Program-made: the position numbers and the translations under genes
Notes under the pieces: generated by a model
The model's database searches: none
Told to the model about the DNA's origin: nothing
Seen by the model: the letters and a program-made list of their open reading frames with translations, nothing else
DNA from: a virus
Lineage: Duplodnaviria > Heunggongvirae > Uroviricota > Caudoviricetes
Direction: 5' to 3' (one strand)
DNA length: 64,000 nt
IMG/VR virus record: IMGVR_UViG_3300035182_001709
Shown here: positions 1 to 64,000 of the stretch, piece after piece
Numbering within the stretch: the first letter of the stretch is position 1
Layout of the letters: every line of letters begins with the position of its first letter

Positions 1-218
1 TCGACGAGGTTGATGACCCGTCGAAGGAACTGATCATCATGGATCGCAGGATGTTTTTCGACGATCGTCGGTTCACTGACGATCAGGTCGACTACGGTCA
101 GGTCCTCCTGACAAAGGGCGGTGTTTCCCGTGACGACTGGTGACAATAAGCCTTTCTTCGATCAAAGAGGCTGCCATGAAAATGGGCGTCAGCAGATCAA
201 TGATCTTGCAAGTTTTGA

Positions 219-1046
219 ATGGTCATCGTGAATCTGCAAAAGGGTACGTGTACCATCATGCCAGAACACCAAAATAGGTTTTGTTTTGTGGCACCGATGT
301 TCAATGCATCGGAAACATTGCCCAGGATGCTTTACAGCATCTATGGGCAGTCATATGACAACTGGAAGATCGTCCTGATCGATGATGTGTCCGATTCTGT
401 GCATGTAGCCAACGCAAAAGACTGGCTGCAACGCTTCGATCACCTCAATTCTGGCCGTGTCACTACAATCTGGAACGCTGAGAAGAAGTGGGAGGTTGCC
501 AACGTCCTCAGAGGTCTGCAGGAGTGTGAGGACAGCGACATCGTCTGTCGCATTGACGCGGACGATTGGTTGACAGAGCTCGATGCTCTGACGTACCTAA
601 ACGTTCTCTACAACCAGAGCGGCGCAGACGCCCTGTGGACGGCACATCGTTGGGGTTTTACTGACAAGAACATCTCAGCTCCGATGCCCGGAGATGCTGA
701 CCCGTACAAATACCCGTGGGTCTCCAGCCACCTAAAGACCTTTCGTAAGAGCCTTCTGAATGGCGTACCTTACGAAAACTTTACCAATATGAATGGTGAT
801 CTTGTTCGTAGGGCCGGCGACCAAAGCCTTTATCTCCCGGTGTTGCATAATGCAAAGAGGCGTGGATTTGTTCCACGCGTCATGTATCACTATACCATTG
901 ATGAGCGCGGCGGTGCTGTTTATCAGACTGATGACGCAAAGTTTCAAAAAGCAGAAGCTGACTTCTTGCGCGGAAGAGGTTACGTTGCCCAAGGAAAACC
1001 GTGGGAAGAAGGTCTACAGACGTCATCACACAAAGCATCCACCTGA
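219..1046 (+). CDS. Glycosyltransferase family 2 (start possibly ATG 258)
   Basis: GT2 N-terminal signature CFVAPMFNASETLPRMLYSIYGQSYDNWKIVLIDDVSD (Rossmann DxD-type nucleotide-sugar binding region). Confidence 0.75.
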   Translation: MVIVNLQKGTCTIMPEHQNRFCFVAPMFNASETLPRMLYSIYGQSYDNWKIVLIDDVSDSVHVANAKDWLQRFDHLNSGRVTTIWNAEKKWEVANVLRGLQECEDSDIVCRIDADDWLTELDALTYLNVLYNQSGADALWTAHRWGFTDKNISAPMPGDADPYKYPWVSSHLKTFRKSLLNGVPYENFTNMNGDLVRRAGDQSLYLPVLHNAKRRGFVPRVMYHYTIDERGGAVYQTDDAKFQKAEADFLRGRGYVAQGKPWEEGLQTSSHKAST

Positions 1047-1119
1047 AGTGTGTCAGTCAATTGTTGACATGTACGTCAATGAAAAGCTGTCGTCAGTTGG
1101 CATCCTGGAACGCCTTTAG

Positions 1120-1742
1120 GGCGCGGGTGTTGACATCAGTTACTCTGGCGTTATCAATCTGATTCATGCAGCAGGTGTGATGCGGTCACGAAGTGAAACA
1201 ACGAAACACATCACGTTCACAGACACTAAAAAGTGTAAACACGGTACGTCAGATGACGTGTGGCGGCGGGAGGTGTTGGCACGGGTCGAAACGTTCGAAG
1301 AAGCAAAACGACTCGAAGTTAAGTTCATTGCTGAATATAACACCTGTGCACTTGTTGGCGGCTTTGGGTATAACATGACCCTGGGCGGTGATGGTGGCAC
1401 TTTGTCGGGCGTAGCAAACCCGTTCTATGGTCACAACCACACTCCAGAATCTGTCGAGAAAATTCGACGTACCATCGGTGACCGCCTCTCCGGATAGAAC
1501 AACCCACAATGGGGTCGAAAAGGTGTGTTGAGTCCGGCATGGGGGTTAAACATTCGGAAGAGTCTCGACGTAAACGTAGTGAAAAATTACGTGGTCGTAC
1601 GATCAGCGAACAAGCAAAGAACAACATGAGACAAACGTCTCAGAATCCTGAAACCAAGCGTCGTCGTAGCGAAGCACAAAAGCTTCGTCGACAGAAAGAG
1701 CGAGAAGCACGTGCGAGTCTACATCAATCGTCGACCGATTAG
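1120..1742 (+). mobile_element. Free-standing GIY-YIG/NUMOD homing endonuclease gene, apparently fragmented: the frame 1120-1497 has no ATG start and is followed by a separate NUMOD3-repeat ORF at 1509-1742
   Basis: I-TevI-like catalytic-domain end (EYNTCALVGGFGYNMTLGGDGG), then NUMOD3-type repeats GHNHTPESVEKIRR and GVKHSEESRRKRSEKLRG split over two frames. It lies between two GT genes. A sigma70-like TTGACA(17)TATCAAT promoter is at 1128-1163. Confidence 0.5.
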
Positions 1743-2646
1743 GGGACCTTGGGGAGGTGGCGCACACTTCATTAATGCTGCCTACGAACACATTCCTGAA
1801 TTGGGCCATGAAGTGGTTCCCGCTGATGAGCGTCAGGTGGCACCCGATATCATCCTGCTCGCGGGCCTTGACAGCGAGGCTGGTGGCATCTCAGCTGAGC
1901 AGGCGGTCATGTACAAGCTACACATGACGGGTCACCGCGACATTCGCATCGTCCTCCGCGTCAACGAAAATGATGCCCGGAAGGGGACTACGGGGGTCGA
2001 CGAATACCTTTTGAAGCTCTCGGAGTACGTCGACGGCACGGTGTTTGTCTCGAGATGGCTGCAGAAATATTTCGAGAAAAAAGGATGGAATTGCTCCAAC
2101 AACACCGTCATCAAAAATGGGGTCGATTCAACCATCTTTGCCCCTGCGAACAAGTTCAACGACGGCAAGGTGCACATCGCGGCCCATCACTGGTCAGACA
2201 ACCCGTTGAAGGGTGCCGACATCTACGAAGAAATTGATCGCTTCGTCGGAGCTCAACCCAAGAAGTTCGCCTTCACGTACATCGGTCGACACAAGTGCGA
2301 CTTTAAGCACACCACGGTTGTGAGGCCGCTGTACGGCAAGAAACTCGGTGAAGAACTGGGTCGCCATGATGTCTATGTGTCAGCATCCAGGTTCGATCCT
2401 GGTCCCAACCACATCTTGGAATCGATTGCCTGTGGCTTGCCAACCTACGTGCACAAGGACGGCGGCGGCGCGGTCGAGTTCGCTTGTGGAGATGAGTACG
2501 TCTACCAGGACTGGAATGAGCTGCGCTTCATCCTCGAAAAAGGCGTTTTCCGACCGAATCCTGCTGCAACGGGCGATTGGAAGACATGCATCGAGGAGTA
2601 TGTTAGATTCATGCAGGCCACTAGCCTACGCACGGAGAACCCATGA
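1711..2646 (+). CDS. Glycosyltransferase, GT-B fold (GT4-like); GTG start uncertain
   Basis: C-terminal GT4 motif PNHILESIACGLPTYVHKDGGGAVEF (E-x7-E nucleotide-sugar pocket). Confidence 0.6.
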   Translation: MRVYINRRPIRGPWGGGAHFINAAYEHIPELGHEVVPADERQVAPDIILLAGLDSEAGGISAEQAVMYKLHMTGHRDIRIVLRVNENDARKGTTGVDEYLLKLSEYVDGTVFVSRWLQKYFEKKGWNCSNNTVIKNGVDSTIFAPANKFNDGKVHIAAHHWSDNPLKGADIYEEIDRFVGAQPKKFAFTYIGRHKCDFKHTTVVRPLYGKKLGEELGRHDVYVSASRFDPGPNHILESIACGLPTYVHKDGGGAVEFACGDEYVYQDWNELRFILEKGVFRPNPAATGDWKTCIEEYVRFMQATSLRTENP

Positions 2647-3026
2647 GTGACAAGAAGGTCGGAATCCACGAGGCCGTGTCCCAGCTGTTGGGTGAGAAGT
2701 TGAAGAAGTACATCAAACCTGAGGGTTCAGAGGAGGGCCTCAATCCCTACGTCTGCACTCAGATCTATGGTGACATCTTTGACGCGCTCGTCGAGGTCTT
2801 CACCGCCGCGCAGGTCGAGATCACCAATGAGTCGATGAACTACGTGGCGCAGCAGTACTACGATAGCATCCTCATCAACAATCGCTATGAGCTCGATCCC
2901 AACATCTTCTCGCAGCGTGCCAGGCTGGAGAACATCGAGACCAAGGAGCTGGCATTGTTGCGCATGATGCTCCATGGGACCGACTTTTCGTTGCCGATCA
3001 TTCAGGAGATCAAGCGTCGATCATGA
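2643..3026 (+). CDS. Hypothetical protein
   Basis: 127-aa ORF co-oriented with the GT cluster; overlapping ATGA-type gene junctions. Confidence 0.4.
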   Translation: MSDKKVGIHEAVSQLLGEKLKKYIKPEGSEEGLNPYVCTQIYGDIFDALVEVFTAAQVEITNESMNYVAQQYYDSILINNRYELDPNIFSQRARLENIETKELALLRMMLHGTDFSLPIIQEIKRRS

Positions 3027-3955
3027 AGGTGCACTTCGACGGTGTCAATTTCAACTCTTTGTCCGGCCCCAACACCTTCGCAGGCCGCCTAGCCCGTGGG
3101 TTGTTCGAGAGCGGACACGAGGTGACGCTCTCGGTAGCCGAGGCCGACGTTTCACTGGTCTTCATCGAACGCAGTGGGGCACCCCTTGCCAAGAAAGTCG
3201 TCCAGCGCCTAGACGGCGTCTGGTTCAAACCCGAAGAGTTTCACACCAAGAACTCGAACATCAAGGCGTTGTACGGCGCCGCCGACGCCGTCGTCTTTCA
3301 GTCGGAATTTGATCGCAACTTCGTTGAGTAGTGGTGGGGAGGCGTCACCCGGCACACCGTCATCCGCAACGGGATCGACACGGTGCCTCTCAAGGAGTTG
3401 ACCATTCCGGCGCTGAGCAAATTGGTGCATGATTATGAGCGCATCTACGTCTGCAGCTCGAATTGGCACCCACAGAAGCGCCTCAAGTCAAACGTTGAAC
3501 TCTACATGCACCTCCGCGAGAAGCGGCCCAACAGCGCCCTGATCATTATGGGTAAGGACCCTGACGTGCGTGTGGCAGACCCACACGTCTTCTACACTGG
3601 TCCTGTTGGTCCCGATGTCTACATGCAGGTGTATGCTGCAGCCTCATGGATGCTGCATCTAGCGTGGGCTGACCATTGCCCCAACGTTGTCGTAGAAGCT
3701 CTGTCACAAGGAACTCCCGTGGCATGCGCATCCGTGGGTGGAACCAAGGAACTCATCGGCTCTTATGGCCACGTCCTACAGGAGCAGCCGTACGACTACA
3801 CGCTTGAGGACTACGATAATCCACCCATGATCGATGTGAGGCAGGTCGAAGACCTGCCAGACCGTCGCGATCTCGACTATACCAGCATCGCCGACATCGA
3901 CATCAAGAATGTCACGCGGCGCTACATTGAACTGTTCGAATCGGTACTCGCATGA
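3023..3955 (+). CDS. GT4 glycosyltransferase interrupted by a single in-frame TAG (3329-3331)
   Basis: ORFs 3023-3331 (GT4 N-terminal domain) and 3383-3955 (C-domain, EALSQGTPVACASVGGTKE) are in the same frame. The only intervening stop is TAG; reading through gives ...EFDRNFVE-X-WWGGVTRHTVIRNGIDTVPL..., which restores the conserved NGID interdomain motif. Confidence 0.6.
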
Positions 3956-4869
3956 ACAAGGTTTACGTGCTGCCTCCCAAAGAAGACTGGATCGTCGACC
4001 GCTTCGTCAAGGAATGGAACGAAGACAATGCCGACATCAGCGTCTATCATCCCAAGGACGCTCACGTTGTTTGGTTGTTGGCCGACTGGTGTTGGGAAGG
4101 TCTATCGAACGCGGGATTGTTGCGTTACAAAAAGGTGATCACCACAGTTCATCACATCACACCAGAGAAATTTGGGTTCAAGGAACTCGATGATTTCAGG
4201 CAACGCGACCTGGTGACCACAGCCTATCACGTTTACAACGAACGGACGCACTCGTTCATTAGACCCTTGACTGAAAAGCCTATCCATCTCATCAAGTACT
4301 GGGCCAACCAGAAGATCTGGCTGCCGACGTTGGACAAGGGATTGCTGCGGCAGAAGTACGGGATTCCGACAGATGCCTACGTCATCGGTTCATTCCAACG
4401 TGACACAGAAGGTAAGGACCTGAAGAGCCCAAAGCTCGAAAAGGGCCCTGATCTACTCGCAGATTTCATCATCCGGAAGCATCGCCAACGAGGCATCATC
4501 GGCGACGATAAGGTACACGTGGTCCTGGCAGGTTGGCGACGTCAGTACCTGATTGGACGTCTAGAAGAGGCGGGCGTCCCGTACACTTACCTGGAACGGC
4601 CCCCGCACGAGACGGTCAATGAACTCTACCAGACGCTTGACCTTTACCCGGTCACCGCACGTCACGAGGGAGGCCCGCAGTCATTGATCGAGTGTGGCCT
4701 GCTCAATGTGCCAGTAGTCTCCAGGCCAGTCGGCATCGCAGAACAGGTGTTGCCTTCCTCTGCAATTGCTGATGATGTCTTCAACGCTACGCCGGCAATT
4801 CCCAACGTAGAGGCATGGAAACTTCCCGCGGGTTATGAGCCCTATAGAAAATTGATCGAGTCGCTATGA
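3952..4869 (+). CDS. Glycosyltransferase-like protein (GT-B C-terminal domain)
   Basis: EGGPQSLIECGLLNVPVVSRP resembles the GT1/GT4 C-terminal motif. Confidence 0.45.
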   Translation: MNKVYVLPPKEDWIVDRFVKEWNEDNADISVYHPKDAHVVWLLADWCWEGLSNAGLLRYKKVITTVHHITPEKFGFKELDDFRQRDLVTTAYHVYNERTHSFIRPLTEKPIHLIKYWANQKIWLPTLDKGLLRQKYGIPTDAYVIGSFQRDTEGKDLKSPKLEKGPDLLADFIIRKHRQRGIIGDDKVHVVLAGWRRQYLIGRLEEAGVPYTYLERPPHETVNELYQTLDLYPVTARHEGGPQSLIECGLLNVPVVSRPVGIAEQVLPSSAIADDVFNATPAIPNVEAWKLPAGYEPYRKLIESL

Positions 4870-5120
4870 ACTACGAAGAACTGGCTGAGAAAGTCCGTCA
4901 CACCCTCGAAACATGGGAGAAAGGCCACATATCGAACGGTGAGTTCCACAGTCGGATCTACGATCTAGTCTGGGACCCACGAGAGTTTGAGGCACTCGAG
5001 GCCGGTGAGACTGTCATGGCATTTGGCTCGTGTTGCTGCAGCGAACATCCACCTGACAGGACATTCAAGTGCGAGATCACGATTCAACCTCACGGATACA
5101 CCATCAAGAGGTGCGAGTGA
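4866..5120 (+). CDS. Hypothetical small protein
   Basis: 84-aa ORF, overlapping start/stop with flanking genes. Confidence 0.3.
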   Translation: MNYEELAEKVRHTLETWEKGHISNGEFHSRIYDLVWDPREFEALEAGETVMAFGSCCCSEHPPDRTFKCEITIQPHGYTIKRCE

Positions 5121-5134
5121 GTGTCAAATTCTTG

Positions 5135-5929
5135 ATGGTGACGTGTTGCCTGGAGCCGACCCGCGTCGAGATCCTGAAGTCTGTCATCAAGAACATTCAG
5201 GAACAGGCGCCAGAGCTTGTCACTGATCTCACGGTCTTCGACAATGCCTCAAACCAACCAGACGTTCACGAGTTGCTTTACGGAGCCTTCAAGAACGTCT
5301 ATGTGGCAGACTCCAACGTGGGTTATTGGACCGCCATCGACTGGTGGCTGCGTTCGTTAGAGTCAGATCCTCCGAAGTACACGTACATCATCGAATCAGA
5401 CATGATGCACTATGACTTCAACAAGATCTGGACCGCAGCCTCCTACCTCGACACCCACCCAGAGATCGGTGCAGTTCGACTCCATGAATACGACTACGAT
5501 AACAGGCACCTTTACGACAAAGACCGGCCACTACCAGAATCACGGCGTAACATCTGGCAGTCGCACACCAACAAGGTCAACGGCAAGCGCGTTTCATTTG
5601 AAGAGTCAGAACAACCCGGCATCCTGAAGACAACGTTCCTGACACAGCTGCCTGCCCTCAATCGTTATTCAGCCATGGTCGAGTCATTCAGAAGGCTGCG
5701 CGGGATGCCCAAGTTTTCTGAGCTAGATTTCCAGCGGGCGTATTACGTGCAGTATCCCATCAATGCCATCCTCGATGGTGGCATCTTCAATGCTGACGCG
5801 GCGAGCTGGGGAACCAAGACTGTGACGGGCTCGTGGTCAACGCCTGAAGAACTTGCCAAGATTGGTTACAAGAGCACCCGCTATGCCAACATCGTGGGTC
5901 CCGAAGGGTACAAAGTCACCAGGCTGTGA
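5135..5929 (+). CDS. Putative GT2-like glycosyltransferase
   Basis: LTVFDNASNQ...GYWTAIDWW resembles the GT2 N-terminus (vvDNgStD). Confidence 0.4.
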   Translation: MVTCCLEPTRVEILKSVIKNIQEQAPELVTDLTVFDNASNQPDVHELLYGAFKNVYVADSNVGYWTAIDWWLRSLESDPPKYTYIIESDMMHYDFNKIWTAASYLDTHPEIGAVRLHEYDYDNRHLYDKDRPLPESRRNIWQSHTNKVNGKRVSFEESEQPGILKTTFLTQLPALNRYSAMVESFRRLRGMPKFSELDFQRAYYVQYPINAILDGGIFNADAASWGTKTVTGSWSTPEELAKIGYKSTRYANIVGPEGYKVTRL

Positions 5930-5943
5930 TAGAATGGCCACAG

Positions 5944-6957
5944 ATGTCGCGGTACCTCATTTTCGGTGGAACGGGCTCCCTGGGCAAAAAGCTGATCGAA
6001 CGGTTGTCGCCGCCCGATCAAGTTGCTGTCTATTCACGGGACGAGGCTAAACACTGGACGATTCGCAATGAGCTTGCGGCCCGTCCTCGTGCCTCTGATC
6101 TCAAGTTTTACGTTGGCGACATCCGTGATCCTTCCCGTGTCAAGGACGTCATTCGCCAGACTCAACCCACCCACATTATCATCGCCGCTGCGTTGAAGCA
6201 GGTCGATACCTGCGAACTGTCGCCCACTGAGGCGATTGCCACAAACCTGCAAGGCACTGTCAACGTTGTCAATGCCTTGAATGAGTTGCGTCCAACGTGG
6301 CTCGAGGCTTGCCTCTTCGTCTCTACCGACAAGGCGTGTGCACCCGTCAACGTCTACGGCATGTGCAAGGCCGCCTCAGAACGTGTCGTGACCAGTCAGT
6401 CAATGACGGGTCACCAGTGGATACGCTATCTGGCAGTTCGCTATGGAAACGTCCTGGAATCACGCGGCAGTATCATTCCGCTGTTCAAGTACCAAGCCGA
6501 GACTCAGCCTTACCTGACTGTCACCGATCCGAATATGACGAGGTACGTCATGACACTCGACGATTCTGTCGATCTGATTTTGACTGCTTTCAAAAAGGGT
6601 GAGTCGGGTGAAACCTGGATCCCGCGGCTGCCTGCCATGAAGATCGGCGACCTCGCGGAAATCTTTGCCGAGCGCCACGGGAAACAAGTGAAGATCATCG
6701 GCCTGCGTCCAGGTGAAAAGATGCACGAAGACCTGATCAATGCATCTGAATCAGTGCGCACCACATTGAGCAACGACAAGCAGAACTACATCATCGGACC
6801 AGCGCACCTCGCAGGCAAAAATGATGCGTTCACATACTCCAGCAATCACCAGGTCTTCACCAAGAACCAGCTGAAAGAACATTTGACACGCTTGGGCATC
6901 ATCGACAAGTCGTCGGATGAGTTTGAGGGTCGTTCAATCGAGGAGATTCGCAAGTGA
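5944..6957 (+). CDS. UDP-N-acetylglucosamine 4,6-dehydratase (PseB/FlaA1/CapD family SDR)
   Basis: GGTGSLGK Rossmann motif, STDKA, catalytic YGMCKAASE (YxxxK). Confidence 0.8.
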   Translation: MSRYLIFGGTGSLGKKLIERLSPPDQVAVYSRDEAKHWTIRNELAARPRASDLKFYVGDIRDPSRVKDVIRQTQPTHIIIAAALKQVDTCELSPTEAIATNLQGTVNVVNALNELRPTWLEACLFVSTDKACAPVNVYGMCKAASERVVTSQSMTGHQWIRYLAVRYGNVLESRGSIIPLFKYQAETQPYLTVTDPNMTRYVMTLDDSVDLILTAFKKGESGETWIPRLPAMKIGDLAEIFAERHGKQVKIIGLRPGEKMHEDLINASESVRTTLSNDKQNYIIGPAHLAGKNDAFTYSSNHQVFTKNQLKEHLTRLGIIDKSSDEFEGRSIEEIRK

Positions 6958-8099
6958 GCAAGACGTACCCACTGTTCAAGGTTCACGTGGACAAGCCCCG
7001 GGCTCTTAACGAGATCGAAAAGGTCTTTGCTTCGGGTTTCATCAACGAAGGCCTCGAGGTCACCAAGTTGACCGCGGCCATGAAGCACGAGCTGCAGGCC
7101 GAGAATCTGATTCTCGTCAACAGCTGCACTTCAGCACTGACGCTGGCACTGCACCTCTCTGGCGTCGATCATCGCTGTAACGTCGTCTCAACGCCAATGA
7201 CGTGTGTGGCGACTAACACGCCGATCGTAGCCGCGGGCGCGCGGATCAACTGGGCCGACGTGGACCCTGAAACAGGCATGCTCACTCCTGAGACAGTCGA
7301 GGCCGCCATCGATGACGACACTCGAGCTGTAATGGTTGTGGCCTGGGCAGGCACGCCGCCCGACTTGAGAGGCATCCGTGAGGTGTGCAATGCTCACAGC
7401 GTTCCAATGATCCTGGACGCAGCGCACGCATTTGACGCCGGCTTCGGCGGCATGCCTGTTCACACCTGGGCCGACTATGCCTGTTACTCATTCCAGGCCA
7501 TCAAACACTTCACCACCGGCGACGGCGGCGCCCTAATCTGTCGGGCGCCCAATGCTTACCGCAGAGCCAAGGCACTGAAGTGGTTTGGCATCGACCGTGA
7601 CCGTGCCAAGGATGAGAACGGCAACTGGAAGGGCCAACAGTGGGACGTCGACATCCTCGAGAGCGGCTTCAAGTTCAACATGAACAACGTGGCGGCAGCC
7701 ATTGGCCTGTCGCAACTGCCTCACATCGATGAGATTTTGGGCGCTCACCGCGCAAATGCGTCAGTCTATGACCAGGTCTTCCGCGATTCAAAGACAGTGC
7801 GGCCGGTCAAGCGTCACCCCGAAGCGTTCTCTAGTCACTGGGTTTACACCATGCGTGTCAATCACGAGTATTCGAGGTTGACGCGCGATGAGTTGTTGAA
7901 GGCCCTCAATGAAGAAGGAATCAAGGCTGGCGTGGTTCATGTGCCCAATGATGACTACTCGGCATTCGCGCACTTCTACAAGAGCCTGCCTGGCGTCCGT
8001 GGATTTGCTGCTGAGCAATTTTCGCTGCCATGTGGCTGGTGGATCACGGAAGACGACGTTCACCACATCGCCAAGCGCGTCCTCGAGTTGACTCGATGA
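6954..8099 (+). CDS. DegT/DnrJ/EryC1 (PseC/ArnB-like) PLP-dependent sugar aminotransferase
   Basis: PLP lysine motif YSFQAIKHFTTGDGGALI; family-typical N-terminus. Confidence 0.8.
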   Translation: MSKTYPLFKVHVDKPRALNEIEKVFASGFINEGLEVTKLTAAMKHELQAENLILVNSCTSALTLALHLSGVDHRCNVVSTPMTCVATNTPIVAAGARINWADVDPETGMLTPETVEAAIDDDTRAVMVVAWAGTPPDLRGIREVCNAHSVPMILDAAHAFDAGFGGMPVHTWADYACYSFQAIKHFTTGDGGALICRAPNAYRRAKALKWFGIDRDRAKDENGNWKGQQWDVDILESGFKFNMNNVAAAIGLSQLPHIDEILGAHRANASVYDQVFRDSKTVRPVKRHPEAFSSHWVYTMRVNHEYSRLTRDELLKALNEEGIKAGVVHVPNDDYSAFAHFYKSLPGVRGFAAEQFSLPCGWWITEDDVHHIAKRVLELTR

Positions 8100-8815
8100 G
8101 CACTCCGCGCGTCTTTGTTGGGACCCTCTATTGCAAAGAGGGCGATTTTCAGGAACACTGCAAGATGATTAGTTTGCAGCGAGATGTCAACATTTCACAC
8201 CATGTGATTGCTGACCTGCCTGAAAAGGACGCGCACAATTCCCTGTGGGACGCCTGGAACAGATCGAAGACGGAATATGACCTCTTCGTCAAGATCGATG
8301 CTGACACCGTCCTCCGTGACGAAGAGACCATAAAGCGAATTTGGGCCTTGTTCGAAGGCAATCCACGGCTCACTGGCATCCAGGCTCCACTGCACGACTA
8401 CATGACTGATGGCCTAATCAATGGCCTCAACTGCTTTTCGCCGAAGGTGATTTTCAACCCGACGAATGATGGTCTGTATTGTGACCGCGGCGTCGACACG
8501 GGCCACGATCAAGTCCTGCGTCAAGGACAACTGCCTCCCGAGCTCGAGCCCGCGGGCTATCACTGTCATCACGCAACAGACAAGCAAGCATTTCACTATG
8601 GCCTTCACCGGGCCCTGAAGGGTCAGGCTGACATCATGTTGCGTGTGCAAAAGGCGTGGCTGACACATCGTGATCGAATCCGTGGCCTCGCCTTGGCGGG
8701 CACCGCAGCGGCGCCCTACCTGTGGAATCACAACTACAACGATCCTGAATTTGAGTCCGAATACCAGCGACTAGTGAAGGAGTTCGATGCGTCCCACGAT
8801 CATCCAGCTCGTTGA
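8096..8815 (+). CDS. Hypothetical protein, possible sugar-modifying enzyme/glycosyltransferase (DxD-like KIDADTV)
   Basis: ORF within the glycan cluster; weak DAD motif only. Confidence 0.3.
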   Translation: MSTPRVFVGTLYCKEGDFQEHCKMISLQRDVNISHHVIADLPEKDAHNSLWDAWNRSKTEYDLFVKIDADTVLRDEETIKRIWALFEGNPRLTGIQAPLHDYMTDGLINGLNCFSPKVIFNPTNDGLYCDRGVDTGHDQVLRQGQLPPELEPAGYHCHHATDKQAFHYGLHRALKGQADIMLRVQKAWLTHRDRIRGLALAGTAAAPYLWNHNYNDPEFESEYQRLVKEFDASHDHPAR

Positions 8816-9704
8816 CTCAGTTCAATACGTTGAGACCAACTGCTTTCAACACCAACTGCTGTCGGCACTGCGTCGCAAGGCTGAAGTGGTTCAGGTGCCC
8901 GCTGATCAACTGCCCAGATTTCGCGTTCCAGAAGGAACGCATCACGTGCTCAGCTGCCTCAAGATGAGGACGCTACACAGGCTTAAGGACCAGCTTAGGG
9001 CCGCCCTGGGCAATTGTCAACTCGTACATTATGAGCAAGATCCTTGGCATGGCTACATGGACGACAGCCCGTGGCAAGGAATTTTTGCAGATATAAAACA
9101 AAGACTTAATCTGTCGTTCGTTGCAGTCACCACGCGATGGTGGGCTGACTACATGGAGGCCGACGGGATCCCGGCACGCTTCGTCAAGATGTGGATGATG
9201 CCAGAGTACTGCGACCGCGGGCCAGCGTACCTCGAGAGACCCATTGACCTGGGATTCGTCGGCAGTCTACATCCTTACCGCAGAAAACTGTTCGACCTGA
9301 TTGAAGACAGCGGCTATTCCATCAACACTTCAGGAGGTTACGACTACTCGGGTTACCTCAAAGCGTTGCATGGAATCAAGGTCTATCTTCACTCTGAAGA
9401 CTGTCCGATCAAAGTCAATGGTGTGTTCCACAATCTCAATGACGGACTGTGGGCCCGTGAGATCGAGGTCGCCGCACGAGGTTGCATCTCGATTCGCAAC
9501 TGGGGGTCTGAGTCTGACTCGTACCTGGGAAGCGATATTCGCACTGCGTTCCTCTACCGTGACCCTCAAGATGTCCCTGGAATAATCCGGTCAATTGAGC
9601 AGATGGATCCAACAGAACGCCAGAAAAGAATTGACGACACTTTGGAGTACATTCGTTCAGCAGATGAGTGGGGTCGGACTGCAGAAGTTCTGATCAGAGG
9701 TTGA
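8787..9704 (+). CDS. Putative glycosyltransferase (CgeB-like / Glyco_trans_1_2-type C-terminal domain)
   Basis: LGFVGSLHPYRRKLFDLIEDSG region resembles CgeB-type GT. Confidence 0.4.
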   Translation: MRPTIIQLVDSVQYVETNCFQHQLLSALRRKAEVVQVPADQLPRFRVPEGTHHVLSCLKMRTLHRLKDQLRAALGNCQLVHYEQDPWHGYMDDSPWQGIFADIKQRLNLSFVAVTTRWWADYMEADGIPARFVKMWMMPEYCDRGPAYLERPIDLGFVGSLHPYRRKLFDLIEDSGYSINTSGGYDYSGYLKALHGIKVYLHSEDCPIKVNGVFHNLNDGLWAREIEVAARGCISIRNWGSESDSYLGSDIRTAFLYRDPQDVPGIIRSIEQMDPTERQKRIDDTLEYIRSADEWGRTAEVLIRG

Positions 9705-10498
9705 TGATGACTTATAAAGCAGGTCACTACACGCACGTTTCACAGAAGGCAGAGATCGGACTCGGCGTCGAACTGGAACTCGGTGATTGCAGCTACATCG
9801 GCCCGGGCGTTCGGTTCACCGGCCGCGGGCGAGTCAAGTTTGGTGACTACTGTAAGGTCCACGCGGGTTGCTTCATCAACGCTGGTGACGGTGGTTACGT
9901 AGAGTTCGGCCACAACTGCTGGTTCGGCGAGCGCACCGTCCTGGACGGCACCGGTGGCCTGTTGGGTGGCAACAACATCGGCGTCGGTATTGCCTCACAC
10001 CTCTACACTCACATTGCCCACGGCGACGTCATCGAAGGCTGCCGATTCATGAGCACCAAGCAGATGTTGTTGGAAGACGACGTTTGGTTCGTCGGCCAGT
10101 GCCTCGTCTCGCCGATCCACGCCAAGGCCAAATCGATGGCCATGTTGGGTTCTGTGGTGACGAAGGATATGGAGGTGAACCACGTCTATGCAGGCACCCC
10201 AGCCAAAGACATCACTGACAAAGTTGGCCCTCCTTGGATTCCTCGGACTGACGAGGACAAGCTGCGGTTGCTGCAAGAGACCAAGGCACGTTACCTGTCG
10301 CTGCACGAGCCCGATTACACGGGTTCCGCACAGCACACCATCGTGCCTTGCGTTGGCCTGCCGGACAAGGCCTTGCGGGCCCAAGGTGTGACCTACATCG
10401 ACGTGGTCTCAAGGAAGTACACGAAGAATTTGTCTGAGGATGAACGTCGATTCATGTCATGGCTCATCTCATATAAAGGTCGCTACGTCCCAGAATGA
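9704..10498 (+). CDS. Left-handed beta-helix (hexapeptide repeat) sugar N-acetyltransferase (PseH/PglD/WbpD-like)
   Basis: Repeated [LIV]-G-x-x-x-x hexapeptides (GDYCKVHAGCFINAGDGGYVEFGHNCWFGERTVLDG...). Confidence 0.7.
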   Translation: MMTYKAGHYTHVSQKAEIGLGVELELGDCSYIGPGVRFTGRGRVKFGDYCKVHAGCFINAGDGGYVEFGHNCWFGERTVLDGTGGLLGGNNIGVGIASHLYTHIAHGDVIEGCRFMSTKQMLLEDDVWFVGQCLVSPIHAKAKSMAMLGSVVTKDMEVNHVYAGTPAKDITDKVGPPWIPRTDEDKLRLLQETKARYLSLHEPDYTGSAQHTIVPCVGLPDKALRAQGVTYIDVVSRKYTKNLSEDERRFMSWLISYKGRYVPE

Positions 10499-10537
10499 AT
10501 TGAACAAGGACCCCGGTGAGGGGTAAAGTAAGGTAAC

Positions 10538-11497
10538 ATGAAGAGCGTTGCAGTTATTGGGCAAGGGTTTGTCGGTGGATCGCTGACCACTGTGTTCGCT
10601 GAACGAGGGTTCGACGTCTATGTCTACGATAAGGCTGGTAAGACTGCCACAGGAGCGCAGTACTCGAAGTTCGTCCGCGGCGTGGCACAACCGTGCGAGT
10701 CGGTGGCAGACCTGGTCTCCTCCTGTGAGGAAAAGAAGAATTTTTCAGGCGTCTATTTTGTCGCCCTGCCGACGCCGATGTACGAGGACGGCACTGCCGA
10801 CCTTTCGATTGTAGAGGGCGTGCTCGATGAGCTGGCGGCCTGTACTGGCAATCGCATCGCTGTCGTCAAATCAACGGTGCCACCGGGCTCGACAGAACGT
10901 TGGAACAAGAAGTACGAAGGCACTGGACTCCGCGTGATCTTCAATCCCGAGTTCCTGACTGAAGCCAATGCCCTCGATGACATGCGTAATCAGGATCGTA
11001 TCATCCTTGGTGGACCTCGTCCGTGGATCAACACCGTCAAGTTGATCTTCCAGACGGCCTTTCCGAAGGTGACGCTCATCAAGACGTCTTCCACCACGGC
11101 TGAGATGGTGAAGTACACCATCAACTGCTTCCTGGCCACCAAGGTGTCCTTCGCCAACGAGATGGCACAGGTGTGTGAGGCGCTCGATAAGCGTGGACTG
11201 AACATCGACTACGATAAGGTCGTGGAATATGCTAGGCTCGACAAGCGCCTTGGCAACTCTCACTGGGCCGTCCCGGGTCCGGTGCCCACCCACGATGGCC
11301 GCTACGTTCGTGGCTTTGGAGGACACTGCTTCCCAAAGGACATGAACGCATTGATCGCTGTGGCCAAGGACTTGGGCGTTGACCCGAAGGTGATGGCCGC
11401 GTCTTGGGCCAAGAACCTCGAGGTTCGTGGTCCTGAGGATCGTGACTGGGAACACATGCAGGGCCGCGCTGTTAGCAAGAAAGGAGGCAAGAAGTGA
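10538..11497 (+). CDS. UDP-glucose/GDP-mannose dehydrogenase family protein (short form)
   Basis: N-terminal GxGxVG NAD fold (VAVIGQGFVGG); catalytic Cys motif GFGGHCFPKD. Confidence 0.75.
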   Translation: MKSVAVIGQGFVGGSLTTVFAERGFDVYVYDKAGKTATGAQYSKFVRGVAQPCESVADLVSSCEEKKNFSGVYFVALPTPMYEDGTADLSIVEGVLDELAACTGNRIAVVKSTVPPGSTERWNKKYEGTGLRVIFNPEFLTEANALDDMRNQDRIILGGPRPWINTVKLIFQTAFPKVTLIKTSSTTAEMVKYTINCFLATKVSFANEMAQVCEALDKRGLNIDYDKVVEYARLDKRLGNSHWAVPGPVPTHDGRYVRGFGGHCFPKDMNALIAVAKDLGVDPKVMAASWAKNLEVRGPEDRDWEHMQGRAVSKKGGKK

Positions 11498-11889
11498 TCA
11501 AGTTCTATTGGAGCCGATTGCCCGGCAAGTTCGTCAACAAGACCATTTGCGAGACTTTTATGCTCGCGGAAGGTCTGAACGCTGAATCTAAGTTCACCGG
11601 CACCGTCCGCGAGTGGTACGAGACGTTGGTGGAGACCTGTATTGACGCGCACAACACGGCAATCCATAAAGGCCTTGCCTCGTCTGAGTGGAAGCCAAAC
11701 TCCATTGAGTTGCTGGTGGGCCCTGACGTGCACACTATGCTAGAGGCATCGGTGCTGTACAGGTCCGACGGTCGCCTTGGAGCGCATTTCACCGTGAAGA
11801 AAGACAAGGGTCTGACGAACCGTGTCATAATGCGACATCGCGGCGAGGTGATCGGTGACGTGACCGTCCTCGACCTGCCTTGCCGCTGA
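11494..11889 (+). CDS. Hypothetical protein
   Basis: 131-aa ORF, last gene of the glycan operon. Confidence 0.35.
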   Translation: MIKFYWSRLPGKFVNKTICETFMLAEGLNAESKFTGTVREWYETLVETCIDAHNTAIHKGLASSEWKPNSIELLVGPDVHTMLEASVLYRSDGRLGAHFTVKKDKGLTNRVIMRHRGEVIGDVTVLDLPCR

Positions 11890-11907
11890 ATAAATTCAGC
11901 AGTGAAT

Positions 11908-11948
11908 CATCACGCCCGGTGCGATAAACAAATCCGACCGGGCGTGAT
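11908..11948 (+). promoter_or_regulatory. Perfect 11-bp inverted repeat (TCACGCCCGGT ... ACCGGGCGTGA) with a 16-nt loop in the intergenic region upstream of nadM
   Basis: Seen directly in the sequence; no T-tract follows it. Confidence 0.4.
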
Positions 11949-12027
11949 ACCTAACCGCATGTGGCAATGCCGCCACCCCTGGCGAGAAACCCAGTGAGGG
12001 TTTGCCGGAACCAACACGGAGAGTGTC

Positions 12028-13038
12028 ATGCGCGAGTTTGGCGTCTACATTGGGCGATTTCAGCCCTTTCACAATGCGCACCTAGAGATGGTGCGTTTCG
12101 CTCTTAAGCAGGCCAAGCGCCTCATCATCGTCGTCGGTAGCGACAACCAGGCAAGGAACGTCAAAAACCCCTGGACGACTGCGGAACGAATCAACATGAT
12201 TCGTGGACCGCTCACTGACGAAGAGCGAGCGCGGGTTGATTTCATCCCCGCCAAGGACTACCTCTACAACGACAACCTCTGGATCACTGCGGTACAGCGC
12301 TCAATCGATGAGGTCACTGACGGGTCAAAGGATGTCATCTTGGTCGGTCACAAGAAGGACGCCTCGAGCTTCTACTTGAAGCTGTTCCCACAGTGGGACT
12401 TCGTGGAGACCGGAATCACAATGGATGTCGATGCAACTCATATCCGTGAGTTGATGTTCACGCAGGACAAGATCGGCATTAAGAACCTGGTGCCCGAGGC
12501 TGTTTACGGCCAACTTCTGGCGTTCATGGCAACGTCCGAGTTCCAGCGACTCCACGAGGAGTACCACCACATCGCGGCGTACAAGGCCTCGTGGGACGGT
12601 GCACCCTTCCCTCCGACGTTCAATACCGTCGATGCCATCGTGGTCTGCAGTGGTCACGTCCTCGTCGTCCGCCGCCGTGGTGCTCCGGGCAAGGGTTTGA
12701 TCGCCCTGCCAGGAGGATTCCTGAACGTCAACGAAAAGATCGTCGATGGGATGGTCCGTGAGCTCAAGGAAGAGACAGGCATCAAGGTTCCGCCCCTCGA
12801 GTTGAAGAAGGTCATCGTCGATCAGCGGGTCTTCGATCATCCTGGTCGCTCGCTCCGCGGACGCACCATCACGCATGCCTTCTGTATCAAGCTTCCCGAC
12901 GGGGAGCTACCGCAGGTCAAAGGCATGGACGATGCCGACAAGGCCTGGTGGATGCCTCTGCGAGACGTCTTCTCTCGGGAAGATCAGTTCTTCGAGGATC
13001 ACTTCCACGTCATCAATTACTTCGTCAACCGCTTCTAA
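12028..13038 (+). CDS. nadM: Bifunctional NMN adenylyltransferase / Nudix hydrolase (NadM-Nudix, NatV-like)
   Basis: NadM motif GRFQPFHNAH; Nudix box GGFLNVNEKIVDGMVRELKEETGI. Confidence 0.85.
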   Translation: MREFGVYIGRFQPFHNAHLEMVRFALKQAKRLIIVVGSDNQARNVKNPWTTAERINMIRGPLTDEERARVDFIPAKDYLYNDNLWITAVQRSIDEVTDGSKDVILVGHKKDASSFYLKLFPQWDFVETGITMDVDATHIRELMFTQDKIGIKNLVPEAVYGQLLAFMATSEFQRLHEEYHHIAAYKASWDGAPFPPTFNTVDAIVVCSGHVLVVRRRGAPGKGLIALPGGFLNVNEKIVDGMVRELKEETGIKVPPLELKKVIVDQRVFDHPGRSLRGRTITHAFCIKLPDGELPQVKGMDDADKAWWMPLRDVFSREDQFFEDHFHVINYFVNRF

Positions 13039-13090
13039 ACCGCCACGATCGGACCAGAGAGGTCAGCGTGGCACTCACGGAGAGTGAATC

Positions 13091-14479
13091 ATGTGCAACA
13101 CCGACTACAACATCATACTAGATTGTGACAGTTACAAGGCTTCGCACTGGCTGCAATACCCGCCCAAGACGACCAGCGTCTTCTCGTACATCGAGAGCCG
13201 TGGCGGCCGCGACAGCGAGACAGTCGTCTTCGGCCTGCAGTACTTCCTGAAGCGCTACCTCTCGAGGCCCGTTACCCAGGACAACGTCGATGAGGCCGCC
13301 GCGTTCTACGCAGCTCATGGTGAGCCCTTCAACAAGGAAGGTTGGGATCACATCGTTAAGGACCACGGGGGCAAGTTGCCTCTGCGAATCCGAGCAGTGC
13401 CAGAAGGGACCGTCGTCCCGACGTTGAACGCACTGGTCACGGTCGAAAATACCTGCCCACAATGCTTCTGGACCACCTCGTGGATCGAGACGATGTTGCT
13501 CCGCGTCTGGTACCCGATCACGGTGGCGACCGAGAGCCGACACATCAAAAAGCTCATCATGAGCTTCCTGGAGAAGACCTCGGATGACCCCAGGGGTGAG
13601 ATCAACTTCAAGTTGCACGATTTCGGGGCTCGTGGAGTCTCGAGCCAAGAATCGGCAGCAATCGGTGGCGCCGCGCACCTGGTCAACTTCATGGGCAGCG
13701 ACACTGTCGTTGGCGTGATGACCGCGAATCGTTACTACAAGACGCCAATGGCCGCGTTCTCAATTCCAGCTGCTGAGCACTCGACCATTACCTCGTGGGG
13801 CAAGGAGAACGAGGCGGAGGCCTACCGCAACATGCTACGGAACTTCGCTAAGCCTGGAGCACTGGTCGCGGTGGTCAGCGACTCGTACGACATCTACAAT
13901 GCCTGTGAGCACATCTGGGGCGAGACCCTGCGTCAGGAGGTCAAGGATTCGGGCGCCATCGTGGTGGTACGTCCGGATTCGGGTCACCCGCCAACCGTGG
14001 TGCTCAACTGTCTGCGACTCTTGGAGTCCAAGTTCGGTTCAACTGTCAACTCGAAGGGCTACAAGGTCCTGAACAACGTTCGCGTCATCCAAGGTGACGG
14101 AATCAACCGTGACAGCATCTATGCGATCCTGGACGCGGCGGTGAAGGCCGGCTTCTCGGCGACCAACATCGCCTTCGGCATGGGAGGCGCGTTGTTGCAG
14201 CAACACAACCGCGATACGCAGAAGTTCGCCATGAAGTGTAGTCATATTGTGGCAGACGGCCTTGAGATCGACGTCTTCAAGGAACCAGTGACCGACTCGG
14301 GCAAGCGCTCGAAGAAGGGGCGTCTGGACCTCGAGGTCTTTGAGGGGCGATTCACCACGGGCCGAGTCCCAGTTGGCAAAGAGAAGCTGCCGTACTCAAT
14401 CATGGAGACGGTGTTCCTGGACGGTGAGGTCCTGAAAGAATACACCCTCGATGAGGTGCGAGCCCGCGCAGCCCTGTGA
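13091..14479 (+). CDS. nadV: Nicotinamide phosphoribosyltransferase (NAMPT/NadV)
   Basis: 462 aa, full-length NAMPT architecture; classic phage pairing with NadM-Nudix. Confidence 0.8.
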   Translation: MCNTDYNIILDCDSYKASHWLQYPPKTTSVFSYIESRGGRDSETVVFGLQYFLKRYLSRPVTQDNVDEAAAFYAAHGEPFNKEGWDHIVKDHGGKLPLRIRAVPEGTVVPTLNALVTVENTCPQCFWTTSWIETMLLRVWYPITVATESRHIKKLIMSFLEKTSDDPRGEINFKLHDFGARGVSSQESAAIGGAAHLVNFMGSDTVVGVMTANRYYKTPMAAFSIPAAEHSTITSWGKENEAEAYRNMLRNFAKPGALVAVVSDSYDIYNACEHIWGETLRQEVKDSGAIVVVRPDSGHPPTVVLNCLRLLESKFGSTVNSKGYKVLNNVRVIQGDGINRDSIYAILDAAVKAGFSATNIAFGMGGALLQQHNRDTQKFAMKCSHIVADGLEIDVFKEPVTDSGKRSKKGRLDLEVFEGRFTTGRVPVGKEKLPYSIMETVFLDGEVLKEYTLDEVRARAAL

Positions 14480-14955
14480 GGGTTGACATGGACGACGATC
14501 CGGATTACGATGACATCATGAACGTATTGGACATCAACAACATCCACGGTACCCTTTGGCAGGGTGCCATTCCGCCGGCAGGCAGCCTGCTGCGTGATAA
14601 GGGTTTTGATGTCGTGGTGCTCGCAGCAAGTGATCACCAGGACGCCTCATGGTACCCGGGTCTTCATGTCATCCTCGCACCGGGCGATGACGATGAACGT
14701 CCACATCGACTTATGAACTTCTTGCCGACATGGCAGGCGGCCGCCCGAGAGGTAGCCAGCCACGTCAGGTCAGGCAAGAAGGTCCTAGTCACATGCATGT
14801 CAGGGTACAATCGCAGCGGGATTGTGACCGCGATGGCCCTTCATGAGTTGACAGGTTGGAATGGCCACGTCTGCGTCGAGACGATCAAACGGCGCCGTCA
14901 GTATGCCTTGTCGAACAAGACATTTGTGGCTTGGGTCCACGACAACCTCAAGTAG
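14476..14955 (+). CDS. Dual-specificity (CX5R) protein phosphatase; ends with TAG followed in frame by GTT TAA
   Basis: VLVTCMSGYNRSG active-site loop (C-x5-R-S). Confidence 0.65.
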   Translation: MRVDMDDDPDYDDIMNVLDINNIHGTLWQGAIPPAGSLLRDKGFDVVVLAASDHQDASWYPGLHVILAPGDDDERPHRLMNFLPTWQAAAREVASHVRSGKKVLVTCMSGYNRSGIVTAMALHELTGWNGHVCVETIKRRRQYALSNKTFVAWVHDNLK

Positions 14956-15229
14956 GTTTAAGCCCTCTGTGTCAATCTTTGTACATAAAAGACGAATTTG
15001 ACATCAACATGTGTCCTTTATGTGCAAAGATTACAGAAGTTTTAGGGACCTGTACAAGACGCCACCTGTGTTGTATTTACAATACAAAGGCATCGCCATG
15101 TACGTCATGTATACGCAGAACTATCCACAGATGATTCTCCGCGAGCATTAGCTGCCGCGAGGTCCTCCTTTTCGCGCTCTTACCTCACCCGTGATTGAGT
15201 GCACTTTCAGAAAGAAAAGAGAGGACATC

Positions 15230-15577
15230 ATGAAGAACATCTATTTGCGCGTACTTCGCGCCAAGATCCGCGGTCTGCAGGCCACCGGCGTTTCGATCCA
15301 CAATCGTATCCGCAAGACGAGCGGCAAGCGACGTGATTCGCTGTGGCAGGAAAAGCGAAGGATTGGAACCTTCAACAGGGAGCACCTGATTGCTTACGGT
15401 TTGCTTCGCGGCATCCCGTATGAGAGGATTGAACATTGCTCAAACGTAAATCGACCCAGTCCCGCAAGGATTCACGAGCTGATGCTCGCCCACATGCCTC
15501 CTTGGGAGGCAAAAAAGCTCACGGTGGAGGCGGTGCAGGCCCTTCTCGAGCCCACGGAAAAAAGGCTCGAAAAATGA
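15230..15577 (+). CDS. Hypothetical protein
   Basis: SD AGAGAGGA upstream; ATGA overlap with the next gene. Confidence 0.4.
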   Translation: MKNIYLRVLRAKIRGLQATGVSIHNRIRKTSGKRRDSLWQEKRRIGTFNREHLIAYGLLRGIPYERIEHCSNVNRPSPARIHELMLAHMPPWEAKKLTVEAVQALLEPTEKRLEK

Positions 15578-15933
15578 GTGGTGGAAACCACAAGGTTAAG
15601 ACGGGGGATAAATTGTACCTCGTCACGCGGCGAGACATTGCGCCTGGTTACCAGGCCGTGCAGTCTTGCCATGCCATTCGACAGTTCACGGCTGATCATC
15701 CTGATCGCGATGGTGAGTGGTTTACCAACTCTAACTACCTCGCGTTGCTGTCAGTGGCCGATGAGGTAGAGCTGATGCGTCTTATCACCGCTGCCAAGGA
15801 CCATGGCCTGCGTTGGAGTGCTTTCCGTGAACCTAACGTGGGAGGCGCCATCACGGCGATCGCCATCGAGCCACATCCCAAGACGGCAGAGCTCTGTAAG
15901 AACCTGCCACTGGCGCTCAAGGAACTGTCATGA
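15574..15933 (+). CDS. PTH2-family peptidyl-tRNA hydrolase-like protein
   Basis: KLYLVTRRDIAPGYQAVQSCHA...AITAIAIEP parallels PTH2 (VIVVRKDLxMxKGKxAAQxAHA...AFGP). Confidence 0.55.
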   Translation: MSGGNHKVKTGDKLYLVTRRDIAPGYQAVQSCHAIRQFTADHPDRDGEWFTNSNYLALLSVADEVELMRLITAAKDHGLRWSAFREPNVGGAITAIAIEPHPKTAELCKNLPLALKELS

Positions 15934-16286
15934 GCGACGAACACAAGGCGCCCGACACAATCACCTTCGATGACTTCTTGAAGGTCGATATTCGTGTGGG
16001 CGAAATCACTAAGTCAGAGGCAGTGCCCAAGAGCGACAAACTTGTCAAGCTCGAGGTCTACTTTGGATCCGAGATCGGCTATCGCACCATTATGGCCGGC
16101 ATCGCTAAGAGCTACCACGTGGAGATGTTGGTCGGCACTCGGGTGTTGGCCGTGGTCAACCTTGCGCCTCGCAAGATGATGGGCGTTGAATCACACGGAA
16201 TGCTTCTAGCAGGACATGACCCGGTGACGGGCACAGTTACACTTGCCACGTGTATGGGAGTTCCCTGGGGAGAACGAATCGGTTGA
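15930..16286 (+). CDS. tRNA-binding domain protein (Trbp111/CsaA/EMAP-II/MetRS-C type)
   Basis: FDDFLKVDIRVGEITKSE...KLVKLEVYFG...NLAPRKMMGVESHGMLLA is the canonical tRNA_bind OB-fold. Confidence 0.7.
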   Translation: MSDEHKAPDTITFDDFLKVDIRVGEITKSEAVPKSDKLVKLEVYFGSEIGYRTIMAGIAKSYHVEMLVGTRVLAVVNLAPRKMMGVESHGMLLAGHDPVTGTVTLATCMGVPWGERIG

Positions 16287-16294
16287 GCAAGGGC

Positions 16295-16325
16295 GGGCGG
16301 TGAAATTCACCGCCCGTTTTGCTTG
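16295..16325 (+). terminator. Rho-independent terminator (9-bp GC-rich stem GGGCGGTGA/TCACCGCCC, loop AAT, then GTTTTGCTT)
   Basis: Directly visible hairpin plus U-tract downstream of the tRNA-binding protein gene. Confidence 0.65.
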
Positions 16326-16327
16326 CC

Positions 16328-16936
16328 ATGAATCATGGCAACGGAAATCGCGAAAGTTTCTTCAGGCATTTGGATTCGTTCCTAGCCCCGAGCGTCATCC
16401 TCAACGTGCAGCATGCCTACACGATGGCAAAGTATGGCAACCGCGCGTAGGTTCGAAAGGAATTGGACGACCACGGTGATCCCGTCAGGTACTTCGAGCA
16501 CGTGCGCCAAGTGGCCATCGTCCTGATCGACAAGGCCAAGATCGTCAAGTCAGAGATGATAATCTCTGCGTTGCTCCATGACGTGGCGGAAGACGCTCCC
16601 AACCTGCCGCCCGTGTTGATCGAGCGCTGCTTCGGCACCGATGTCATCGAGATCATCAAGACTTTGAACAAGGTGCCCGAGGAAGGTTATTTTGAGTGCT
16701 TCAACATGTCGACCGACTGGCGTCCGTTCATCAAGGCACGTGATCGGCTCGACAATCTCAGGACGTTGGGGGCAGCCTCTAAGGAGTTCCGTGTCAAGCA
16801 GGTCGCAGAGACCCGCGAGAAGTACTTTCCGTTGTTCGACGTCATGATGACTCTGACGCCCGCACCTATCTCAATCACCCCCAGACGCTGCGTGACCTGG
16901 TCCGAGCCGAGACGGAGAAACAAGTGCTGCTACTGA
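16328..16936 (+). CDS. HD-domain hydrolase (RelA/SpoT/MESH1-like (p)ppGpp hydrolase family) with an in-frame TAG at 16448-16450
   Basis: ATG 16328 opens ...VQHAYTMAKYGNRA-TAG-VRKELDDHGDPVRYFEHVRQVAIVL...ISALLHDVAEDAPN. The conserved HD N-terminal helix (AxxxHxGQxRxxxxPYxxHPxxVAxxL) spans the TAG, so translating across it gives a complete domain. Confidence 0.6.
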
Positions 16937-16955
16937 CCGTACAATTTTGAGGTTT

Positions 16956-17028
16956 GCCTCGGTAGCTTAGCGGGCTAAAGCTGCGGTCTCTAAAACCGCG
17001 ATCGTGGGTTCGACTCCCACTCGGGGCA
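16956..17028 (+). tRNA. Amber suppressor tRNA (anticodon CUA at 16990-16992); amino-acid identity unknown; discriminator A; no encoded CCA
   Basis: Canonical cloverleaf: acceptor GCCTCGG/TCGGGGC, D arm GCTT-AGCGGGCTA-AAGC, anticodon stem GCGGT/ACCGC with loop CUCUAAA (U33, A37), T arm GTGGG-TTCGACT-CCCAC. Confidence 0.8.
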
Positions 17029-17030
17029 CT

Positions 17031-17102
17031 GCTCCTGTAACTCAATGGCAGAGTGACGGATTCTAACACCATGCGTTGAGGGTTCAAGTCCCTTCGGGAG
17101 CG
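17031..17102 (+). tRNA. Second tRNA with probable CUA anticodon (17063-17065) but a weak anticodon stem
   Basis: Acceptor GCTCCTG/CGGGAGC, D arm ACTC-AATGGCA-GAGT, T arm GAGGG-TTCAAGT-CCCTT. Anticodon loop UUCUAAC is flanked by stem ACGGA/ACCAT (3 of 5 pairs), so identity is less certain. Confidence 0.5.
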
Positions 17103-17417
17103 TCATGGAAACTGCCTTTATCTGTGATCACTGCGGCAAGCGTTGTAGCCTCGAGCAAATGCTTGAGCTCCGTGAGTGATCCAGCCTTCTACAACAACTC
17201 TGGTCTAGAGAGGCTCGCTGAATAGTTTCGACTCCGGCGCGATGAGCCAGAAGAACCGCTTCAACGTTATCATCTGTGTCATGAGTATCATCGCTATGGC
17301 GGTACATGGCGCATGGTGCCCTGTGGACCGATGTATCACGAGACAGAGCAGGAGTACTTCATTCACTGGGTTGGTGGCTCGATGAACTTCGCGCAGAAAC
17401 GTTGATACATTGTTGGA

Positions 17418-18248
17418 ATGAGCGACAGCGGCCTGGATGAGGCGAAGCCCATTTTCGAGAACCTTCCCACCGGGAAGCCTCACATTTCGTTTTCTGAACT
17501 GCGCGACTGGCAGGATTGCTCATATCGTCACAAGCTGAAGTACATCGACAAGATCGGCGTCTTCGAGCCTGTTCCCATCATCGACTTTGGGACCGCGGTC
17601 CACTCGGCCTGTGAGAAGTTCCTAGAGACGCGTGTGATGGAACCCGAGATTGCCCATATTTCTCTGAGGAAGTTCTTCGAGACGCACAAGGCCCGTCCTG
17701 CATACACGCCTGAGCTCCTGCAACAGATGTTGGCTGAGGCCACCTCGATTTGTGCAGACGTGCCGGCATTCATGGACGAGAACTTCCCGGATTGGGAATA
17801 CGTTGACGCCGAACACGAGCTCTACGAGTCGATGGAAAAGCATCCACATGCCTTCAAGGGCTTCATCGACGGCATCATCAAGGCCAAAGGCAAGCGTGGT
17901 GAACCCGTCTATTGGCTGATCGACTGGAAGACAACCGCATGGGGATGGACAGCCGACAAGAAGTCTGACCCACGCGTGCTGCAGCAACTGGTCTTCTACA
18001 AGAACTTCTGGTCATCCAAGACAGGCACCGATCCCAAGCACGTCCGCTGTGGCTTCGTCCTGTTGAAACGCAGTGCCAAGGTAGGCAGTCACTGCGAACT
18101 CGTCAAGGTGTCAGTGGGTGACGTCACCACTGGTAGGTCGCTGAAGGTCCTCAACAATGCGGTGGTTTCCATCCGCCGTAAGATCTTCATCAAGAACAGG
18201 GACTCTTGCACCTATTGCGACTACAAGAATACCGAGCACTGCACTTGA
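17418..18248 (+). CDS. PD-(D/E)XK exonuclease, Cas4/RecB-like with C-terminal Cys cluster
   Basis: RecB-nuclease motifs (DFGTAVHSACEKF; FIDGII; IDWKTT) and terminal C-x2-C-x6-C (CTYCDYKNTEHC) plus an N-terminal Cys. Confidence 0.6.
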   Translation: MSDSGLDEAKPIFENLPTGKPHISFSELRDWQDCSYRHKLKYIDKIGVFEPVPIIDFGTAVHSACEKFLETRVMEPEIAHISLRKFFETHKARPAYTPELLQQMLAEATSICADVPAFMDENFPDWEYVDAEHELYESMEKHPHAFKGFIDGIIKAKGKRGEPVYWLIDWKTTAWGWTADKKSDPRVLQQLVFYKNFWSSKTGTDPKHVRCGFVLLKRSAKVGSHCELVKVSVGDVTTGRSLKVLNNAVVSIRRKIFIKNRDSCTYCDYKNTEHCT

Positions 18249-18542
18249 TAACACCGATCAAGCCCGGCTCAACTATAAATTTCATTGTCAGCCACCTAGA
18301 CGGATCTTTGCCTCCGACAGTTGCTTACCGCACATTTGAAGGCTTGAAGCGCAAAGACGAAGATGACGTAGCGTATCTGGATTTCGAAACGATCGGTCTT
18401 GTCGTTGCGTGCCTTCAACTTGATGATGACAAATTTGCTGTGAAGGTTCTGTTAAGTGAACCGCCTCGACGGGTGTGTGACGCAATGTGTGTAGCTTCAT
18501 TCACTCCCTGGGGTGCCTGTATTGCTACGCTTTACAGATTCA

Positions 18543-19214
18543 ATGGACCAGATACATCTGGTCTGGATGTTCATCCGAACATGTGAGCGTTGTCAACGAC
18601 CCTTTGAGGCCGCAGTCGCCAGCAAGCGGTTTTGCGGCCCGATGTGTTTCTCTGAGCACCGCAAGGAGTACGGCGCCAAGAACATCGAGTCTCATAAGGT
18701 CGAGCGGACGTGTCGACAGTGTGGTAGAACGTATTTTGGACGCAAGTTCATGGGTTCTGGCAATCCTATGTTCGGTCGCAAAAACAGTGAAGAAGTCCTC
18801 GACAAGTCTAGACGAACATTGTTGCAGAACCACGGCGTAACCAACGCATTCTTTCTGAGCAAGCACCGTACGGTTTCAAAAGCCCAGCAGGAAATCATCG
18901 ATCACCTATCCAGCAGCATACCTGCAGCACAGTTTGAAGGTGAGAAACTGTTCCATGGAGGCACACACAAGTACTGCATCGACATCTTCAGCGACAAAGC
19001 CAAGATGGTCGTTGAGTACAACGGCGACTACTGGCACTGCAATCCTATCAAGTACAGCGGTTCCTTCTACCATCCACTGAAGAAGAAGTACGCAGAACAG
19101 ATTTGGGCTGAAGACGCAGAACGAATGAGCGTGATGCAACAAAAGGTTGCTACACGATCACAGTGTGAGAGAGTGAGTACTATTCTGACAAGCAGAACGT
19201 GTTTCAAAGGTTAA
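18543..19214 (+). CDS. Putative free-standing endonuclease: zinc ribbon + NUMOD-like motif + Vsr/DUF559-like nuclease domain
   Basis: CERCQRPF...CGPMCF zinc ribbon; GNPMFGRKNSEEV (NUMOD3-like); VVEYNGDYWHCNP (Vsr-like GxxWH). Confidence 0.4.
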   Translation: MDQIHLVWMFIRTCERCQRPFEAAVASKRFCGPMCFSEHRKEYGAKNIESHKVERTCRQCGRTYFGRKFMGSGNPMFGRKNSEEVLDKSRRTLLQNHGVTNAFFLSKHRTVSKAQQEIIDHLSSSIPAAQFEGEKLFHGGTHKYCIDIFSDKAKMVVEYNGDYWHCNPIKYSGSFYHPLKKKYAEQIWAEDAERMSVMQQKVATRSQCERVSTILTSRTCFKG

Positions 19215-19244
19215 CTGAGACAGCACTTTCGTGCAGCAAAAGAG

Positions 19245-20498
19245 ATGCAAGTGGTTGAAAAGAAAAAGATTTTGATGCTAAGTGACCATCCTCTTAGCAC
19301 AAGTGGCGTCGGCACGCAAGCCCGCTGGTTGATCAATGGACTGATCGGAACCGGCAAGTACAGCTTTCGCGTCTTCGGCGGCGCCATTCGTCACGAGAAC
19401 TACGACGAGATCGCTGTCAGTGAGGACTTCATCATCAAGCCGACTAACGGCTTTGGTGACAAGAATCTCCTTCGCAAGGCCCTGGTTCAGGTGAAGCCAG
19501 ACGCCTTGTTGCTTTTCACCGACCCACGGTTCTTCATCTGGGTCTGGGAGATGGAAGACGAGGTTCACCAGATCTGTCCGATCACCTACAATCACCTGTG
19601 GGACAATCCGCCTTGGCCTGAGTTCAACAGAACGCTGTACGACAGCACCGACTTGATTAACTGCATCAACTACCCAACGTACGAGATGGTCAGCAAGCGA
19701 TTTCCGGAGAAGACCAACTACATTCCACATGGAGTGCCCAAGGATCTATTCCGCCCGCTGCCGCCCGCGGATGTTGCGCGGTTCAAGAAGTCGTTGTTGG
19801 GCCCGGCCCGCGAGGACCACTTCATTGTGTTGTTTGTCTCCAGAAACGCCCGCCGCAAGATGCCGGGTGACATCCTGGTCTCCTGGCGCATGTTCATTGA
19901 ACAGCTCCGCGCTAAGTATGGTCACACCAAGGCCACGCTGGTCATGCATGCCGATCCGCTCGATCCAGAAGGTGCCAACCTGCACCATGTGCTCGACGTC
20001 CTACAGTTGAAGGAACATGTGGTCTTCTCGAAGGACAGAGTCGGGTTCCCGGAGATGGTGGGTCTCTATAACATGAGCGATGTCATCATCAATCGTTCGT
20101 GCAACGAGGGCTTCGGTCTCGGCACCCTTGAGGCCATGATGTGCGGCAAGCCGATCATTGCCTTGAAGACGGGAGGTTTGACTCGGCAGGTCGAGGACCA
20201 TGAGACTGGTGAACAGTACGGCATCGCCCTTGAGCCCGAGGTCAAGTCGCTGGTCGGCAACCAACTGGTACCCTACATTTTCGAGGATTTTGTCTCTCAT
20301 GAGACAGTTGCCAATGCATTCATGAAGATGTATGAATTGGGCCCTGAGGCTCGTGCCGAGTTGGGCCAGAAGGCATTGGCGCATGCTCACAGGGACTATG
20401 ACCTGCAGACGATCATCAATCGTTGGGACGAAACGCTGACCGACACCATTGATAATTGGCGCACACGACATAAGCGCTGGGAACACGTGGAGCTTTGA
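19245..20498 (+). CDS. GT4 glycosyltransferase
   Basis: EGFGLGTLEAMMCGKPIIALKTGG (GT4 E-x7-E motif). Confidence 0.7.
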   Translation: MQVVEKKKILMLSDHPLSTSGVGTQARWLINGLIGTGKYSFRVFGGAIRHENYDEIAVSEDFIIKPTNGFGDKNLLRKALVQVKPDALLLFTDPRFFIWVWEMEDEVHQICPITYNHLWDNPPWPEFNRTLYDSTDLINCINYPTYEMVSKRFPEKTNYIPHGVPKDLFRPLPPADVARFKKSLLGPAREDHFIVLFVSRNARRKMPGDILVSWRMFIEQLRAKYGHTKATLVMHADPLDPEGANLHHVLDVLQLKEHVVFSKDRVGFPEMVGLYNMSDVIINRSCNEGFGLGTLEAMMCGKPIIALKTGGLTRQVEDHETGEQYGIALEPEVKSLVGNQLVPYIFEDFVSHETVANAFMKMYELGPEARAELGQKALAHAHRDYDLQTIINRWDETLTDTIDNWRTRHKRWEHVEL

Positions 20499-20503
20499 TC
20501 AGA

Positions 20504-21663
20504 TGAAGACTGTGATTCTTCGGGGTCCAACGTTGACCCAATCAGGATACGGCGTTCACGCTCGCCAGGTTGCACGTTGGTTGCTCGACAAGCCCGGTAT
20601 CGATGTCAAATTTCACTTGCTGCCTTGGGGTGACACGCCTTGGTTGCTCGACAGCAACGCACATGAAGGTCTGGTGGGCGAAGTGATGAAGCGCTCGGTC
20701 GGCCCTGACGCCCATAGTGACGTGTCATTTCAGCTGCAGTTGCCCAATGAGTGGGACCCAAAGGTTGCTGCTTGGAACGTAGGCATGACAGCCGGTGTCG
20801 AGACAGATCGCTGCAACCCATCGTGGATTGAATACTGCAACAGGATGTCACAGATCATCGTTCCAAGTCAGCACGTGTTGGCCAACCTGACAAGCACGGG
20901 CAAGGTGTCGACGCCCATCGCAGTGGTTCCTGAGTCGTTCGTTGATTCGGTGCTGTTGGACGACGACAAGCTGCCTAAGTTGCCCGAGTTCTCAACCAAG
21001 TTCAACTTCTTGGTTTTTGGTCAGTTGACGGGTAACAACCCGTTCAACGATCGCAAGAACACCTTCTTCACCCTGAAATGGCTGTGTGAAGCATTCAAGG
21101 ATGACAAGGACGTGGGCATCGTCATCAAGACCAACGCCGGGCGTAATACAAAGATCGACAGGAACATCATCAAGAATGTCCTGTCGGGCGTCCTGGCTGA
21201 GGCTCGCAAGGGTCCGTATCCCAAGGTTCACCTGCTTCACGGTGACATGGATGACCTTGAGGTAGCAGCGTTGTACCGTCACCCACAGATCAAGGGCCTG
21301 GTCACCTTGACGCGGGGCGAAGGCTATGGATTGCCGATCCTCGAGGCAGCTGCCAGTGGCCTACCAGTCATCGCAACCGGATGGTCAGGGCACCTCGATT
21401 TTATGAAGCTGGGCAAGTACGTTAGCATCTACTATCAACTCGGTGAGGTACACCCGTCCAGGATCGATGGCCAGATCTTCGTGAAGGGCTCCAAGTGGGC
21501 CAATCCTTCCGAGGAGGACTTCAAGAAGCGAATCGTCAAGTTTCGCAACTCTCATACCATCCCGAAGGAGTGGGCCGACGAGCTAGCCACTCGCCTGCGA
21601 GGACACTTCAGTTTCCCGGAGATCGCCAAACAATATGACGAACTCCTGAAAGACGTGCTCTGA
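20504..21663 (+). CDS. GT4 glycosyltransferase
   Basis: LTRGEGYGLPILEAAASGLPVIATGWSGHLDF. Confidence 0.65.
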
Positions 21664-21971
21664 TGATTACGACGATTGTCATACTGTCGCTGCTCTGTCT
21701 GACACTTGCGTTCTTCATCTACGTTAGCGTAAAGAGGAACCTCGAGTACCAAGACAAGATGCAGGAAATCGTCGATCAGACAGAGGTAGCGCTTGACGTG
21801 TTGAACACGTGCTATCAACGAGCGGCCGCACGGGCAGAGCTCGAGGTCATGAGCGACGAACCCGTCGTCCGTGAGCTCGTGCAGGACATCAAAATGTCCC
21901 GTGACGCCATACTGCTTGTTGCAAACTTGATTGTCGAGCCGATTCAGGACGACGAGGAAGGCAACAAATAG
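21663..21971 (+). CDS. Small membrane protein (N-terminal TM helix); ends with TAG abutting the ATG of the next, same-frame gene
   Basis: MITTIVILSLLCLTLAFFIYV hydrophobic segment. Confidence 0.4.
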   Translation: MITTIVILSLLCLTLAFFIYVSVKRNLEYQDKMQEIVDQTEVALDVLNTCYQRAAARAELEVMSDEPVVRELVQDIKMSRDAILLVANLIVEPIQDDEEGNK

Positions 21972-22784
21972 ATGGCCGCCCGCAAAAAGACGACCCAGAA
22001 ATCACCCGCAAAGAAGGCAGCACTCGCCGCAATCGTCCCATCTTCTCCCCCTGAGAAGGAAGAGCCCAAGACGGAGGAACAGAAGAAGGCTGCGAAGCAG
22101 TCGAGGATGTACTTCAATCAAAATACGCAGGCCGCGATCTGCGCCTACCAGAAGGAAACTGACAGGAAGGAACGCGAGAGGCTCTACGTCAATGAAATCA
22201 TGCCAGCGTTTGAGAAGTTGACAGAGAACCTGATCAACATTCACAAGTTCACCAGCCTGCACGACACCTACGATGATTTGAAGAACGACTGCGTCAACTT
22301 CCTCTTTGAGACGATTCACAAGTTCGACGGCACGCGAGGGACCAACGCTTTTTCGTACTTCAACGTGGTCGCCAAGAACTGGTTGATCATCAGGACAAAG
22401 CAGAAGGCACAGCGCGTCAAGCGTTCGGTGTCGCTGGACGATCCCAACTCGCTGAATGCTCATGAGTTCAACATCGTCGAAGAGCACAACATGGTCCCGT
22501 CTGCTGAGATGATCATGGAGAATGAGACCAGCGCAGCTGGCGTCCTGAAGATGTTGTACGAAATCAGGACCCGCGTCAAGACAGAGAATGAGCTGGCGTG
22601 CATCAACTCCATCATCACCATCTTCGAAAACGTTGATGATGTTGACTTGTTGAGCAAGAGTGCCATCCTGCTCTACATGCGTGAACTGTCGGGCCTGAGT
22701 CCTAAGCAGTTGACAACGACGATGCAGATGGTCAAGAAGCACTATCGCAAGTTGAAGGGCGACGCTAAGTTTCGCCTGTTCTGA
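21972..22784 (+). CDS. gp55-like late-transcription sigma factor with a Lys/Pro-rich N-terminal extension
   Basis: KFDGTRGTNAFSYFNVVAKNWLIIRTKQKAQ parallels T4 gp55 region 2 (..[20 protein letters not shown]..). Confidence 0.5.
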   Translation: MAARKKTTQKSPAKKAALAAIVPSSPPEKEEPKTEEQKKAAKQSRMYFNQNTQAAICAYQKETDRKERERLYVNEIMPAFEKLTENLINIHKFTSLHDTYDDLKNDCVNFLFETIHKFDGTRGTNAFSYFNVVAKNWLIIRTKQKAQRVKRSVSLDDPNSLNAHEFNIVEEHNMVPSAEMIMENETSAAGVLKMLYEIRTRVKTENELACINSIITIFENVDDVDLLSKSAILLYMRELSGLSPKQLTTTMQMVKKHYRKLKGDAKFRLF

Positions 22785-22792
22785 GGAAGATC

Positions 22793-23170
22793 ATGGCGGT
22801 CGAAGAAAAGAATGATCTGGTTGAAGTCGAGGATCGCACCGTCGAGGAGCGCATTAAGGACTTTTCTGGCCTACTCAACCAGATCGAAAGCCTAAACGAC
22901 AAGAAGCGCAAGCTGTGGTTGGAGATCTACGAGAATGCAATCTCAGATCGCCAGAACTCCTACGCCATGTTCGCTCGCCTGGTCAAAATCGTGTCGGACA
23001 AGAGTTCCGAACACGCCGTTCACGGTAAGACAATCGCCACCTATATCGAACGCATGAGCAAGGCTAACGATCAACTCATCAAGCTGGCGGAGTTGATTGC
23101 CAAGGCTGAACGTGCTGATGAAGAGATCGATCCTGAAGATATGTTCGAGCGCATCAAGAAGGGTGGCTGA
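22793..23170 (+). CDS. Hypothetical coiled-coil protein (baseplate-module associated)
   Basis: ORF immediately upstream of the hub gene. Confidence 0.35.
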   Translation: MAVEEKNDLVEVEDRTVEERIKDFSGLLNQIESLNDKKRKLWLEIYENAISDRQNSYAMFARLVKIVSDKSSEHAVHGKTIATYIERMSKANDQLIKLAELIAKAERADEEIDPEDMFERIKKGG

Positions 23171-23199
23171 ACGCACTGGGTCGATTAGGTACGTAGGAC

Positions 23200-24654
23200 A
23201 TGACAGACTATGCCAAGCTAACGAAGCACATCGTCGAGGGCGAAGCCGGCCGCATCATGCGGGACCGGTCGGCCCTGGAACACGGCACACACGCTCAGTT
23301 TCCAGCGTTCTATCGCTATGTTGTCCTGGACGTGGTCTTCGACCCAACGATCATTGACAAGGCTAAGCTCGACTTCTGGGAGCACGGCATCGGCGTCGCC
23401 AACATGGAGTACGCTGCCGTGCTACCGCGCAATGCCATCATCGCTCAACGGATACTGGACGGAGCCACCGAGGCACCCGTCTTTCTGTTTCCATTCTTCT
23501 CGAGTCACTTGGCAATGCCATGTAAACCAGGTGAACACGTTTGGGTGATGTACGAGGCTCCGGGAACCGTTGAGACCTCATTGGGTTACTGGTTTTGCAA
23601 GATCACCGAGTTGGGTCACGTTGACGATGTCAACCACACTCATGGGCCGCGGGCCTGGGACCCATCATTTACGCCCAAGATCAAAGACGTCTTTGACGGA
23701 ACTGCCGAGGCCAAGTACGAGTTCCGCAACGGCCGCGTCGATATCCAAGAAGGCGAGCGTTACACCGTGGCCAGCAGCCACGTGGTGCCCAGTGATGACG
23801 AGGCGATCTACGAAAAATTGTTGACAAACTCAGATGGTAGCCAGGTGATGAAATACGAGGCAATTCCCAGGTACCGTAAGAGGCCCGGGGACCTTGCTTT
23901 TGAGGGTAGCAACAATACGTTGATCGTCCTGGGCACTGACCGCGTGGGACCCGCTGCCGACCTGACGAGGCCCGCTGATCCAAAGAAGGGGACGGTGCCC
24001 GCTAAGCTTGACTCTGACATGGACGGCGATGCAGGCATGATCGACCTGGTCGCTGGCCGTGGACAGACAGACGACACGCGAGGCAAGGAGGTCACCAACA
24101 AGAAACTCGACAAGTCAGACTTCAATAAGGAGTTGGGCAAATCAGGCGCGGAGCTCTCTGAAAAGGAGGGCGACCCGGACCTCAAGAACGACCGCTCTCG
24201 GGTCCTCATTGTCCAGCGCACCATGATCGACAAGAACATTGGACTCGATGGCTACAATGCCAGCAACTTTCCAGACGTCAAGGATCCGAGCAAGGGTGCC
24301 GGCGCCGTGTTGATTCGCACCGACAAGGTCAGGATCGTGGCTCGAATGGACGTCGAAATTCTCGTCTCGGGCTACGAGACCGACGCAAGAGGCAATGCCA
24401 AGGCGCTGAACGACCCTGACAACTATGCCGCCATCGTGATCAGAAGCAACGGAGACATCATCCACAGGCCTTCGAAGAAGGGCTACGTCAAGTTGGGCGG
24501 CGATGATGCGAATCTTGCGGTCCTGTGTCAGGACAGTCCGACGCCCATCGACGGCCAAGTGTCCGCGATTCCAATCACGGACTCCATGGGTGGGCAGCAG
24601 GGAACAGGCGCGCCAGGTCAAGGCCAATACGCCAAGAAAGTTTTGATGAAATGA
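23200..24654 (+). CDS. Baseplate hub/central spike protein, gp5/VgrG-like OB-fold N-domain (no lysozyme domain seen)
   Basis: RYVVLDVVFDP...PGEHVWVMYEAPG...GYWFCKI resembles the gp5 N-terminal OB fold (VGVVEDVMDP...GDEVLVAFE...GSLW). Confidence 0.5.
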   Translation: MTDYAKLTKHIVEGEAGRIMRDRSALEHGTHAQFPAFYRYVVLDVVFDPTIIDKAKLDFWEHGIGVANMEYAAVLPRNAIIAQRILDGATEAPVFLFPFFSSHLAMPCKPGEHVWVMYEAPGTVETSLGYWFCKITELGHVDDVNHTHGPRAWDPSFTPKIKDVFDGTAEAKYEFRNGRVDIQEGERYTVASSHVVPSDDEAIYEKLLTNSDGSQVMKYEAIPRYRKRPGDLAFEGSNNTLIVLGTDRVGPAADLTRPADPKKGTVPAKLDSDMDGDAGMIDLVAGRGQTDDTRGKEVTNKKLDKSDFNKELGKSGAELSEKEGDPDLKNDRSRVLIVQRTMIDKNIGLDGYNASNFPDVKDPSKGAGAVLIRTDKVRIVARMDVEILVSGYETDARGNAKALNDPDNYAAIVIRSNGDIIHRPSKKGYVKLGGDDANLAVLCQDSPTPIDGQVSAIPITDSMGGQQGTGAPGQGQYAKKVLMK

Positions 24655-25490
24655 AGTCACAGGAAGCGGCAGGCATCCTCGACGCAAAGGAAAAACTGAC
24701 GCAATCTGCAAAGGACTCCTTCATCAAGGAGGTCAAGAGCATTCTCGTCAATGGCGTCACTGGCATCGATGATGGCAAGTTGCTGTGTTTTGAAGTGCCA
24801 CCCACGCCTGGATCTGACTCGATTCCTCTCGAAGATGCCTCGAAGTTCCCAGAGTTCCACCGATACGTCTTCAACCTCTACGAGTCGATCGCAAGAGGCC
24901 TGAACCTTGATAGCGACTTCAAGTTTCTACCCGTCGTTGATCCGATCGCGCTCGGCCTCAAGCTGGGAATCGACTTTGACATTGACGTGTCACTGCCTCC
25001 CGATATTCCAGCATGGTCGCCCAAGATCGCTGCTAAACTAGCCCTTCCAGAAATCGTGGCAAAGTTGCCCTCGCTGGACATCCAGTTCCCGCCTCCGGTG
25101 TCGCCTGCTATCCCGATGCCAAAGTTCGAGCTGCCTCAGATTGATGATTCCAGGCTATCGTTTACCCTGACGGCGGTGTTCGACCTTGTCCCGAAGCTGC
25201 CCGAAGTCTTCCTGAATTTCACGCTTAGTATTCCGACGGCCATCCTACAATTTCCCAAGATGGGACTCTGCAAGGCATTTACCGACGCATTGGGCCCGCT
25301 CGTCCTGGGTAATCCGGCCTTCAAGCTGACGCCCATGCCGACAATGATGGCAACTGTTGCGTTGGTTCTACTGCGTAAGACTGCAAATTGCATCGTCTAT
25401 GCCGCCATCGGATCAACATTGGGTGCTGCGCCCGGTGGGATGGTGGGTGCCGTGGCTCGGTCAAACGGAGAGACGCCTCCGGCGGCTTGA
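24651..25490 (+). CDS. Baseplate/structural protein (Pro-rich repeats)
   Basis: ATGAAATGA overlap with the hub gene; lies between the gp5-like and gp25-like genes. Confidence 0.4.
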   Translation: MKSQEAAGILDAKEKLTQSAKDSFIKEVKSILVNGVTGIDDGKLLCFEVPPTPGSDSIPLEDASKFPEFHRYVFNLYESIARGLNLDSDFKFLPVVDPIALGLKLGIDFDIDVSLPPDIPAWSPKIAAKLALPEIVAKLPSLDIQFPPPVSPAIPMPKFELPQIDDSRLSFTLTAVFDLVPKLPEVFLNFTLSIPTAILQFPKMGLCKAFTDALGPLVLGNPAFKLTPMPTMMATVALVLLRKTANCIVYAAIGSTLGAAPGGMVGAVARSNGETPPAA

Positions 25491-25506
25491 GGATGGTAGA
25501 TAGATC

Positions 25507-25980
25507 ATGGCCGTGTATTCATTCAAGAGCTCTGGCAAGACGCAAGAGCAAAAGCTCGTCGAGACACTCGAGAGCAGCAAGACGCCCATTGGCATCCGAA
25601 CGCCTCTACAATTGAACGAAGGCGACGGGACCGAGATCGTGGCCACCTACGACAATCTGGCTGACACTGTACACGATAACCTGCGCAACCTGTTGTTGAC
25701 CAACTGGGGCGAGCGCTTGGGCCTCTACGATTTTGGTGGGAACTTGCGACCTCTGATGGCAGAGTTCGTCTCACTCGATGATTTCGACGGCAAGGCGATT
25801 GACAGAATCTCCAACGCGGTCTCGCGGTGGATGCCCTACGTCTCCCTCGAGAACTACCTGTCCAACACGGATCGCACTGACAACAAGAACACTGCTCACG
25901 TTAACATCAAGATCACCTACAGCGTCCCAACGTTGAACATCGTCAATAAACTGCTTGAGATCAATCTCTACGCGATGTGA
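25507..25980 (+). CDS. Baseplate wedge protein gp25/GPW family
   Basis: 157 aa; GPW/gp25-like fold sequence; directly precedes the gp6-like gene as in T4-like phages. Confidence 0.6.
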   Translation: MAVYSFKSSGKTQEQKLVETLESSKTPIGIRTPLQLNEGDGTEIVATYDNLADTVHDNLRNLLLTNWGERLGLYDFGGNLRPLMAEFVSLDDFDGKAIDRISNAVSRWMPYVSLENYLSNTDRTDNKNTAHVNIKITYSVPTLNIVNKLLEINLYAM

Positions 25981-26029
25981 GCGGTAGCCCACGCGTTAGG
26001 ATACGATACTTACGGTTGACGGTGAACCA

Positions 26030-27871
26030 ATGGCGCTAAAGCGTGACGACATCGTGCCTGTCAGGCAACGGAAGTATTTGGGCAAAGACTTTGACAGTCT
26101 GCGCGCGCAGCTGTTGGAGTACGCTCGGTTGTACTACCCTGACAGGTTGCGTGACTTTTCAGAGGCGTCACTGGGTGGCTTGTTCCTTGACATGGCGGCC
26201 TACGTGGGCGACAACATGTCGTTCTACCTCGATCACCAGTACTCGGAACTGAATCCCGAGACTGCAGTCGAGACAAACAACATTCAGCGTCACCTCAGAA
26301 CAGCAGGCGTCCCGATCACTGGAGCAGCACCCGCGTTGGTTCCTGTCACAGTCTATATCCAGGTTCCGGCTGCCGCCATCGGCAACTCAATCGGCCCGCG
26401 GCCCGACTGCATCCCGGTGATGCAGATGAACACGATCTTCACCGCTGATAACGGAACTGAGTTCATCCTCCTCGAGGACATCGACTTCGGCGCGCGACGC
26501 GCCGATGGATCACTCAAGGCCACCGTCAAAGTGGGAAACAAGTCTCCGGCCGGCGTGCCTCGAACTTTCATCATGGCCCAAACAGGCCTCTGCGTTTCAG
26601 GCAAGGTTGGACAGGACGCCTTTCCGATCAGTCAAGCGTTTGTCCCGTTTAGGCAGTTGACGTTGAGCAACGCTAACGTCACTGACATTATCAACGTCAC
26701 AGACACGCTGGGCAACATCTACTACCAGGTCTCGGCCCTGAGCCACGATGTCGTTTACCGCAACGTCCTGAACACCGCCAGTGACAATGACATCGTACCA
26801 GAATCGATCAAGGTCATTCCGGCGCCTTACAGGTACACCTCTGACGTCGATTTGGCAACACGGCGCACAGTGCTAACGTTCGGCGGCGGCAGCGCTGACA
26901 GTCTAGAAGACGACGTCATTCCCGATCCCTCAGAGTTTGCGATCTCGTTTCCGTACTCTCGCACCTTCTCGCGGATTTCAGTCAATCCGCAGCAGTTGCT
27001 GCAGACCAAAACTCTGGGCGTGGCTGCTGTCAACACGACAGTGACCGTCGACTATCGCTACGGCGGCGGCCTGAATCACAACGTCTCTGCAGGTAGCATC
27101 AAGACGATCAAGATCGCCAACCTCTTTTTTCCCGGCAATCCGCCTGCTGCCATCGCGGCGCAGGTCCGCAACACGATGGAGTGTGCCAACCTGATCCAAG
27201 CATCTGGCGGTGAGGACGCGCCCTCGGCGGACGACCTGAAGGCCTTGATCCCGTCGGTCAGGAACAGCCAAGAGCGCATCGTTTCCCGTGAGGATCTGGT
27301 CGCTCGAGTCTACACGATTCCATCCAACTTCGGTCGCGTCTTTCGCGCATCTGTCAAGTCGAATTCGAACAACCCACTGGCCACGCAGCTGTTCATCGTC
27401 TCGCGGTCACCAGAACAGAAGCTAATCACGTCGCCTGACACTCTGAAGACCAACCTGCAGAAGTATTTGAATCCCTACAGGATGATCTCAGACGCCATCG
27501 ACATCCTGGATGCTCGGATCATCAACTTGACGTTGGACTTTGAGGTCGTCGTTGATCCTGCCTTGAACAAGAGCACGGTGCTGCAAAACGTCCTGACCAA
27601 GTTGCAGTCGACGTTCAACATCAAGAACTACCACATCGATCAGCCTTTGATCGTCTCTGACATCGTCAACACGATCTTCTCGGTTTCTGGCATCGTTGCG
27701 GTCGACCGCGTGCAGTTCAACAGCATCACGGGCACCGTCAACAACCGAACTTACAGCAACGACACCTTTGACGTGGCCAGCAACACGGTTAGGGGAATCA
27801 TTTTGCCGCCTCCTGGCGGAATCTTCGAGGTACGTTACCCCGAAGTCGACATTCTGGGTAAGGTGGTCTGA
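26030..27871 (+). CDS. Baseplate wedge protein gp6 (Baseplate_J family)
   Basis: 613 aa; position and size match gp6; Baseplate_J-like N-terminus. Confidence 0.55.
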   Translation: MALKRDDIVPVRQRKYLGKDFDSLRAQLLEYARLYYPDRLRDFSEASLGGLFLDMAAYVGDNMSFYLDHQYSELNPETAVETNNIQRHLRTAGVPITGAAPALVPVTVYIQVPAAAIGNSIGPRPDCIPVMQMNTIFTADNGTEFILLEDIDFGARRADGSLKATVKVGNKSPAGVPRTFIMAQTGLCVSGKVGQDAFPISQAFVPFRQLTLSNANVTDIINVTDTLGNIYYQVSALSHDVVYRNVLNTASDNDIVPESIKVIPAPYRYTSDVDLATRRTVLTFGGGSADSLEDDVIPDPSEFAISFPYSRTFSRISVNPQQLLQTKTLGVAAVNTTVTVDYRYGGGLNHNVSAGSIKTIKIANLFFPGNPPAAIAAQVRNTMECANLIQASGGEDAPSADDLKALIPSVRNSQERIVSREDLVARVYTIPSNFGRVFRASVKSNSNNPLATQLFIVSRSPEQKLITSPDTLKTNLQKYLNPYRMISDAIDILDARIINLTLDFEVVVDPALNKSTVLQNVLTKLQSTFNIKNYHIDQPLIVSDIVNTIFSVSGIVAVDRVQFNSITGTVNNRTYSNDTFDVASNTVRGIILPPPGGIFEVRYPEVDILGKVV

Positions 27872-29370
27872 TGTTCAAGTCACTGCGCGCTGACAAAGAT
27901 GCCTACATCAATGATCGCGTGGTCAAGGGTGTTCGGGCCTACGGGTCAAACACTGGCATCGCTGGCACCCTCGATGTCTTCAAGCTGTATGGCGCGACCT
28001 CGTCAGGCAGCGTTCCCAATACAGAGTTGTCGAGGTTGCTGGTTCACTTCGACCTGACGGCCCTCAAACAGGCCGTCACCGCAGGTTCAATTGATCCAAC
28101 TGACAGCAGCTTTTGGGCCAAACTTCACCTGTTCGACGTTTACGGTGGCCAACCGACGCCCGACAACTTCACCTTGTCGGTAACACCGTTGTCGCAGTCG
28201 TTTGATGAAGGTCGTGGCAAAGACGTGGTCTACTACAGTGACTACGACGAATGTAACTTCTTGACAGCCTCACGCGGTAACCCATGGTTGGGAGCTGGTT
28301 GCACAGCCTCTGGTACGCTGCCCGGACCCTGTGACTACTTCACAGATCTCGAGGCCACACAGTCATTCGTCACGGGCGAAGAGGACCTGCTGGTCGACGT
28401 CACTCCTATCATCAAAGGTATCCTGTCGGGAACAGTTCCAGATGCTGGATTCCGCATCGCATTCACTGCAGCCGAAGAAAATGATGAATACACCCGCTTC
28501 GTCAAGAGGTTTGCTTCACGGCACGCCTACGACGACTCGAAGCGGCCGCGGCTACTTGTAGGATTCGATGACTCAATCCGCGATGATTCCGAGGGATTGA
28601 CGTTGGATTCTAACAGCAACCTGTTCATGTGGAACTATGACAAGGGAAGGCCTGCCAACCTGATGTCAGGCAGCTCACCGGTCACTGGCTCCAATTGTCT
28701 GATCGTGAAGCTGCAACTGCCCGTCTCGGGCGGCGTCTATGAGCTGGTGTTCACGGGCAGCCAACACAGTGCTGGCGTAAATCCTGTTGTCGGTGAGTAT
28801 GATGTCAACGTCTTCATCCCATCATCAGATCCTGTAATCGCAGCGGCGATGGTTGCCTCTGGCTCGAGCATCAACTTGACACCGATCTGGGGTTCACTCG
28901 ATGGCACGCTGGCGTTCTTGACTGCATCATCTGCCATCACAGTCTATCCACCTACGCGTGGTTCGAGAAACCTGGCACCCAAACACTTTGTCGTCACTGT
29001 CAACGGTTTGAACTCTGAGCACGATGCAGACGAGATCGTGGCCTGCCGCGTCAACCTGTTCGACTACACCTCTCCTCGCATCACAGCGGTCAAGATTCCA
29101 GTCGAATCGCCTGGTGGTCTGCAGGGCGTGGCCTCCGATGCCTTCTATTCAGTTCGCGATGTTGCAACTGACAGGGTCGTCATCCCGTACGATACTTCAA
29201 AGGGATCGACGCGGTTGTCGTCCGACGGTTCTGGCATGTACTTCGCACTGGACATGAGCAATCTGGACCCTGGGCGCAGCTACGTCGTCGACGTCATGGT
29301 CATCGTGGGAGGCACGCAGCAGCGGCACCCAGCAGCGTCCGGAGTTTTCAAAGTCAACCCAGTACAGTAA
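27871..29370 (+). CDS. Baseplate/tail structural protein
   Basis: 499-aa ORF in the structural operon; ATGA overlap. Confidence 0.4.
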   Translation: MFKSLRADKDAYINDRVVKGVRAYGSNTGIAGTLDVFKLYGATSSGSVPNTELSRLLVHFDLTALKQAVTAGSIDPTDSSFWAKLHLFDVYGGQPTPDNFTLSVTPLSQSFDEGRGKDVVYYSDYDECNFLTASRGNPWLGAGCTASGTLPGPCDYFTDLEATQSFVTGEEDLLVDVTPIIKGILSGTVPDAGFRIAFTAAEENDEYTRFVKRFASRHAYDDSKRPRLLVGFDDSIRDDSEGLTLDSNSNLFMWNYDKGRPANLMSGSSPVTGSNCLIVKLQLPVSGGVYELVFTGSQHSAGVNPVVGEYDVNVFIPSSDPVIAAAMVASGSSINLTPIWGSLDGTLAFLTASSAITVYPPTRGSRNLAPKHFVVTVNGLNSEHDADEIVACRVNLFDYTSPRITAVKIPVESPGGLQGVASDAFYSVRDVATDRVVIPYDTSKGSTRLSSDGSGMYFALDMSNLDPGRSYVVDVMVIVGGTQQRHPAASGVFKVNPVQ

Positions 29371-29385
29371 GTTCGAGTCGCCAGC

Positions 29386-32300
29386 ATGCCGAACACAGCT
29401 TCACCCTACATTCCCTCTTTCCTGAGGTCAGCGCTCGAGGACAACAAACCCGTTCAGTTGACGTTCAGCGAGGTGAAGCATACCAACATACAGAGTACCT
29501 CGTCATTTCTCTATGATCCGACGAATGCGCCGCTGAAGAACACGCAGCAGCTCAACATCGACTGGTCGAAGTTCGAGAATCACACCTTTTTCTCGTCGGC
29601 CGAGGCAAAGGTCAATCTAGCGTTTGACCAGGTCATCAACGGTTACCCGTTCGACGGTTCTCGGGCCGAGATCGAAGCCTTCTTTGAGCGTCTGACGGGC
29701 TTTGATAGGTGGGTCTTCGATCAGTTTCCGAAGTTCAAGGGCCAGTTGATGTTCTCAGGTACGCAGTACGGAGAGGACGTCGACGGAACGTTGGGCAGCT
29801 GGATCAAGCTCAACGATTTCGCTGGCGCGTTGTACCCAGAAATCTCCAAGAAAAAGTCGGGTGAAGGCGTCATCAATCCCAAGGATGGCGTCTCGTTCAC
29901 CCTAGAGCTCAACGTTTTCCTGCCGCCTAAGACAAATAGCGTCTCGACAATTTTTCAGAAGTTGTCGGGTTCGCAGCAAGGCCTGTCGCTGTACCTTGAG
30001 AAGTCAATCTCGACGGGTTCATGTGTGGCACGATTTGCTGTCGTCTCTGGCAGCAGCTATGTCACAGCAGCTGCAACCCTCCGCAAGGGTTGCTTCAATC
30101 ACGTCTGCGTGACGTTGAACCGCGAGTCGACCACCGACTTCGTCGACTTCTACGTCGATGAGGTGTTGCAGGAACGCTCACGTATGAGCAGTAACATCGG
30201 AGAGCTCGACATCGACGCCTCTGACGTGCTGATCGGAACGGGCACCATGATCTCGTTGGGTGCCACTGACGTCATTCCCAAGACGACGTTCAGCGGTTCT
30301 CTTGATGAGCTGCGTGTCTTTCACTCGGCTCGGACAGTCAATCAACAGGAGCTCTATGCCAAGAAGGCGATCTACGCAACGCCTGACCTGAAGCTCTACT
30401 ACCGTTTCAATGAGCCACCTCCTCCGCTGACGCCTGATCCCAACGACCCGGTCAATGCCATTGTTCTAGATTCGAGCGGCAACTCGTTGCATGCTTTGAT
30501 CACAAATTTCGAGCCCACGTTGAGGCATGACGCTAGTCAGGATCCTGCGAGCTTGATGATCTATGAGAAGCCAGAGACGTACCCCGTCTTGTTCCCGGCC
30601 TATCCAACGACAGTCAACCTAAACACCCAACTTCTGGCGTCTGCGTCTGAATACGACAAGCACAATCCAAATTTGATCACCAGGCTGGTTCCACAGCATT
30701 ACCTCCTCGAGGGCGATGCACAGGATGGAACTGTCGACTGGACAGAACCACTGGCGCCCTACGGGGGCACGGGCATGCCGGGCCAAAGCAAGGCCTCGTC
30801 GCAGCAGATCGTCCTGTCGTTCCTTTACATCTGGGCACGCTTCTTCGATGAGATGAAGCTGTACCTCGATTCGTTCAGCGCCCTGCGCTACCTTGACTAC
30901 ACGGGTCACGATAACTCTCCCAACAACTTCTTGTATGACTTTGTCCGTGCATACGGGTTCCACCTGCCTCCCCTCTTCGGCGGTGCGACGATTGACCAAT
31001 ACGTCAACGCCGAGAACGTAGGCTACGAGATCGCGACTTCCGCATTTCCGTTGAAGGTTGTTCAGAACGAGCTACTGCGCCGCGTGTTGATCAACATGCC
31101 CCAAGTCGTCAGGTCAAAGGGCACGCAGCACGCGATCAAGTCATTCCTCCGCGCCATGGGCATCGACCCCGAGAACTCGCTGCGGATCCGCGAGTACGGC
31201 GGGCCCACTGAACGCCCACTGTCATTCTCCCGTGAACGCAAGTTCGATTCTGGCGCCATGGTGCAGTTCGTCACCTCATCATTGGCAACGTCTCCCTTTC
31301 TTTCAGCATCACGTGTTGAGGTCGGATTTCCCAAACCCGCGGGCTCGATGGTTCAGCAGGACCTCTACCCGCCGCATGGCATTTCGCAGAATCAGAACGA
31401 TGGGCTGCTGACGAGCGGCTCGTGGACCGTTGAGGGCATTTTCAAGTTCACACCTCAGAACATTGCACTGATGACGTCTGCGACACAGTCGTTGGCTCGC
31501 CTCGCGGTCGGTGACGCTCCGGGCACGTCAGGTAGCTTTGTGGCCAACCTGCTGGCAATCTCGTCGTCATTTGATCCCAAGGTCCTGCTCTACGTACGTC
31601 CTGGCAATGCATCGACGTCACCGCTGCTGCGCATGGAGATCGATCTGCCACCAGGCGGCATCTTCAATTACGATCGTTGGAACATCTCGTTCGGTCGCTA
31701 CCGCAACGACGAGGTGAAGTCTAACGTTTCCTCGAGCTACTTCCTCCGCGTTGCCACACAGAACGATGGTGATGTCACTTGGTTCGCCAGCACCAGCAGC
31801 TTCTTCCTCGAGAATCCTGCTGGAGAAGCAAATGTCTGGCAAGCCATCACGCTCGAGGCACCGTCTGGCAGCTACCTAGCAATTGGCGAAAACCAGGCTT
31901 CAGTATCCAGCAGTCTGTTTTTGGCAGATATTCTAGCAGTCCCTGAGGAGGCCCGGACGACGGCATTTACTGGTCGTGCGTCTAACCTTCGATTCTGGTC
32001 AAAGGCCGTGTCCGACGCAGAGTTCCGTGAGCACACTCGAAACTACAAGTCACTGGGCGTTGAGAACCCGCTGGTCAACTACAACTTTAACCAGACGAGC
32101 ACGGGCTCCTGGAACCGCGTCCGCATTGATGCACTGCAGAAACAGGTGGATCGCGCGGCGGTGACGAGCTCAATGGGAATCTCGGGCAGCATCACCTTCA
32201 TCGACTTCTCGCTCAATGGCCTTCACTTGACAGGATCTGGTTTTCCACCGGGCGTCAATTCGGTGGTGGGCGAGATCTTTGATCACTCCTACCTGTCGCC

Positions 32301-32859
32301 TTACTTTGACGAGGCAGCAACAGACGAGAAGATCCGCGTTCGAGGCTACCAGAATCAAGACCTGGTTGACGCAACTCCTTGGGCATCGGTGGCACCCGTT
32401 CACGAGATCGTCAGGAGCGAGCGCCCGACCGACGACACGCGGCTGAGCATTGAGTTTTCACTGGTCGACGCCTTGAACCGCGACATCGTCACTCTGTTTT
32501 CCACCTTCGATGCACTGGACAACGCTTTGGGCGCACCGGAGCTGGTGTATTCACCTGATTACCCGAACCTCGATCACCTGCGTAACGTATACTTCAACAG
32601 GATCACCCGTAGGCTGAACTTTCAGGACTTCTTCGAGTTCTTCAGGTGGTTCGACAAGACGCTGGGAACCTTCATCGAGCAATTGATTCCCCGCAAGACG
32701 CGGTTCAAGGGGACCAACTTCACCATCGAGTCGCACATGTTGGAGCGTGCAAAGTTGGAACACCTCTCCTCCGAGATTTATCTCGGCGAAGAAGACCGCA
32801 GCCGCATCCGCGACGTGTTGCTGGTGCAGCAAGTGACCGGCATCATAAGGAAATACTAA
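29386..32859 (+). CDS. Large baseplate wedge (gp7-like) structural protein with LamG/concanavalin-like domain
   Basis: 1157 aa; FSGSLDELRVFHSARTVNQQELY is a typical LamG motif. Confidence 0.5.
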   Translation: MPNTASPYIPSFLRSALEDNKPVQLTFSEVKHTNIQSTSSFLYDPTNAPLKNTQQLNIDWSKFENHTFFSSAEAKVNLAFDQVINGYPFDGSRAEIEAFFERLTGFDRWVFDQFPKFKGQLMFSGTQYGEDVDGTLGSWIKLNDFAGALYPEISKKKSGEGVINPKDGVSFTLELNVFLPPKTNSVSTIFQKLSGSQQGLSLYLEKSISTGSCVARFAVVSGSSYVTAAATLRKGCFNHVCVTLNRESTTDFVDFYVDEVLQERSRMSSNIGELDIDASDVLIGTGTMISLGATDVIPKTTFSGSLDELRVFHSARTVNQQELYAKKAIYATPDLKLYYRFNEPPPPLTPDPNDPVNAIVLDSSGNSLHALITNFEPTLRHDASQDPASLMIYEKPETYPVLFPAYPTTVNLNTQLLASASEYDKHNPNLITRLVPQHYLLEGDAQDGTVDWTEPLAPYGGTGMPGQSKASSQQIVLSFLYIWARFFDEMKLYLDSFSALRYLDYTGHDNSPNNFLYDFVRAYGFHLPPLFGGATIDQYVNAENVGYEIATSAFPLKVVQNELLRRVLINMPQVVRSKGTQHAIKSFLRAMGIDPENSLRIREYGGPTERPLSFSRERKFDSGAMVQFVTSSLATSPFLSASRVEVGFPKPAGSMVQQDLYPPHGISQNQNDGLLTSGSWTVEGIFKFTPQNIALMTSATQSLARLAVGDAPGTSGSFVANLLAISSSFDPKVLLYVRPGNASTSPLLRMEIDLPPGGIFNYDRWNISFGRYRNDEVKSNVSSSYFLRVATQNDGDVTWFASTSSFFLENPAGEANVWQAITLEAPSGSYLAIGENQASVSSSLFLADILAVPEEARTTAFTGRASNLRFWSKAVSDAEFREHTRNYKSLGVENPLVNYNFNQTSTGSWNRVRIDALQKQVDRAAVTSSMGISGSITFIDFSLNGLHLTGSGFPPGVNSVVGEIFDHSYLSPYFDEAATDEKIRVRGYQNQDLVDATPWASVAPVHEIVRSERPTDDTRLSIEFSLVDALNRDIVTLFSTFDALDNALGAPELVYSPDYPNLDHLRNVYFNRITRRLNFQDFFEFFRWFDKTLGTFIEQLIPRKTRFKGTNFTIESHMLERAKLEHLSSEIYLGEEDRSRIRDVLLVQQVTGIIRKY

Positions 32860-32860
32860 A

Positions 32861-33793
32861 ATGGGCGTCAACCTGAACTTCTTCCGAAATCCAGGCTTTC
32901 AGGAGCCCGATTGGTTCGATGAGGGACCTCTCGTCACTGCTAAGTCCAACGTCAAGTACGAGTACACATACTTCAGCGCATCAGTTTTGATTAACGGCAT
33001 GATTGTCAATAAGATTGACACGATCGCCACTGCTGTGCAGCAGGGCCACGATACGTCGCAAATCGACGGTTACCGTCAGGGCGTTGAGCTGACACAGATG
33101 AAACACTTTGACGCTGGTCTCGTCAAGATTCACGCTGGTGAGCCCGGGCACGTGCTTCGCAAGAACAACTTTGGTGAAGACAAGAACTTCTTCCCGGACC
33201 CACGTTACGGGGACCTCGACCTGTTCAACCCAGTGCGCTTCCTGGAGGCACAAGAACACATTTCGTACCTTGACAAGGAAATTCTGACGTTCCCGATCGT
33301 TACTGGCGACTCTGACCAACTCGAGTCGTTCAACACCAACGGTGTCATTGAACCATTGGCGATCCGCGCACCTGCTGCTTTCTACTCGATGGACATTCCC
33401 TTCGAGAGTCACAGCATCAAGGGTTCTTTCATGGGTGGCAGCGAGGATCAATCGCGGGCCTCATGTCAGATCGTCGGCATTGATGACTTTGATCCCGAAT
33501 CACGCATCGTCGAGTACCTGGATGACGTCGACATGCTTGGGACCATGGGCGTCTCGACGGGCTTCTTCCGCTACGACAAGGTCTACCTCAAACCCTTCAA
33601 GGATGAGCGTTATCCGAGAAATGTAGCCTCTTCTTCACGCGGCAGCGACATGGATGCCGCGTTGTCACTGATGTCAGGCTCGACCGACAACTACGTGTCG
33701 AGCAAACAGAGGTCACAGGCGACGGGTTGGGATTATGATACTGCGGCGGCGGTCGGCACCGACTCGATCGCTTTCGGAGGCATGACATACTGA
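32861..33793 (+). CDS. Baseplate wedge protein (gp8-like by position and size)
   Basis: 310 aa, follows the gp7-like gene. Confidence 0.35.
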   Translation: MGVNLNFFRNPGFQEPDWFDEGPLVTAKSNVKYEYTYFSASVLINGMIVNKIDTIATAVQQGHDTSQIDGYRQGVELTQMKHFDAGLVKIHAGEPGHVLRKNNFGEDKNFFPDPRYGDLDLFNPVRFLEAQEHISYLDKEILTFPIVTGDSDQLESFNTNGVIEPLAIRAPAAFYSMDIPFESHSIKGSFMGGSEDQSRASCQIVGIDDFDPESRIVEYLDDVDMLGTMGVSTGFFRYDKVYLKPFKDERYPRNVASSSRGSDMDAALSLMSGSTDNYVSSKQRSQATGWDYDTAAAVGTDSIAFGGMTY

Positions 33794-36700
33794 TGCCGGC
33801 TTCATCGACCCAACTTCGTAAAGCACCTCAGCGCAGATTTGAGGACTACACCCTCAATCGAATCGTCAGTCCTGAGGTGGGCCTGTATCCGATCGCAACT
33901 TCTGCGATGACGGAAGTTCCGGGCTGGACAACCTCGGGACCGACGGGCGGGGCTCCTGGCGCTGATGACGGTCCGTCGATCAATCTCGACCTGGGATTTG
34001 TCTTTCACTTCGACGGCATCGACTACACTCAAATTGAGGTGACCCCCAACGGCGTCGCCGTGTTGATCGATCCGGCCACGAGCCCGATATCAGGTACAGT
34101 CATCGGTGACTGTACGTTTGTCACCTACGACAACTCTTCGATCAGGTCGCCTTTCAACGCCACTGCCAATCACGTGTTGCTGTGTGTCTGGTTTGACGAC
34201 CTTCGCAACCTGTACAAGACAGGAAAAGATTTCCGCGATGATTTTCCGTCTCAGATCACGGATCAGCAACTGCTATATCAGCAGCGTGGCCTTGATCTGC
34301 CGAACGAGCGTTACAATGCCGTCGAGTACGGCATCAAGTATGCCTATGTCACGACGAAGGAAGGCATCCGGGCGACGGTATTTCGTTGGAACTCATTGAG
34401 CAACTTTTCGTTCGCAGGTTCAAAGCTGCGCTTTGATCTTGTCATCTACGAAAACGGCGTCATCGAGTATCGCTACCACACGCGCATCGGCATCTACAAG
34501 ACCGACCCAGTGCACCTAGAGTCTGCGACCATCGGCGTCTTCCTGAACAACGATCCCAATTCGCCGAGTTACTGGCGATTCCGCGACTTCACGGTCGGGA
34601 TGGGTTACCGTGACCAGGATCGCACGCCGTACAGGTTGGGCGGTTACGTGTACGATTCAACGTATGTCGATGGCCTATCGTCAGTGCCGTACACCGTCAA
34701 CCTGACGCCGGAACTTCACTGGCCCGGTCTCAACAGTGAAGGCTGCGTAATGCGGTTCACACCGCCGCAGAACCGTCGCAAGATTCTGCCCCGTAGAGAG
34801 CTCGCTCAGCGTGACGCAAGAACCTCGTATCCTCTGGCGGCCAGGACTGGCGACGGGGACAGGTTGGGCACGCGTTTGAGTGCGTTCGATGATCGTCGAA
34901 CGTTGACCTACGTTCCCGGCGTGGTCGTCGACTATCCGACGACAATTCCTCGTCGTTATGCTGACTCTGAACCAGGAGCACCTGACAGGATCAACCTGTT
35001 CGGTAGCATGGAGGTCACTGGCAGCATCATCAAAGGAAATGCTGACACGTTCATTGGCAATGAACCCAAGCAATTCATCACGCCATTTTCTGACCATGAA
35101 CGACCCGAGCAGTCCAGGTCGAGCCAGGTATACTATGCCACGGGCTCAAACGTCGACATCTTCGGCGATAACCTGAAGGAACCGCTGTCAGCCAAGACTC
35201 AGATTAAACTCGAGCTACCGATTGAATATGCGACCTGGATGTTTGAGACAACGTCCAGCATCTATTACTACAATGTGCAGTCACGCGGGTGGTACGTTCC
35301 TCGAAACGTTGTCACGAATCTTGGACACGGAAATTACGACCTGAGTGATCCGCTGGCGGCGCTCGATTACCTCGTCAATCCTGAAGATGCTCGAGGTTTC
35401 GGTGCGCTCGGCAACTCCATCTCATCTGGATCACACAACCAAAATCTGGGACAGCAGACAGACGCCGTGTTGGGATTCAGTAGCCCACCACCGTTCAATC
35501 TCAACCTCGACAAGCTAAGCAGCATTCTGTCAAGGCAGTACCCGAATAGTGTCCAGACGAATCCGAAATACCTTGCGACCTCAGACGAGCAGTTTGAACT
35601 GCCCATCAACCACCCATTCTTGATCGAGAAGGTCATCTTCGAGATTCCGATGACAATGGGTCCTGGCTGGTTCAACGATAGAACGACCACAAGCGTTCCG
35701 ATTACTTCAGCCTATAACGGTGGCATCAACTTCTATACGTACGACTTCGCTGGCCCTGCAATCACGGTCTCGCTCTTCAACCAACAGCAAGCCGGGCCCA
35801 ACACGTACCGCGACCTGATCACGTCAGGAACCGTCATCCCGTTGGGTGATAACTACGCAAACGTCAAGGCGACCAAGGTCTACTACTATACCGGCATAGG
35901 CATTCTGCCAGCCTGGATCTTCTCTCCTGAAGGCTTCGTCTCATACAACGCCACGCCCTCGAGCGTTGTGCGACCTGATGGTGACAACTACTTCACGGGT
36001 AGCATCGAGATTCCGACCATCGCGGGCGTTTCAAATGGAATTATTGCAGAGTACACGTCTATCTTTGCAGACCCTGACATCGAAAGCAACCGCGTCAATG
36101 TGTTGAAGTGGTTGACGAGCCCAACCGTCGACGTCAATTCGACGACCGAGATCTTCGAAGGCGGTAGCGGCATCACTGTCGTCAAGGACGTTGATCCATT
36201 TGGTCGAGCCGCGACCGGGTTCAACCCCTCGGGACGCTCAGTATTCGGAAAAGAGTTCGTTACCACTCAGACGTCTATCAACTCACGAGGACAGTTCAAG
36301 AATCCCCTCTTCATCTCTGCCTCGACCACCTCATCGACGAGCTCACTGCCGCAGAACTACCAAAACGCGATCAATGATCCCAACTTCGTTGCCGCAGTCA
36401 TCTCTGCCATCAACGTCGGCAGCACCTACCCGTCACCCTATCTGGTCCTGCCTGGCGATAAGTTGACGTTGGCGCTTTCCAAGATGCGACCGTCGATCTT
36501 CACAAACGGTCAGGACAATTTGACGTCGTCGTTGCCGGTGGATTACTTCACCGCATCACTACGTCACGATGTGACACTGCCGACGGGGACCATCAAGATC
36601 ACGTTGTACGGCACGTTGCTGCGGGAATCAAGGGAACGACACAGCACATTGAACCAGCCACTGAGTTCTGACACAATTCACGAGACGATCGGCGATGATC

Positions 36701-38061
36701 CTGTACTCGATCAGTACAACGTAGAGTACCCTGGTTCGTACTGGGGGACGTACACGGACGACTACATCACCGGAAGCATGTTGTCGATCGTCTCGTCAGG
36801 AGGCAGCCGCTACTTTGTGACCGGCTCGCGGGGCAAGGTCTTTCAGAGGTTGGATGCTCGTTCGCAGCCCGCGCCCGCCTCTTCTCCAATCACCTCGTAC
36901 GAGGTTCAGCAGAACAACTCGAAGTCATTCAGATTGCAGCCGTGGTACGAGCGAGCAAACCGGCCCATTGTCACTCAGCTCCTGTCTGATTCTGAGACAT
37001 ACTATGATTCTATGGTTCCAGACCTCGCGCAGTGCCTCAAGGCAAGTGGCAATGGAATCTGGATCTTGAAGAATGGCGACGTTCCACCCGCGCCGTTTGA
37101 CTCGACGAAAGTCAAGGTAGGTCCAACAGTGGGCTACCTCTATTTCAACAATCAAGTGGACTCGGCTAGCGAGACAATCGAATCCCTCGCTAACGGCGTT
37201 TGGACGTGGTCTTATCCATTTGAGCCGCGCTACAGCGACATTCCTCGCTCAATAGGCATGTCAAAGTCGCTGGTGGCTGAGCGCGAATACTCGAGTGGGT
37301 CAAACATGATCTCTCCGATCACCCCGCACGAAATCGACACGTTCTATCCAATCTTTGTTGGCACTACGCCTCACGTTGGATTCTTTGAAGATTATCTACA
37401 CTTGGCATTGAATCAGTTCGCCATCTCCTGGCAGATCGCTGCTGACGTTGACCTTCGAAGATCGTCGCCCTATTACCTCACCAGCTCACTGTCGCCAGAT
37501 GATATGATCAGGGTCATGTATGGCTATGGTGACATCAACACCATGGTGCCCCAAAAGGTCACCGGAAGTTGGCCTAACGTCACGCCAGATTATACGTCAT
37601 CGTCAGTGGCGGGTTGCAACAATCAACCTGCTTGGCGTGACCAAGAAATTGCAAAGGGCCTATACGCAACGTACCTGGTCGGTCCGATCATCAGAGGTTG
37701 GAAATACGGGCTCTATAACGGACTGCCGGTCAAGAGCCACGCTACGTTCCGTCGTGATCGTTACGGTCAAAACCGTGATATGCTCGAGCAGCGCCCGTTC
37801 ACCAAGTACTACCAGGCGACCGACACCGCCGACAATAAGGCTGGAGTTCTACGCAGTGCGGTGCAAGTTACCTTCGTCGACTCACAAGGCAGGATCACAC
37901 CGCCAGAAAACACCTGGTCGCAGAACTTGAGCACTGAGGCTACATCGTCGATGCCGTACTTTGACGGTCAAGCCGTGAATCGCCCAGACCCCAACCCGGC
38001 GGCGCTAAACCAGTCGATCATCACGTTCACGTCCAATGTCTTTGGCAACTTGACGGTCTAA
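33793..38061 (+). CDS. Giant structural protein (1422 aa), baseplate/tail-fibre component
   Basis: Uninterrupted ORF in the structural operon. Confidence 0.45.
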   Translation: MPASSTQLRKAPQRRFEDYTLNRIVSPEVGLYPIATSAMTEVPGWTTSGPTGGAPGADDGPSINLDLGFVFHFDGIDYTQIEVTPNGVAVLIDPATSPISGTVIGDCTFVTYDNSSIRSPFNATANHVLLCVWFDDLRNLYKTGKDFRDDFPSQITDQQLLYQQRGLDLPNERYNAVEYGIKYAYVTTKEGIRATVFRWNSLSNFSFAGSKLRFDLVIYENGVIEYRYHTRIGIYKTDPVHLESATIGVFLNNDPNSPSYWRFRDFTVGMGYRDQDRTPYRLGGYVYDSTYVDGLSSVPYTVNLTPELHWPGLNSEGCVMRFTPPQNRRKILPRRELAQRDARTSYPLAARTGDGDRLGTRLSAFDDRRTLTYVPGVVVDYPTTIPRRYADSEPGAPDRINLFGSMEVTGSIIKGNADTFIGNEPKQFITPFSDHERPEQSRSSQVYYATGSNVDIFGDNLKEPLSAKTQIKLELPIEYATWMFETTSSIYYYNVQSRGWYVPRNVVTNLGHGNYDLSDPLAALDYLVNPEDARGFGALGNSISSGSHNQNLGQQTDAVLGFSSPPPFNLNLDKLSSILSRQYPNSVQTNPKYLATSDEQFELPINHPFLIEKVIFEIPMTMGPGWFNDRTTTSVPITSAYNGGINFYTYDFAGPAITVSLFNQQQAGPNTYRDLITSGTVIPLGDNYANVKATKVYYYTGIGILPAWIFSPEGFVSYNATPSSVVRPDGDNYFTGSIEIPTIAGVSNGIIAEYTSIFADPDIESNRVNVLKWLTSPTVDVNSTTEIFEGGSGITVVKDVDPFGRAATGFNPSGRSVFGKEFVTTQTSINSRGQFKNPLFISASTTSSTSSLPQNYQNAINDPNFVAAVISAINVGSTYPSPYLVLPGDKLTLALSKMRPSIFTNGQDNLTSSLPVDYFTASLRHDVTLPTGTIKITLYGTLLRESRERHSTLNQPLSSDTIHETIGDDPVLDQYNVEYPGSYWGTYTDDYITGSMLSIVSSGGSRYFVTGSRGKVFQRLDARSQPAPASSPITSYEVQQNNSKSFRLQPWYERANRPIVTQLLSDSETYYDSMVPDLAQCLKASGNGIWILKNGDVPPAPFDSTKVKVGPTVGYLYFNNQVDSASETIESLANGVWTWSYPFEPRYSDIPRSIGMSKSLVAEREYSSGSNMISPITPHEIDTFYPIFVGTTPHVGFFEDYLHLALNQFAISWQIAADVDLRRSSPYYLTSSLSPDDMIRVMYGYGDINTMVPQKVTGSWPNVTPDYTSSSVAGCNNQPAWRDQEIAKGLYATYLVGPIIRGWKYGLYNGLPVKSHATFRRDRYGQNRDMLEQRPFTKYYQATDTADNKAGVLRSAVQVTFVDSQGRITPPENTWSQNLSTEATSSMPYFDGQAVNRPDPNPAALNQSIITFTSNVFGNLTV

Positions 38062-38064
38062 ACG

Positions 38065-39333
38065 ATGCCGACGAAGGACGACGCAGCGCACTCATTCTTT
38101 GTGTTCGTCAAGGACGTCAACACGGGCAAGATCTCGCGTGTTGCCTTTCCGGGCGCCGTGCAGGTCGGCATGGCCGGCAATCCAACCGAACTGTCTGTGT
38201 TGGGCAGTCTGTCTGTCAACGTGACGACGTACCGAACCGCGCCAGCGAACAACGGCATCATCAACCTGAAGCCGTACGACACCGTCGCCTGCATTATTAA
38301 CGCATACACACCGTCAACAAACATCATTCGCGTCAACCTGCCGGCCAAGCCCAGGGATGGTCAACTTCACTTCATTAAGGATGTTTCTGGCAGCGCAGGC
38401 AACGCTAGAATCGACGTCTACGGCAGCGCCGATGGTAAGACGCCGATCGATGGCAGTGCGTCACCCGTCAGTATGACTACACCATACGACTCGTGTGGCT
38501 TTGTCTGGTCTGGCCCGGAACGCATCTGGATCCTGTTGACGAAGACTGGCACCAGCGGGGGCGGGGGTGCGACCAATGGTGCTGGTGGAGGAGCCGCATC
38601 GCTTTATCCTCTCGATTCACACGACAAAATCTTGTGGAAGTTTGACGACACTACACCAGGAGGTCCGTACCTCAACTATGGAACTATAGTTGGCTATGAT
38701 GCAACGCAGCTTGGCACTGCAGGTCAAGATATCCCGTGTCAATTTGGTCGAGTGACACAGTGCGTTTTTCACTCTGGTTGGTCGTACCTTGGCGGCCCAG
38801 CTGGAACATCAGGTAACCTATCACCGACGGGTAGCTTCACTGTTGCTGGTTGGTTTAAGCTCTTGGCCGCATCTGATACGTTATTGTTCTACAAACGGTA
38901 TCGCATTACAGGGTCGGCTTACGGCTGGTTTGCGCCATTTGCCACTGTGTTGATGACCTGGCACTCTGACAATACCACGTCATTGTACCTCACATTGGGC
39001 CCCGACGGAGCAGGCACACGTTTTCAGTTTGACACGCCCAAGATTATCCCGTATGGAGAGTGGGTCTTCGTAGGTCTGACGTTCGATCAAGCTGACAGCA
39101 AGTATCGAGTGTATGTCAACGGTAATCTCGTCTATACGTCACCCGCATTTGGCAGTAGCACGATCGATTGGAACAATGCGGGAGCAGACGCTTGCGGGAG
39201 CTGGTGCACCGGGTCAGATCCCAATAACAGCGAGTACCCGAACACTTACGTCAATGCCTTGCGCGTGTGCGACGTGGCACGACCAGGTTCTTGGTTCACC
39301 GCCGTTTTTGCAGCAGAGAACGGTCGCTACTAA
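38065..39333 (+). CDS. Tail fibre/receptor-binding-like protein with Gly-rich linker and C-terminal LamG/ConA-like domain
   Basis: GTSGGGGATNGAGGGAAS linker; GEWVFVGLTFDQADSKYRVYVNGNLVY LamG motif. Confidence 0.45.
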   Translation: MPTKDDAAHSFFVFVKDVNTGKISRVAFPGAVQVGMAGNPTELSVLGSLSVNVTTYRTAPANNGIINLKPYDTVACIINAYTPSTNIIRVNLPAKPRDGQLHFIKDVSGSAGNARIDVYGSADGKTPIDGSASPVSMTTPYDSCGFVWSGPERIWILLTKTGTSGGGGATNGAGGGAASLYPLDSHDKILWKFDDTTPGGPYLNYGTIVGYDATQLGTAGQDIPCQFGRVTQCVFHSGWSYLGGPAGTSGNLSPTGSFTVAGWFKLLAASDTLLFYKRYRITGSAYGWFAPFATVLMTWHSDNTTSLYLTLGPDGAGTRFQFDTPKIIPYGEWVFVGLTFDQADSKYRVYVNGNLVYTSPAFGSSTIDWNNAGADACGSWCTGSDPNNSEYPNTYVNALRVCDVARPGSWFTAVFAAENGRY

Positions 39334-39524
39334 GGCTTCTCAACCAGAATCACTTGGGGTTGAGGAGCTCGCTTTAGGTACTCGTACCACCGCTCGTGGC
39401 GTAGTCGCTCTTGTTCTGCCTTGTCGACGGGCGGACCATCATTGCGAGTAACCACGACGTCTTCCCCCTCACTGCCCAAATCAATTACGATCATGTTAAC
39501 CTCCGAAACGTAAGTATCGGGCAC
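39330..39524 (-). CDS. Small hypothetical protein
   Basis: 64-aa ORF at the convergent operon junction. Confidence 0.25.
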   Translation of the reverse strand: MPDTYVSEVNMIVIDLGSEGEDVVVTRNDGPPVDKAEQERLRHERWYEYLKRAPQPQVILVEKP

Positions 39525-39625
39525 CCTCTAACCACCGTAACACATTCCGGGCCCGTGGGAAGGCCCAAATGGAACACGGGGGCACCCACGAATATTCGCG
39601 TAATACCCCCGGTTGTGTTCAGCCT

Positions 39626-40897
39626 TCAGCGGCCGATCTTATTCAGGATGGTGTCGTAGGACGAGGCGTTGAGCTTTTCCTTGGACGCCATCAACTCACA
39701 CCACTCGCGGGCATTGGCCGCACGGCTTTCCCACAAGTTGAAGTAGGGCGCCGCCCAATCGTTGGACTGCATCACCTTCTCAGCGAAGAGCTTCCGCGAA
39801 CCCGCTGCGTAATCACGCCAGGCCTCGAAGTTGCGATCGACAGAGATGAGATACTCGCGCACCGCAGCCTGCATCGAACGCAGCTCCCCAGCCACGTCGG
39901 CCTCGACCAACGGGATGACGTCATCAATCGTGCCGCGGATGATGGCCTCGACTGCGGATCGCTTCGAGACAGTCACTAGGTCCTTCGCTTTGGAAGACAG
40001 GACCCAGGCCCGAGACTTGACCTTCTGACGGTTGAAATTCGAGTCAACGACGACCGCGCCTTCCAACTTTGATGGGTCCGCCGCCTCAACAAACGCTGCC
40101 AGCGCCTTCGGTTCCGACAACTTCCAACGCTGCGGCCGGTTGACGTGCTGCAGTTGCAGCTCCTCGATGACCGATTCATTGCCCGATGCCGTGTGACGAA
40201 TCGCCAACAGCGTCACACGAGGCTCGTCATAGCGAACCACGATGCGGTTGTGCGGGCTCGTTAGCTCGAAGACGTACGTCAGTTCCTTGTTGAGATGAAC
40301 GACCTGATCGAAGTCGCTCGGAACCCAGTCTAGCTTTTGGCCCGAGTTCGCCTCACGGGTCTCGATCAGGGCCTTGAAGAACAGGTCGCGGAACGTCATG
40401 TTGCCGATCGACATGTCATCCTTGCGGATCGGCAGGTCAGCCTCGGGAACCGACCGCGTACCGACGTGCCACTGACCATGAAGTTCGTCCCAGTAGACGA
40501 TGCAACACGTGCCATCGAGCTTCTCGTAGACGCGGAGCTCGGGATCCGACCAGTCGACCCCCGCGGCCGCGACATCGCCGTGGTTGTAGAAGCGATTCAT
40601 GGGCCAGGCCAACAGCTCGCAGTCGCCTACGACGCGGTCGCGCCACTTTGCTGTCGACAGAGGCGCGCCACCACGCCGGGCCTCATCGTGGAGGAACTGC
40701 TCCGTCTGCTCGCGAGATGGACGAATCACCATGCCGCGGCACTGTTCCATCAAGGCATTGCCCGACTTCGCCAAGATCTGATCATAGTTGAGTGAGAACT
40801 TATCGAAGCGCGAGTTGGGCCGCGCACAGACACCGTGCTCGTCCTCGAGCTCACGGAACGTATGGGAACGCAGGTACTCCAACACCAACGGCTTCAT
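39626..40897 (-). CDS. ATP-dependent RNA ligase (T4 RnlA/Rnl1-like nucleotidyltransferase)
   Basis: Motif I YEKLDGTCC (KxDG); 423 aa, comparable to Rnl1. Confidence 0.55.
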   Translation of the reverse strand: MKPLVLEYLRSHTFRELEDEHGVCARPNSRFDKFSLNYDQILAKSGNALMEQCRGMVIRPSREQTEQFLHDEARRGGAPLSTAKWRDRVVGDCELLAWPMNRFYNHGDVAAAGVDWSDPELRVYEKLDGTCCIVYWDELHGQWHVGTRSVPEADLPIRKDDMSIGNMTFRDLFFKALIETREANSGQKLDWVPSDFDQVVHLNKELTYVFELTSPHNRIVVRYDEPRVTLLAIRHTASGNESVIEELQLQHVNRPQRWKLSEPKALAAFVEAADPSKLEGAVVVDSNFNRQKVKSRAWVLSSKAKDLVTVSKRSAVEAIIRGTIDDVIPLVEADVAGELRSMQAAVREYLISVDRNFEAWRDYAAGSRKLFAEKVMQSNDWAAPYFNLWESRAANAREWCELMASKEKLNASSYDTILNKIGR

Positions 40898-40926
40898 CTC
40901 ATGCCTCCTAGTTACTCTAGCATACC

Positions 40927-41598
40927 ATGCCGGGACGGACTAATACACTGCGTCGAGACCATGTACGATTATACATGCAATCCAAGACGAAACTCTTGAA
41001 AGAGTGCGTCGAGGGTCTCGTCCTGGAAGTCATCGGCCCGCGAAAACTGCGTGTGTTCGACTTCGATGACACTCTGGCGCAGACAGGTTCCAAGGTCTGG
41101 GTCATTCGACCCGATGGTTCGCGGAAGTCATTGTTGCCGGGAGAATTTGCTGTCTACCAGCCTACGCCCGACGAGCAGTTTGACTTCACTGAGTTTGGTC
41201 AGTTGATCGAGCCCAAGGCCTACGTCTGGACGGGCCGCGTCCTAAAGAACATCTACGACAAGTACGGACCTAGTGGTGTCGTCATCCTGACAGCACGCCA
41301 CGCGACAGCGCCCATTCATCAGTTCCTGCATCAAGCAGGATTTGACGGGATTGAGGTCATTGCTCTGGGCACCTCCAACCCGCAGGCCAAAGCCAATTGG
41401 ATCGATGCCCGCATCGTGCGTGATGACCTGCACTTGATTGAGTTCTTTGATGACTCGAGCAAGAATGTTGAGGCAGTCCGCGCCCTGCAGGACAAACACC
41501 CTGACGTCAAGGTGATTGCGCGACACATTGTGCACCAGTCGAAGCCGATGCCACACCCATATCCTCCGCTGCAACCGCGATCAAGGAACAAGATTTGA
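40927..41598 (+). CDS. HAD-superfamily phosphatase (polynucleotide 3-phosphatase-like, cf. T4 Pnkp C-domain)
   Basis: DxDxT motif VFDFDDTL; divergent partner of the RNA ligase; no P-loop kinase domain seen. Confidence 0.5.
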   Translation: MPGRTNTLRRDHVRLYMQSKTKLLKECVEGLVLEVIGPRKLRVFDFDDTLAQTGSKVWVIRPDGSRKSLLPGEFAVYQPTPDEQFDFTEFGQLIEPKAYVWTGRVLKNIYDKYGPSGVVILTARHATAPIHQFLHQAGFDGIEVIALGTSNPQAKANWIDARIVRDDLHLIEFFDDSSKNVEAVRALQDKHPDVKVIARHIVHQSKPMPHPYPPLQPRSRNKI

Positions 41599-41868
41599 TT
41601 GCGTAGATGCCGTTAGAGGTTAGACACAGCGACCACTGATCTTCTGCGCGGTTGAGTACGATGAATAGCCCGCCGGGATCATCGCTCGGCTGCATTTGCA
41701 TTTCGTCGCGCAGTATCTGGTAGACTTTGGCATCGTCTCAACGAGGACGATCATCACTGTATCATGCTTCAAGCGAAGCGATGGGTGACGAAGTCCGCCT
41801 CTGTCAAGCGCTTGACGATGATAGCCTCGGCATGAGTCCTCTCATACATGTCGATGAATCTGACCAGA

Positions 41869-42330
41869 TCACCCGTCTTCAACGTCGCTTCCATCAGGAT
41901 CCTCCTCATCTGGATCGTCGCTGCCGTCCTGGAACAGAGCATCCAAATCGAGGCGCCACTCAGCCTCAGAGGTCAGCAGCCTGGTGCGCGTGAGTTCGTC
42001 TTCAATATCGCGAAAGATGAACGTATCATCAGCGACCCAACCGTGATCGACTGAGACAACCAGCCCAGAGGCGTTCTTGGTCGGTGAGCCCTTGGCGAAC
42101 CTCACGTAGTCGAGACGTCGATAGCGATCGGCTCCCTCGTGAGCGAACTCACAACCACGCCACTCAACTTCAAGAAAGTCACCGGGCAACAACGTCACCA
42201 CTGACGAGCCATCTGGATCGGGACCTGCACCCACGTCGTTTAGCCAGAGGTAGAGCGCCTCGGCAGAATCGAAGAACCTGAAGGGCTTGCCCAACGCCTT
42301 GTTCTTCAACTCAATGCGGATTTTTTTCAC
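41869..42330 (-). CDS. Hypothetical protein with acidic C-terminal tail
   Basis: 153-aa ORF, TGA stop. Confidence 0.35.
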   Translation of the reverse strand: MKKIRIELKNKALGKPFRFFDSAEALYLWLNDVGAGPDPDGSSVVTLLPGDFLEVEWRGCEFAHEGADRYRRLDYVRFAKGSPTKNASGLVVSVDHGWVADDTFIFRDIEDELTRTRLLTSEAEWRLDLDALFQDGSDDPDEEDPDGSDVEDG

Positions 42331-42339
42331 GGTGTTCCC

Positions 42340-42729
42340 TCAATTGATCGTGTGGCTAGAAGAGTTGCCCACCAATCCTAGGTAATCCGTGAGTCGCCTG
42401 ATGCTCTCGGCATTGGGAACGTCGTCCCAATCTTCTTCCTTCATCAGGGTCCCTCGGATTGAGTTGAGGGTGTCTCTTGGCTGTGACTTGATGAGGTTCT
42501 TTTCAGCATTGACGATTGCCGCCGCGCAGTGATGATCGCACATGGCAACGTTGAGGCGCTTGTGCCGGACTGTCGCCGGAACACTGCACTCCCCTGCGTT
42601 ACACCTCTCAACCTGAGGAATCAGCAGCTTAACAACGTCGAAGAAACCGTCAGACAGGGCGTTAATTAGCCTCTCATGACGCATAACCAACTTTGCAAGT
42701 GCTACCTTCACGTCAGGACGATCTGCCAT
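42340..42729 (-). CDS. Hypothetical Cys-rich protein
   Basis: 129-aa ORF. Confidence 0.35.
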   Translation of the reverse strand: MADRPDVKVALAKLVMRHERLINALSDGFFDVVKLLIPQVERCNAGECSVPATVRHKRLNVAMCDHHCAAAIVNAEKNLIKSQPRDTLNSIRGTLMKEEDWDDVPNAESIRRLTDYLGLVGNSSSHTIN

Positions 42730-42765
42730 GGGATGATTCTACTCCATGCCCACGTGTACTTCAAC

Positions 42766-42840
42766 GGTCCGACCGTCCGGAATTGAACCGGCTTGGCGCG
42801 CTTATAAGACGCGCTCGGAGGACCACTCCGACCCGGGCGG
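42766..42840 (-). tRNA. tRNA, anticodon UAU (Ile2-like)
   Basis: Antisense T arm CCGG-TTCAATT-CCGG; anticodon stem CGCGT/GCGCG with loop CUUAUAA. The supplied ORF 42746-42931 is the translated tRNA. Confidence 0.45.
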
Positions 42841-42848
42841 TTGTTATG

Positions 42849-43541
42849 TTACCGTAGAGTCCGGAACAACTCGTTATTGTCGCCGCAGTAAGCCTTCAGC
42901 TTGTCGAACCAGGCCCGCGACTTCTGCTTGAACATCACGGGTGCCTTGGTTTTCTTGTCGTTCTTGCCTTTGCAGACGACGCCTTCAAAGGTCATGCCGG
43001 GCAGCGAACCGTCCCGAACGCTCTCTATGAAGGCTTCCGTCACTTCGCCTTCGTACAAGACCTTGGCGTGGTCGAGGTGACCAAACAACTTCAGGTAGAG
43101 CTCAGGCTCCAGAATGCCGGCGCCGAAGGGCGCCACGTCGATCAGGGTTACCGTCTGGTCTTCCTTGAGGTCGTGCATGCCGAAGGCACTATTGGGCCCC
43201 CAAAATTCGAAGAAGCAGCAGGCCGAGACCCACTTCGATTCCTTGAGCACCTCGTCGATGCCCTTGCCGTACTTGTCGTTGATCAGTCCGGGCACCTTAC
43301 CGAAGACAGGATCGGATGCGTCCACTAGCCGCGTGCGGGTGCCGAACTTGTAGAAGCCTTTTTTGCGCGACCACTCGGCGCGGACGTTGGACCCGTCGAG
43401 CTTGTCGAAGGCGACGATTGGGACTCGGCACTCGGTGGCGTAGGGGATTGAGGGATATGATTTCATGACTTTCTTCACAGAAAAACATTCGTCGCCATCG
43501 ATGTCATCGATAGCCCTAGATCGTCGGTGGTACGATACCAC
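42849..43541 (-). CDS. Small RNA ligase-like nucleotidyltransferase (Rnl2/DRB0094-like)
   Basis: Motif I FDKLDGSNVR (KxDG), EGVVCKG (motif IV/V-like). Confidence 0.5.
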   Translation of the reverse strand: MVSYHRRSRAIDDIDGDECFSVKKVMKSYPSIPYATECRVPIVAFDKLDGSNVRAEWSRKKGFYKFGTRTRLVDASDPVFGKVPGLINDKYGKGIDEVLKESKWVSACCFFEFWGPNSAFGMHDLKEDQTVTLIDVAPFGAGILEPELYLKLFGHLDHAKVLYEGEVTEAFIESVRDGSLPGMTFEGVVCKGKNDKKTKAPVMFKQKSRAWFDKLKAYCGDNNELFRTLR

Positions 43542-43607
43542 TACGCCACGATCACAAAAGCTTTCACATGTAGGCCATTGGGGACGGCCTTGGTGGTGAT
43601 TACTTGC

Positions 43608-43681
43608 TGGAGCGGGTCACCGGAATCGAACCGATCTCTCTAGCTTGGAAGGCTAGGGCACAACCACTATACCAGACCCGC
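43608..43681 (-). tRNA. tRNA-Gly (UCC)
   Basis: rc gives GCGGGTC...CUAGC-CUUCCAA-GCUAG...ATCGG-TTCGATT-CCGGT-GACCCGC-T-CCA. Confidence 0.6.
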
Positions 43682-43691
43682 ACTTGAATTT

Positions 43692-43766
43692 TGGAGCAGG
43701 TGATAAAATTCAAACCCACGACCATCTCATTGGCAACGAGATGTTCTACTACTGAACTACACCTGC
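43692..43766 (-). tRNA. tRNA-Gly (GCC), non-canonical T loop (TTTGAAT)
   Basis: Acceptor GCAGGTG/CACCTGC; D arm GTTC-AGTAGTA-GAAC; anticodon loop UUGCCAA. Confidence 0.5.
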
Positions 43767-44187
43767 ACTGTGCTATTGTAACCTGCGTCCCTCAACCTGC
43801 TCGCCTCAAACGTCGGTTGTATGAGTTCTTTGCTGCCGCGCGCTGACCAGGCTTCCACTTCAACATATTCTTCCATCCGGTCAGAGCATCAACCTCATCG
43901 CCGCCCTTCAACGGGATCCTGGTGGGTGGGTCCATGTCCTCATACGGGCTCGCGGGTTCTTCGGGCGAGACTTCACCATCGAGCGGAGGATTCTCTAGAG
44001 GAGGCTCCACGATGTCATCATCCATGTAATCGTAGCCTTCTTCGTCGTAGAGGTCCGAATACTCAGGCTCAGGCTCAATCTGCTGCTTACGGGTCGACTT
44101 ATCCCAAGTCGGATACGATTCTGCCAAGACAACCTCTTTAATGAGGTTCCTCAGTTTGCCAAGGGTAATCTTCATGTCCAGTAACTA

Positions 44188-44268
44188 TGGCGGAAGAGGA
44201 GGAATTCGAACCCTTGGGGCCCTCCCCGCTACCTTTGCGATAACCTCCAATATTTCCGTCACGTTTAG
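44188..44268 (-). tRNA. tRNA-like element, degenerate (family with 3-prime end ...CTCTTCCGCCA)
   Basis: Good T loop (GGGTTCGAATTCC) and CCA end but no canonical D or anticodon arm. Confidence 0.3.
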
Positions 44269-44362
44269 CTGCTTCACGAATACGTTGTCGTCGAACGACA
44301 TCCTTTTCAGGAGAGGAGGCTATGCCACGACAATTAAGATTATTCGTGAGTGCTATCCTAAT

Positions 44363-44590
44363 TTACTCGCGCACTTCGGGAGAAGTTGTCTGCCCGTGAC
44401 TCCAACTTTTCTTTCCTAAGATTCCGCGTGGATGTTCACGACCCTCAAGGGGATTCTTGCCTCGTTTATGTGAAGCATCTCGTTCTTTCTTAGCGGGACA
44501 TGCATTGACACTAGTGTTGCAACACCAGCGTTTTGTGCTTATGAAGAATTTCACTCCTTCGTTGCCACATCCATAATCACATTGAGGCAT
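44363..44590 (-). CDS. Small Cys-rich (zinc-ribbon-like) protein
   Basis: CDYGCGNEG...CCNTSVNAC. Confidence 0.3.
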   Translation of the reverse strand: MPQCDYGCGNEGVKFFISTKRWCCNTSVNACPAKKERDASHKRGKNPLEGREHPRGILGKKSWSHGQTTSPEVRE

Positions 44591-44630
44591 TTAGAATCAT
44601 GCTTTGCATGTAAATGGTGTAAAGCGCCTG

Positions 44631-44717
44631 TTCTAACTTGCGGAAGGTGCGAGAGTCGAACTCGCAATAGGCTCATCACCTATGTCGGTTTTCAAGACCG
44701 ATGGGCCTGCCAATGCC
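44631..44717 (-). tRNA. tRNA-Ser (UGA), type II
   Basis: GGAAGGT-TT-GGGC-ATTGGCAG-GCCC-A-TCGGT-CUUGAAA-ACCGA-[long variable arm]-GCGAG-TTCGACT-CTCGC-ACCTTCC-G. Confidence 0.65.
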
Positions 44718-44740
44718 CAAACCTTCCAAGTCACTTCTTC

Positions 44741-44848
44741 TTCGGCTTCTTGATTTCGTTCACCGTCTCCGGGTGCTTTTTTCGTGAGTGTTCGTGGTAA
44801 CAATCGATGCAGACGATCACTGCACACTTGATGCAGATCCACACTTCT
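44741..44848 (-). CDS. Small zinc-ribbon protein with Lys-rich tail (paralogue of 45031-45282); GTG start
   Basis: rc translation ...VWICIKCAVIVCIDCYHEHSRKKHPETVNEIKKPKK; shares the CxKCxVIVC core with the neighbouring ORF. Confidence 0.3.
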
Positions 44849-44933
44849 GACGTGTCAGAGGCGTGCCAGCGGACGGACGCACTCTCTTTAATTCAACCTT
44901 CGAACTACAGCTTGGACAGGGAATGATCATCCG

Positions 44934-45026
44934 GCGGAAGCGGGGATTTGAACCCATGATCCTTGCAGACCCTTCGGTCTAGCAAACCGGTCGAATAAAC
45001 CACTCTACCAATCCTCCAATATACCA
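44934..45026 (-). tRNA. Degenerate tRNA-Ser(GCU)-like copy (poor acceptor and D pairing)
   Basis: Shares ...CCGGTTTGCTA(G/A)ACCG...AGTGGTTTATTCGACC with the Ser(GCU) gene at 45295-45374 but the acceptor halves do not pair. Confidence 0.35.
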
Positions 45027-45030
45027 CACT

Positions 45031-45282
45031 CTACTTTTTCTTATTTTTCTTGCCACCTTTCGTGGGCCCAGGTTTGAGGCCATAGACTTCTGGATGGGCC
45101 TTCTCGAGGTGGCTTGCATAGCAAGGAACGCTGTTACCATTCCCGAGATCGATGGGATTTCCGCAGACAATGACTGGGCATTTGAGGCACAGCCAAATCT
45201 CGGTCCCGTCATTGCTTAGCCCACGCACGGGTGCCGAGTTGGCAATGACCTCATGACGGCAGTTGGGACAAATCGTCTGCAT
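45031..45282 (-). CDS. Small zinc-ribbon protein with Lys-rich C-terminal tail
   Basis: CPNC...CLKCPVIVCGNP...KGGKKNKKK. Confidence 0.35.
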   Translation of the reverse strand: MQTICPNCRHEVIANSAPVRGLSNDGTEIWLCLKCPVIVCGNPIDLGNGNSVPCYASHLEKAHPEVYGLKPGPTKGGKKNKKK

Positions 45283-45294
45283 GATGGCGGAAGC

Positions 45295-45374
45295 GGGGGG
45301 ATTCGAACCCCCGAGGCCCTTTCAAACCCTCCGGTTTAGCAAACCGGTCGAATAAACCACTCTCGCACGCTTCC
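45295..45374 (-). tRNA. tRNA-Ser (GCU), type II
   Basis: GGAAGCG-TG-CGA-GAGTGGTTTAT-TCG-A-CCGGT-UUGCUAA-ACCGG-[variable arm]-GGGGG-TTCGAAT-CCCCC-CGCTTCC-G-CCA. Confidence 0.6.
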
Positions 45375-45398
45375 AAGTTCGTTCGGGTCGGAGCAGAG

Positions 45399-45471
45399 GG
45401 ATTCGAACCCCCGTGAACCCTATGGGCCTCCTGGGTGTAAACCAGGCATTCTACCGCTGAACTATGCTCCG
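45399..45471 (-). tRNA. tRNA-Val (UAC) with unusually long (17-nt) variable region
   Basis: Anticodon arm CCTGG-UUUACAC-CCAGG; T arm GGGGG-TTCGAAT-CCCTC; acceptor CGGAGCA/TGCTCCG. Confidence 0.45.
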
Positions 45472-45499
45472 ATTGCGGGGGATAGCACCCCCGCTCGCC

Positions 45500-45886
45500 T
45501 CAAATCAACTTCAGGTTACCTGTGATCCTGTCGAGCAGCGCACCCTCGCATGGTCCGAAGGCTGCACAAGTCAATGTCGGAACTCCATTGAACTCTGTCC
45601 TTCCGGCGTCGATGATGGGATGCACCTCGACGTCCTCAATTTCTGCCTTGAAGATGAGGTCCTTCAAGGCATCTTCCGAATCCACACCCACCACGATCTT
45701 GGTGAAGGAACCCGACAACCATGTGGCCTCTGCGGGTGTCAGCTTGATGACGACCTCGTCTCCACGTTGCGCTTCGTTGTTGTCAACGAGAAACTTCATC
45801 GAAGCATGGGCGACCTGGGCGGCCAATTTGCCCTTTTTCATGTTCAGGTCCTTTCGTACGACGATGACCTGCTTCACGTCACTCAT
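45500..45886 (-). CDS. pth2: Peptidyl-tRNA hydrolase, PTH2 family
   Basis: KQVIVVRKDLNMKKGKLAAQVAHAS...TLTCAAFGP (canonical PTH2). Confidence 0.75.
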   Translation of the reverse strand: MSDVKQVIVVRKDLNMKKGKLAAQVAHASMKFLVDNNEAQRGDEVVIKLTPAEATWLSGSFTKIVVGVDSEDALKDLIFKAEIEDVEVHPIIDAGRTEFNGVPTLTCAAFGPCEGALLDRITGNLKLI

Positions 45887-46044
45887 GGTGTCCTCCGGCT
45901 TGTCAAGGATCGGTCTCGTGCCTTTCGGCACGGGCTTCCCCCTCGGCTCTTCGCCGAATCTCGGACGCTTGCGCGTCTTGGGAGTTGATAGGTCTTGCGG
46001 GCGCATAACCGGCCTTGATAAGTATCGGAAGTTCGAGGTTCAGT

Positions 46045-46374
46045 TCACTTGCTGGGGCGCTCCGCCTTTTCTTGTGCGCGACGTTCCTTCGCCTTCTGCT
46101 TCACCTGCTCAGCGGGCGCAGTTCGCTTGCCAATGCCGGTCAACGGCTTGGACTCTGCGAGAGCCACCGCGATCCGGGCGCGCTGCTTCTGGGCACCAAC
46201 ACCCTTGCCAAGCCGGCCGTCGAGGCTGGCGAGCTGTTCCCGAGGCGACAGCTTCTGCCACACCGTGAGGCGTTCCTTCGCCTCTTTTTGACGCAGCTTG
46301 CGCAGATCGGGCCGCGGGCCGCCGCCGGTGAACTTACGGACGTTGTTGAGCTTCTTGGTAGCCTTCAGGTTCAT
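46045..46374 (-). CDS. Hypothetical basic (Lys/Arg-rich) protein
   Basis: 109-aa ORF, TGA stop. Confidence 0.3.
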   Translation of the reverse strand: MNLKATKKLNNVRKFTGGGPRPDLRKLRQKEAKERLTVWQKLSPREQLASLDGRLGKGVGAQKQRARIAVALAESKPLTGIGKRTAPAEQVKQKAKERRAQEKAERPSK

Positions 46375-46392
46375 GTGATTCCGTTTCCTTCT

Positions 46393-46581
46393 TCAGTCAG
46401 GTGACTTTGGATGTGGAGGTGGCGCTGGATAGCGACACGTGGGGTTGACGTAGACATAACCTTCTTCGAGAAGACGAGTGCAAGGATCGCGGCGTCGCAC
46501 CTTGGGAATGTCCCATTCCGTGTAGCAACCAGCGACAGCGAGGGTCGCAATCGCAATCACCGTGACGATTAGCTTCTTCAC
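46393..46581 (-). CDS. Small lipoprotein (lipobox LAVAGC)
   Basis: MKKLIVTVIAIATLAVAGC signal/lipobox. Confidence 0.4.
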   Translation of the reverse strand: MKKLIVTVIAIATLAVAGCYTEWDIPKVRRRDPCTRLLEEGYVYVNPTCRYPAPPPHPKSPD

Positions 46582-46769
46582 ATGGCCCTCATCTCCCGAA
46601 GGAGCTTCGAGTAGTCCATCTGCCGGAACCAGATGCCATTGTGGCTCTCTTTGATGCGATTGTACATGTCCGAATCAACATCGATGATCTTGGGGCTGCC
46701 GCTGGGTCGGTTATACTCATCTAGGACCTCCTTGAGCATCTTGGCCCAATAGTCCTTCTCGAATGCCAC
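46578..46769 (-). CDS. Hypothetical small protein
   Basis: 63-aa ORF overlapping the lipoprotein start. Confidence 0.3.
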   Translation of the reverse strand: MAFEKDYWAKMLKEVLDEYNRPSGSPKIIDVDSDMYNRIKESHNGIWFRQMDYSKLLREMRAM

Positions 46770-46928
46770 GTGGTCTGCCTCGGTCAGGTGAAGCGTGGCC
46801 CCGTCAGGGCGACAGCTCCAACCTCGTTCAAACTCGTTCCATTCTTAGGAGACGACCGGAAATCGCTTTTGCCTTCGCCATGCGTGGCCTCTTGATTCAA
46901 GATACCATACCGACCGCTCGAGTTACAC

Positions 46929-47008
46929 TGGCACCCCTGGCGAGAGTCGAACTCGCATGTGTCCAATTACGATTTCACCTGCTTAGAAGGCAGAGTCGAT
47001 ACAGGGGC
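46929..47008 (-). tRNA. Atypical tRNA-Arg-like gene (anticodon UCU)
   Basis: Acceptor GCCCCTG/CAGGGGT, canonical T arm GCGAG-TTCGACT-CTCGC and anticodon hairpin TCTGC-CUUCUAA-GCAGG. Only ~5 nt lie where the D arm should be, and a ~20-nt D-loop-like segment (AATTGGACACAT) follows the anticodon arm. Confidence 0.4.
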
Positions 47009-47012
47009 ATGA

Positions 47013-47090
47013 TGGCACCCCCGACAGGATTCGAACCTGCATGTGTCCGTTAGCTTTCTCGTGCTTCGAAGGCACGCGGCATACGGGGGC
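47013..47090 (-). tRNA. Atypical tRNA-Arg-like gene (anticodon UCG), same architecture
   Basis: Acceptor GCCCCCG/CGGGGGT; anticodon hairpin CGTGC-CUUCGAA-GCACG; segment ...CTAACGGACACAT before T arm GCAGG-TTCGAAT-CCTGT. Confidence 0.4.
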
Positions 47091-47097
47091 GTGATGG

Positions 47098-47177
47098 TGG
47101 CACCGCTGGAGGGATTCGAACCCACGTGCATCCAGCTACCCTTTCAACGGTTTAGGAAACCGAGGGGATACAGCGGC
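47098..47177 (-). tRNA. Atypical tRNA-Arg-like gene (anticodon CCU), same architecture
   Basis: Acceptor GCCGCTG/CAGCGGT; anticodon hairpin CGGT-UUCCUAA-ACCG; D-loop-like GGGTAGCTGGATGCAC placed 3-prime of the anticodon arm. Confidence 0.4.
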
Positions 47178-47182
47178 ATAGT

Positions 47183-47259
47183 TGGCCTCCCCGGTGGGAT
47201 TTGAACCCACGACCTCGTGCTTCGGAGACACGCGCTCTGATCCGCTGAGCTACGGGGAG
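47183..47259 (-). tRNA. tRNA-Arg (CCG), canonical
   Basis: CTCCCCG-TA-GCTC-AGCGGATCA-GAGC-G-CGTGT-CUCCGAA-GCACG-AGGTC-GTGGG-TTCAAAT-CCCAC-CGGGGAG-G-CCA. Confidence 0.65.
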
Positions 47260-47335
47260 AAATTCTTGCTAACGTGATAGCCTCCTTTGGTGGAAGTCAT
47301 GCGATCTTTCTCGTGTCAAACGTGCTTCACCTGAT

Positions 47336-47410
47336 GCAGGATTCGAACCTGCTGCCCCGGATCACGAGCCCGGTGTGTTAACCCATACACCATCGATGGT
47401 TACTAATTGT
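47336..47410 (-). tRNA. tRNA-Thr (CGU); acceptor pairing imperfect
   Basis: D arm GTGT-ATGGGTTA-ACAC; anticodon arm CCGGG-CUCGUGA-TCCGG; T arm GCAGG-TTCGAAT-CCTGC. Confidence 0.45.
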
Positions 47411-47444
47411 GCGCACGTCACTGTTCAATCAACTTCACCTTCAT

Positions 47445-47514
47445 TCGAGGCAGGAATCGAACCTGCAACCCCCTGAGTACAAGTCAGGTAAGCTACCATT
47501 GCTCCACTCGATGT
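47445..47514 (-). tRNA. tRNA-Thr (UGU)
   Basis: Anticodon arm CCTGA-CUUGUAC-TCAGG; T arm GCAGG-TTCGATT-CCTGC. Confidence 0.45.
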
Positions 47515-47548
47515 CTAACTGGCTGTAGGTTACCGTTGATTGGTACGG

Positions 47549-47637
47549 TCGGTGGGACTTGAACCCACACAGGTATTGCCCCACTGGTACCTGAAACCAG
47601 CGCGTCTGCCATTCCGCCACGACCGCGTGTATCACTT
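47549..47637 (-). tRNA. tRNA-Leu (CAG), type II
   Basis: GCGGTCG...CTGGT-UUCAGGU-ACCAG...GTGGG-TTCAAGT-CCCAC-CGACCGT-A-CCA. Confidence 0.6.
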
Positions 47638-47781
47638 GAAGAATAACTGCACGAGGCCATAGAGACCCAACGCAGCAGTAGCCAGAATGAGGGCCACAAG
47701 CGCGTACCCGGTCGCTACCAGGACGTACCAACTTGCCCTCTTTACGTCTTCGAATTTCATCGCTACACCTTGAATACTCTA

Positions 47782-48190
47782 TCACCCTCCTGTCGCTTCG
47801 TTCACAGCTCGCGAGAGCGAGACCCACCACCTCCGCGCAAACTTCGTGACAAAGAACATCGCTGACAATCGCTTGGAACGCCACACGCGCTGTGCGAAGG
47901 CGCTGGGCGAGTATGACGAGGTGATCGTCTTGCCTCTGTCGAGGGCATACTTGATGGCAGCCGCGCACATGGCGATGCCGAGACCGCGACCACGGTATTC
48001 TTTTTCAGCAATGAGTGCGTCTCAAGGACCTTGACATTACGCTTCGCCGCACGAACGAACGACTCACAGACATTGACGTAACCAATCTGGTCGAGCCCGT
48101 GAAAGAGCTTGACGCGGTAGCCACCCGTGTTGGTCCTCTTCGGCGGTGACCTGTATTTTGGTGACAGGCGACCCGAGGCGTCAGGGAATG
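47782..48190 (-). pseudogene. GNAT N-acetyltransferase split by a frameshift in an A5/T5 homopolymer (~47997-48006)
   Basis: One minus-strand frame encodes ...GYRVKLFHGLDQIGYVNVCESFVRAAKRNVKVLETHSLL. The +1 frame continues AEKEYRGRGLGIAMCAAAIKYALDRGKTITSSYSPSAFAQRVW, the GNAT motif A (R-x-x-G-x-G). Confidence 0.4.
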
Positions 48191-48642
48191 TCATCGAGGG
48201 CTGACTCTGCATCAACTTCGGCCCTGATTTCATCACGAACCTCCTGCAAGATACGACCCAACCAATTCTGTCCCTGCCCGCGACAAACGCCCCAAAACTT
48301 ATCGTTCCAGTGGTTGCCCTCGATGAGCTCAGCATCCTCAGTCGCCAGCAACATCTCGCGGAGCAGCGGGTTCTCGAACTTGGCCTTGACGAACTTTCGC
48401 ATCAAGTCGACCTTGACCTGGTCCCAATCCTCGCGGAGGGTGACAGAGCGGCCGAGCTTCTTGGCCTCGGCCGCCGTCTTCGACTTGCGCACCATCTCAC
48501 GTTGCGTCTCGTCTAGGGTCTTGGCAGCCTGATAGGCATGCTCAACCGTGGCATAATGCCGGCCGTCGACGATGATGGTGGATGGATGAAAGTTCGACAA
48601 GAACGCGAACTCATTGATGAACCTGTCGATCTTTGCTGACAC
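48181..48642 (-). CDS. NADAR/YbiA-family (DUF1768) protein
   Basis: FAFLSNFHPS...DGRHYATVEHAYQAAK...EAKKLGR...REDWD...KFENP...WGVCRGQGQNWLGRIL (NADAR signature). Confidence 0.7.
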   Translation of the reverse strand: MSAKIDRFINEFAFLSNFHPSTIIVDGRHYATVEHAYQAAKTLDETQREMVRKSKTAAEAKKLGRSVTLREDWDQVKVDLMRKFVKAKFENPLLREMLLATEDAELIEGNHWNDKFWGVCRGQGQNWLGRILQEVRDEIRAEVDAESALDDIP

Positions 48643-48683
48643 TTTGGCCTCCGCCTCACCCTATCAAAGGGAACGGCAACTGT

Positions 48684-49352
48684 TCACCAGTCACCCTTGA
48701 GCCACTTCGACAGGTTGTACTTCTGACCTGTCCTATGGTCAGTGACCAGGTCGTCCTGTGTCCGGTAGGTTCGTACCTTGTCGCCGCGCTGACCTGAGCC
48801 CACCTGTTGCTTGCGCTCGTTGGAGCGCTCGCGGTAGAGCCGTTCAGACTCAGCCTCGTAGAGGCGAGCGGCCAAGACCTTGAAGGCCATCGCCCGGTTC
48901 TGGTGCTGCGAGCGCTCGTTGTCAATGCGAACCTGAAAGCCGGTGGGCTTGTGGACCGCGATGACGCACGACTCTGTCTTGTTGCGATTTTGGCCGCCCG
49001 GACCCGAGCCTCGGGCAGTGGTGATTTCCACATCACGGGGGTCTAGTGCCTGGCCGATGACGGTGTCTGGGTTTAAGACCGCGACCGTCACTGTCGACGT
49101 TTGCACACGACCACGCTTTTCTGTCGGTGGAACGCGCTGCCACCTGTGCCCGCCGCCTTCATTTGCAAAGGTCTGCAGGGTTCCTGGGCCGGAGACAGAG
49201 AGCATCACCATCCCTGGTCGATCATCGATTACAGTCGCCTCAAAGACCCCTCCGGGCCGCCGCGTTGGCGTATGCCCGGAGCTGCTCCTGAACGAGAAGT
49301 CTTGCGTCCTCGCCGCCCTCGGCGGCCCTGATCTCGATGATGACAGTTTCCA
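48684..49352 (-). CDS. Class-I peptide chain release factor homologue (RF1-like domains 2-4, PPT tripeptide, GGQ) made by programmed +1 frameshift at CUU-UGA; lacks domain 1
   Basis: Frame 1 (ATG 49352) reads METVIIEIRAAEGGEDARLLVQEQLRAYANAAARRGL then UGA (49242-49240). The +1 frame continues GVFEATVIDD...GGGHRWQRVPPTEKRGRVQTSTVTVAV...SGPGGQNRNKTES...RIDNERSQHQNRAMAFKVLAARL...GDKVRTYRTQDDLVTDHR. The junction AGGGGU-CUU-UGA-G has a Shine-Dalgarno-like AGGGG 3 nt upstream. Confidence 0.7.
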   Translation of the reverse strand, partial: WKLSSSRSGPPRAARTQDFSFRSSSGHTPTRRPGGVFEATVIDDRPGMVMLSVSGPGTLQTFANEGGGHRWQRVPPTEKRGRVQTSTVTVAVLNPDTVIGQALDPRDVEITTARGSGPGGQNRNKTESCVIAVHKPTGFQVRIDNERSQHQNRAMAFKVLAARLYEAESERLYRERSNERKQQVGSGQRGDKVRTYRTQDDLVTDHRTGQKYNLSKWLKGDW

Positions 49353-49353
49353 T

Positions 49354-49665
49354 GTTAGTCCTCCACGGCAACGAGGATGCCGAAGACGGTCTTCCTCGTG
49401 CACCAACCGTTGATGTGGCCGTGATTGTTGCTGATCTGGTAGCGACCATCGCTGCCGATAGCTGACACCTTGTGAAGCATCTGGATGCCGTTGACCTTGC
49501 ACAGGACAACGTCGTCAACCTCGACCAACGTTTCGTCCGTGACAGGGGCGACCGTGACCAGCTGCCCGCTGCAGATCCGCGGGACCATACTGTTCCCGTG
49601 TGGGCGAAACTTGACCGTCTGACCCTCACGTAGAGCCTGGACGTTGAAGAGAGATCAGTCTGTCA
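49354..49665 (-). CDS. LexA/UmuD-like S24 peptidase domain protein; catalytic-Ser region lies upstream of the first in-frame ATG, behind ATG-ACA-GAC-TGA
   Basis: ...VKFRPHGNSMVPRICSGQLVTVAPV...VVLCKVNG... (S24 GxSM Ser and Lys dyad). The reading frame is open from the TGA at 49656-49654, which is preceded by ATG ACA GAC. Confidence 0.4.
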
Positions 49666-49675
49666 TGATGGTTCC

Positions 49676-49765
49676 TGTTGAGATGGGACTCGAATCCACG
49701 ATTCCCCACGTATGAGATGGGTGCTGTTGCCGCTGAGCCATTGGGAGGCCAACCTGCGCTCACCT
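49676..49765 (-). tRNA. tRNA-like gene, candidate CAU anticodon; acceptor boundaries unresolved
   Basis: Candidate anticodon arm CCCAT-CUCAUAC-GTGGG; D loop AGCGGCAA; T loop TTCGAGT. Confidence 0.3.
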
Positions 49766-49830
49766 ACAGGGGGTGGGCATCACGCGCCAACCCAACTCGA
49801 GTGGTTACTTCTACGAAGATCTCTTCATTC

Positions 49831-49910
49831 TGGTACCAGAGGCGGGATTTGAACCCGCACGCTTTTGGCGCTCCGCTCTAAACGGAGTGTGTCTGCCGTT
49901 CCACCACTCT
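49831..49910 (-). tRNA. tRNA-Leu (UAG), type II
   Basis: GCCAGAG...CTCCG-UUUAGAG-CGGAG...GCGGG-TTCAAAT-CCCGC-CTCTGGT-A-CCA. Confidence 0.6.
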
Positions 49911-50210
49911 GGCATTTCTACCGCAGTAGGTAGGTGTTTGACTGTGGCAATTGGGACACAGCATGCGAAAATTTTCAAGCCTGTGATCCCGTGGATTCCG
50001 GTTCACATGATCAACATGAACGCAGAGATGTTTCCTCTCTATTCTGGGAATCCGCACTCTTCACACTCATTTTCTTAAGTCCCGATCTAATCAGACTTTT
50101 CTTCAGCCAAGCGTTCACCCACAGGTCTCCATGACCTGTGCTGGTGGACACCGCCGATAACAGCACTTGCTGCCATCCTGGGAGTTTCACCCGAGCCAGT
50201 GGTTACTTGC

Positions 50211-50286
50211 TGGCGCGCCCGGCAGGATTTGAACCTACGTAAACTTGTTTCGTAGACAAGTGCCTCATCCACTAGGCTACGGGCGC
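50211..50286 (-). tRNA. tRNA-Arg (ACG)
   Basis: GCGCCCG-TA-GCCT-AGTGGATG-AGGC-A-CTTGT-CUACGAA-ACAAG...TTCAAAT... Confidence 0.6.
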
Positions 50287-50410
50287 ATGATTTAGTGAGG
50301 TGAGTCGTAAACCGGGTTTGTTCACCCTAAGCGGGTGGACGATCATTCCTCTTGGTTGACAGTTACCTGTCCCCACCTCAAAGGTTGAAACGCTTCACCT
50401 TCACGATCGG

Positions 50411-50484
50411 ATTCGAACCGACGACCCAGTAGTTGGACACCACCTGCTCTACCAGACTGAGCTACGTCTCATGAGTTACTTACG
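50411..50484 (-). tRNA. tRNA, anticodon uncertain (loop region GUCCAAC; possibly Trp CCA); acceptor pairing poor
   Basis: D arm GCTC-AGTCTGGTA-GAGC and T arm GTCGG-TTCGAAT-CCGAT are clear. Confidence 0.35.
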
Positions 50485-50488
50485 TTTC

Positions 50489-50575
50489 TGGTGCCAGTGG
50501 AGGGATTCGAACCCTCACGCTTGTGGGCGGCGGTTTTTGAGACCGCTGTGTCTGCCTGGTTCCACCACACTGGCA
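50489..50575 (-). tRNA. tRNA-Leu (CAA), type II
   Basis: GCCAGTG...GCGGT-CUCAAAA-ACCGC-[variable arm]-GAGGG-TTCGAAT-CCCTC-CACTGGC-A-CC. Confidence 0.6.
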
Positions 50576-50611
50576 TTACGTTGAATATTCTCGAGTCAAT
50601 TCTGGTGTCGA

Positions 50612-50697
50612 TGACAGGGGATCGGACCTGCCTAGAGAAGTTACCCTAACTAGGGTCTGAGACTAGCGCGTCTGCCTAATTCCTCCACGGCGACGTA
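50612..50697 (-). tRNA. Type II tRNA-like gene (Leu-like, candidate CAG) with non-canonical T arm (8-nt loop TCCGATCC)
   Basis: The 5-prime half closely parallels the Leu(CAG) gene at 47549-47637. Confidence 0.3.
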
Positions 50698-50713
50698 ACT
50701 AATGCTTGGTGAC

Positions 50714-50780
50714 CCCAGCGGGTTTCGATCCCGCTTCTCCTGGTTGAAAGCCAGGCGACTTAGCCACTGGTCGATGGGGC
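50714..50780 (-). tRNA. tRNA-Glu (UUC)
   Basis: Anticodon arm CCTGG-CUUUCAA-CCAGG; acceptor GGCCCCA/TGGGGTC-A-CCA. Confidence 0.55.
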
Positions 50781-50958
50781 CATACTTGGCGATTGCACGT
50801 GTTAGCAACTTACCACTACCCATGCACCCATCATCGAGATCATCAGACGAGTGTTTCCCGACGTAGACCTTTCCGTTAAACGAGATTTTCGATGCAGTAG
50901 ACGTAATGAAACACGATCTATTTATCGACAACTTCGATATTCGATCGAGTTGCACAGG

Positions 50959-51031
50959 GTGAGCGAGGGGATTCGAACCCCCACCTTCAGGGCCACAACC
51001 TGACGTGCAGAACCACTATACCACGCCCACC
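50959..51031 (-). tRNA. tRNA-His (GUG) with encoded G-1
   Basis: G-GTGGGCG...TCAGG-UUGUGGC-CCTGA...GGGGG-TTCGAAT-CCCCT-CGCTCAC-C. Confidence 0.55.
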
Positions 51032-51252
51032 ATAGACCGGACTTTTTGGGGAGTCCGGCGGACCCTGCGATCACCCGAAGGGTCGCAAACTTCAGCTGTT
51101 AGATTTCTCGGACGCTGCCTTGACCTTCTTGACGATGAAGACCACCGCTGCAACAGCTGCGGCCGTAAGTGTTGCGACAGTTGCCACCCTGACAAGCTTG
51201 GAAAATTGCATAATGCTACCTTACCACCCTCGTCAGAGGGTGTACACAGTTG

Positions 51253-51344
51253 GCGGAAGCGAAGGGATTCAAACCTCTGGGCCCATGAGGACCCTCCTGC
51301 TAAGCTTCGAGACAGGTGTGATAAACCGTTCTACCACGCTTCAA
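51253..51344 (-). tRNA. Degenerate Ser-like tRNA element (same 3-prime-end family ...CGCTTCCGCCA)
   Basis: Shares acceptor/T-arm family with the tRNA-like genes at 44188-44268, 44934-45026 and 45295-45374; anticodon arm not formed. Confidence 0.3.
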
Positions 51345-51357
51345 TGGAGCTGATGGT

Positions 51358-51419
51358 CGGACTCGAACCGACAGTCTGCTGCTTACAAGGCAGCTGCATC
51401 GCCATTATGCTACACCAGC
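51358..51419 (-). tRNA. tRNA-Thr (UGU), second copy
   Basis: GCTGGTG-TA-GCAT-AATGGCG-ATGC-A-GCTGC-CUUGUAA-GCAGC-AGACT-GTCGG-TTCGAGT-CCGAC-CATCAGC. Confidence 0.55.
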
Positions 51420-51426
51420 ATGAATT

Positions 51427-51500
51427 TTCACTTGCACGGAATCGAACCGTTCTACTCGCTTTTTAGGCAAATGTGCTACCGTTACACTAAGTCAGACGCG
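51427..51500 (-). tRNA. tRNA-like gene, anticodon unresolved (loop CUAAAAA)
   Basis: T loop TTCGATT present; acceptor pairing poor. Confidence 0.25.
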
Positions 51501-51525
51501 TTAGCGCCCAAGAGTTACTAACTCT

Positions 51526-51598
51526 GAGCGGCCGACAGGAATCGAACCCGTGAGATTCTCCATGGCAAGGAGACGCCGTACCACTGGGCCACGGCCGC
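51526..51598 (-). tRNA. tRNA-Gly (GCC), second copy
   Basis: GCGGCCG-TG-GCCC-AGTGGTAC-GGCG...TCTCC-UUGCCAU-GGAGA...TTCGATT...CGGCCGC. Confidence 0.55.
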
Positions 51599-51619
51599 AT
51601 TGCGATCGATCTTTCACCT

Positions 51620-51706
51620 TCGACAGGAGGGACTTGAACCCCCACCACCCCTCGCGAGGCGAGCCGGTTTTCTGCCGGCCGTGTATGCCGATTCCACCAC
51701 TGTGCT
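51620..51706 (-). tRNA. Type II tRNA-like gene, anticodon loop CAGAAAA (GAA-like with A33); identity uncertain
   Basis: Variable arm hairpin CCTCG/CGAGG; T arm GGGGG-TTCAAGT-CCCTC. Confidence 0.3.
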
Positions 51707-51728
51707 GTGTGGTTACTTGAGCAATCGG

Positions 51729-51800
51729 AGCTGACACCGAGAATCGAACTCGGGATTCTTCCGTACCAAGGAAGCGTGATGCCACTTACACCATGTCAGC
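51729..51800 (-). tRNA. tRNA-Thr (GGU)
   Basis: GCTGACA-TG-GTGT-AAGTGGCAT-CAC...CTTCC-UUGGUAC-GGAAG...CCGAG-TTCGATT-CTCGG-TGTCAGC. Confidence 0.55.
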
Positions 51801-51809
51801 AAAACATTT

Positions 51810-51900
51810 CTCTAGCTTTCACCCACCGGGACTCGAGCCCACAAACCCTAGTTCGACATCAAGTGTCGACCGAGTCGCCGGGTTTTTACGCCGATCGCGT
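51810..51900 (-). tRNA. tRNA-like gene(s), candidate Gln (UUG) anticodon hairpin TCGAC-ACUUGAU-GTCGA; boundaries unresolved
   Basis: T loop CTCGAGT; partial second D-arm-like sequence up to ~51960. Confidence 0.25.
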
Positions 51901-52479
51901 TTGCCATTCCACCACTACACACGATTGCTCGCAGTAGGCATCTGGATTACTCGCGAAGAGATTAGAGTCGAGGGCGAGAGTTGAGCTCGCAGACACCTGT
52001 TTTGCAGACAGGCCGCTCTCCAATGGCGTACCTCGACATGAGATCGGTTGTACCACACCGATCGAGTGGTTTGCACTGTTAGTAGCTGGACTGATCCATT
52101 CCGCCCGAGCAGGCCTGGCACATATACTTGCCTTCGACCTGCTGCAGCTGGTTAGACGGGACCATTTCACCACAGCCCTCGCAAGGATCAAACGAACCGT
52201 CCACCTCATTGATTTCGCGGTAGTCGCCCTGCTTCCAAGCCTTGAGTTCGGCCTGTGAGATCTTCTGGAATGATTCATTCATTCCTGAGCGGCTGTTGGG
52301 CCCCTTTGGCATACTGACCAAACTGTTCTTAGGATCACGCGGATTCTGCACGTCGATCTTGGTAGGTGCACCGTAGAGGTGTTCTTCCTTTTCGACGGGC
52401 CAACCGTAGCACTCCTTGACAACGTTGCGGATGATCTGCCGCAGCTCAGACAACCTGATCTTCATACGATCTAAGTATG

Positions 52480-52560
52480 TGGTCCACCCTCTCCCTCTCA
52501 GGATTGAATCGAGGCCTCCTGGGTTTCAACCAAGTGCGCTACCATTACGCCAAGGGTGGA
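52480..52560 (-). tRNA. tRNA-Phe (GAA)-like gene with a 7-nt insertion (AGGGAGA, duplicating the acceptor 3-prime strand) between the T stem and acceptor
   Basis: Anticodon arm CTTGG-UUGAAAC-CCAGG; 5-prime TCCACCC pairs with GGGTGGA located 7 nt beyond the expected position. Confidence 0.35.
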
Positions 52561-52573
52561 TGCATGAAATCCG

Positions 52574-52647
52574 GTCCCCAAGGTCGGAGTCGAACCGACA
52601 TCTCCTGTTCTTCAGGCAGGCGCTAAAGCCACCCCGGCTACTCGGGG
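52574..52647 (-). tRNA. tRNA-Phe (GAA)
   Basis: Anticodon loop CUGAAGA; acceptor CCCCGAG/CTTGGGG; T arm GTCGG-TTCGACT-CCGAC. Confidence 0.5.
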
Positions 52648-52797
52648 ATGGAACGTGTCGTTGGTTCCAACCCAACATTTCCGGATTTGCTTTTTCCGGC
52701 GTCTTGCATTAGACGACACATGCATGGGTGACCGACGGGAGTTGCACCCGCACTTGTCTGATTCACAGTCAAATGACCCGTTATCGGGCGGTCACAG

Positions 52798-52870
52798 TCA
52801 GGATGGTGGGACTCGAACCCACGGCTCCCTCGCTCCAGACGAGGTTGTCTGCCGCTGACTTACATCCTGA
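52798..52870 (-). tRNA. tRNA-Pro (UGG) (C33 in loop)
   Basis: TCAGGAT...CCTCG-UCUGGAG-CGAGG...GTGGG-TTCGAGT-CCCAC-C-ATCCTGA. Confidence 0.45.
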
Positions 52871-52921
52871 ATTTGATGGCACCGTGAAACACGGCGAGAT
52901 TTCGAGTTGGCCATCACGACG

Positions 52922-52996
52922 TGGAGCTGGCGATGGGAGTCGAACCCACATGATCCTCCTTACGAGAGAGGCGCATCTGCCTTTGTGCTACACCAG
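52922..52996 (-). tRNA. tRNA-Thr (CGU), second copy
   Basis: GCTGGTG-TA-GCA-CAAAGGCAGA-TGC...CCTCT-CUCGUAA-GGAGG...GTGGG-TTCGACT-CCCAT-CGCCAGC-T-CCA. Confidence 0.5.
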
Positions 52997-53096
52997 CATG
53001 TGGGGTGCTTGTACACCCCACGTTTCTCACTCGACGCTGAGAATCACCCCTGTGCCGACCGTCTTACTACCCTCGCCGGTGAATCCGGTTTCAGAG

Positions 53097-53120
53097 GTAT
53101 GCCATCGCCACGTGGCGATT
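53097..53120. repeat. Palindrome CCATCGCCACG/CGTGGCGATGG (hairpin on either strand) between tRNA genes
   Basis: Seen directly in the sequence. Confidence 0.4.
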
Positions 53121-53199
53121 GGTCGGAATGGCCGGATTCGAACCGGCGACCCCCTGTCCCCCAGACGGGTGCGCTAAACCAAACTACGCTACATTCCGA
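53120..53199 (-). tRNA. tRNA-Pro (GGG)
   Basis: TCGGAAT...CCCGT-CUGGGGG-ACAGG...CCGG-TTCGAAT-CCGG-CC-ATTCCGA-C-CA. Confidence 0.5.
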
Positions 53200-53211
53200 T
53201 GTGAAACTTGG

Positions 53212-53284
53212 TCAGGGTGGGGAGACTTGCACTCCCGTCCTCCTCGATCCGAACGAGGCCGTCTGCTTCTGACTTACACCCTGA
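53212..53284 (-). tRNA. tRNA-Pro (CGG) with non-canonical T loop (TGCAAGT)
   Basis: TCAGGGT...CCTCG-UUCGGAU-CGAGG...GGGAG-TGCAAGT-CTCCC-C-ACCCTGA. Confidence 0.5.
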
Positions 53285-53600
53285 TAGCGTCGATCGACTG
53301 ATCGTCTAGGAGAAGGGCATCACTCCCTCTCACCTACCTCGCAGCAGTCGCGTTGTTCCGTCATAGGACTCAGCAGTTAGCTAGACCGCCTCAACATCCC
53401 AGCAGGAATTTACCTGCATGCACCCCAGCTCTGATCCGGTATTGTCGGTGCACTGTCTCTCGTGAGAATAGGGAACTGCCTGATCCCACGTCGGACGACG
53501 TTACGCTTCCATGCGCCTCGGACCTGACCAGTTCCCGGTGCCAGTGCCTTTCCCCGAGCAGGGATGAACTTCAGCCACGAGACGATCAGACGATCGACGG

Positions 53601-53675
53601 TCGGCACGATGGGATCTGAACCCACGACCTCTGCTGTGTGAGAGCAGCGATCTAGCCCCTGAGCTAAGTGCCGAT
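53601..53675 (-). tRNA. tRNA-Val (CAC)
   Basis: Anticodon arm CTGCT-CUCACAC-AGCAG; T arm GTGGG-TTCAGAT-CCCAT. Confidence 0.5.
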
Positions 53676-53677
53676 TA

Positions 53678-53774
53678 GTGGACCCGGCGGGATCGAACCG
53701 CCCTGTCGGGTGCCCGTAACCTCCTGACATGGAGGAACAGCAACACCGTGTATGCCCGTTACACCACGGGTCCA
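53678..53774 (-). tRNA. tRNA-Asp (GUC)-like gene, ~97 nt, with internal direct repeat (GTAACGGGCA / TTACGGGCAC) suggesting a ~20-nt insertion
   Basis: Acceptor GGACCCG/CGGGTCC; anticodon hairpin CCTCC-AUGUCAG-GGAGG; T arm GGGCGG-TTCGATC-CCGCC. Confidence 0.35.
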
Positions 53775-53828
53775 TTGGAACGCAGGTTGTCAGAGAACAA
53801 GGAAGAACGGACCTTGCGGTCTGTTTCC

Positions 53829-53907
53829 TGGTCGGGGAGGTCGGATTTGAACCGACAACATCGTGCACCCAAAGCACGCGCACTACCAGGTTGTGCTACA
53901 CCCCGAT
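53829..53907 (-). tRNA. tRNA-Pro (UGG), second copy
   Basis: Anticodon arm CGTGC-UUUGGGU-GCACG; T arm GTCGG-TTCAAAT-CCGAC; ...CTCCCCG-A-CCA. Confidence 0.5.
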
Positions 53908-54114
53908 GAGTTTCTTCTGTCTGTCTGCCGGTTGTCTCTGCCCGGCTGCGCCACTTTCAACCCCTATGGGGGTGCGGCGACCGAAACGGCAACGACAACG
54001 TGGTCACAGACAAGAGGCAACAGAGGCTTTCGCCTTCCATGCTCATCATCGTCGTTGTGGTTCCGCGTGACATTGTAAATCTCGTTTTCGGTTAGGAGTG
54101 AGTTGTAGTGACTC

Positions 54115-54190
54115 GGTGACCCTAACGGGATTCGAACCCGGGTCGCCAGCGTGAGAGGCTAGCATCCTGAGCCGTTAGAAGATAGGGCCA
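54115..54190 (-). tRNA. tRNA, candidate Glu (CUC)
   Basis: Acceptor GGCCCTA/TAGGGTC-A; anticodon arm CTAGC-CUCUCAC-GCTGG; T arm CCGGG-TTCGAAT-CCCGT. Confidence 0.35.
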
Positions 54191-54286
54191 TTTGATGGCC
54201 TTGCAACCATCGTGAACATACAGTATCATGCTCCTTGGGTCTCGTACACTGCTTTTTTCACTTTTTTCGATGGGCTCTCTGCGAAC

Positions 54287-55060
54287 TTATGCGGGAGGCT
54301 GGCGGTAGACGGTCTGCGCGCCCTCAGACGAAATCCCAAGCGAAAGATTAGCGTCGGCGAGGATCACGGGCAACCGCATCGTCGTCCCATCCAGCTCGCA
54401 GTCTAGGCTCACCAGCCTCAGACCGTGGCTGTAGTCGGCGTACGTGTTCTCATGGCCTAGGTACAGAGGCTGGATCGGCCGCCCATTGAGCTGCTGCCAA
54501 CCATAGATGGCGACCTGCTTCGTCTGACGCTCCAAGCGCTGCGTCATGACGACATCCTTCTTGTGACCCGCGGTCAACTTGGTGGCATCGAGCTTCATCA
54601 TCTCGAGTTGCTTGTTGATGCGCTGGTTGTGAATGACCAGACGCTCAGTTGTCATCATTGACGCATCATAAGGCGGGCCCCATGGGAGAGGTTGCAGCTT
54701 GTTGACCGCTGCGGCCCAAATCAGGTCAGACATCCTAGTCGTCGGTAGCATGCAATCCCACGCATCGCACACCTGCTGCGCCGCGAGCGGAGACAACGAG
54801 GTACGTAGGTAGTCAGCATTAGTGCCGATGCACAACACGTCGGGCATCACGTGGAGCGTCAGAGTGTGCGTCTGGTTGTCGGCTGAGCGAAACGTCGTCG
54901 TCACGTCGACAAATGATCGCATGTGCGCAGGCACGTTGCCCGCGAGCAAGGCTGCGACGGCGTGAGCGTCACGGGTGATGTGATCCATGCCCGTCACTTC
55001 GCTGACGAACTGTGCGGCGGTGATCGGCGTCTCGGAAACTGGGATGATGGGCGATGTCAT
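54287..55060 (-). CDS. Hypothetical protein
   Basis: 257-aa ORF, TAA stop. Confidence 0.35.
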   Translation of the reverse strand: MTSPIIPVSETPITAAQFVSEVTGMDHITRDAHAVAALLAGNVPAHMRSFVDVTTTFRSADNQTHTLTLHVMPDVLCIGTNADYLRTSLSPLAAQQVCDAWDCMLPTTRMSDLIWAAAVNKLQPLPWGPPYDASMMTTERLVIHNQRINKQLEMMKLDATKLTAGHKKDVVMTQRLERQTKQVAIYGWQQLNGRPIQPLYLGHENTYADYSHGLRLVSLDCELDGTTMRLPVILADANLSLGISSEGAQTVYRQPPA

Positions 55061-55071
55061 GGCAGCTTTAA

Positions 55072-55314
55072 CTAGCTGCCAGCTGACCCACTCATGGCCG
55101 ACTCAGCGGGATAGGCGAGGCTTCGGTGGTCCAGCGCGGAGTCAGACCTCTTACCGAGTTCAGCTTTGACATCGTGGATCTTTGTCGCATAGCTTGCGCG
55201 AAGCTCCGGCGACGTGGTGCCCGATAGGAGGGCATCAGCCATGACGAGGTAACCGCGCAAGGCATCGACGGACCAATGAGCGTACGTCACAGGTCGTCTC
55301 CGGCGCTGGCCCAA
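55072..55314 (-). CDS. Hypothetical small protein
   Basis: 80-aa ORF. Confidence 0.25.
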   Translation of the reverse strand: MGQRRRRPVTYAHWSVDALRGYLVMADALLSGTTSPELRASYATKIHDVKAELGKRSDSALDHRSLAYPAESAMSGSAGS

Positions 55315-55709
55315 CGTTCATACTCGTTTTCAACGTCAACGCCCACCCACCGTAGCCAGTCATCACAGCGCTGCCTGATCAGTTGCTCCATCCAGAGCTT
55401 GATGAACGACTCACCATGAGGCCACGTGGACTCTTCGGACATGTCGACCTCCTTGCCATTGATCTTGACAACGACATGCCAGACTGCCGAGGTGAACAGT
55501 GACTGGTATAACTCGTGAGCTTCAACGCGGTAATCCCCGATGGGCCAATCGATTGCCTCCTCGTGAGCATCGACAATGCTCGAAACAACGTCTAGGTCGA
55601 ACCCGCTCAAATCAATCATGTCGTGCGTCCTGTGTGTTTCATCATATAACACCCGATTGCGCGTGCCGGGTACCATTCCGAACGTCGACAGATACGTATC
55701 TGCAGTCAC
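55287..55709 (-). CDS. Hypothetical protein
   Basis: 140-aa ORF. Confidence 0.3.
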   Translation of the reverse strand: MTADTYLSTFGMVPGTRNRVLYDETHRTHDMIDLSGFDLDVVSSIVDAHEEAIDWPIGDYRVEAHELYQSLFTSAVWHVVVKINGKEVDMSEESTWPHGESFIKLWMEQLIRQRCDDWLRWVGVDVENEYERWASAGDDL

Positions 55710-55771
55710 CGCAATGACGGCGCAGGCATATGACCATCAGAGACAAGACTCGATCACGAAAGACGTACTCG

Positions 55772-57925
55772 TTCTACCGGTCTCCTCCCGTGGTCGAGGC
55801 CATGGTAGCCGCGGCCGTGACAGGATGCCCGGGGTCTAAATTGCAAACCTTCAACAACATCGCAGAGTTGGCGGCATTCGACGTTGCAGCGGCCGCGGCG
55901 ACCGGCTGCGCCTCCCGCGGCATGATCGCTTACGTCAAGTCAGTCGGCGATTACTTCTCGCTGCTGCCTTTTTCATCGTTCCTTGATCCAACAACGCAGC
56001 CCACTATGTTTCCGTATTCAGGTACGCACACCGACGCGGTGCCTGCCAACGGGACCATCGCACCGTATCCCTTGATGTACTGGCTACGATTGAGGTTGAG
56101 CCGCGAATGGTCTGCACAGCAGACTTGGTGGGTCAATGCCGACTACGGCTACGATGAGAACGACGGCAAGACGCCCGAGACAGCGCTGCGTACCATCGAC
56201 GAATTGACGCTACGCTTGCTTAGCCGCCCAGATGGCCTTGAAGGCGACTACGTTGTCAACGTCACGTCACAGGTCACATCGTCGGTTCAGGCAAAACTTG
56301 GCGTCAACGTCAAGTTTGCGTCCGGCAGCATCAAGTTCGAAGGCTACCGCACCTACGGTGGTGGAGGGCCCGGTTACGGAATCACTGCGCTCGATCCGTG
56401 GCAGTACGGACGCCACGTGTACATCTCACAGATCGGCTATGCCGACTACGGAGCCACCGGAAGCATTGCGTACGGTTACCAGGCACGTGGTGATGGAGGA
56501 TCGATCTTGATGATTCCGATGATCTCGTCGTCGTACGATGCCTACAACATCGAACCTCCATTCAAAAAGCCGCAGTGCATCTTTGTGGAACCCAAATTTG
56601 AGGGTTCGCAGCCAATGTTCTTCGGTTGGTTCATGGAAGAGGTCTACGATAACACGTATGCCAGCGCCACGTCGTTCAAGTACATGATCACGCCTTTTCC
56701 GCGGGAAGGTGACACCAACTCACAGTATGCCCGAGCTGGTCTACACATGTGGCCCGATGCGCAGCCGGGCGCGGGTGGACCCTATGCTGGCCCATACGCA
56801 CCCATGTGGCCAACTGACTGGGGCACTGGCACTCAACTTAAGGTTTACAACGTTGACTTCGCAAAGATCAACACGAGTGAGGTCTCTGTCGAAGGCGCTG
56901 GCACCTGCGTCTTCCACTCGCTTGATGTGGGAATAGCTGGAGAACTCGAGTTCTTCAACAATAAGATCGCACCAGACATGACTGTGACGGGTGACGAGGC
57001 CTCAAGGCTGATCTTCACTAAGTGTAATGTTTTCAATACCCTGGGCAAGCTTATCATCCAAGGTGGACCCATCACGTTCAACGCATCGTTGTTGACGGCT
57101 GTGCCATACACCGAAAATTACCCAGAAGGCTTTGGAGCCAACCCTGGTCCACCCATGGGCAAAGGCTGGTTCTATTGCAGTGACAAGTCGCCCATCGTCA
57201 TCTTCCAAGACGCAAGGGTCGGATTCAGCCTCTCTGGCATCACGGGCACTGATCAGGGTCAATTCATGCCAAAACTGGAAGGCATTCCTCTGCCCAACAA
57301 CGTCTACATGAAGGACTCACTGTTGGAGGTCGACGATAGCTCGCTGTTCAACGTCAACTTCTCGATGGAACGTTCTAAACTCAGCCTGGGTGCCAAGGCT
57401 GACGCCGGCATGCCGCGGCCCTCAGCTTGGCACAAGACAGATACCTCAGGTCATCCAGACGATGCTGGTTGTCCTGCCGCTGTGACTGGGTGTGTCTTCT
57501 CAATGGACGGTGATTCCATAGTCGACGTGGGATCATTGATCGATGGCGACACAGTCATGGATGGTGCCAACAATGGTATTTACACGTTGAACCCGTGGTT
57601 TACGAGAATTGATCGTTTGGGATATCCCAAGTCAGTCTTTGAACTTCGTAACCAAAATTCGACCATCTACACGCCGTACTCGACACCAAGTTACTCTCCT
57701 GCACCGCCCCCTACCGGCAGCATCATCTTGGATTACATCACCGAAGGGTCTATGCCGCAAGAGCGCCAGTGGTATGACACGCCCATCGTCGACACACTGA
57801 CTGGCACTAGAATCGTGCCAGGCATCTTGCCGTGGACGGTGTTGACGGGCTCGGGTGCTTGGGCTGCGTCTCCCAATGGCAAAGGTCCAATGCCAATGCC
57901 GAAGCAGATACCCGGACCTTGGTGA
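55772..57925 (+). CDS. Tail fibre/tailspike-like structural protein (start uncertain, 55730-55772)
   Basis: ~720-aa ORF rich in G/T/S/N, typical of beta-helical fibre proteins. Confidence 0.4.
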   Translation, partial: FYRSPPVVEAMVAAAVTGCPGSKLQTFNNIAELAAFDVAAAAATGCASRGMIAYVKSVGDYFSLLPFSSFLDPTTQPTMFPYSGTHTDAVPANGTIAPYPLMYWLRLRLSREWSAQQTWWVNADYGYDENDGKTPETALRTIDELTLRLLSRPDGLEGDYVVNVTSQVTSSVQAKLGVNVKFASGSIKFEGYRTYGGGGPGYGITALDPWQYGRHVYISQIGYADYGATGSIAYGYQARGDGGSILMIPMISSSYDAYNIEPPFKKPQCIFVEPKFEGSQPMFFGWFMEEVYDNTYASATSFKYMITPFPREGDTNSQYARAGLHMWPDAQPGAGGPYAGPYAPMWPTDWGTGTQLKVYNVDFAKINTSEVSVEGAGTCVFHSLDVGIAGELEFFNNKIAPDMTVTGDEASRLIFTKCNVFNTLGKLIIQGGPITFNASLLTAVPYTENYPEGFGANPGPPMGKGWFYCSDKSPIVIFQDARVGFSLSGITGTDQGQFMPKLEGIPLPNNVYMKDSLLEVDDSSLFNVNFSMERSKLSLGAKADAGMPRPSAWHKTDTSGHPDDAGCPAAVTGCVFSMDGDSIVDVGSLIDGDTVMDGANNGIYTLNPWFTRIDRLGYPKSVFELRNQNSTIYTPYSTPSYSPAPPPTGSIILDYITEGSMPQERQWYDTPIVDTLTGTRIVPGILPWTVLTGSGAWAASPNGKGPMPMPKQIPGPW

Positions 57926-57972
57926 ATTTTGAGCGCAAAGTCAAGACAGATCCTGTGAGAGAAAACTAGACA

Positions 57973-60762
57973 ATGAAAACGTACGCACGTCCAACACAAC
58001 GCCCCGGTTGGTTCTACCGTCTGACGACACTGTCGGGAAGCGTGGGTTACCTGGGACCGCTCAGCGTCTACAAAGGACCGGGTGACATCGGCGCGCATAA
58101 CCCACCTTACAGCACTCAACGACCCACGGTTGGTTGGGACGTGGCACTATGGGTCGATGGTGGCAATGACGTTGACGAAGTGAATCAAGTCGGCAGAAAC
58201 ACGCAGGTGTTTGCGGGCGACGTGGTCATCTCAGGCAGCCTCAGCATCCTTAACTCTAACTGCAATGAATGGTCAAGTAACAACGCTGGTCCCGCGGGAG
58301 GTCTGCGCTTCAACACCAAGTTGGCCAAGTACGCAGCGGGCGAAATTTCTCCAGGTTGGCGCACGAACGATCTGCAGTATTTCCTTGACGATAAGATCAA
58401 TCAAGACGCGTATGGCAAATTGCCAAGCGCCGCCACAGCGCTGATCAACCTGATCGATGCCAGCGGCGCGCAGCAGCTTAGCATCGATCCAGATGGCAAC
58501 AGCCCTGCGTTCATTGCGCTGCCGAGCCTCAGCGACACTGGGCAGCTTTCAAAGACTGACAATTTGCCCATAACGAGTTGGTCTTCTGGGTCGATGTTGC
58601 GCTACAAGAAAATCGATCCGAGTCCCAACTCAGTGCACATCTATACGCCATTGCCTCTAAAGGATGCTCAACGAGGCACGCAGATCGATGTCATCTCAGG
58701 CTCGGGCTACGTGTCTGATAATGATCCAGATACACTCGAGAACGAGTATCCTTCTTCGTACGTCCTCAAGGCACAAGGTGACGAGGTCACGTTCGTTGCT
58801 TGGGGCGGTGCCTGGCACGTGATCGGTGGAGGCAACGAGATCAGCAGCACGAGATACGCCCCGGGTGATTCAGGAGCTGGCAAGAAGGCGACGTTGTTCT
58901 CACGAGGCGGCGTATCTGGTGGCCGCTACGCAGATGATTCATTCGACTATCGGCACAGCAATCGCTCGTACATCAGCGGATCAATGACGATCGGTTATTG
59001 GGATGGCACGGACCAGGACCACCCGACACTCACCGACACCGCCAACTACGAAAAGGCTTTTTCTTGCGCAGCCTTGTTGGATGAGGAGCTCTTCTTCACT
59101 GCAGGAACGGGTGAAGGTGAAGGTGAAGGCGAACTATTGTCGTTCAATCAGTTCACGGGTCGCTTCACCGATTGGCTCACGTTGGCAGGCACGAAGAATG
59201 ATGGACCAGGGCCGTCGTCAATCAGTGCAAGAAATGCGTCAGACATCCTGGCACTCAAGAATTGGTTCAATGGCCAGCAGCTAGCGGTCGTCCATGCCAA
59301 CGCATTCTTCTTGTTGAGCCTGGGCAGCGACAGTATCTGGCCAGTTCCTTCATACAACTACACGTACAAGTACTCGGTAGTCGCCGGTACGTTCCAAGAC
59401 GCACGTTTGTGCTACTCGCCTATCGGTCAGAGTTCAAAGGACAAGATGGGGCAGATCTTCCTGTTTGCGCCCGTTCTAAAGTCGATCTTGGGCTTTGATG
59501 GCAACAAGAACTCCCCTGGAACAGTGCTGCTGGACTTCACGGGTCGCCAATTTGACACGCCGTTGTGCGGTTGCGTCGACAACGAAGGCTACCTGTGGGT
59601 CGCCGTCGCGCAGAGACACATTGAAAACGCAACGACATGCAGGCTAGAGAAGTACAGGATCAGCAGTTGGACCAATGAGCTGGTCCCAAGCCCAGTCGTC
59701 ACCATTAAATTTCCCAATATCATAGATTTGGTCTTCGACGGCAAGCACGTCTGGGTCCTGGATGCCCTGTCAGCTCCCAAAATCGAAGGACCCTCAGCGC
59801 CCCAGGGAACTGTGTGGAAGGTTGATCCTCGAGCTGGCTGCATTGTCGGCAAGGTCACATCGACGCCCGCGGGGGGCAGCTTCATTGATTTTAAGAATGC
59901 TGGTTACAATAACGTTTCAGGGGCCAGGCAGTACCTACGTCTCGCGTTCGATGGTCAATACCTTTGGGTCAACTCGGCGGTCAACCCCTTGTACAGCGAA
60001 AATTGGTACCAGGGCAACACATACATGATCGATCCTGACAGCTGCACGATCGTCAGTCAACCCGGGCTTGGTACCACGACGGGCGCAATCGTCCCAGTGT
60101 CGCCCGGGACTGCAATCGTCAGCCACGGTCAATCAGGGACATTTGCCACGATTGACCTCGAGGTGACGTCACCCGAACCGTCCCTGTCGATCTCGGGCAT
60201 CTCGTGGATGGACCAACCGCTGCCAGTTCGATTTGGCGGCGGCACTTCCAACGAGTATGTCCTCAACTTGACGGCAGGTTACAGCGAGATCAATGGCGTA
60301 AATGCTTTGACGTATCTTCCTATCGGCGCGTGCCGCCTGTGGCACCCAATCAGGGCAGCCTGGCACTCCAAGAGGTATTCATTTCCGGGCGGTGGTGCGA
60401 CGCGGACCGTGTATGCCGACAGAGGCAGGTCTGACAAGATTCGTGCTTATCTCCGAGGCTGCATGTGGGCCGACAACAACGTCGGCGGGGGCGGTCCCGG
60501 CAACGTAGCGGTGAAACTGATTGACACCAATGGTGCTGTCGGTTCACCGGGCGCCACTATCTATCGATCAAGCGTCGTCGACACCACGATTACCGCGCCT
60601 GGGTTCTTTGAGGTCGAGCTGCCGTCAGTGACGGCGTGGCTGGCGGATCAGGGTCCCAGCGTTGAGTTCCTTGATGTTCTGGCGGGTGCCTGGAACCCTG
60701 CGGCACCCGCCGCCGGCGCGGGTTTTGTCCTCAAGCTTGAACTGGTGCTACGATGGCTGTGA
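57973..60762 (+). CDS. Large structural (fibre-like) protein, 929 aa, with GEGEGEGE repeat
   Basis: Uninterrupted ORF; TGEGEGEGEL low-complexity linker. Confidence 0.4.
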   Translation: MKTYARPTQRPGWFYRLTTLSGSVGYLGPLSVYKGPGDIGAHNPPYSTQRPTVGWDVALWVDGGNDVDEVNQVGRNTQVFAGDVVISGSLSILNSNCNEWSSNNAGPAGGLRFNTKLAKYAAGEISPGWRTNDLQYFLDDKINQDAYGKLPSAATALINLIDASGAQQLSIDPDGNSPAFIALPSLSDTGQLSKTDNLPITSWSSGSMLRYKKIDPSPNSVHIYTPLPLKDAQRGTQIDVISGSGYVSDNDPDTLENEYPSSYVLKAQGDEVTFVAWGGAWHVIGGGNEISSTRYAPGDSGAGKKATLFSRGGVSGGRYADDSFDYRHSNRSYISGSMTIGYWDGTDQDHPTLTDTANYEKAFSCAALLDEELFFTAGTGEGEGEGELLSFNQFTGRFTDWLTLAGTKNDGPGPSSISARNASDILALKNWFNGQQLAVVHANAFFLLSLGSDSIWPVPSYNYTYKYSVVAGTFQDARLCYSPIGQSSKDKMGQIFLFAPVLKSILGFDGNKNSPGTVLLDFTGRQFDTPLCGCVDNEGYLWVAVAQRHIENATTCRLEKYRISSWTNELVPSPVVTIKFPNIIDLVFDGKHVWVLDALSAPKIEGPSAPQGTVWKVDPRAGCIVGKVTSTPAGGSFIDFKNAGYNNVSGARQYLRLAFDGQYLWVNSAVNPLYSENWYQGNTYMIDPDSCTIVSQPGLGTTTGAIVPVSPGTAIVSHGQSGTFATIDLEVTSPEPSLSISGISWMDQPLPVRFGGGTSNEYVLNLTAGYSEINGVNALTYLPIGACRLWHPIRAAWHSKRYSFPGGGATRTVYADRGRSDKIRAYLRGCMWADNNVGGGGPGNVAVKLIDTNGAVGSPGATIYRSSVVDTTITAPGFFEVELPSVTAWLADQGPSVEFLDVLAGAWNPAAPAAGAGFVLKLELVLRWL

Positions 60763-61034
60763 AATCTACCACACAAATCATCTCAAGGGCTCGACTACAG
60801 GCGGCACTCGACGCAGCATCTCGTGATCACGAGCAGGTTTGGATCAGGCCTCTCGTCGATCGTTGGTCGAACGTCGGTGGAGCCTTCAGGGTGATGTTGA
60901 CGGGGTCCCTGTCGGGAACGTTGTCGTCAATTTTGACGCCCGACGTCATCCTGACTTCCGACTTCACAGGCTCGCTGACGCTAGCGCCCTCGGGATCCGC
61001 GTCCCCACCTCCCACGCCCGTCGACTGTGTCTGA
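60753..61034 (+). CDS. Small protein overlapping the fibre-gene end (possible fibre assembly factor)
   Basis: 93-aa ORF. Confidence 0.25.
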   Translation: MAVKSTTQIISRARLQAALDAASRDHEQVWIRPLVDRWSNVGGAFRVMLTGSLSGTLSSILTPDVILTSDFTGSLTLAPSGSASPPPTPVDCV

Positions 61035-61232
61035 TCAGTTGGCGCTGCTGTAGCGATACCAGACCTTGTCCTCGTCGTGGTCGTATACGCGGCTCAGGCC
61101 GAATTCACCCCAGTCAAGGGTGATAACCCAACGTGCCTCGCAGTCCACGTAGTTGACGTCAATCACGCGAGGGATGATGTCCCGTCTCCCGTAAACCACG
61201 ACCAATGCACCCTTCTCGATCGGCTGCTTCAT
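61035..61232 (-). CDS. Hypothetical small protein
   Basis: 65-aa ORF. Confidence 0.25.
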   Translation of the reverse strand: MKQPIEKGALVVVYGRRDIIPRVIDVNYVDCEARWVITLDWGEFGLSRVYDHDEDKVWYRYSSAN

Positions 61233-61293
61233 CCCTTAATGGTACTCTGAGGGTCCAAATGTGTTACACCCGTGACACACAGAATATTCGCGC

Positions 61294-61542
61294 TTATTGA
61301 GATGAGGTATCCGTCACCACCTGGACTAGAAATGCACCAAGGGCCCAACCGCCACCGCGGGGGCCCAAGACATAGACGCAGCGACCATCGTGGCGGTCGA
61401 GCGAAATGACGAGTGCGACATCCTTGGGTTCAAGGATGTTGATGACGTGACTCATGGTCGCGGGTCCCGCGGGAGACGCTGTCAATTCCACCGCCCCGGC
61501 GATGGACGCGGCCTTGACCAGGTCGCCTGCTCTAAGCCTCAT
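61294..61542 (-). CDS. Hypothetical small protein
   Basis: 82-aa ORF. Confidence 0.25.
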   Translation of the reverse strand: MRLRAGDLVKAASIAGAVELTASPAGPATMSHVINILEPKDVALVISLDRHDGRCVYVLGPRGGGWALGAFLVQVVTDTSSQ

Positions 61543-61558
61543 AAGAGCAAGTAGGACC

Positions 61559-61762
61559 TCACTCCTTCTTGTTGGCGAACAGTTCCTTGGTGGCTTCGAT
61601 TCCCTCGTTGATGATGCGGACCAACGTCCACATCACCGCCACCAGAATCGCCATCAACGTGGCATTCTGGTGCTTAAGAAAGGCGCCAACGAGGCAAAAG
61701 GCCACGAGCAGCGCCCACAGGATCGCCATCACGTTGGCGAACTTGCTTCGATTTTCCATTTC
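61559..61762 (-). CDS. Small membrane protein (2 TM)
   Basis: MENRSKFANVMAILWALLVAFCLVGAFL...MAILVAVMWTLV. Confidence 0.35.
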   Translation of the reverse strand, partial: EMENRSKFANVMAILWALLVAFCLVGAFLKHQNATLMAILVAVMWTLVRIINEGIEATKELFANKKE

Positions 61763-61991
61763 ACTCGACCTTCGCCGACGCGCCCTTGACAAGGCTGCCA
61801 AGCACGGTGAGACCGAACGCCAACCAGAACGCCCGGAAGACGTCGGTGAGCGGGTGGAGCCCGGTGACGGGCACAAGATCCCAGTTCCAGCCCGCATAGA
61901 GGAAGACGCTGCTGATCAGCGCCATGAGGGCGCAGAGCAACAGGGTGACGAGGACGAGAAGGCCCGCAACGGTGACGCGCTGCAGCATGAT
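61761..61991 (-). CDS. Small membrane protein (2 TM)
   Basis: MLQRVTVAGLLVLVTLLLCALMALISSVFLYAGW... Confidence 0.35.
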   Translation of the reverse strand: MMLQRVTVAGLLVLVTLLLCALMALISSVFLYAGWNWDLVPVTGLHPLTDVFRAFWLAFGLTVLGSLVKGASAKVE

Positions 61992-62005
61992 ATGATTCCT
62001 TTCTT

Positions 62006-62230
62006 TCAGTTGGTGTCGAACAACGCGAGGACCTCTGCGAGTAGCACGCCCGACAGTAGGAACAGGCCAAAGGCATGCAGGGTGATGAGAGAGTTGACGA
62101 TTGTGGCCACGATGGCCCATCCCACGCCACCGGCCGCGATGCCGAACAGCGGCGCGGCGACGAGGAACTTCATTCCCTTCGGGAAGAGCAGGCCGAGACC
62201 CATCATCGTCAAGATGAACAGAATGTGCAT
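62006..62230 (-). CDS. Small membrane protein (2-3 TM; holin-like size)
   Basis: MHILFILTMMGLGLLFP...LFGIAAGGVGWAIVATIVNSLITLHAFGLFLLSGVLLAEVLALF. Confidence 0.35.
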   Translation of the reverse strand: MHILFILTMMGLGLLFPKGMKFLVAAPLFGIAAGGVGWAIVATIVNSLITLHAFGLFLLSGVLLAEVLALFDTN

Positions 62231-62237
62231 GGTACCC

Positions 62238-63695
62238 TCAGCGCCAGGCGCCGGTCATGGGCTTCGTGTCGTCCAGGTAAACCTGAAGCTCATCGCTGTT
62301 GAAGAGCAACTTGTGACCCTTGCTCAGGACCCAACCACGCTTCACCCGCGAGCCACGAGGAGCGCTGCACTCGCCATCGGTCATGATGAGGTAGCCGTCC
62401 CAACGACCACGGTTCTTGACGTCGTTGACGATGTCAGATGGGGCGTTGAAGTCGGTGCCACCCATTCGAGTGCGCTTGATCTTCGGGTTGGTTCCCTTCT
62501 TCCATTCGAAGATCTCGCGGACGTCGGCGCCGCAGTCGAACGGGAGAATGTCGACACCCACGCGCTTGGTCAGCGTGGCCAGCTCATCGAAGAACATCGA
62601 CATCTGGCCGTCGTCGACGGACCCTGATTGGTCGATGGCAACGAGGATGCGAGCCGTGTAGCCTCGCTTGACGCCCGGGTGAATGTATGGGTAGCGACGG
62701 TTGATGCGCTTGATCGAGGTAGTGCGTTCACCACGCATCAGCGAGCCAACGAACTGGCGAAGGACCGCGCGCCAGTCGACGATGGTGCTGATGCTGCGAC
62801 GGATCTCAGCCTGGATGTGTACCGGAATGCTGCCCCAACCGTTGGGCTTCCCGTCGGCGTTGGCGACGGCCTTTTCGACCATCGCCTTGATCTTGCCTTC
62901 GACGTAGTCGACCTGATCGTCCGGGACATCGTCCCAACCATCATGGTCATCAAGCGTGCCCAGGACGCTGTCGATATCGAAGCCGCTGCCATCGGCATCG
63001 CAGGAGCCGCCCGACTGCTTCTGCTTCTTCTGTGCGATTTCGTTGAGCTTGTTGAAGTAGAACTCAGTCGCCTGGTCCTTCGGGAACTTCTCGATGATGT
63101 CCGAGAACTCCTCGATGGCCTTCTTGCGTTCCGGAGTCAGCGCCGCGAACTGCTTCGGGTCGACCCAGGGTCGCTGCCCGGGGATCAGCGCGCTCTTCGG
63201 CAGTGGACGCGCGTCGAGGCGGTCGTCCTCCTGTCGCATGCCGGCCGAGGAGACGATCAGCGAGTTGATTGCAAGGTCGCCTGCGATATTGTGTCGGACG
63301 GCGAGTTCCCGCTTCGCTGGGCGCCGGTGCGTTAGGTGGCCGAACGTCAGGTGGTCGAACTCGTGGCGAACCACACCGCGAACCTCCCAGTTGGAGAGCG
63401 GCGTGCACTCGATTTCCTCGCCCGTCTTCTTGTCGGTGTACTTGCCGCCCGCGAAGAAGACCGGGTTGTAGTACATGACGAACTCATCGTTTACCACGTC
63501 GAAGGTGACCGCAGCCGTCGGTATGTCGAGCGTCGCCACCTTACGCAGGTGACGCGAGATCTCGGCATAGTAGGCGTTCTCCTGGAGGAAGACCAGCAGG
63601 TGGCGTTCGATGTTGAACGTTGGGTCGTTCGGACCGCAGGGGTTCCAGTGGGAGTGCATGATATTACTGTACCCCATCGAAGGTGTGTTTTGCAT
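62238..63695 (-). CDS. Metallopeptidase-like (HExxH) domain + von Willebrand factor A domain protein (DUF2201-type)
   Basis: HEFDHLTFGHL zinc-binding motif; C-terminal MIDAS VAIDQSGSV (DxSxS). Confidence 0.5.
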   Translation of the reverse strand: MQNTPSMGYSNIMHSHWNPCGPNDPTFNIERHLLVFLQENAYYAEISRHLRKVATLDIPTAAVTFDVVNDEFVMYYNPVFFAGGKYTDKKTGEEIECTPLSNWEVRGVVRHEFDHLTFGHLTHRRPAKRELAVRHNIAGDLAINSLIVSSAGMRQEDDRLDARPLPKSALIPGQRPWVDPKQFAALTPERKKAIEEFSDIIEKFPKDQATEFYFNKLNEIAQKKQKQSGGSCDADGSGFDIDSVLGTLDDHDGWDDVPDDQVDYVEGKIKAMVEKAVANADGKPNGWGSIPVHIQAEIRRSISTIVDWRAVLRQFVGSLMRGERTTSIKRINRRYPYIHPGVKRGYTARILVAIDQSGSVDDGQMSMFFDELATLTKRVGVDILPFDCGADVREIFEWKKGTNPKIKRTRMGGTDFNAPSDIVNDVKNRGRWDGYLIMTDGECSAPRGSRVKRGWVLSKGHKLLFNSDELQVYLDDTKPMTGAWR

Positions 63696-64000
63696 AGCCC
63701 GCGCGATCGCGGAGCTCGCGCACGCAGGTTCCCCTGCGATGATAGGAACGCCCGCGCCAAGCGCGGCGCTCGGGATTGAATCGAGTGCGCTTCATGAAGT
63801 CATCCTACCCGGTCAGGTCCGGCCTTTGCACCGCTCTGGGTGCCCTCACGTGACCCACCGTGCCGTTTTCACAAGCCGGACGGGGTTTCCCATTGCTGAC
63901 CACACGAGAAGACACGGTGGGATTACACTGTCATTGAAATCCGTGAGATTCTACTGTGCAAATCTCACTTTTCCCTAGCGATCGCCACGCCACCCATGGT

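What the first reader, a model, noticed from the sequence alone, without database searches (positions are those of the whole stretch)
46929..47177. Three consecutive tRNA-Arg-like genes (UCU, UCG, CCU) with a shared non-canonical architecture, next to a canonical tRNA-Arg (CCG)
Each has a perfect 7-bp acceptor stem, a canonical T arm and a good anticodon hairpin with U33 and purine-37. But the D-arm position holds only ~5 nt, and a ~20-nt D-loop-like segment (containing GG, for example AATTGGACACAT or GGGTAGCTGGATGCAC) lies between the anticodon arm and T arm. The same odd layout in three different isoacceptors argues for a functional, rearranged tRNA class rather than random decay.
Basis: seen in the sequence. 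Interest (0 to 1): 0.55.

Follow-up and report, generated by a model that had tools for sequence, protein, structure and literature searches.

The report
Phage arginine tRNAs with rewired core
The three odd genes are real members of a large, apparently undescribed, phage-borne class of arginine (and, in other phages, isoleucine) tRNAs in which the D stem-loop pieces are present but stitched in a different order, so standard tRNA finders miss them.

Summary
Confirmed and extended. Window 47177-46929 (minus strand) holds three tandem tRNA-like genes with anticodons CCU, UCG and UCU, each ending in G73-CCA. ARAGORN misses all three. The Rfam tRNA model aligns them only by deleting the D arm and inserting about 20 nt before the T arm.

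They are not decayed copies. Pattern and model searches recovered 115 distinct relatives in phage contigs and in cultured Streptomyces, Microbacterium, Vibrio and crAss-like phages, nearly always unannotated. A 3-bp helix joins the nucleotides after U8-A9-U to the nucleotides after a GAAA linker. It is 96-100% paired, with compensatory changes. The strand that follows reads like a D loop (A14, R15, G18 G19, N20).

The layout equals a canonical tRNA with block 10-21 moved 3' of block 22-45. Undoing that swap in silico makes ARAGORN of 115.

Two results argue that they are charged and decode:
- Position 20 tracks identity: A20 goes with Arg anticodons (113 of 114), U20 with Ile anticodons (93 of 94, a sister branch).
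- Their anticodons avoid those of neighbouring canonical tRNA-Arg genes (1 shared in 49 loci, 14.4 expected).

Expression, charging and the 3D fold remain untested. Ten literature searches found no prior description.

The parts
47098..47177 (-). Rewired tRNA-Arg(CCU), gene 1: 77 nt (47177..47101) plus encoded CCA (47100..47098)
   Evidence: Family model R1 84.2 bits. Rfam tRNA 27.8 bits with the D arm deleted. Anatomy verified.
47013..47090 (-). Rewired tRNA-Arg(UCG), gene 2: 75 nt (47090..47016) plus encoded CCA (47015..47013)
   Evidence: R1 81.7 bits. Rfam tRNA 36.5 bits with the D arm deleted. Anatomy. 79.5% identical to an unannotated copy in Streptomyces phage Moab.
46929..47008 (-). Rewired tRNA-Arg(UCU), gene 3: 77 nt (47008..46932) plus encoded CCA (46931..46929)
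   Evidence: R1 92.4 bits. Rfam tRNA 33.8 bits. Anatomy.
47154..47156 (-). Anticodon CCU of gene 1, in loop UUCCUAA (47158..47152)
47067..47069 (-). Anticodon UCG of gene 2, in loop CUUCGAA (47071..47065)
46985..46987 (-). Anticodon UCU of gene 3, in loop CUUCUAA (46989..46983)
47165..47168 (-). Gene 1, 5' strand of helix X (U + CCC). Read as D-stem positions 22-25; directly followed by N26 and the anticodon stem.
   Evidence: Pairs with GGG+U at 47141..47138. Family covariation.
47138..47141 (-). Gene 1, 3' strand of helix X (GGG + U). Read as D-stem positions 10-13.
47142..47145 (-). Gene 1, GAAA linker between the anticodon arm (+N44) and helix X
   Evidence: At least 90% conserved in the family but replaced by 3-12 nt of other sequence in some members.
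47126..47137 (-). Gene 1, D-loop-like strand AGCUGGAUG (A14 G15 .. G18 G19 A20 ..) plus CAC leading into the T stem (C48 opposite G15)
   Evidence: (pair of columns 45:56)
47078..47081 (-). Gene 2, 5' strand of helix X (U + GCC)
   Evidence: Pairs with GC(+U) at 47054..47052. This is the shorter 'GCC/GC' subclass also seen in 17 family members.
47052..47054 (-). Gene 2, 3' strand of helix X (GC + U)
47055..47058 (-). Gene 2, GAAA linker
47041..47051 (-). Gene 2, D-loop-like strand AACGGACA plus CAU
46996..46999 (-). Gene 3, 5' strand of helix X (U + CGA)
   Evidence: Pairs with UCG+U at 46972..46969.
46969..46972 (-). Gene 3, 3' strand of helix X (UCG + U)
46973..46976 (-). Gene 3, GAAA linker
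46957..46968 (-). Gene 3, D-loop-like strand AAUUGGACA plus CAU
47183..47259 (-). Canonical tRNA-Arg(CCG), 5 nt upstream of gene 1. First gene of a four-gene Arg block.
   Evidence: ARAGORN. Rfam 66.3 bits.
50211..50286 (-). Canonical tRNA-Arg(ACG). With CCG and the three rewired genes it completes a non-redundant Arg anticodon set.
   Evidence: ARAGORN. Rfam 63.3 bits. Complementarity test.

Best explanation
The three genes are working arginine tRNAs (anticodons CCU, UCG, UCU) of a phage-borne class whose core is wired differently from the cloverleaf.

All the usual pieces are present, but the block 10-21 (5' strand of the D stem plus the D loop) lies 3' of the block 22-45 (3' strand of the D stem, N26, the anticodon arm, N44). 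A GAAA linker sits between the two blocks. The order is therefore: acceptor - U8 A9 - [22-25] - 26 - anticodon arm - 44 - GAAA - [10-13] - [A14 R15 .. G18 G19 A20 ..] - CAY48 - T arm - acceptor - G73 - CCA.

The D stem still forms, as helix X, but it now encloses the anticodon arm. The D loop still leaves position 13 toward the T loop.

Inferred: because the three new chain junctions (9 to 22, 45 to 10, 21 to 46) connect residues that touch each other in the classical L-shaped structure, the RNA can fold into an ordinary L shape.

Inferred: the genes are co-transcribed with the neighbouring tRNA genes on the minus strand and cut out by RNase P and 3' processing. Host ArgRS charges them through A20, C35, U/G36 and G73. 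They then read AGG, CGA/CGG and AGA, complementing the canonical tRNA-Arg(CCG) and (ACG) of the same phage.

Shown here: the sequence anatomy, family-wide conservation and covariation, coupling of the identity element to the anticodon, complementarity of anticodons, and restriction to phages.

Not shown: transcription, processing, charging, the 3D fold, and why this wiring is kept.
For: 1. Real family. One pattern scan of viral contigs gave 64 distinct sequences with the same layout. HMM and covariance searches raised this to 133 copies, 115 distinct. Family members score at least 50 bits; canonical tRNAs score at most 41.

2. Covariation on a plain MAFFT alignment. Helix X is 98.8% paired, and all 3 pairs have double-sided changes (for example CG 33, GC 15, AU 13, UA 3). 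The acceptor is 99% paired, the anticodon stem 98.8% and the T stem 97.5%. Sliding the partners by 1-3 columns drops pairing to 34-46%. An unbiased mutual-information scan ranks the helix X pairs 4th, 7th and 12th of all column pairs.

3. D-loop behaviour. R15 and Y48 co-vary (A:U 104-105, G:C 4). Position 20 is A in 113 of 113 Arg-anticodon members and U in 93 of 95 NAU (Ile) members. The search patterns fixed position 20 but never the anticodon. This matches the bacterial identity sets: Arg = A20, C35, U/G36, A/G73; Ile = U20, A35, U36, A73 (PMC9976931). The discriminator is A or G in 98 of 111 Arg members and A in all 4 non-Arg members of the first set.

4. Decoder behaviour. 111 of 115 anticodons are Arg. 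In 49 non-redundant loci that also carry canonical tRNA-Arg genes, the rewired gene shares an anticodon with them in 1 locus. Shuffles give 14.4 +/- 2.9, and 0 of 10,000 shuffles were that low. In the window the sets are CCU/UCG/UCU versus CCG/ACG.

5. Location. 106 of 108 copies lie on the same strand as the nearest canonical tRNA within 1 kb. In crAss-like Kehishuvirus 'tikkala' the element fills the 90-nt unannotated gap between tRNA-Trp and tRNA-Met.

6. Block swap. Moving the block back in silico makes ARAGORN of 115 with the predicted anticodon, against 1 of 115 natively and 0 of 133 in genomic context. Scores against an HMM of canonical phage tRNA-Arg rise from 16.6 bits (41 positions aligned) to 31-33 bits (73 of 76 positions).

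7. Purifying selection at short range. A solitary copy in an unrelated contig (L111) is 96% identical to gene 1 and carries a compensatory U6-A67 to C6-G67 change.

8. Codon demand. The window's ORFs use the codons concerned: AGA 6%, AGG 13%, CGA 13.8% and CGG 13.2% of Arg codons.

9. Feasibility. E. coli HisRS, EF-Tu and the ribosome accept a D-armless tRNA (PMC11551756).
Against: - There is no expression, processing or aminoacylation evidence of any kind.
- RNAalifold does not predict helix X, and single-sequence folds are not better than shuffles (z -0.6 to -1.1). That is also true of the canonical neighbour (z -1.5).
- Family members were collected with sequence patterns that fix parts of the D-loop-like strand and the T arm. 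Conservation of those parts is therefore partly by construction.
- The in-silico swap test is lenient. Swaps with wrong boundaries are still called in 71-87 of 115 cases. In a scan of 700 boundary combinations the predicted one ranks 8th, at 31.0 bits against 33.1 for the best.
- The 27:43 pair is usually a U.U mismatch, so the anticodon stem is effectively 4 bp.
- One cultured phage (Zooman) carries a canonical ACG and a rewired ACG side by side.
- In the Ile branch, anticodon complementarity is not clear: 7 of 19 loci overlap.
Confidence: 0.82

Rival explanations
1. Decayed tRNA pseudogenes: copies of tRNA-Arg that lost the D arm and picked up junk in the variable region.
For: Standard finders reject them. 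The same window does hold tRNA-like remnants with broken acceptor stems.
Against: The same layout occurs in over 200 distinct sequences from unrelated phages. All helices show compensatory changes, the identity element is coupled to the anticodon, and anticodons complement the canonical genes. The nearly identical copy in L111 has unrelated flanks and a compensatory change.
Confidence: 0.01
2. Ordinary cloverleaf tRNAs that the first reader simply misfolded.
For: None beyond the general difficulty of hand folding.
Against: The Rfam covariance model deletes the D arm (11-15 model positions) and inserts 16-18 nt before the T arm in all three. Only 5 nt lie between A9 and the anticodon stem.
Confidence: 0.01
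3. tRNA-Phe(GAA): the invariant GAAA is the anticodon. This is how Streptomyces phage Mildred21 annotates its copy.
For: The GenBank annotation 'tRNA-Phe(gaa)' covers a family member exactly. GAAA is at least 90% conserved.
Against: The stem that reading needs is paired in only 19.9% of cells. The base before GAAA is U in only about two thirds of members. GAAA is replaced by other sequence of 3-12 nt in several members. The hairpin loop carries U33, R37 and Arg or Ile triplets that track position 20.
Confidence: 0.01
4. tRNA-like RNAs that are made but do not decode. They might act as decoys or sponges for host tRNA-targeting nucleases or for ArgRS, or as regulators or primers.
For: The family is phage-restricted. 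tRNA-targeting defences and rescue by phage tRNAs are well documented. The window also encodes two RNA ligases and a peptidyl-tRNA hydrolase.
Against: A decoy has no reason to avoid the anticodons of the phage's own canonical tRNA-Arg genes, yet these do (1 locus against 14.4 expected). A decoy also has no reason to keep the full ArgRS or IleRS identity sets, an intact 12-bp acceptor/T helix and an encoded CCA.
Confidence: 0.08
5. Structural rival. They are functional tRNAs, but floppy 'mitochondrial-style' D-armless ones with an extended anticodon arm, not isosteric with the canonical L shape. The D-loop resemblance would then be a historical leftover.
For: Helix X plus the anticodon stem can be read as one long interrupted hairpin. 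The swap-boundary scan does not single out one solution. E. coli translation tolerates a D-armless tRNA.
Against: Position 20 behaves as a synthetase determinant. R15:Y48 co-vary. U8, A14, G18 G19 and a canonical T loop are kept. Mitochondrial D-armless tRNAs lack these features, and ARAGORN's mitochondrial mode does not recognise the genes.
Confidence: 0.15

Closest known systems
Canonical bacterial and phage tRNA-Arg (Rfam RF00005; for example the window's own tRNA-Arg CCG and ACG)
   Same: 7-bp acceptor, 12-bp acceptor/T helix, T loop UUCGAAU, anticodon loop with U33 and A37, Arg anticodons, A20-like base after GG, A/G73, encoded CCA, location inside a tRNA gene array.
   Different: The order of the core segments differs. 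The D-stem 3' strand comes first and the anticodon arm sits inside the D stem. The D-stem 5' strand and D loop lie where the variable loop should be. They score only 17 bits against a canonical tRNA-Arg HMM.
Metazoan mitochondrial D-armless tRNAs (tRNA-Ser(AGY/UCU) and nematode or mite truncated tRNAs)
   Same: No hairpin in the D position; only a short connector between the acceptor and anticodon stems (reviewed in PMC7609411).
   Different: Those are short (about 54-65 nt), have a 3-5 nt variable region and lack the G18 G19/T-loop elbow. They work with adapted mitochondrial factors. The phage RNAs are full length (75-77 nt) and keep U8, A14, G18 G19, N20 and a canonical T loop. ARAGORN's mitochondrial mode does not detect them.
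Permuted and split tRNA genes of red algae and Archaea (PMC3218864, PMC3728597, seen)
   Same: tRNA segments occur in a non-standard order in the gene.
   Different: In those cases the gene is circularly permuted at the ends and processing restores a normal cloverleaf. Here the 5' and 3' ends are normal, with CCA encoded at the 3' end. The swap is internal, so the mature RNA itself must carry the new order.
Other non-canonical bacterial and phage tRNAs: allo-tRNAs and 8/4 or 9/3 tRNAs (PMC5389517), and the engineered D-armless 'mini HisT' in E. coli (PMC11551756)
   Same: They depart from the standard cloverleaf while remaining usable in bacterial-type translation. Some are found in phages.
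   Different: Allo-tRNAs change the acceptor/T-stem lengths and keep a D arm and a paired long variable arm. Mini HisT is artificial and simply lacks the D arm. Neither has a relocated D loop.
Class II tRNAs (Leu, Ser, Tyr) with long variable arms
   Same: About 20 nt lie between the anticodon arm and the T arm.
   Different: Class II variable regions fold into their own hairpin next to a normal D arm. Here that stretch pairs with the 5' connector, carries the D-loop motif, and there is no separate D arm.

Membership tests
Canonical tRNA (Rfam RF00005 / ARAGORN cloverleaf) | 7-bp acceptor stem closed by the 5' and 3' ends, plus discriminator (and CCA) | tested here: met
   All three have 7 of 7 pairs (G1.U72 wobble), G73 and encoded CCA.
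Canonical tRNA (Rfam RF00005 / ARAGORN cloverleaf) | D arm: 3-4 bp stem plus loop between positions 10 and 25, 5' of the anticodon arm | tested here: not met
   Only 5 nt lie between A9 and the anticodon stem. The Rfam alignment deletes 11-15 D-arm positions.
Canonical tRNA (Rfam RF00005 / ARAGORN cloverleaf) | Anticodon arm: 5-bp stem, 7-nt loop, U33, purine 37 | tested here: met
   Loops are UUCCUAA, CUUCGAA and CUUCUAA. The stem is 5 bp in genes 2 and 3 (with a U.G closing pair at 27:43 in gene 3) and 4 bp plus U.U in gene 1.
Canonical tRNA (Rfam RF00005 / ARAGORN cloverleaf) | Variable region of 4-5 nt, or a self-paired long arm | tested here: not met
   19-22 nt that do not form their own hairpin.
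Canonical tRNA (Rfam RF00005 / ARAGORN cloverleaf) | T arm: 5-bp stem and a GTTCRANYC-type loop | tested here: met
   (one U.U mismatch in gene 1).
Canonical tRNA (Rfam RF00005 / ARAGORN cloverleaf) | Reaches the detector's threshold | tested here: not met
   ARAGORN of 3 in three modes. Rfam gathering run reports none. With relaxed filters the scores are 36.5, 33.8 and 27.8 bits against a 29-bit cut-off.
Bacterial arginine identity set (A20, C35, U/G36, A/G73; PMC9976931) | C35 and U36 or G36 | tested here: met
   Anticodons CCU, UCG, UCU.
Bacterial arginine identity set (A20, C35, U/G36, A/G73; PMC9976931) | A at position 20 of the D loop | tested here: met
   An A follows GG in all three. 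That this A is the functional position 20 follows from the A20/Arg versus U20/Ile split in 209 sequences. Recognition by ArgRS itself was not tested.
Bacterial arginine identity set (A20, C35, U/G36, A/G73; PMC9976931) | A or G at position 73 | tested here: met
   G73 in all three. A or G in 98 of 111 Arg-branch members.
Bacterial arginine identity set (A20, C35, U/G36, A/G73; PMC9976931) | Aminoacylation by ArgRS | not testable with these tools
   Needs an in vitro charging assay or acid-gel northern blot.
Rewired-core phage tRNA family defined here (model R1) | Full-length match to the family covariance model, well separated from canonical tRNAs | tested here: met
   84.2, 81.7 and 92.4 bits against at most 28.3 for every other site in the window. 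The three sequences were part of the 64-sequence seed, so the scores are somewhat inflated.
Rewired-core phage tRNA family defined here (model R1) | Helix X between the nucleotides after U8-A9-U and the nucleotides after the GAAA linker | tested here: met
   CCC/GGG, GC(C)/GC and CGA/UCG in the three genes. Family covariation.
Metazoan mitochondrial D-armless tRNA | Short overall length, 3-5 nt variable region, degenerate elbow, detectable by ARWEN/ARAGORN -mt | tested here: not met
   75-77 nt, 19-22 nt segment, canonical GG and T loop, not called by ARAGORN -mt.
Permuted tRNA genes (algal/archaeal) | 3' half encoded upstream of the 5' half; mature ends created by processing of a circular or BHB intermediate | tested here: not met
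   The acceptor strands sit at the two ends of each gene and CCA is encoded at the 3' end.

The most novel reading that the evidence does not exclude
Bacterial translation naturally uses a second tRNA topology. This is a phage-spread class of Arg and Ile tRNAs whose core is a block-swapped, probably isosteric, version of the cloverleaf. It is invisible to annotation tools. It may be retained because the rewired core escapes something that recognises the normal D-arm side of host tRNAs, such as tRNA-targeting defence nucleases, turnover enzymes, or a phage's own host-tRNA attack. The architecture and its spread are supported here. The selective reason is pure conjecture.
Probability: 0.55. Interest if true: 0.9.

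Novelty: new variant of a known kind. Interest (0 to 1): 0.8.

Why it matters
[quoted passage not shown] If these RNAs are charged and decode, that statement no longer holds for tRNAs that work inside bacteria.

- **Structure.** The tRNA core would tolerate a different chain connectivity while keeping its recognition points.
- **Annotation.** Phage tRNA inventories, codon-usage matching and host-prediction analyses would be systematically missing Arg and Ile genes. These genes are unannotated, or mislabelled Phe or Leu, in dozens of GenBank phages.
- **Engineering.** The family offers a natural scaffold for designing orthogonal tRNAs.
- **Testability.** Cultured Streptomyces, Microbacterium, Vibrio and Bacteroides phages carry it, so expression, charging and any role in evading tRNA-directed immunity can be tested directly.

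Tried and rejected
- **ARAGORN, all modes.** Bacterial, relaxed-threshold and metazoan-mitochondrial modes found none of the three.
- **Thermodynamic folding.** Single-sequence folds and RNAalifold were uninformative for helix X. The helix is seen only through covariation counts.
- **Near-identity search.** No relative of the window's phage exists among cultured phages. Only single tRNAs matched. A baseplate protein is at most 29% identical to Flavobacterium and Microcystis myovirus proteins.
- **'tRNA-Phe(GAA)' reading.** Tested and rejected.
- **Cellular genomes.** A search of 185,579 species genomes gave 6 hits, all in metagenome-assembled genomes and 5 of them inside dense tRNA arrays. The same pattern gave 101 hits in viral contigs, so this is not a cellular family.
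- **Other amino acids.** A geometry-only scan of about 2.5 Mb of tRNA-rich phage DNA found this layout only with Arg or Ile anticodons, plus one Val.
- **Promoters and terminators.** One promoter-like site, no more than the shuffled expectation (1.1), and no terminator-like site; nothing that separates the genes.
- **Complementarity in the Ile branch.** Inconclusive.
- **Literature.** Ten full-text searches and checks of two reviews of non-canonical tRNAs found no description. The library lacks most subscription journals, so a prior report cannot be excluded.
- **Not attempted.** I looked for no gene that co-occurs with the family. A phage ArgRS was considered, but the family is spread over unrelated phages.
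Full report
**1.

On the minus strand, directly after the canonical tRNA-Arg(CCG) at 47259..47183, lie three tRNA-like genes:
- 47177..47101, anticodon CCU
- 47090..47016, anticodon UCG
- 47008..46932, anticodon UCU

They are separated by 5-, 7- and 4-nt spacers, and each ends in G73 followed by an encoded CCA. Each has:
- a 7-bp acceptor stem that begins with a G1.U72 wobble;
- U8 A9, then only five nucleotides before the anticodon stem;
- a 7-nt anticodon loop with U33 and A37;
- 19-22 nt containing GG;
- a normal T arm.

ARAGORN misses all three in bacterial, relaxed and mitochondrial modes. Rfam at gathering settings reports none. With permissive filters the Rfam tRNA model scores 27.8, 36.5 and 33.8 bits, but only by deleting the D arm and inserting 16-18 nt before the T arm.

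**2. They belong to a large family**

A BLAST of the region hit an unannotated stretch of Streptomyces phage Moab with the same layout. A degenerate pattern taken from the GG segment and the T arm then pulled 120 loci from viral contigs. Sixty-four distinct sequences among them had the full architecture.

A covariance model built from these separates the family cleanly:

| Target | Score (bits) |
|---|---|
| The three window genes | 82-92 |
| Every other site in the window | at most 28.3 |
| Family members in fetched loci | at least 50 |
| Canonical tRNAs in fetched loci | at most 41 |

An HMM search raised the count to 133 copies, 115 of them distinct.

Cultured carriers include 53 Streptomyces phages (Stanwilliamsviridae), Microbacterium phages Zooman and A3Wally, 24 Vibrio phages and the crAss-like Kehishuvirus 'tikkala'. 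The element is almost always unannotated. Mildred21 labels it tRNA-Phe(gaa) and EGole labels it tRNA-Leu.

A specific pattern found 101 viral contigs but only 6 contigs among one genome each of 185,579 bacterial and archaeal species. All 6 are metagenome-assembled, and 5 of them sit in dense tRNA arrays. ARAGORN of the 133 copies in their genomic context.

**3. The anatomy**

On a plain MAFFT alignment of the 64 sequences, the three nucleotides after U8-A9-U pair with the three nucleotides after a conserved GAAA. This helix X is 98.8% paired. All three pairs show double-sided compensatory changes (CG 33, GC 15, AU 13, UA 3; CG 31, UA 8, GC 6; CG 50, GC 9, AU 3).

The acceptor (99%), anticodon (98.8% over 4 bp) and T (97.5%) stems behave likewise. 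Sliding the partners by 1-3 columns drops pairing to 34-46%. A mutual-information scan that assumes no structure ranks the helix X pairs 4th, 7th and 12th among all column pairs.

In the window the helix is CCC/GGG, GC(C)/GC and CGA/UCG.

After helix X comes U, then A-R-Y-U-G-G-N-Y-R, which reads like A14 R15 Y16 U17 G18 G19 N20 and onward. Then come C-A-Y and the T stem. The R at '15' and the Y just before the T stem co-vary like a Levitt pair (A:U 104-105, G:C 4). The window's gene 1 is one of the G:C cases.

**4. Block-swap reading (inference)**

In standard numbering the order is:

1-7, U8, A9, [22-25], 26, [27-43], 44, GAAA, [10-13], [14-21], CAY48, [49-65], [66-72], 73

This is a canonical tRNA in which block 10-21 and block 22-45 have changed places.
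- The D stem keeps its normal polarity (10 pairs with 25, and so on).
- Position 25 still leads through 26 into the anticodon stem.
- Position 13 still leads into the D loop.

Only three chain junctions are new: 9 to 22, 45 to 10 (via the linker) and 21 to 46. From established knowledge of the yeast tRNA-Phe structure, the residues at each junction are in direct tertiary contact. The relevant contacts are the triples 8-14-21, 13-22-46, 10-25-45 and 9-12-23, and the pair 26-44. An ordinary L shape is therefore sterically plausible.

Support from computation:
- Undoing the swap in silico makes ARAGORN of 115 with exactly the predicted anticodon, against 1 of 115 natively.
- Scores against an HMM of 101 canonical phage tRNA-Arg genes rise from 16.6 bits (41 positions aligned) to 31-33 bits (73 of 76 positions aligned).

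Caveats:
- Mis-registered swaps are still called in 71-87 of 115.
- In a scan of 700 boundary combinations the predicted one ranks 8th, at 31.0 bits. The best is 33.1 and the median 21.7. The test supports a swap in that neighbourhood, not one exact solution.
- The linker varies from 3 to 12 nt in some members, as expected for a connector.

**5. Evidence that they are charged and decode**

*Anticodons.* 111 of 115 are arginine: UCU 44, ACG 37, CCU 15, UCG 12, CCG 2, GCG 1.

*A sister branch.* The patterns forced an A after GG, so I repeated the scan requiring a non-A there. Their anticodons are UAU (70), GAU (15) and CAU (7), with U at position 20 and mostly A73.

*Position 20 tracks the anticodon.* Over 209 distinct sequences:

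| Position 20 | Arg anticodons | NAU (Ile-type) | UAC (Val) |
|---|---|---|---|
| A | 113 | 1 | 0 |
| U | 0 | 93 | 1 |

The patterns never constrained the anticodon. The split matches the published bacterial identity sets, Arg (A20, C35, U/G36, A/G73) and Ile (U20, A35, U36, A73) (PMC9976931). The relocated loop is therefore being read as a D loop by class I synthetases. Helix X is 96-100% paired in both branches.

*Complementarity.* In 49 non-redundant loci that also carry canonical tRNA-Arg genes, the rewired gene shares an anticodon with them in one locus. Shuffles give 14.4 +/- 2.9, and 0 of 10,000 shuffles were that low. In the window the sets are CCU/UCG/UCU versus CCG/ACG, a complete and non-redundant Arg set. 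The window's long ORFs use AGA, AGG, CGA and CGG for 46% of their Arg codons.

*Location and short-range conservation.*
- 106 of 108 copies lie on the strand of the nearest canonical tRNA.
- In Kehishuvirus the element exactly fills the unannotated gap between tRNA-Trp and tRNA-Met.
- A solitary copy in an unrelated contig is 96% identical to gene 1. Its flanks are unrelated and it carries a compensatory U6-A67 to C6-G67 change.

A geometry-only scan of all fetched DNA found this layout only with Arg or Ile anticodons, plus one Val.

**6. Rivals**

- **Pseudogenes and misfolded cloverleaves** are excluded by sections 1-5.
- **The 'tRNA-Phe(GAA)' reading** needs a stem that is paired in only 19.9% of cells.
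- **A non-decoding decoy** is hard to square with anticodon complementarity and complete identity sets, but cannot be excluded without expression data.
- **A floppy, mitochondrial-style fold** remains possible. The identity and Levitt-pair signals argue against it.

**7. Context**

The window is from a large myovirus-like phage with no close cultured relative. It invests heavily in translation. ARAGORN finds 28 tRNA genes. The window also encodes an Rnl1-like RNA ligase and a second RNA ligase, a PTH2 peptidyl-tRNA hydrolase and a release-factor homologue.

Why the rewired core is kept is unknown. Two ideas fit the literature but were not tested here:
- escape from tRNA-directed host defences, which phage tRNAs are known to counter;
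- escape from RNA turnover, since PNPase limited an artificial D-armless tRNA in E. coli.

A neutral, once-only rearrangement spread by exchange of tRNA arrays is equally possible. The Ile(UAU) branch is one anticodon change (C35 to A35) plus A20 to U20 away from Arg(UCU).

**8. Novelty and limits**

Ten full-text searches and two reviews of non-canonical tRNAs gave no description of such tRNAs. A 2024 paper states that all known bacterial tRNAs are canonical. The library omits most subscription journals, so priority cannot be certain.

Other limits:
- Members were collected with sequence patterns, so conservation of the GG strand, GAAA and the T loop is partly by construction.
- E-values from the home-made model are rough.
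- Complementarity is unclear in the Ile branch.
- There is no evidence of transcription, processing, charging or 3D structure.

I rate it a new variant of a known kind: still a tRNA, but with a new core topology. Interest is high.

Noticed in passing
L163-L282 (IMG/VR loci), e.g. L221 7946 (-), L188 2503 (+); also cultured Streptomyces phages: A sister branch of the same rewired architecture. It has Ile-type anticodons (UAU 70, GAU 15, CAU 7 distinct sequences), U at position 20 and A73.
   Followed up: partly
window 16956-17104 (+) and 48684-49502 (-): Two tandem tRNA genes with anticodon CUA (amber suppressors; ARAGORN labels them Pyl), and a gene with RF-1/PCRF release-factor domains. Together these hint at stop-codon recoding or its control. 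TAG ends only 2 of 41 long ORFs.
   Followed up: no
window 45385-45472 (-): tRNA-Val(UAC) of 88 nt with a 14-nt extra arm in the variable region (Rfam alignment). Long variable arms are normally confined to Leu, Ser and Tyr.
   Followed up: no
window 44640-44727 (-): tRNA-Ser(UGA) whose best Rfam match is the selenocysteine tRNA model (54.3 bits against a 47-bit cut-off). It may be an 8/4 'allo-tRNA'-like acceptor/T configuration, as reported for some phage tRNA-Ser.
   Followed up: no
window 53678-53773 (-): ARAGORN reports a 96-nt 'tRNA-???' with a four-base anticodon (gttc).
   Followed up: no
window 47332-47394, 50403-50467, 51436-51489, 52489-52559 (all -): Four further tRNA-like sequences (29-43 Rfam bits) with broken or missing acceptor stems that ARAGORN's default mode does not call. 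They look like remnants or other non-standard tRNAs. They are not of the rewired class (at most 28 bits with R1).
   Followed up: partly
window 39626-40897 (-), 42849-43541 (-), 45500-46006 (-): A T4 Rnl1-like RNA ligase, a second (weak, below Pfam cut-off) RNA-ligase match and a PTH2 peptidyl-tRNA hydrolase flank the tRNA array. This is a tRNA repair and recycling toolkit. Zooman has an RtcB-like ligase and Moab a Ro-like protein near their copies.
   Followed up: no
window 47177/47102, 47090/47017, 47008/46933; family-wide: All three window genes start with a G1.U72 wobble pair instead of G1-C72. So do 19 of the 64 aligned family members (24 of 115 in the larger set). This is unusual for elongator tRNAs and unexplained.
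   Followed up: no
L122 1495-1570 (Streptomyces phage Mildred21, MF155946.1 91367-91442); NC_055791.1 (EGole) 75271-75334: GenBank annotations call family members tRNA-Phe(gaa) and tRNA-Leu. By the analysis here the Mildred21 copy is tRNA-Arg(UCG); the anticodon of the EGole copy was not read. Dozens of other records leave the element unannotated.
   Followed up: partly
L123 2496-2572 (Kehishuvirus sp. 'tikkala', OQ198717.1): A rewired member with anticodon GAU and U20 fills the 90-nt unannotated gap between tRNA-Trp and tRNA-Met in a 25-gene tRNA array. Its acceptor stem has two U.U mismatches.
   Followed up: partly
L111 5193-5269 (IMGVR_UViG contig): A solitary rewired tRNA-Arg(CCU), 96% identical to window gene 1. 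It sits between protein-coding genes in a contig with no other similarity to the window and no other tRNA in 10.8 kb. This suggests horizontal movement of single genes.
   Followed up: partly
family-wide (alignment A1 columns 10:43 and 15:34): Two conserved U.U oppositions: one at the outer end of helix X (108 of 113 Arg, 94 of 95 Ile) and one at the 27:43 position of the anticodon stem (59 of 113 Arg, 84 of 95 Ile). They flank the junction and may be structural hallmarks.
   Followed up: no

What the first reader, a model, noticed from the sequence alone, without database searches (positions are those of the whole stretch)
48684..49352. RF1-like release factor gene lacking domain 1, expressed through a prfB-type +1 frameshift (AGGGG-U-CUU-UGA-G)
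Two overlapping minus-strand frames encode consecutive parts of a class-I release factor: frame 1 gives METVIIEIRAAEGG...AAARRGL-UGA, and frame +1 gives GVFEATVIDD...HRWQRVPPTEKRGRVQTS...SGPGGQ...VTDHR. The junction reproduces the RF2 autoregulatory recoding site (Shine-Dalgarno-like AGGGG, 3-nt spacer, CUU slippery codon, in-frame UGA). However, the codon-recognition tripeptide is PxT (PPT), which is RF1-type and reads UAA/UAG, not the SPF of RF2; the domain 3/4 sequence is also RF1-like. So the shift-site stop (UGA) would not be read by the factor itself, unless PPT changes specificity. An RF1-type factor also sits oddly beside amber-suppressor tRNAs. Either it has altered specificity (for example UAA-only or UGA), or it acts as a regulator of host termination. 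A class-I factor without domain 1 is itself unusual.
Basis: partly seen in the sequence, partly recalled or inferred. Interest (0 to 1): 0.85.

Follow-up and report, generated by a model that had tools for sequence, protein, structure and literature searches.

The report
Frameshift-gated mini release factor in phage
A huge phage encodes a shortened RF1-type translation termination factor that can only be made if the ribosome slips forward one base at a premature stop codon, as bacteria do for RF2. The same slip site is kept in about 80 related phage genes, so it is a real and apparently undescribed control device.

Summary
On the minus strand, ATG 49353 opens a 37-codon ORF that ends ...CGG AGG GGU CUU UGA G. 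The +1 frame continues for 185 codons to 48684. Removing one U gives a 222-aa protein that matches RF1 domains 2-4 in a single stretch across the junction. It has PPT and GGQ motifs and no domain 1.

It is not an error. The sequence is identical in assemblies from two sequencing runs. 77 distinct homologous phage loci (45-77% identity) also stop after exactly 37 codons:
- CUU in 76 of 77, followed by U in 77 of 77.
- An SD-like motif (mostly GGAGG, 3 nt upstream) in 56 of 77. It is absent from uninterrupted relatives.
- Never U after the stop codon.

The site is not homologous to the prfB site, so it arose independently. The stop is UGA in 62 loci, UAG in 12 and UAA in 3, even among syntenic close relatives.

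Best reading: programmed +1 frameshifting ties synthesis of a phage RF1-type factor to slow termination at that codon. Here that codon is UGA, which host RF2 reads, so this is cross-regulation rather than classical autoregulation. Specificity and shifting efficiency are untested. I found no report of this. I class it as a new variant of a known kind.

The parts
49359..49364 (-). Shine-Dalgarno GGAGGA for initiation of ORF0, 5 nt upstream of the ATG
   Evidence: Read directly from the sequence.
49243..49353 (-). ORF0: 37 sense codons. It encodes the first beta-strand and helix alpha5 of RF1 domain 2 (METVIIEIRAAEGG...RRGL).
   Evidence: The HMM alignment starts at residue 3. ORF0 is always 37 codons long in 77 homologous loci. 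Gene callers list it as a separate 37-aa gene.
49306..49323 (-). Codons 11-16 (AEGGED): tip of helix alpha5, the element that contacts the first stop-codon base in RF1/RF2
   Evidence: Alignment with E. coli RF1 and RF2. E12, G13, G14, D16 and A17 are invariant in the phage family. The role is taken from published RF1 structures, not tested here.
49249..49253 (-). Internal Shine-Dalgarno-like GGAGG (frameshift stimulator)
   Evidence: An SD-like motif is present in 56 of 77 frameshifted loci, 7 of 52 cellular RF1 genes and 0 of 26 uninterrupted or in-frame domain-1-less relatives at the same position.
49246..49248 (-). 3-nt spacer GGU between the SD-like element and the slippery codon
   Evidence: The spacer length is constant and its sequence varies (GGT, TGT, TTT, TCT, TCC, CGT ...) across loci.
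49243..49245 (-). Slippery P-site codon CUU (Leu37)
   Evidence: CTT in 76 of 77 loci, and the following base is T in 77 of 77.
49240..49242 (-). 0-frame stop UGA. U49242 is the base skipped by the +1 shift, and the next base is G.
   Evidence: Across the family the stop is TGA 62, TAG 12, TAA 3. The +4 base is C 54, G 17, A 6, T 0.
48684..49241 (-). ORF2 (+1 frame): 185 codons plus TGA. It encodes the rest of domain 2, domain 3 (GGQ) and domain 4. It ends before the C-terminal helix of cellular RF1.
   Evidence: AlphaFold model pLDDT 83. Foldseek TM 0.84 to ribosome-bound T. thermophilus RF1.
49122..49130 (-). Codon-recognition tripeptide PPT (residues 75-77), within HRWQRVPPTEKRGRVQTS
   Evidence: PPT is found in 64 of the 87 scorable domain-1-less phage genes (48 frameshifted, 16 in-frame) and in 1 of 36 scorable cellular RF1 genes.
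48990..48998 (-). GGQ peptidyl-tRNA hydrolysis motif (residues 119-121)
   Evidence: Invariant in alignments A1 to A3.
43608..54189 (-). Same-strand tRNA gene array in which the factor gene is embedded. It includes tRNA-Leu(UAG) at 49831-49913, just upstream.
   Evidence: ARAGORN and Rfam. The same embedding is seen in about half of 60 related loci.
49355..49588 (-). Upstream 77-aa ORF, similar to the Peptidase_S24-like genes upstream in relatives. Its TAA stop ends one base before the factor's ATG (49353).
   Evidence: No Pfam hit for this copy. Relatives are annotated Peptidase_S24 (weak).
48181..48642 (-). NADAR-domain gene immediately downstream
   Evidence: Pfam PF08719, E = 3e-29. It is syntenic in relatives.
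45500..46006 (-). PTH2-type peptidyl-tRNA hydrolase gene in the same island
   Evidence: Pfam PF01981, E = 4e-29. It is syntenic in relatives.
16956..17104 (+). Two tandem tRNA genes with anticodon CUA (amber suppressors), 32 kb from the factor gene
   Evidence: ARAGORN and the sequence itself.

Best explanation
The gene encodes a minimal, phage-made class-I release factor of the RF1 type. It has domains 2, 3 and 4 only. It forms part of a translation island that also holds tRNAs and a PTH2 peptidyl-tRNA hydrolase.

Proposed sequence of events:
1. Ribosomes start at ATG 49353 and translate 37 codons.
2. They arrive with peptidyl-tRNA-Leu on CUU in the P site and UGA in the A site.
3. An internal GGAGG lies 3 nt upstream of CUU and pairs with the 3' end of 16S rRNA.
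4. While the stop codon in its weak context (UGA-G) waits for a release factor, the tRNA re-pairs from CUU to UUU. The ribosome then reads GAG and completes a 222-aa factor.
5. If termination wins instead, only a 37-residue peptide is made.

The factor's output therefore rises when termination at that stop codon is slow. This is the same logic as in prfB.

The factor's decoding elements are RF1-like: a PxT-type loop and the Gln and Thr that read the third base. It is therefore predicted to read UAA and UAG and not UGA. If so, in this phage the sensor reports on host RF2 sufficiency, which is cross-regulation. In the 12 relatives with UAG at the site it would give true RF1-type autoregulation.

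Without domain 1 the factor should release peptides but should not be recycled by RF3.

Shown here: the sequence anatomy, the homology, the fold prediction and the family-wide conservation of the site. Inferred: that shifting occurs and how efficiently, that it depends on RF2, the codon specificity, and the biological purpose.
For: One continuous RF1 match across the junction. RF1 ranks above RF2 and PrfH by HMM, by PDB sequence search and by fold.

Among the best 120 database clusters, 114 are called only as the downstream ORF. At least 60 of these carry the out-of-frame footprint 'GGVF[DE]' of the shift site.

In 77 unique loci from IMG/VR, metagenomes and GenBank huge phages:
- ORF0 is exactly 37 codons long.
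- CTT in 76 of 77, and the following T in 77 of 77.
- A stop codon in 77 of 77.
- The +4 base is never T.

The SD-like element is present in 73% of frameshifted genes and in 0% of in-frame domain-1-less relatives. ORF0 residues are conserved as protein. There is no start codon in the +1 frame near the site, and the first downstream Met is not conserved.

The sequence is identical in two independent runs. The motif is unique in the window, with 0.06 expected.

The rules for prfB-type sites (SD-like element, CTTT, a weak stop) are described in PMC12421855. Domain 1 is dispensable for peptide release and for specificity but is needed for RF3, according to PMC1586002.
Against: No expression data exist, so frameshifting and its efficiency are inferred from comparison only.

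The stop codon at the site is UGA, UAG or UAA in different relatives, including syntenic close ones. The device is therefore not tied to one host factor, and 'RF2 sensor' may be too specific.

The decoding loop differs from cellular RF1 (PPT rather than PAT or PET; RWQR rather than RVQR), so RF1-type specificity is not certain.

An RF1-type factor sits awkwardly with the phage's two amber-suppressor tRNAs and with an in-frame TAG in a glycosyltransferase gene.

21 of the 77 loci lack an obvious SD-like element.
Confidence: 0.7

Rival explanations
1. True autoregulation by a factor with broadened specificity. The phage factor reads the stop codon in its own shift site (UGA here, or all three stops), so the device is a self-contained homeostat exactly like prfB.
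For: The shift-site stop changes freely among UGA, UAG and UAA, even among syntenic close relatives whose site is otherwise identical. This is expected if the factor reads all three. The decoding loop is family-specific: PPT, and SPT in 6 loci, which combines the RF2-type first residues with the RF1-type third residue; also RWQR. Many relatives carry in-frame UGA or UAG codons in this gene.
Against: Every residue known to set RF1 specificity is kept: the Thr of PxT, and the equivalents of Gln181 and Thr194. HMM, sequence and fold comparisons all place the protein with RF1 rather than RF2. No natural omnipotent bacterial-type factor is known. Engineered omnipotent RF2 is toxic (PMC7530605; title and abstract seen).
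Confidence: 0.17
2. Fixed attenuator with no sensing. The frameshift only lowers and fixes the yield of a potentially toxic factor, and the identity of the stop codon and host factor levels do not matter.
For: The stop identity is variable. UGA, usually the weakest stop, dominates, and UAA, which both factors read, is rare. This fits selection for shift efficiency alone. Overexpressed release factors reduce fitness (PMC12421855).
Against: A weaker ribosome-binding site or promoter would give the same result at lower cost. The stop codon, its weak context and the SD-like element are all kept over deep divergence, and every kinetic competition with termination responds to factor level by its nature. 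This rival overlaps with the main explanation rather than excluding it.
Confidence: 0.1
3. Pseudogene or sequencing/assembly indel.
For: A single extra T in a TTT run is a typical error or mutation.
Against: The sequence is identical in two independent runs. The same interruption at the same codon occurs in 77 divergent loci, with both halves under protein-level conservation.
Confidence: 0.01
4. Ribosome-rescue factor of the PrfH or ArfB kind rather than a stop-codon reader.
For: It lacks domain 1, like PrfH. It sits in an island with tRNAs, PTH2 and an RNA ligase gene nearby, and one relative has a tmRNA next to it.
Against: The PrfH HMM scores 95.9 against a cut-off of 166.65, and ArfB scores 29.9 against 100. 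The RF1-type decoding loop is retained. There is no RtcB and no conserved protein partner in 77 loci. Foldseek TM is 0.62 to PrfH against 0.84 to RF1.
Confidence: 0.03

Closest known systems
prfB (RF2) autoregulatory +1 programmed frameshift of bacteria
   Same: The same signal set is present: an SD-like element 3 nt upstream of CUU, then U, then an in-frame stop in a weak context, with the product continuing in +1. The gene also encodes a class-I release factor, so output should fall when termination is efficient.
   Different: The site lies at codon 37/38 in domain 2, which aligns with RF2 ...WAESRGF|KTE.... In E. coli RF2 it lies at codon 26 in domain 1 (PMC5009743). It is therefore an independent origin. 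A single T insertion into ...CGG AGG GGU CUU GAS... would create it.

The factor is RF1-like, not RF2-like. The stop is UAG in 16% and UAA in 4% of loci, whereas prfB shows UGA 98.6%, UAA 1.4% and UAG 0 of 8,164 (PMC12421855). It is found in phages, not cells.
Bacterial RF1 (prfA)
   Same: It is the best match by HMM, sequence and fold. It has a PxT-type loop, the third-base-reading Gln and Thr, GGQ, and domains 2-4.
   Different: It has no domain 1 (about 105 residues), no C-terminal helix, and a 6-residue shorter loop in domain 2. It has PPT and RWQR in place of PAT/PET and RVQR. It scores 219 bits against an equivalog cut-off of 400. Cellular prfA has no programmed frameshift (PMC12421855).
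PrfH (RFH), the domain-1-less class-I factor paired with RtcB
   Same: It lacks domain 1 and keeps GGQ. It shows that a three-domain factor can work on the ribosome.
   Different: PrfH has its own divergent decoding region, always sits downstream of rtcB (PMC1586002), and acts on damaged ribosomes (PDB 9mor title). The phage factor has neither feature and scores below the PrfH cut-off.
Release factors reported in huge and stop-codon-recoded phages (Al-Shayeb 2020, PMC7162821; Borges 2021 preprint)
   Same: These are phage-encoded RF1 or RF2 as part of translation takeover. Some relatives found here come from those same huge-phage genomes (LR745206, LR745208, LR756504).
   Different: Those papers list RF1 and RF2 without mentioning loss of domain 1, a frameshift or premature stops. 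The present phage is not TGA-recoded, since TGA is its main stop (31 of 40).
Giant-virus release factor gene expressed by readthrough and frameshifting (mentioned in PMC5009743)
   Same: It is a viral termination-factor gene whose expression needs recoding.
   Different: It belongs to a eukaryotic-type virus of amoebae, with an unrelated eRF1-type factor and different signals. I did not examine it.

Membership tests
Class-I bacterial release factor superfamily (Pfam PCRF + RF-1) | RF-1 domain with an invariant GGQ motif | tested here: met
   PF00472 scores 105.6 bits against a cut-off of 35. GGQ lies at residues 119-121.
Class-I bacterial release factor superfamily (Pfam PCRF + RF-1) | Decoding superdomain (domains 2 and 4) with the fold of RF1/RF2 | tested here: met
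   PCRF profile positions 101-194 of 194 are matched. The AlphaFold model (pLDDT 83) superposes on ribosome-bound RF1 with TM 0.84 and rmsd 2.9 A.
RF1 (prfA) | PxT tripeptide and the RF1-type third-base readers (Gln before the loop, Thr in the HTS motif) | tested here: met
   HRWQRVPPTEKRGRVQTS aligns with E. coli HRVQRVPATESQGRIHTS.
RF1 (prfA) | Full-length architecture with N-terminal domain 1, and a score above the equivalog cut-off | tested here: not met
   The protein starts at RF1 model position 105. It scores 219.2 bits against a cut-off of 400 for NF001859, and 212.7 against 423 for TIGR00019. The upstream ORF is not a domain-1 substitute, as it is beta-rich and S24-like.
RF1 (prfA) | Peptide release at UAA and UAG but not UGA | not testable with these tools
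   This needs in vitro release assays.
RF2 (prfB) | SPF tripeptide and a score above the prfB cut-off | tested here: not met
   The tripeptide is PPT, not SPF. TIGR00020 scores 135.4 against a cut-off of 370.
prfB-type +1 programmed frameshift site | CUU U-stop slippery/stop motif, with the homologous protein continuing in the +1 frame | tested here: met
   CUU UGA G is present, and the RF1 alignment is continuous across the junction.
prfB-type +1 programmed frameshift site | Shine-Dalgarno-like element 3 nt 5' of the slippery codon | tested here: met
   GGAGG-GGU-CUU in the window. The motif is enriched only in frameshifted genes: 56 of 77, against 0 of 26 and 7 of 52.
prfB-type +1 programmed frameshift site | Evolutionary conservation of the interruption among orthologues | tested here: met
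   77 unique loci share it, at 45-77% protein identity.
prfB-type +1 programmed frameshift site | The shift-site stop codon is one that the encoded factor itself reads (autoregulation) | tested here: inconclusive
   The predicted specificity (UAA and UAG) does not include the UGA used here. Relatives use UAG (12 loci) or UAA (3 loci). The specificity has not been measured.
prfB-type +1 programmed frameshift site | Same position as in prfB (codon ~26, in domain 1) | tested here: not met
   The site aligns to domain 2, near RF2 residue ~160. The origin is therefore convergent.
prfB-type +1 programmed frameshift site | Frameshifting actually occurs and responds to release-factor level | not testable with these tools
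   This needs a reporter assay, mass spectrometry or ribosome profiling.
PrfH (RFH) | TIGR03072 score above the cut-off, and a gene located directly downstream of rtcB | tested here: not met
   It scores 95.9 against a cut-off of 166.65. There is no RtcB and no conserved neighbour in 77 loci.
ArfB / ICT1 rescue factors | GGQ domain alone with a C-terminal tail and no decoding domains | tested here: not met
   Decoding domains are present. NF006718 scores 29.9 against a cut-off of 100 and covers only residues 103-130.

The most novel reading that the evidence does not exclude
Premature stop codons are a general, selected control device of phage-encoded RF1-type factors, acting as a termination-capacity sensor. 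95 of the 103 distinct domain-1-less phage genes sampled are interrupted by at least one stop codon:
- 77 use a +1 frameshift at codon 38.
- 3 have an in-frame stop at exactly that codon, which suggests readthrough.
- 15 have in-frame TGA or TAG at other conserved positions.

The stop identity switches between UGA, UAG and UAA. The UAG-type sites would be the first natural RF1-type autoregulatory recoding. If the factor turns out to read the stop in its own site in all cases, it would also be the first natural bacterial-type factor with broadened stop-codon specificity.
Probability: 0.3. Interest if true: 0.9.

Novelty: new variant of a known kind. Interest (0 to 1): 0.78.

Why it matters
Programmed frameshifting in a release-factor gene has been a single textbook case (prfB) for almost 40 years. 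Recent surveys state that RF1 genes have no counterpart and that UAG never occupies the site.

This family is a second, independently evolved instance. It occurs in an RF1-type gene and in viruses, and it has natural UGA, UAG and UAA variants. It therefore offers a ready-made comparative system for asking what such sites sense.

It also shows that large phages tune translation termination as well as elongation (tRNAs).

It exposes a systematic annotation error. More than 100 database entries are truncated calls of the downstream ORF only.

Finally, it points to a compact RF1 that probably works without RF3, and to a portable sensor of release-factor sufficiency. Both could be useful in genetic-code engineering.

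Tried and rejected
- **Near-identical DNA in GenBank phages:** none found.
- **Bacterial genome scan with the window protein:** only cellular RF1 at 45% identity or less. There is no close prophage copy and no host clue. That scan could find close relatives only.
- **Co-occurrence with suppressor tRNAs:** an exact scan of IMG/VR for the anticodon arm of the window's tRNA(CUA) hit 51 contigs, none shared with the factor loci. tRNA scans of 63 related loci (flanks of 2.5-10 kb) found no suppressor tRNA. The idea that the shift-site stop avoids the codon the phage suppresses could not be tested without whole contigs.
- **Link between shift-site stop codon and decoding tripeptide:** no clean rule. 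SPx is commoner with UAG or UAA sites (5 of 15, against 2 of 62), but PPT occurs with all three stops, and clade effects are not controlled.
- **Stop-codon usage of flanking ORFs:** does not differ between groups.
- **Conserved protein partner:** none.
- **Conserved downstream RNA structure:** none. Mean z is -0.6, and +0.5 for the window.
- **Rfam:** only tRNAs.
- **Promoter and terminator scan:** uninformative.
- **Internal initiation or a split protein:** rejected. No start codon lies in the +1 frame near the SD-like element, and the first downstream Met is not conserved.
- **General TGA recoding around the LR745206.1 homologue:** not supported in 50 kb.
- **Second in-frame TAG candidate at 62628-63779:** rejected. 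The real gene is on the opposite strand.
- **Not examined:** the ten Mycobacterium-phage hits.
Full report
**1. What is in the sequence.**
On the minus strand an ATG at 49353 is preceded by GGAGGA five bases upstream. It opens a 37-codon ORF, METVIIEIRAAEGGEDARLLVQEQLRAYANAAARRGL, which ends at TGA 49242-49240. The local sequence is CGG AGG GGU CUU UGA G. The +1 frame is open from here to TGA 48686-48684. Skipping U49242 gives a 222-residue protein. The finding's end coordinate is one base short of the ATG. Otherwise the description is exact. The motif GGAGG-N3-CTTTGA occurs once in the 64-kb window, at this junction, against 0.06 expected by chance.

**2. What the product is.**
The fused protein matches the RF1 equivalog models in one stretch that runs straight through the junction, residues 3-221 to positions 105-330 of 347. 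The scores are 219 bits for RF1, 135 for RF2, 96 for PrfH and 30 for ArfB. All are below the curated full-length cut-offs. Pfam finds the C-terminal half of PCRF and a complete RF-1 domain.

Among solved structures the best sequence matches are RF1 of Thermotoga (4e-46) and Thermus (7e-43). RF2 follows at about 1e-28 and PrfH at 5e-18.

An AlphaFold model built on 29 family sequences has pLDDT 83 and is continuous and confident across residues 20-50. It superposes on ribosome-bound T. thermophilus RF1 with TM 0.84 and rmsd 2.9 A. The TM to PrfH is 0.62.

Alignment with E. coli RF1 and RF2 shows the following:
- The protein begins exactly at the first strand of domain 2.
- It lacks all of domain 1 and the C-terminal helix.
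- It has a six-residue shorter loop in domain 2.
- It keeps GGQ, the alpha5 tip GG(E/D), the Gln before the recognition loop, a PxT-type tripeptide (PPT) and the Thr of the HTS motif.

By sequence it is therefore an RF1-type stop-codon reader without domain 1. According to work summarised in PMC1586002, domain 1 is not needed for peptide release or for codon specificity. It is needed for the interaction with RF3.

**3. The interruption is programmed, not an error.**
The 6.5 kb around the gene is identical, base for base, in contigs assembled from two different SRA runs.

A search of 5.8 billion proteins returned 120 best clusters at 55-100% identity. Of these, 114 are gene calls of the downstream ORF only, and six are uninterrupted. 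At least 60 carry the out-of-frame footprint GGVF[D/E], which is what GGAGGGGTCTTTGA[C/G] reads as in the +1 frame.

I fetched DNA for relatives from GenBank huge phages, IMG/VR and metagenomes and parsed it with tblastn. Of 156 distinct loci:
- About 52 are cellular full-length RF1 genes.
- 103 are domain-1-less phage genes.
- 78 of these need a +1 shift. In 77 of them ORF0 is exactly 37 codons long.

At the site in those 77 loci:
- CTT is present in 76 of 77 (one has CCT).
- The next base is T in 77 of 77.
- A stop codon follows in 77 of 77.
- The base after the stop is C in 54, G in 17, A in 6 and never T. This holds although GAT would be a synonymous choice for the Asp codon read after the shift.

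An SD-like motif (mostly GGAGG) lies three bases upstream of CTT. The spacer length is fixed and its sequence is free. An SD-like motif is present in 56 of 77 frameshifted genes. It is present in 7 of 52 cellular RF1 genes and in none of 26 in-frame domain-1-less relatives at the aligned position.

ORF0 is conserved as protein: E7, I8, R9, E12, G13, G14, D16, A17 and L20 are invariant. No start codon lies in the +1 frame near the site, and the first downstream Met is not conserved. A separately initiated C-terminal protein is therefore not a viable alternative.

No conserved downstream RNA structure was detected. prfB also has none, to my knowledge.

**4. Relation to the prfB site.**
The signals are those described for prfB: an SD-like element, the slippery CTTT and a weak stop context (PMC12421855). 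The position differs. In E. coli RF2 the site is at codon 26, in domain 1 (PMC5009743). Here it lies in domain 2 and aligns with RF2 ...AESRGF|KTE... and RF1 ...EARRW|RVE....

Uninterrupted relatives read ...RRG(I/F/L)-(E/D/S)... at this place. A single T inserted into CGG AGG GGU CUU GA(C/G) would therefore create the whole site at once. That makes an independent, convergent origin easy to picture.

A neighbour-joining tree (without support values) gives this picture:
- The phage domain-1-less genes sit apart from cellular RF1.
- A few uninterrupted genes are basal.
- The frameshifted form occupies most of the clade.
- Uninterrupted and other variants are nested within it.

**5. The stop codon is not fixed.**
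The shift-site stop is TGA in 62 loci, TAG in 12 and TAA in 3. The non-TGA cases are scattered over the tree.

Three further relatives were fetched through their protein entries. They share the window's gene order: tRNA-Leu(UAG), tRNA-Met, an S24-like gene, the factor, NADAR and PTH2. Their site is otherwise identical, CGG AGG GGT CTT, but ends in TAG C (L308) or TAA C (L309 and L310).

This differs from prfB, where TGA is 98.6%, TAA 1.4% and TAG absent in 8,164 genomes. The tripeptide does not track the stop. PPT occurs with all three. SPx is somewhat enriched with TAG and TAA, but clade effects are uncontrolled.

**6. Other interrupted forms.**
Three loci have an in-frame stop at exactly codon 38, with the reading frame continuing unshifted: L099 (CTA TGA CTG), L126 (CTC TGA CTG) and L100 (TAT TAG ATG).

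A clade from AT-rich huge phages has in-frame TGA at codons 44 and/or 52. Two members have TAG where the others have TGA. In 50 kb around one of these genes I found no sign of general TGA recoding.

Another small clade has TGA at the position of a conserved Trp, which fits TGA = Trp.

In all, 95 of 103 distinct domain-1-less genes carry at least one stop codon. I did not resolve which of the in-frame cases reflect recoded genomes and which reflect regulatory readthrough.

**7. Genomic setting.**
The window comes from a large myovirus-like phage. It encodes baseplate proteins, an Rnl1-like RNA ligase and NAMPT. A fragment identical to one of its genes lies on a 309-kb contig.

The factor gene lies inside a same-strand array of about 30 tRNA genes. 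tRNA-Leu(UAG) lies just upstream, a NADAR gene immediately downstream and a PTH2 peptidyl-tRNA hydrolase 2.7 kb downstream. About half of 60 related loci show the same embedding in tRNA arrays, and one has a tmRNA next to the gene. There is no conserved protein partner.

Among 40 long ORFs of the window the stop codons are TGA 31, TAA 8 and TAG 1.

Two tandem tRNA(CUA) genes lie at 16956-17104. A GT-B glycosyltransferase gene (3023-3955) has an in-frame TAG at 3329-3331. More than 100 full-length homologues span this position, and the aligned residue is K, R or H. The phage therefore probably suppresses UAG at least partly. It would also explain why this phage cannot use UAG at its shift site, since a suppressor would read through in frame 0. 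That is one case, not a test.

**8. How it most likely works.**
Initiation at 49353 and translation of 37 codons bring CUU into the P site and UGA into the A site. GGAGG three bases upstream pairs with the anti-SD sequence. While UGA in its weak context waits for RF2, peptidyl-tRNA-Leu re-pairs on UUU, and the ribosome continues with GAG to make the 222-residue factor. Otherwise a 37-residue peptide is released.

Output is therefore inversely coupled to how fast the infected cell terminates at that codon. If the factor has the RF1-type specificity that its sequence predicts, the UGA site of this phage senses host RF2. This is cross-regulation. The UAG sites of 12 relatives would give genuine RF1-type autoregulation.

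The lability of the stop codon means one of two things. Either the device senses termination capacity in general, with UGA preferred because it is the most shift-prone, or the factor reads more than UAA and UAG. I put about 0.7 on the programmed-frameshift and RF1-type-factor reading. I put about 0.17 on broadened specificity with true autoregulation and about 0.1 on a pure attenuator. Pseudogene, rescue-factor and split-protein readings are close to excluded.

**9. Comparison with what is known, and novelty.**
The mechanism is of the prfB kind, and the protein belongs to the class-I release factor superfamily and is closest to RF1. It fails the full-length RF1 equivalog test because it has no domain 1 and scores below the cut-off. 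It fails the tests for RF2, PrfH and ArfB.

Huge-phage and recoded-phage papers list phage RF1 and RF2 genes but mention neither the missing domain nor a frameshift. A 2025 survey of more than 12,000 genomes concludes that prfA is not regulated by programmed frameshifting and that TAG never occupies the prfB site. The 2016 recoding review says the RF1 counterpart is unknown. Six full-text searches found no description of this family. Subscription-only literature was not covered.

I therefore class it as a new variant of a known kind: a convergent prfB-type site at a new position, in a new truncated RF1-type phage family, with a variable stop codon.

**10. Limits.**
Nothing here measures frameshifting, codon specificity or timing of expression. 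The host is unknown. The tree is a quick distance tree. Whole contigs of the relatives were not available, so links to suppressor tRNAs and genome-wide codon usage remain open.

Noticed in passing
window 16956-17104 (+): Two tandem tRNA genes with anticodon CUA (amber suppressors). They lie on the opposite strand to the main tRNA array and 26 kb from its nearer end (32 kb from the factor gene). The second has a poorly paired anticodon stem.
   Followed up: partly
window 3023-3955 (+), TAG at 3329-3331: A GT-B glycosyltransferase gene with one in-frame TAG. More than 100 full-length homologues of about 310 aa (60-75% identity) span it, with K (60), R (33) or H (15) at that position. This points either to amber suppression (possibly Lys-like) or to a recent AAG-to-TAG change tolerated because of the suppressors. 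TAG ends only 1 of 40 long ORFs in the window.
   Followed up: partly
L099, L126 and L100 (codon 38 of the factor gene): Three relatives have an in-frame stop (TGA, TGA, TAG) at exactly the codon where the others shift, and the frame continues unshifted. This may be a readthrough version of the same control. Two of them read TGA CTG.
   Followed up: partly
L002, L003, L073, L140, L143, L156, L159, L164, L167; L306 (LR745206.1 25000-74999): The AT-rich huge-phage clade of the same factor has in-frame TGA at conserved codons 44 and/or 52. L143 and L159 have TAG where the others have TGA. In 50 kb around one of these genes there is no sign of general TGA recoding.
   Followed up: partly
L001 (LR745208.1), L031, L080, L111, L118, L119: Some frameshifted family members do not match the PxT-type recognition-loop pattern. 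In L001 the loop is shortened to RTSNGRIHSS and the motif is GCGGQ rather than GPGGQ. Their codon recognition may differ.
   Followed up: no
window 45500-46006 (-); 48181-48642 (-); 39626-40897 (-): A PTH2-type peptidyl-tRNA hydrolase, a NADAR-domain protein and an Rnl1-like RNA ligase lie in or next to the tRNA island. The order factor, NADAR, PTH2 is syntenic in relatives L308 to L310.
   Followed up: partly
window 53678-53773 (-): ARAGORN reports a 96-nt tRNA-like gene with a four-base anticodon (gttc). Rfam does not report a tRNA there. Rfam does find four extra tRNA-like hits that ARAGORN missed (47332-47394, 50403-50467, 51436-51489 and 52489-52559).
   Followed up: no
window 49831-49913 (-); L004-L008, L093, L097, L308-L310: tRNA-Leu(UAG), a possible reader of the slippery CUU codon, lies just upstream of the factor gene here and in close relatives. 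In those relatives it is followed by tRNA-Met.
   Followed up: no
L009 2218-2576: A phage tmRNA gene lies directly upstream of the frameshifted factor gene in one relative. That relative also lacks the SD-like element.
   Followed up: no
protein database entries P0001-P0120: Public gene calls for this family are almost all truncated, downstream-ORF-only proteins of 170-210 aa. They often carry out-of-frame N-terminal residues and are labelled 'peptide chain release factor 1' where named. The 37-aa ORF0 is sometimes called as a separate gene.
   Followed up: yes
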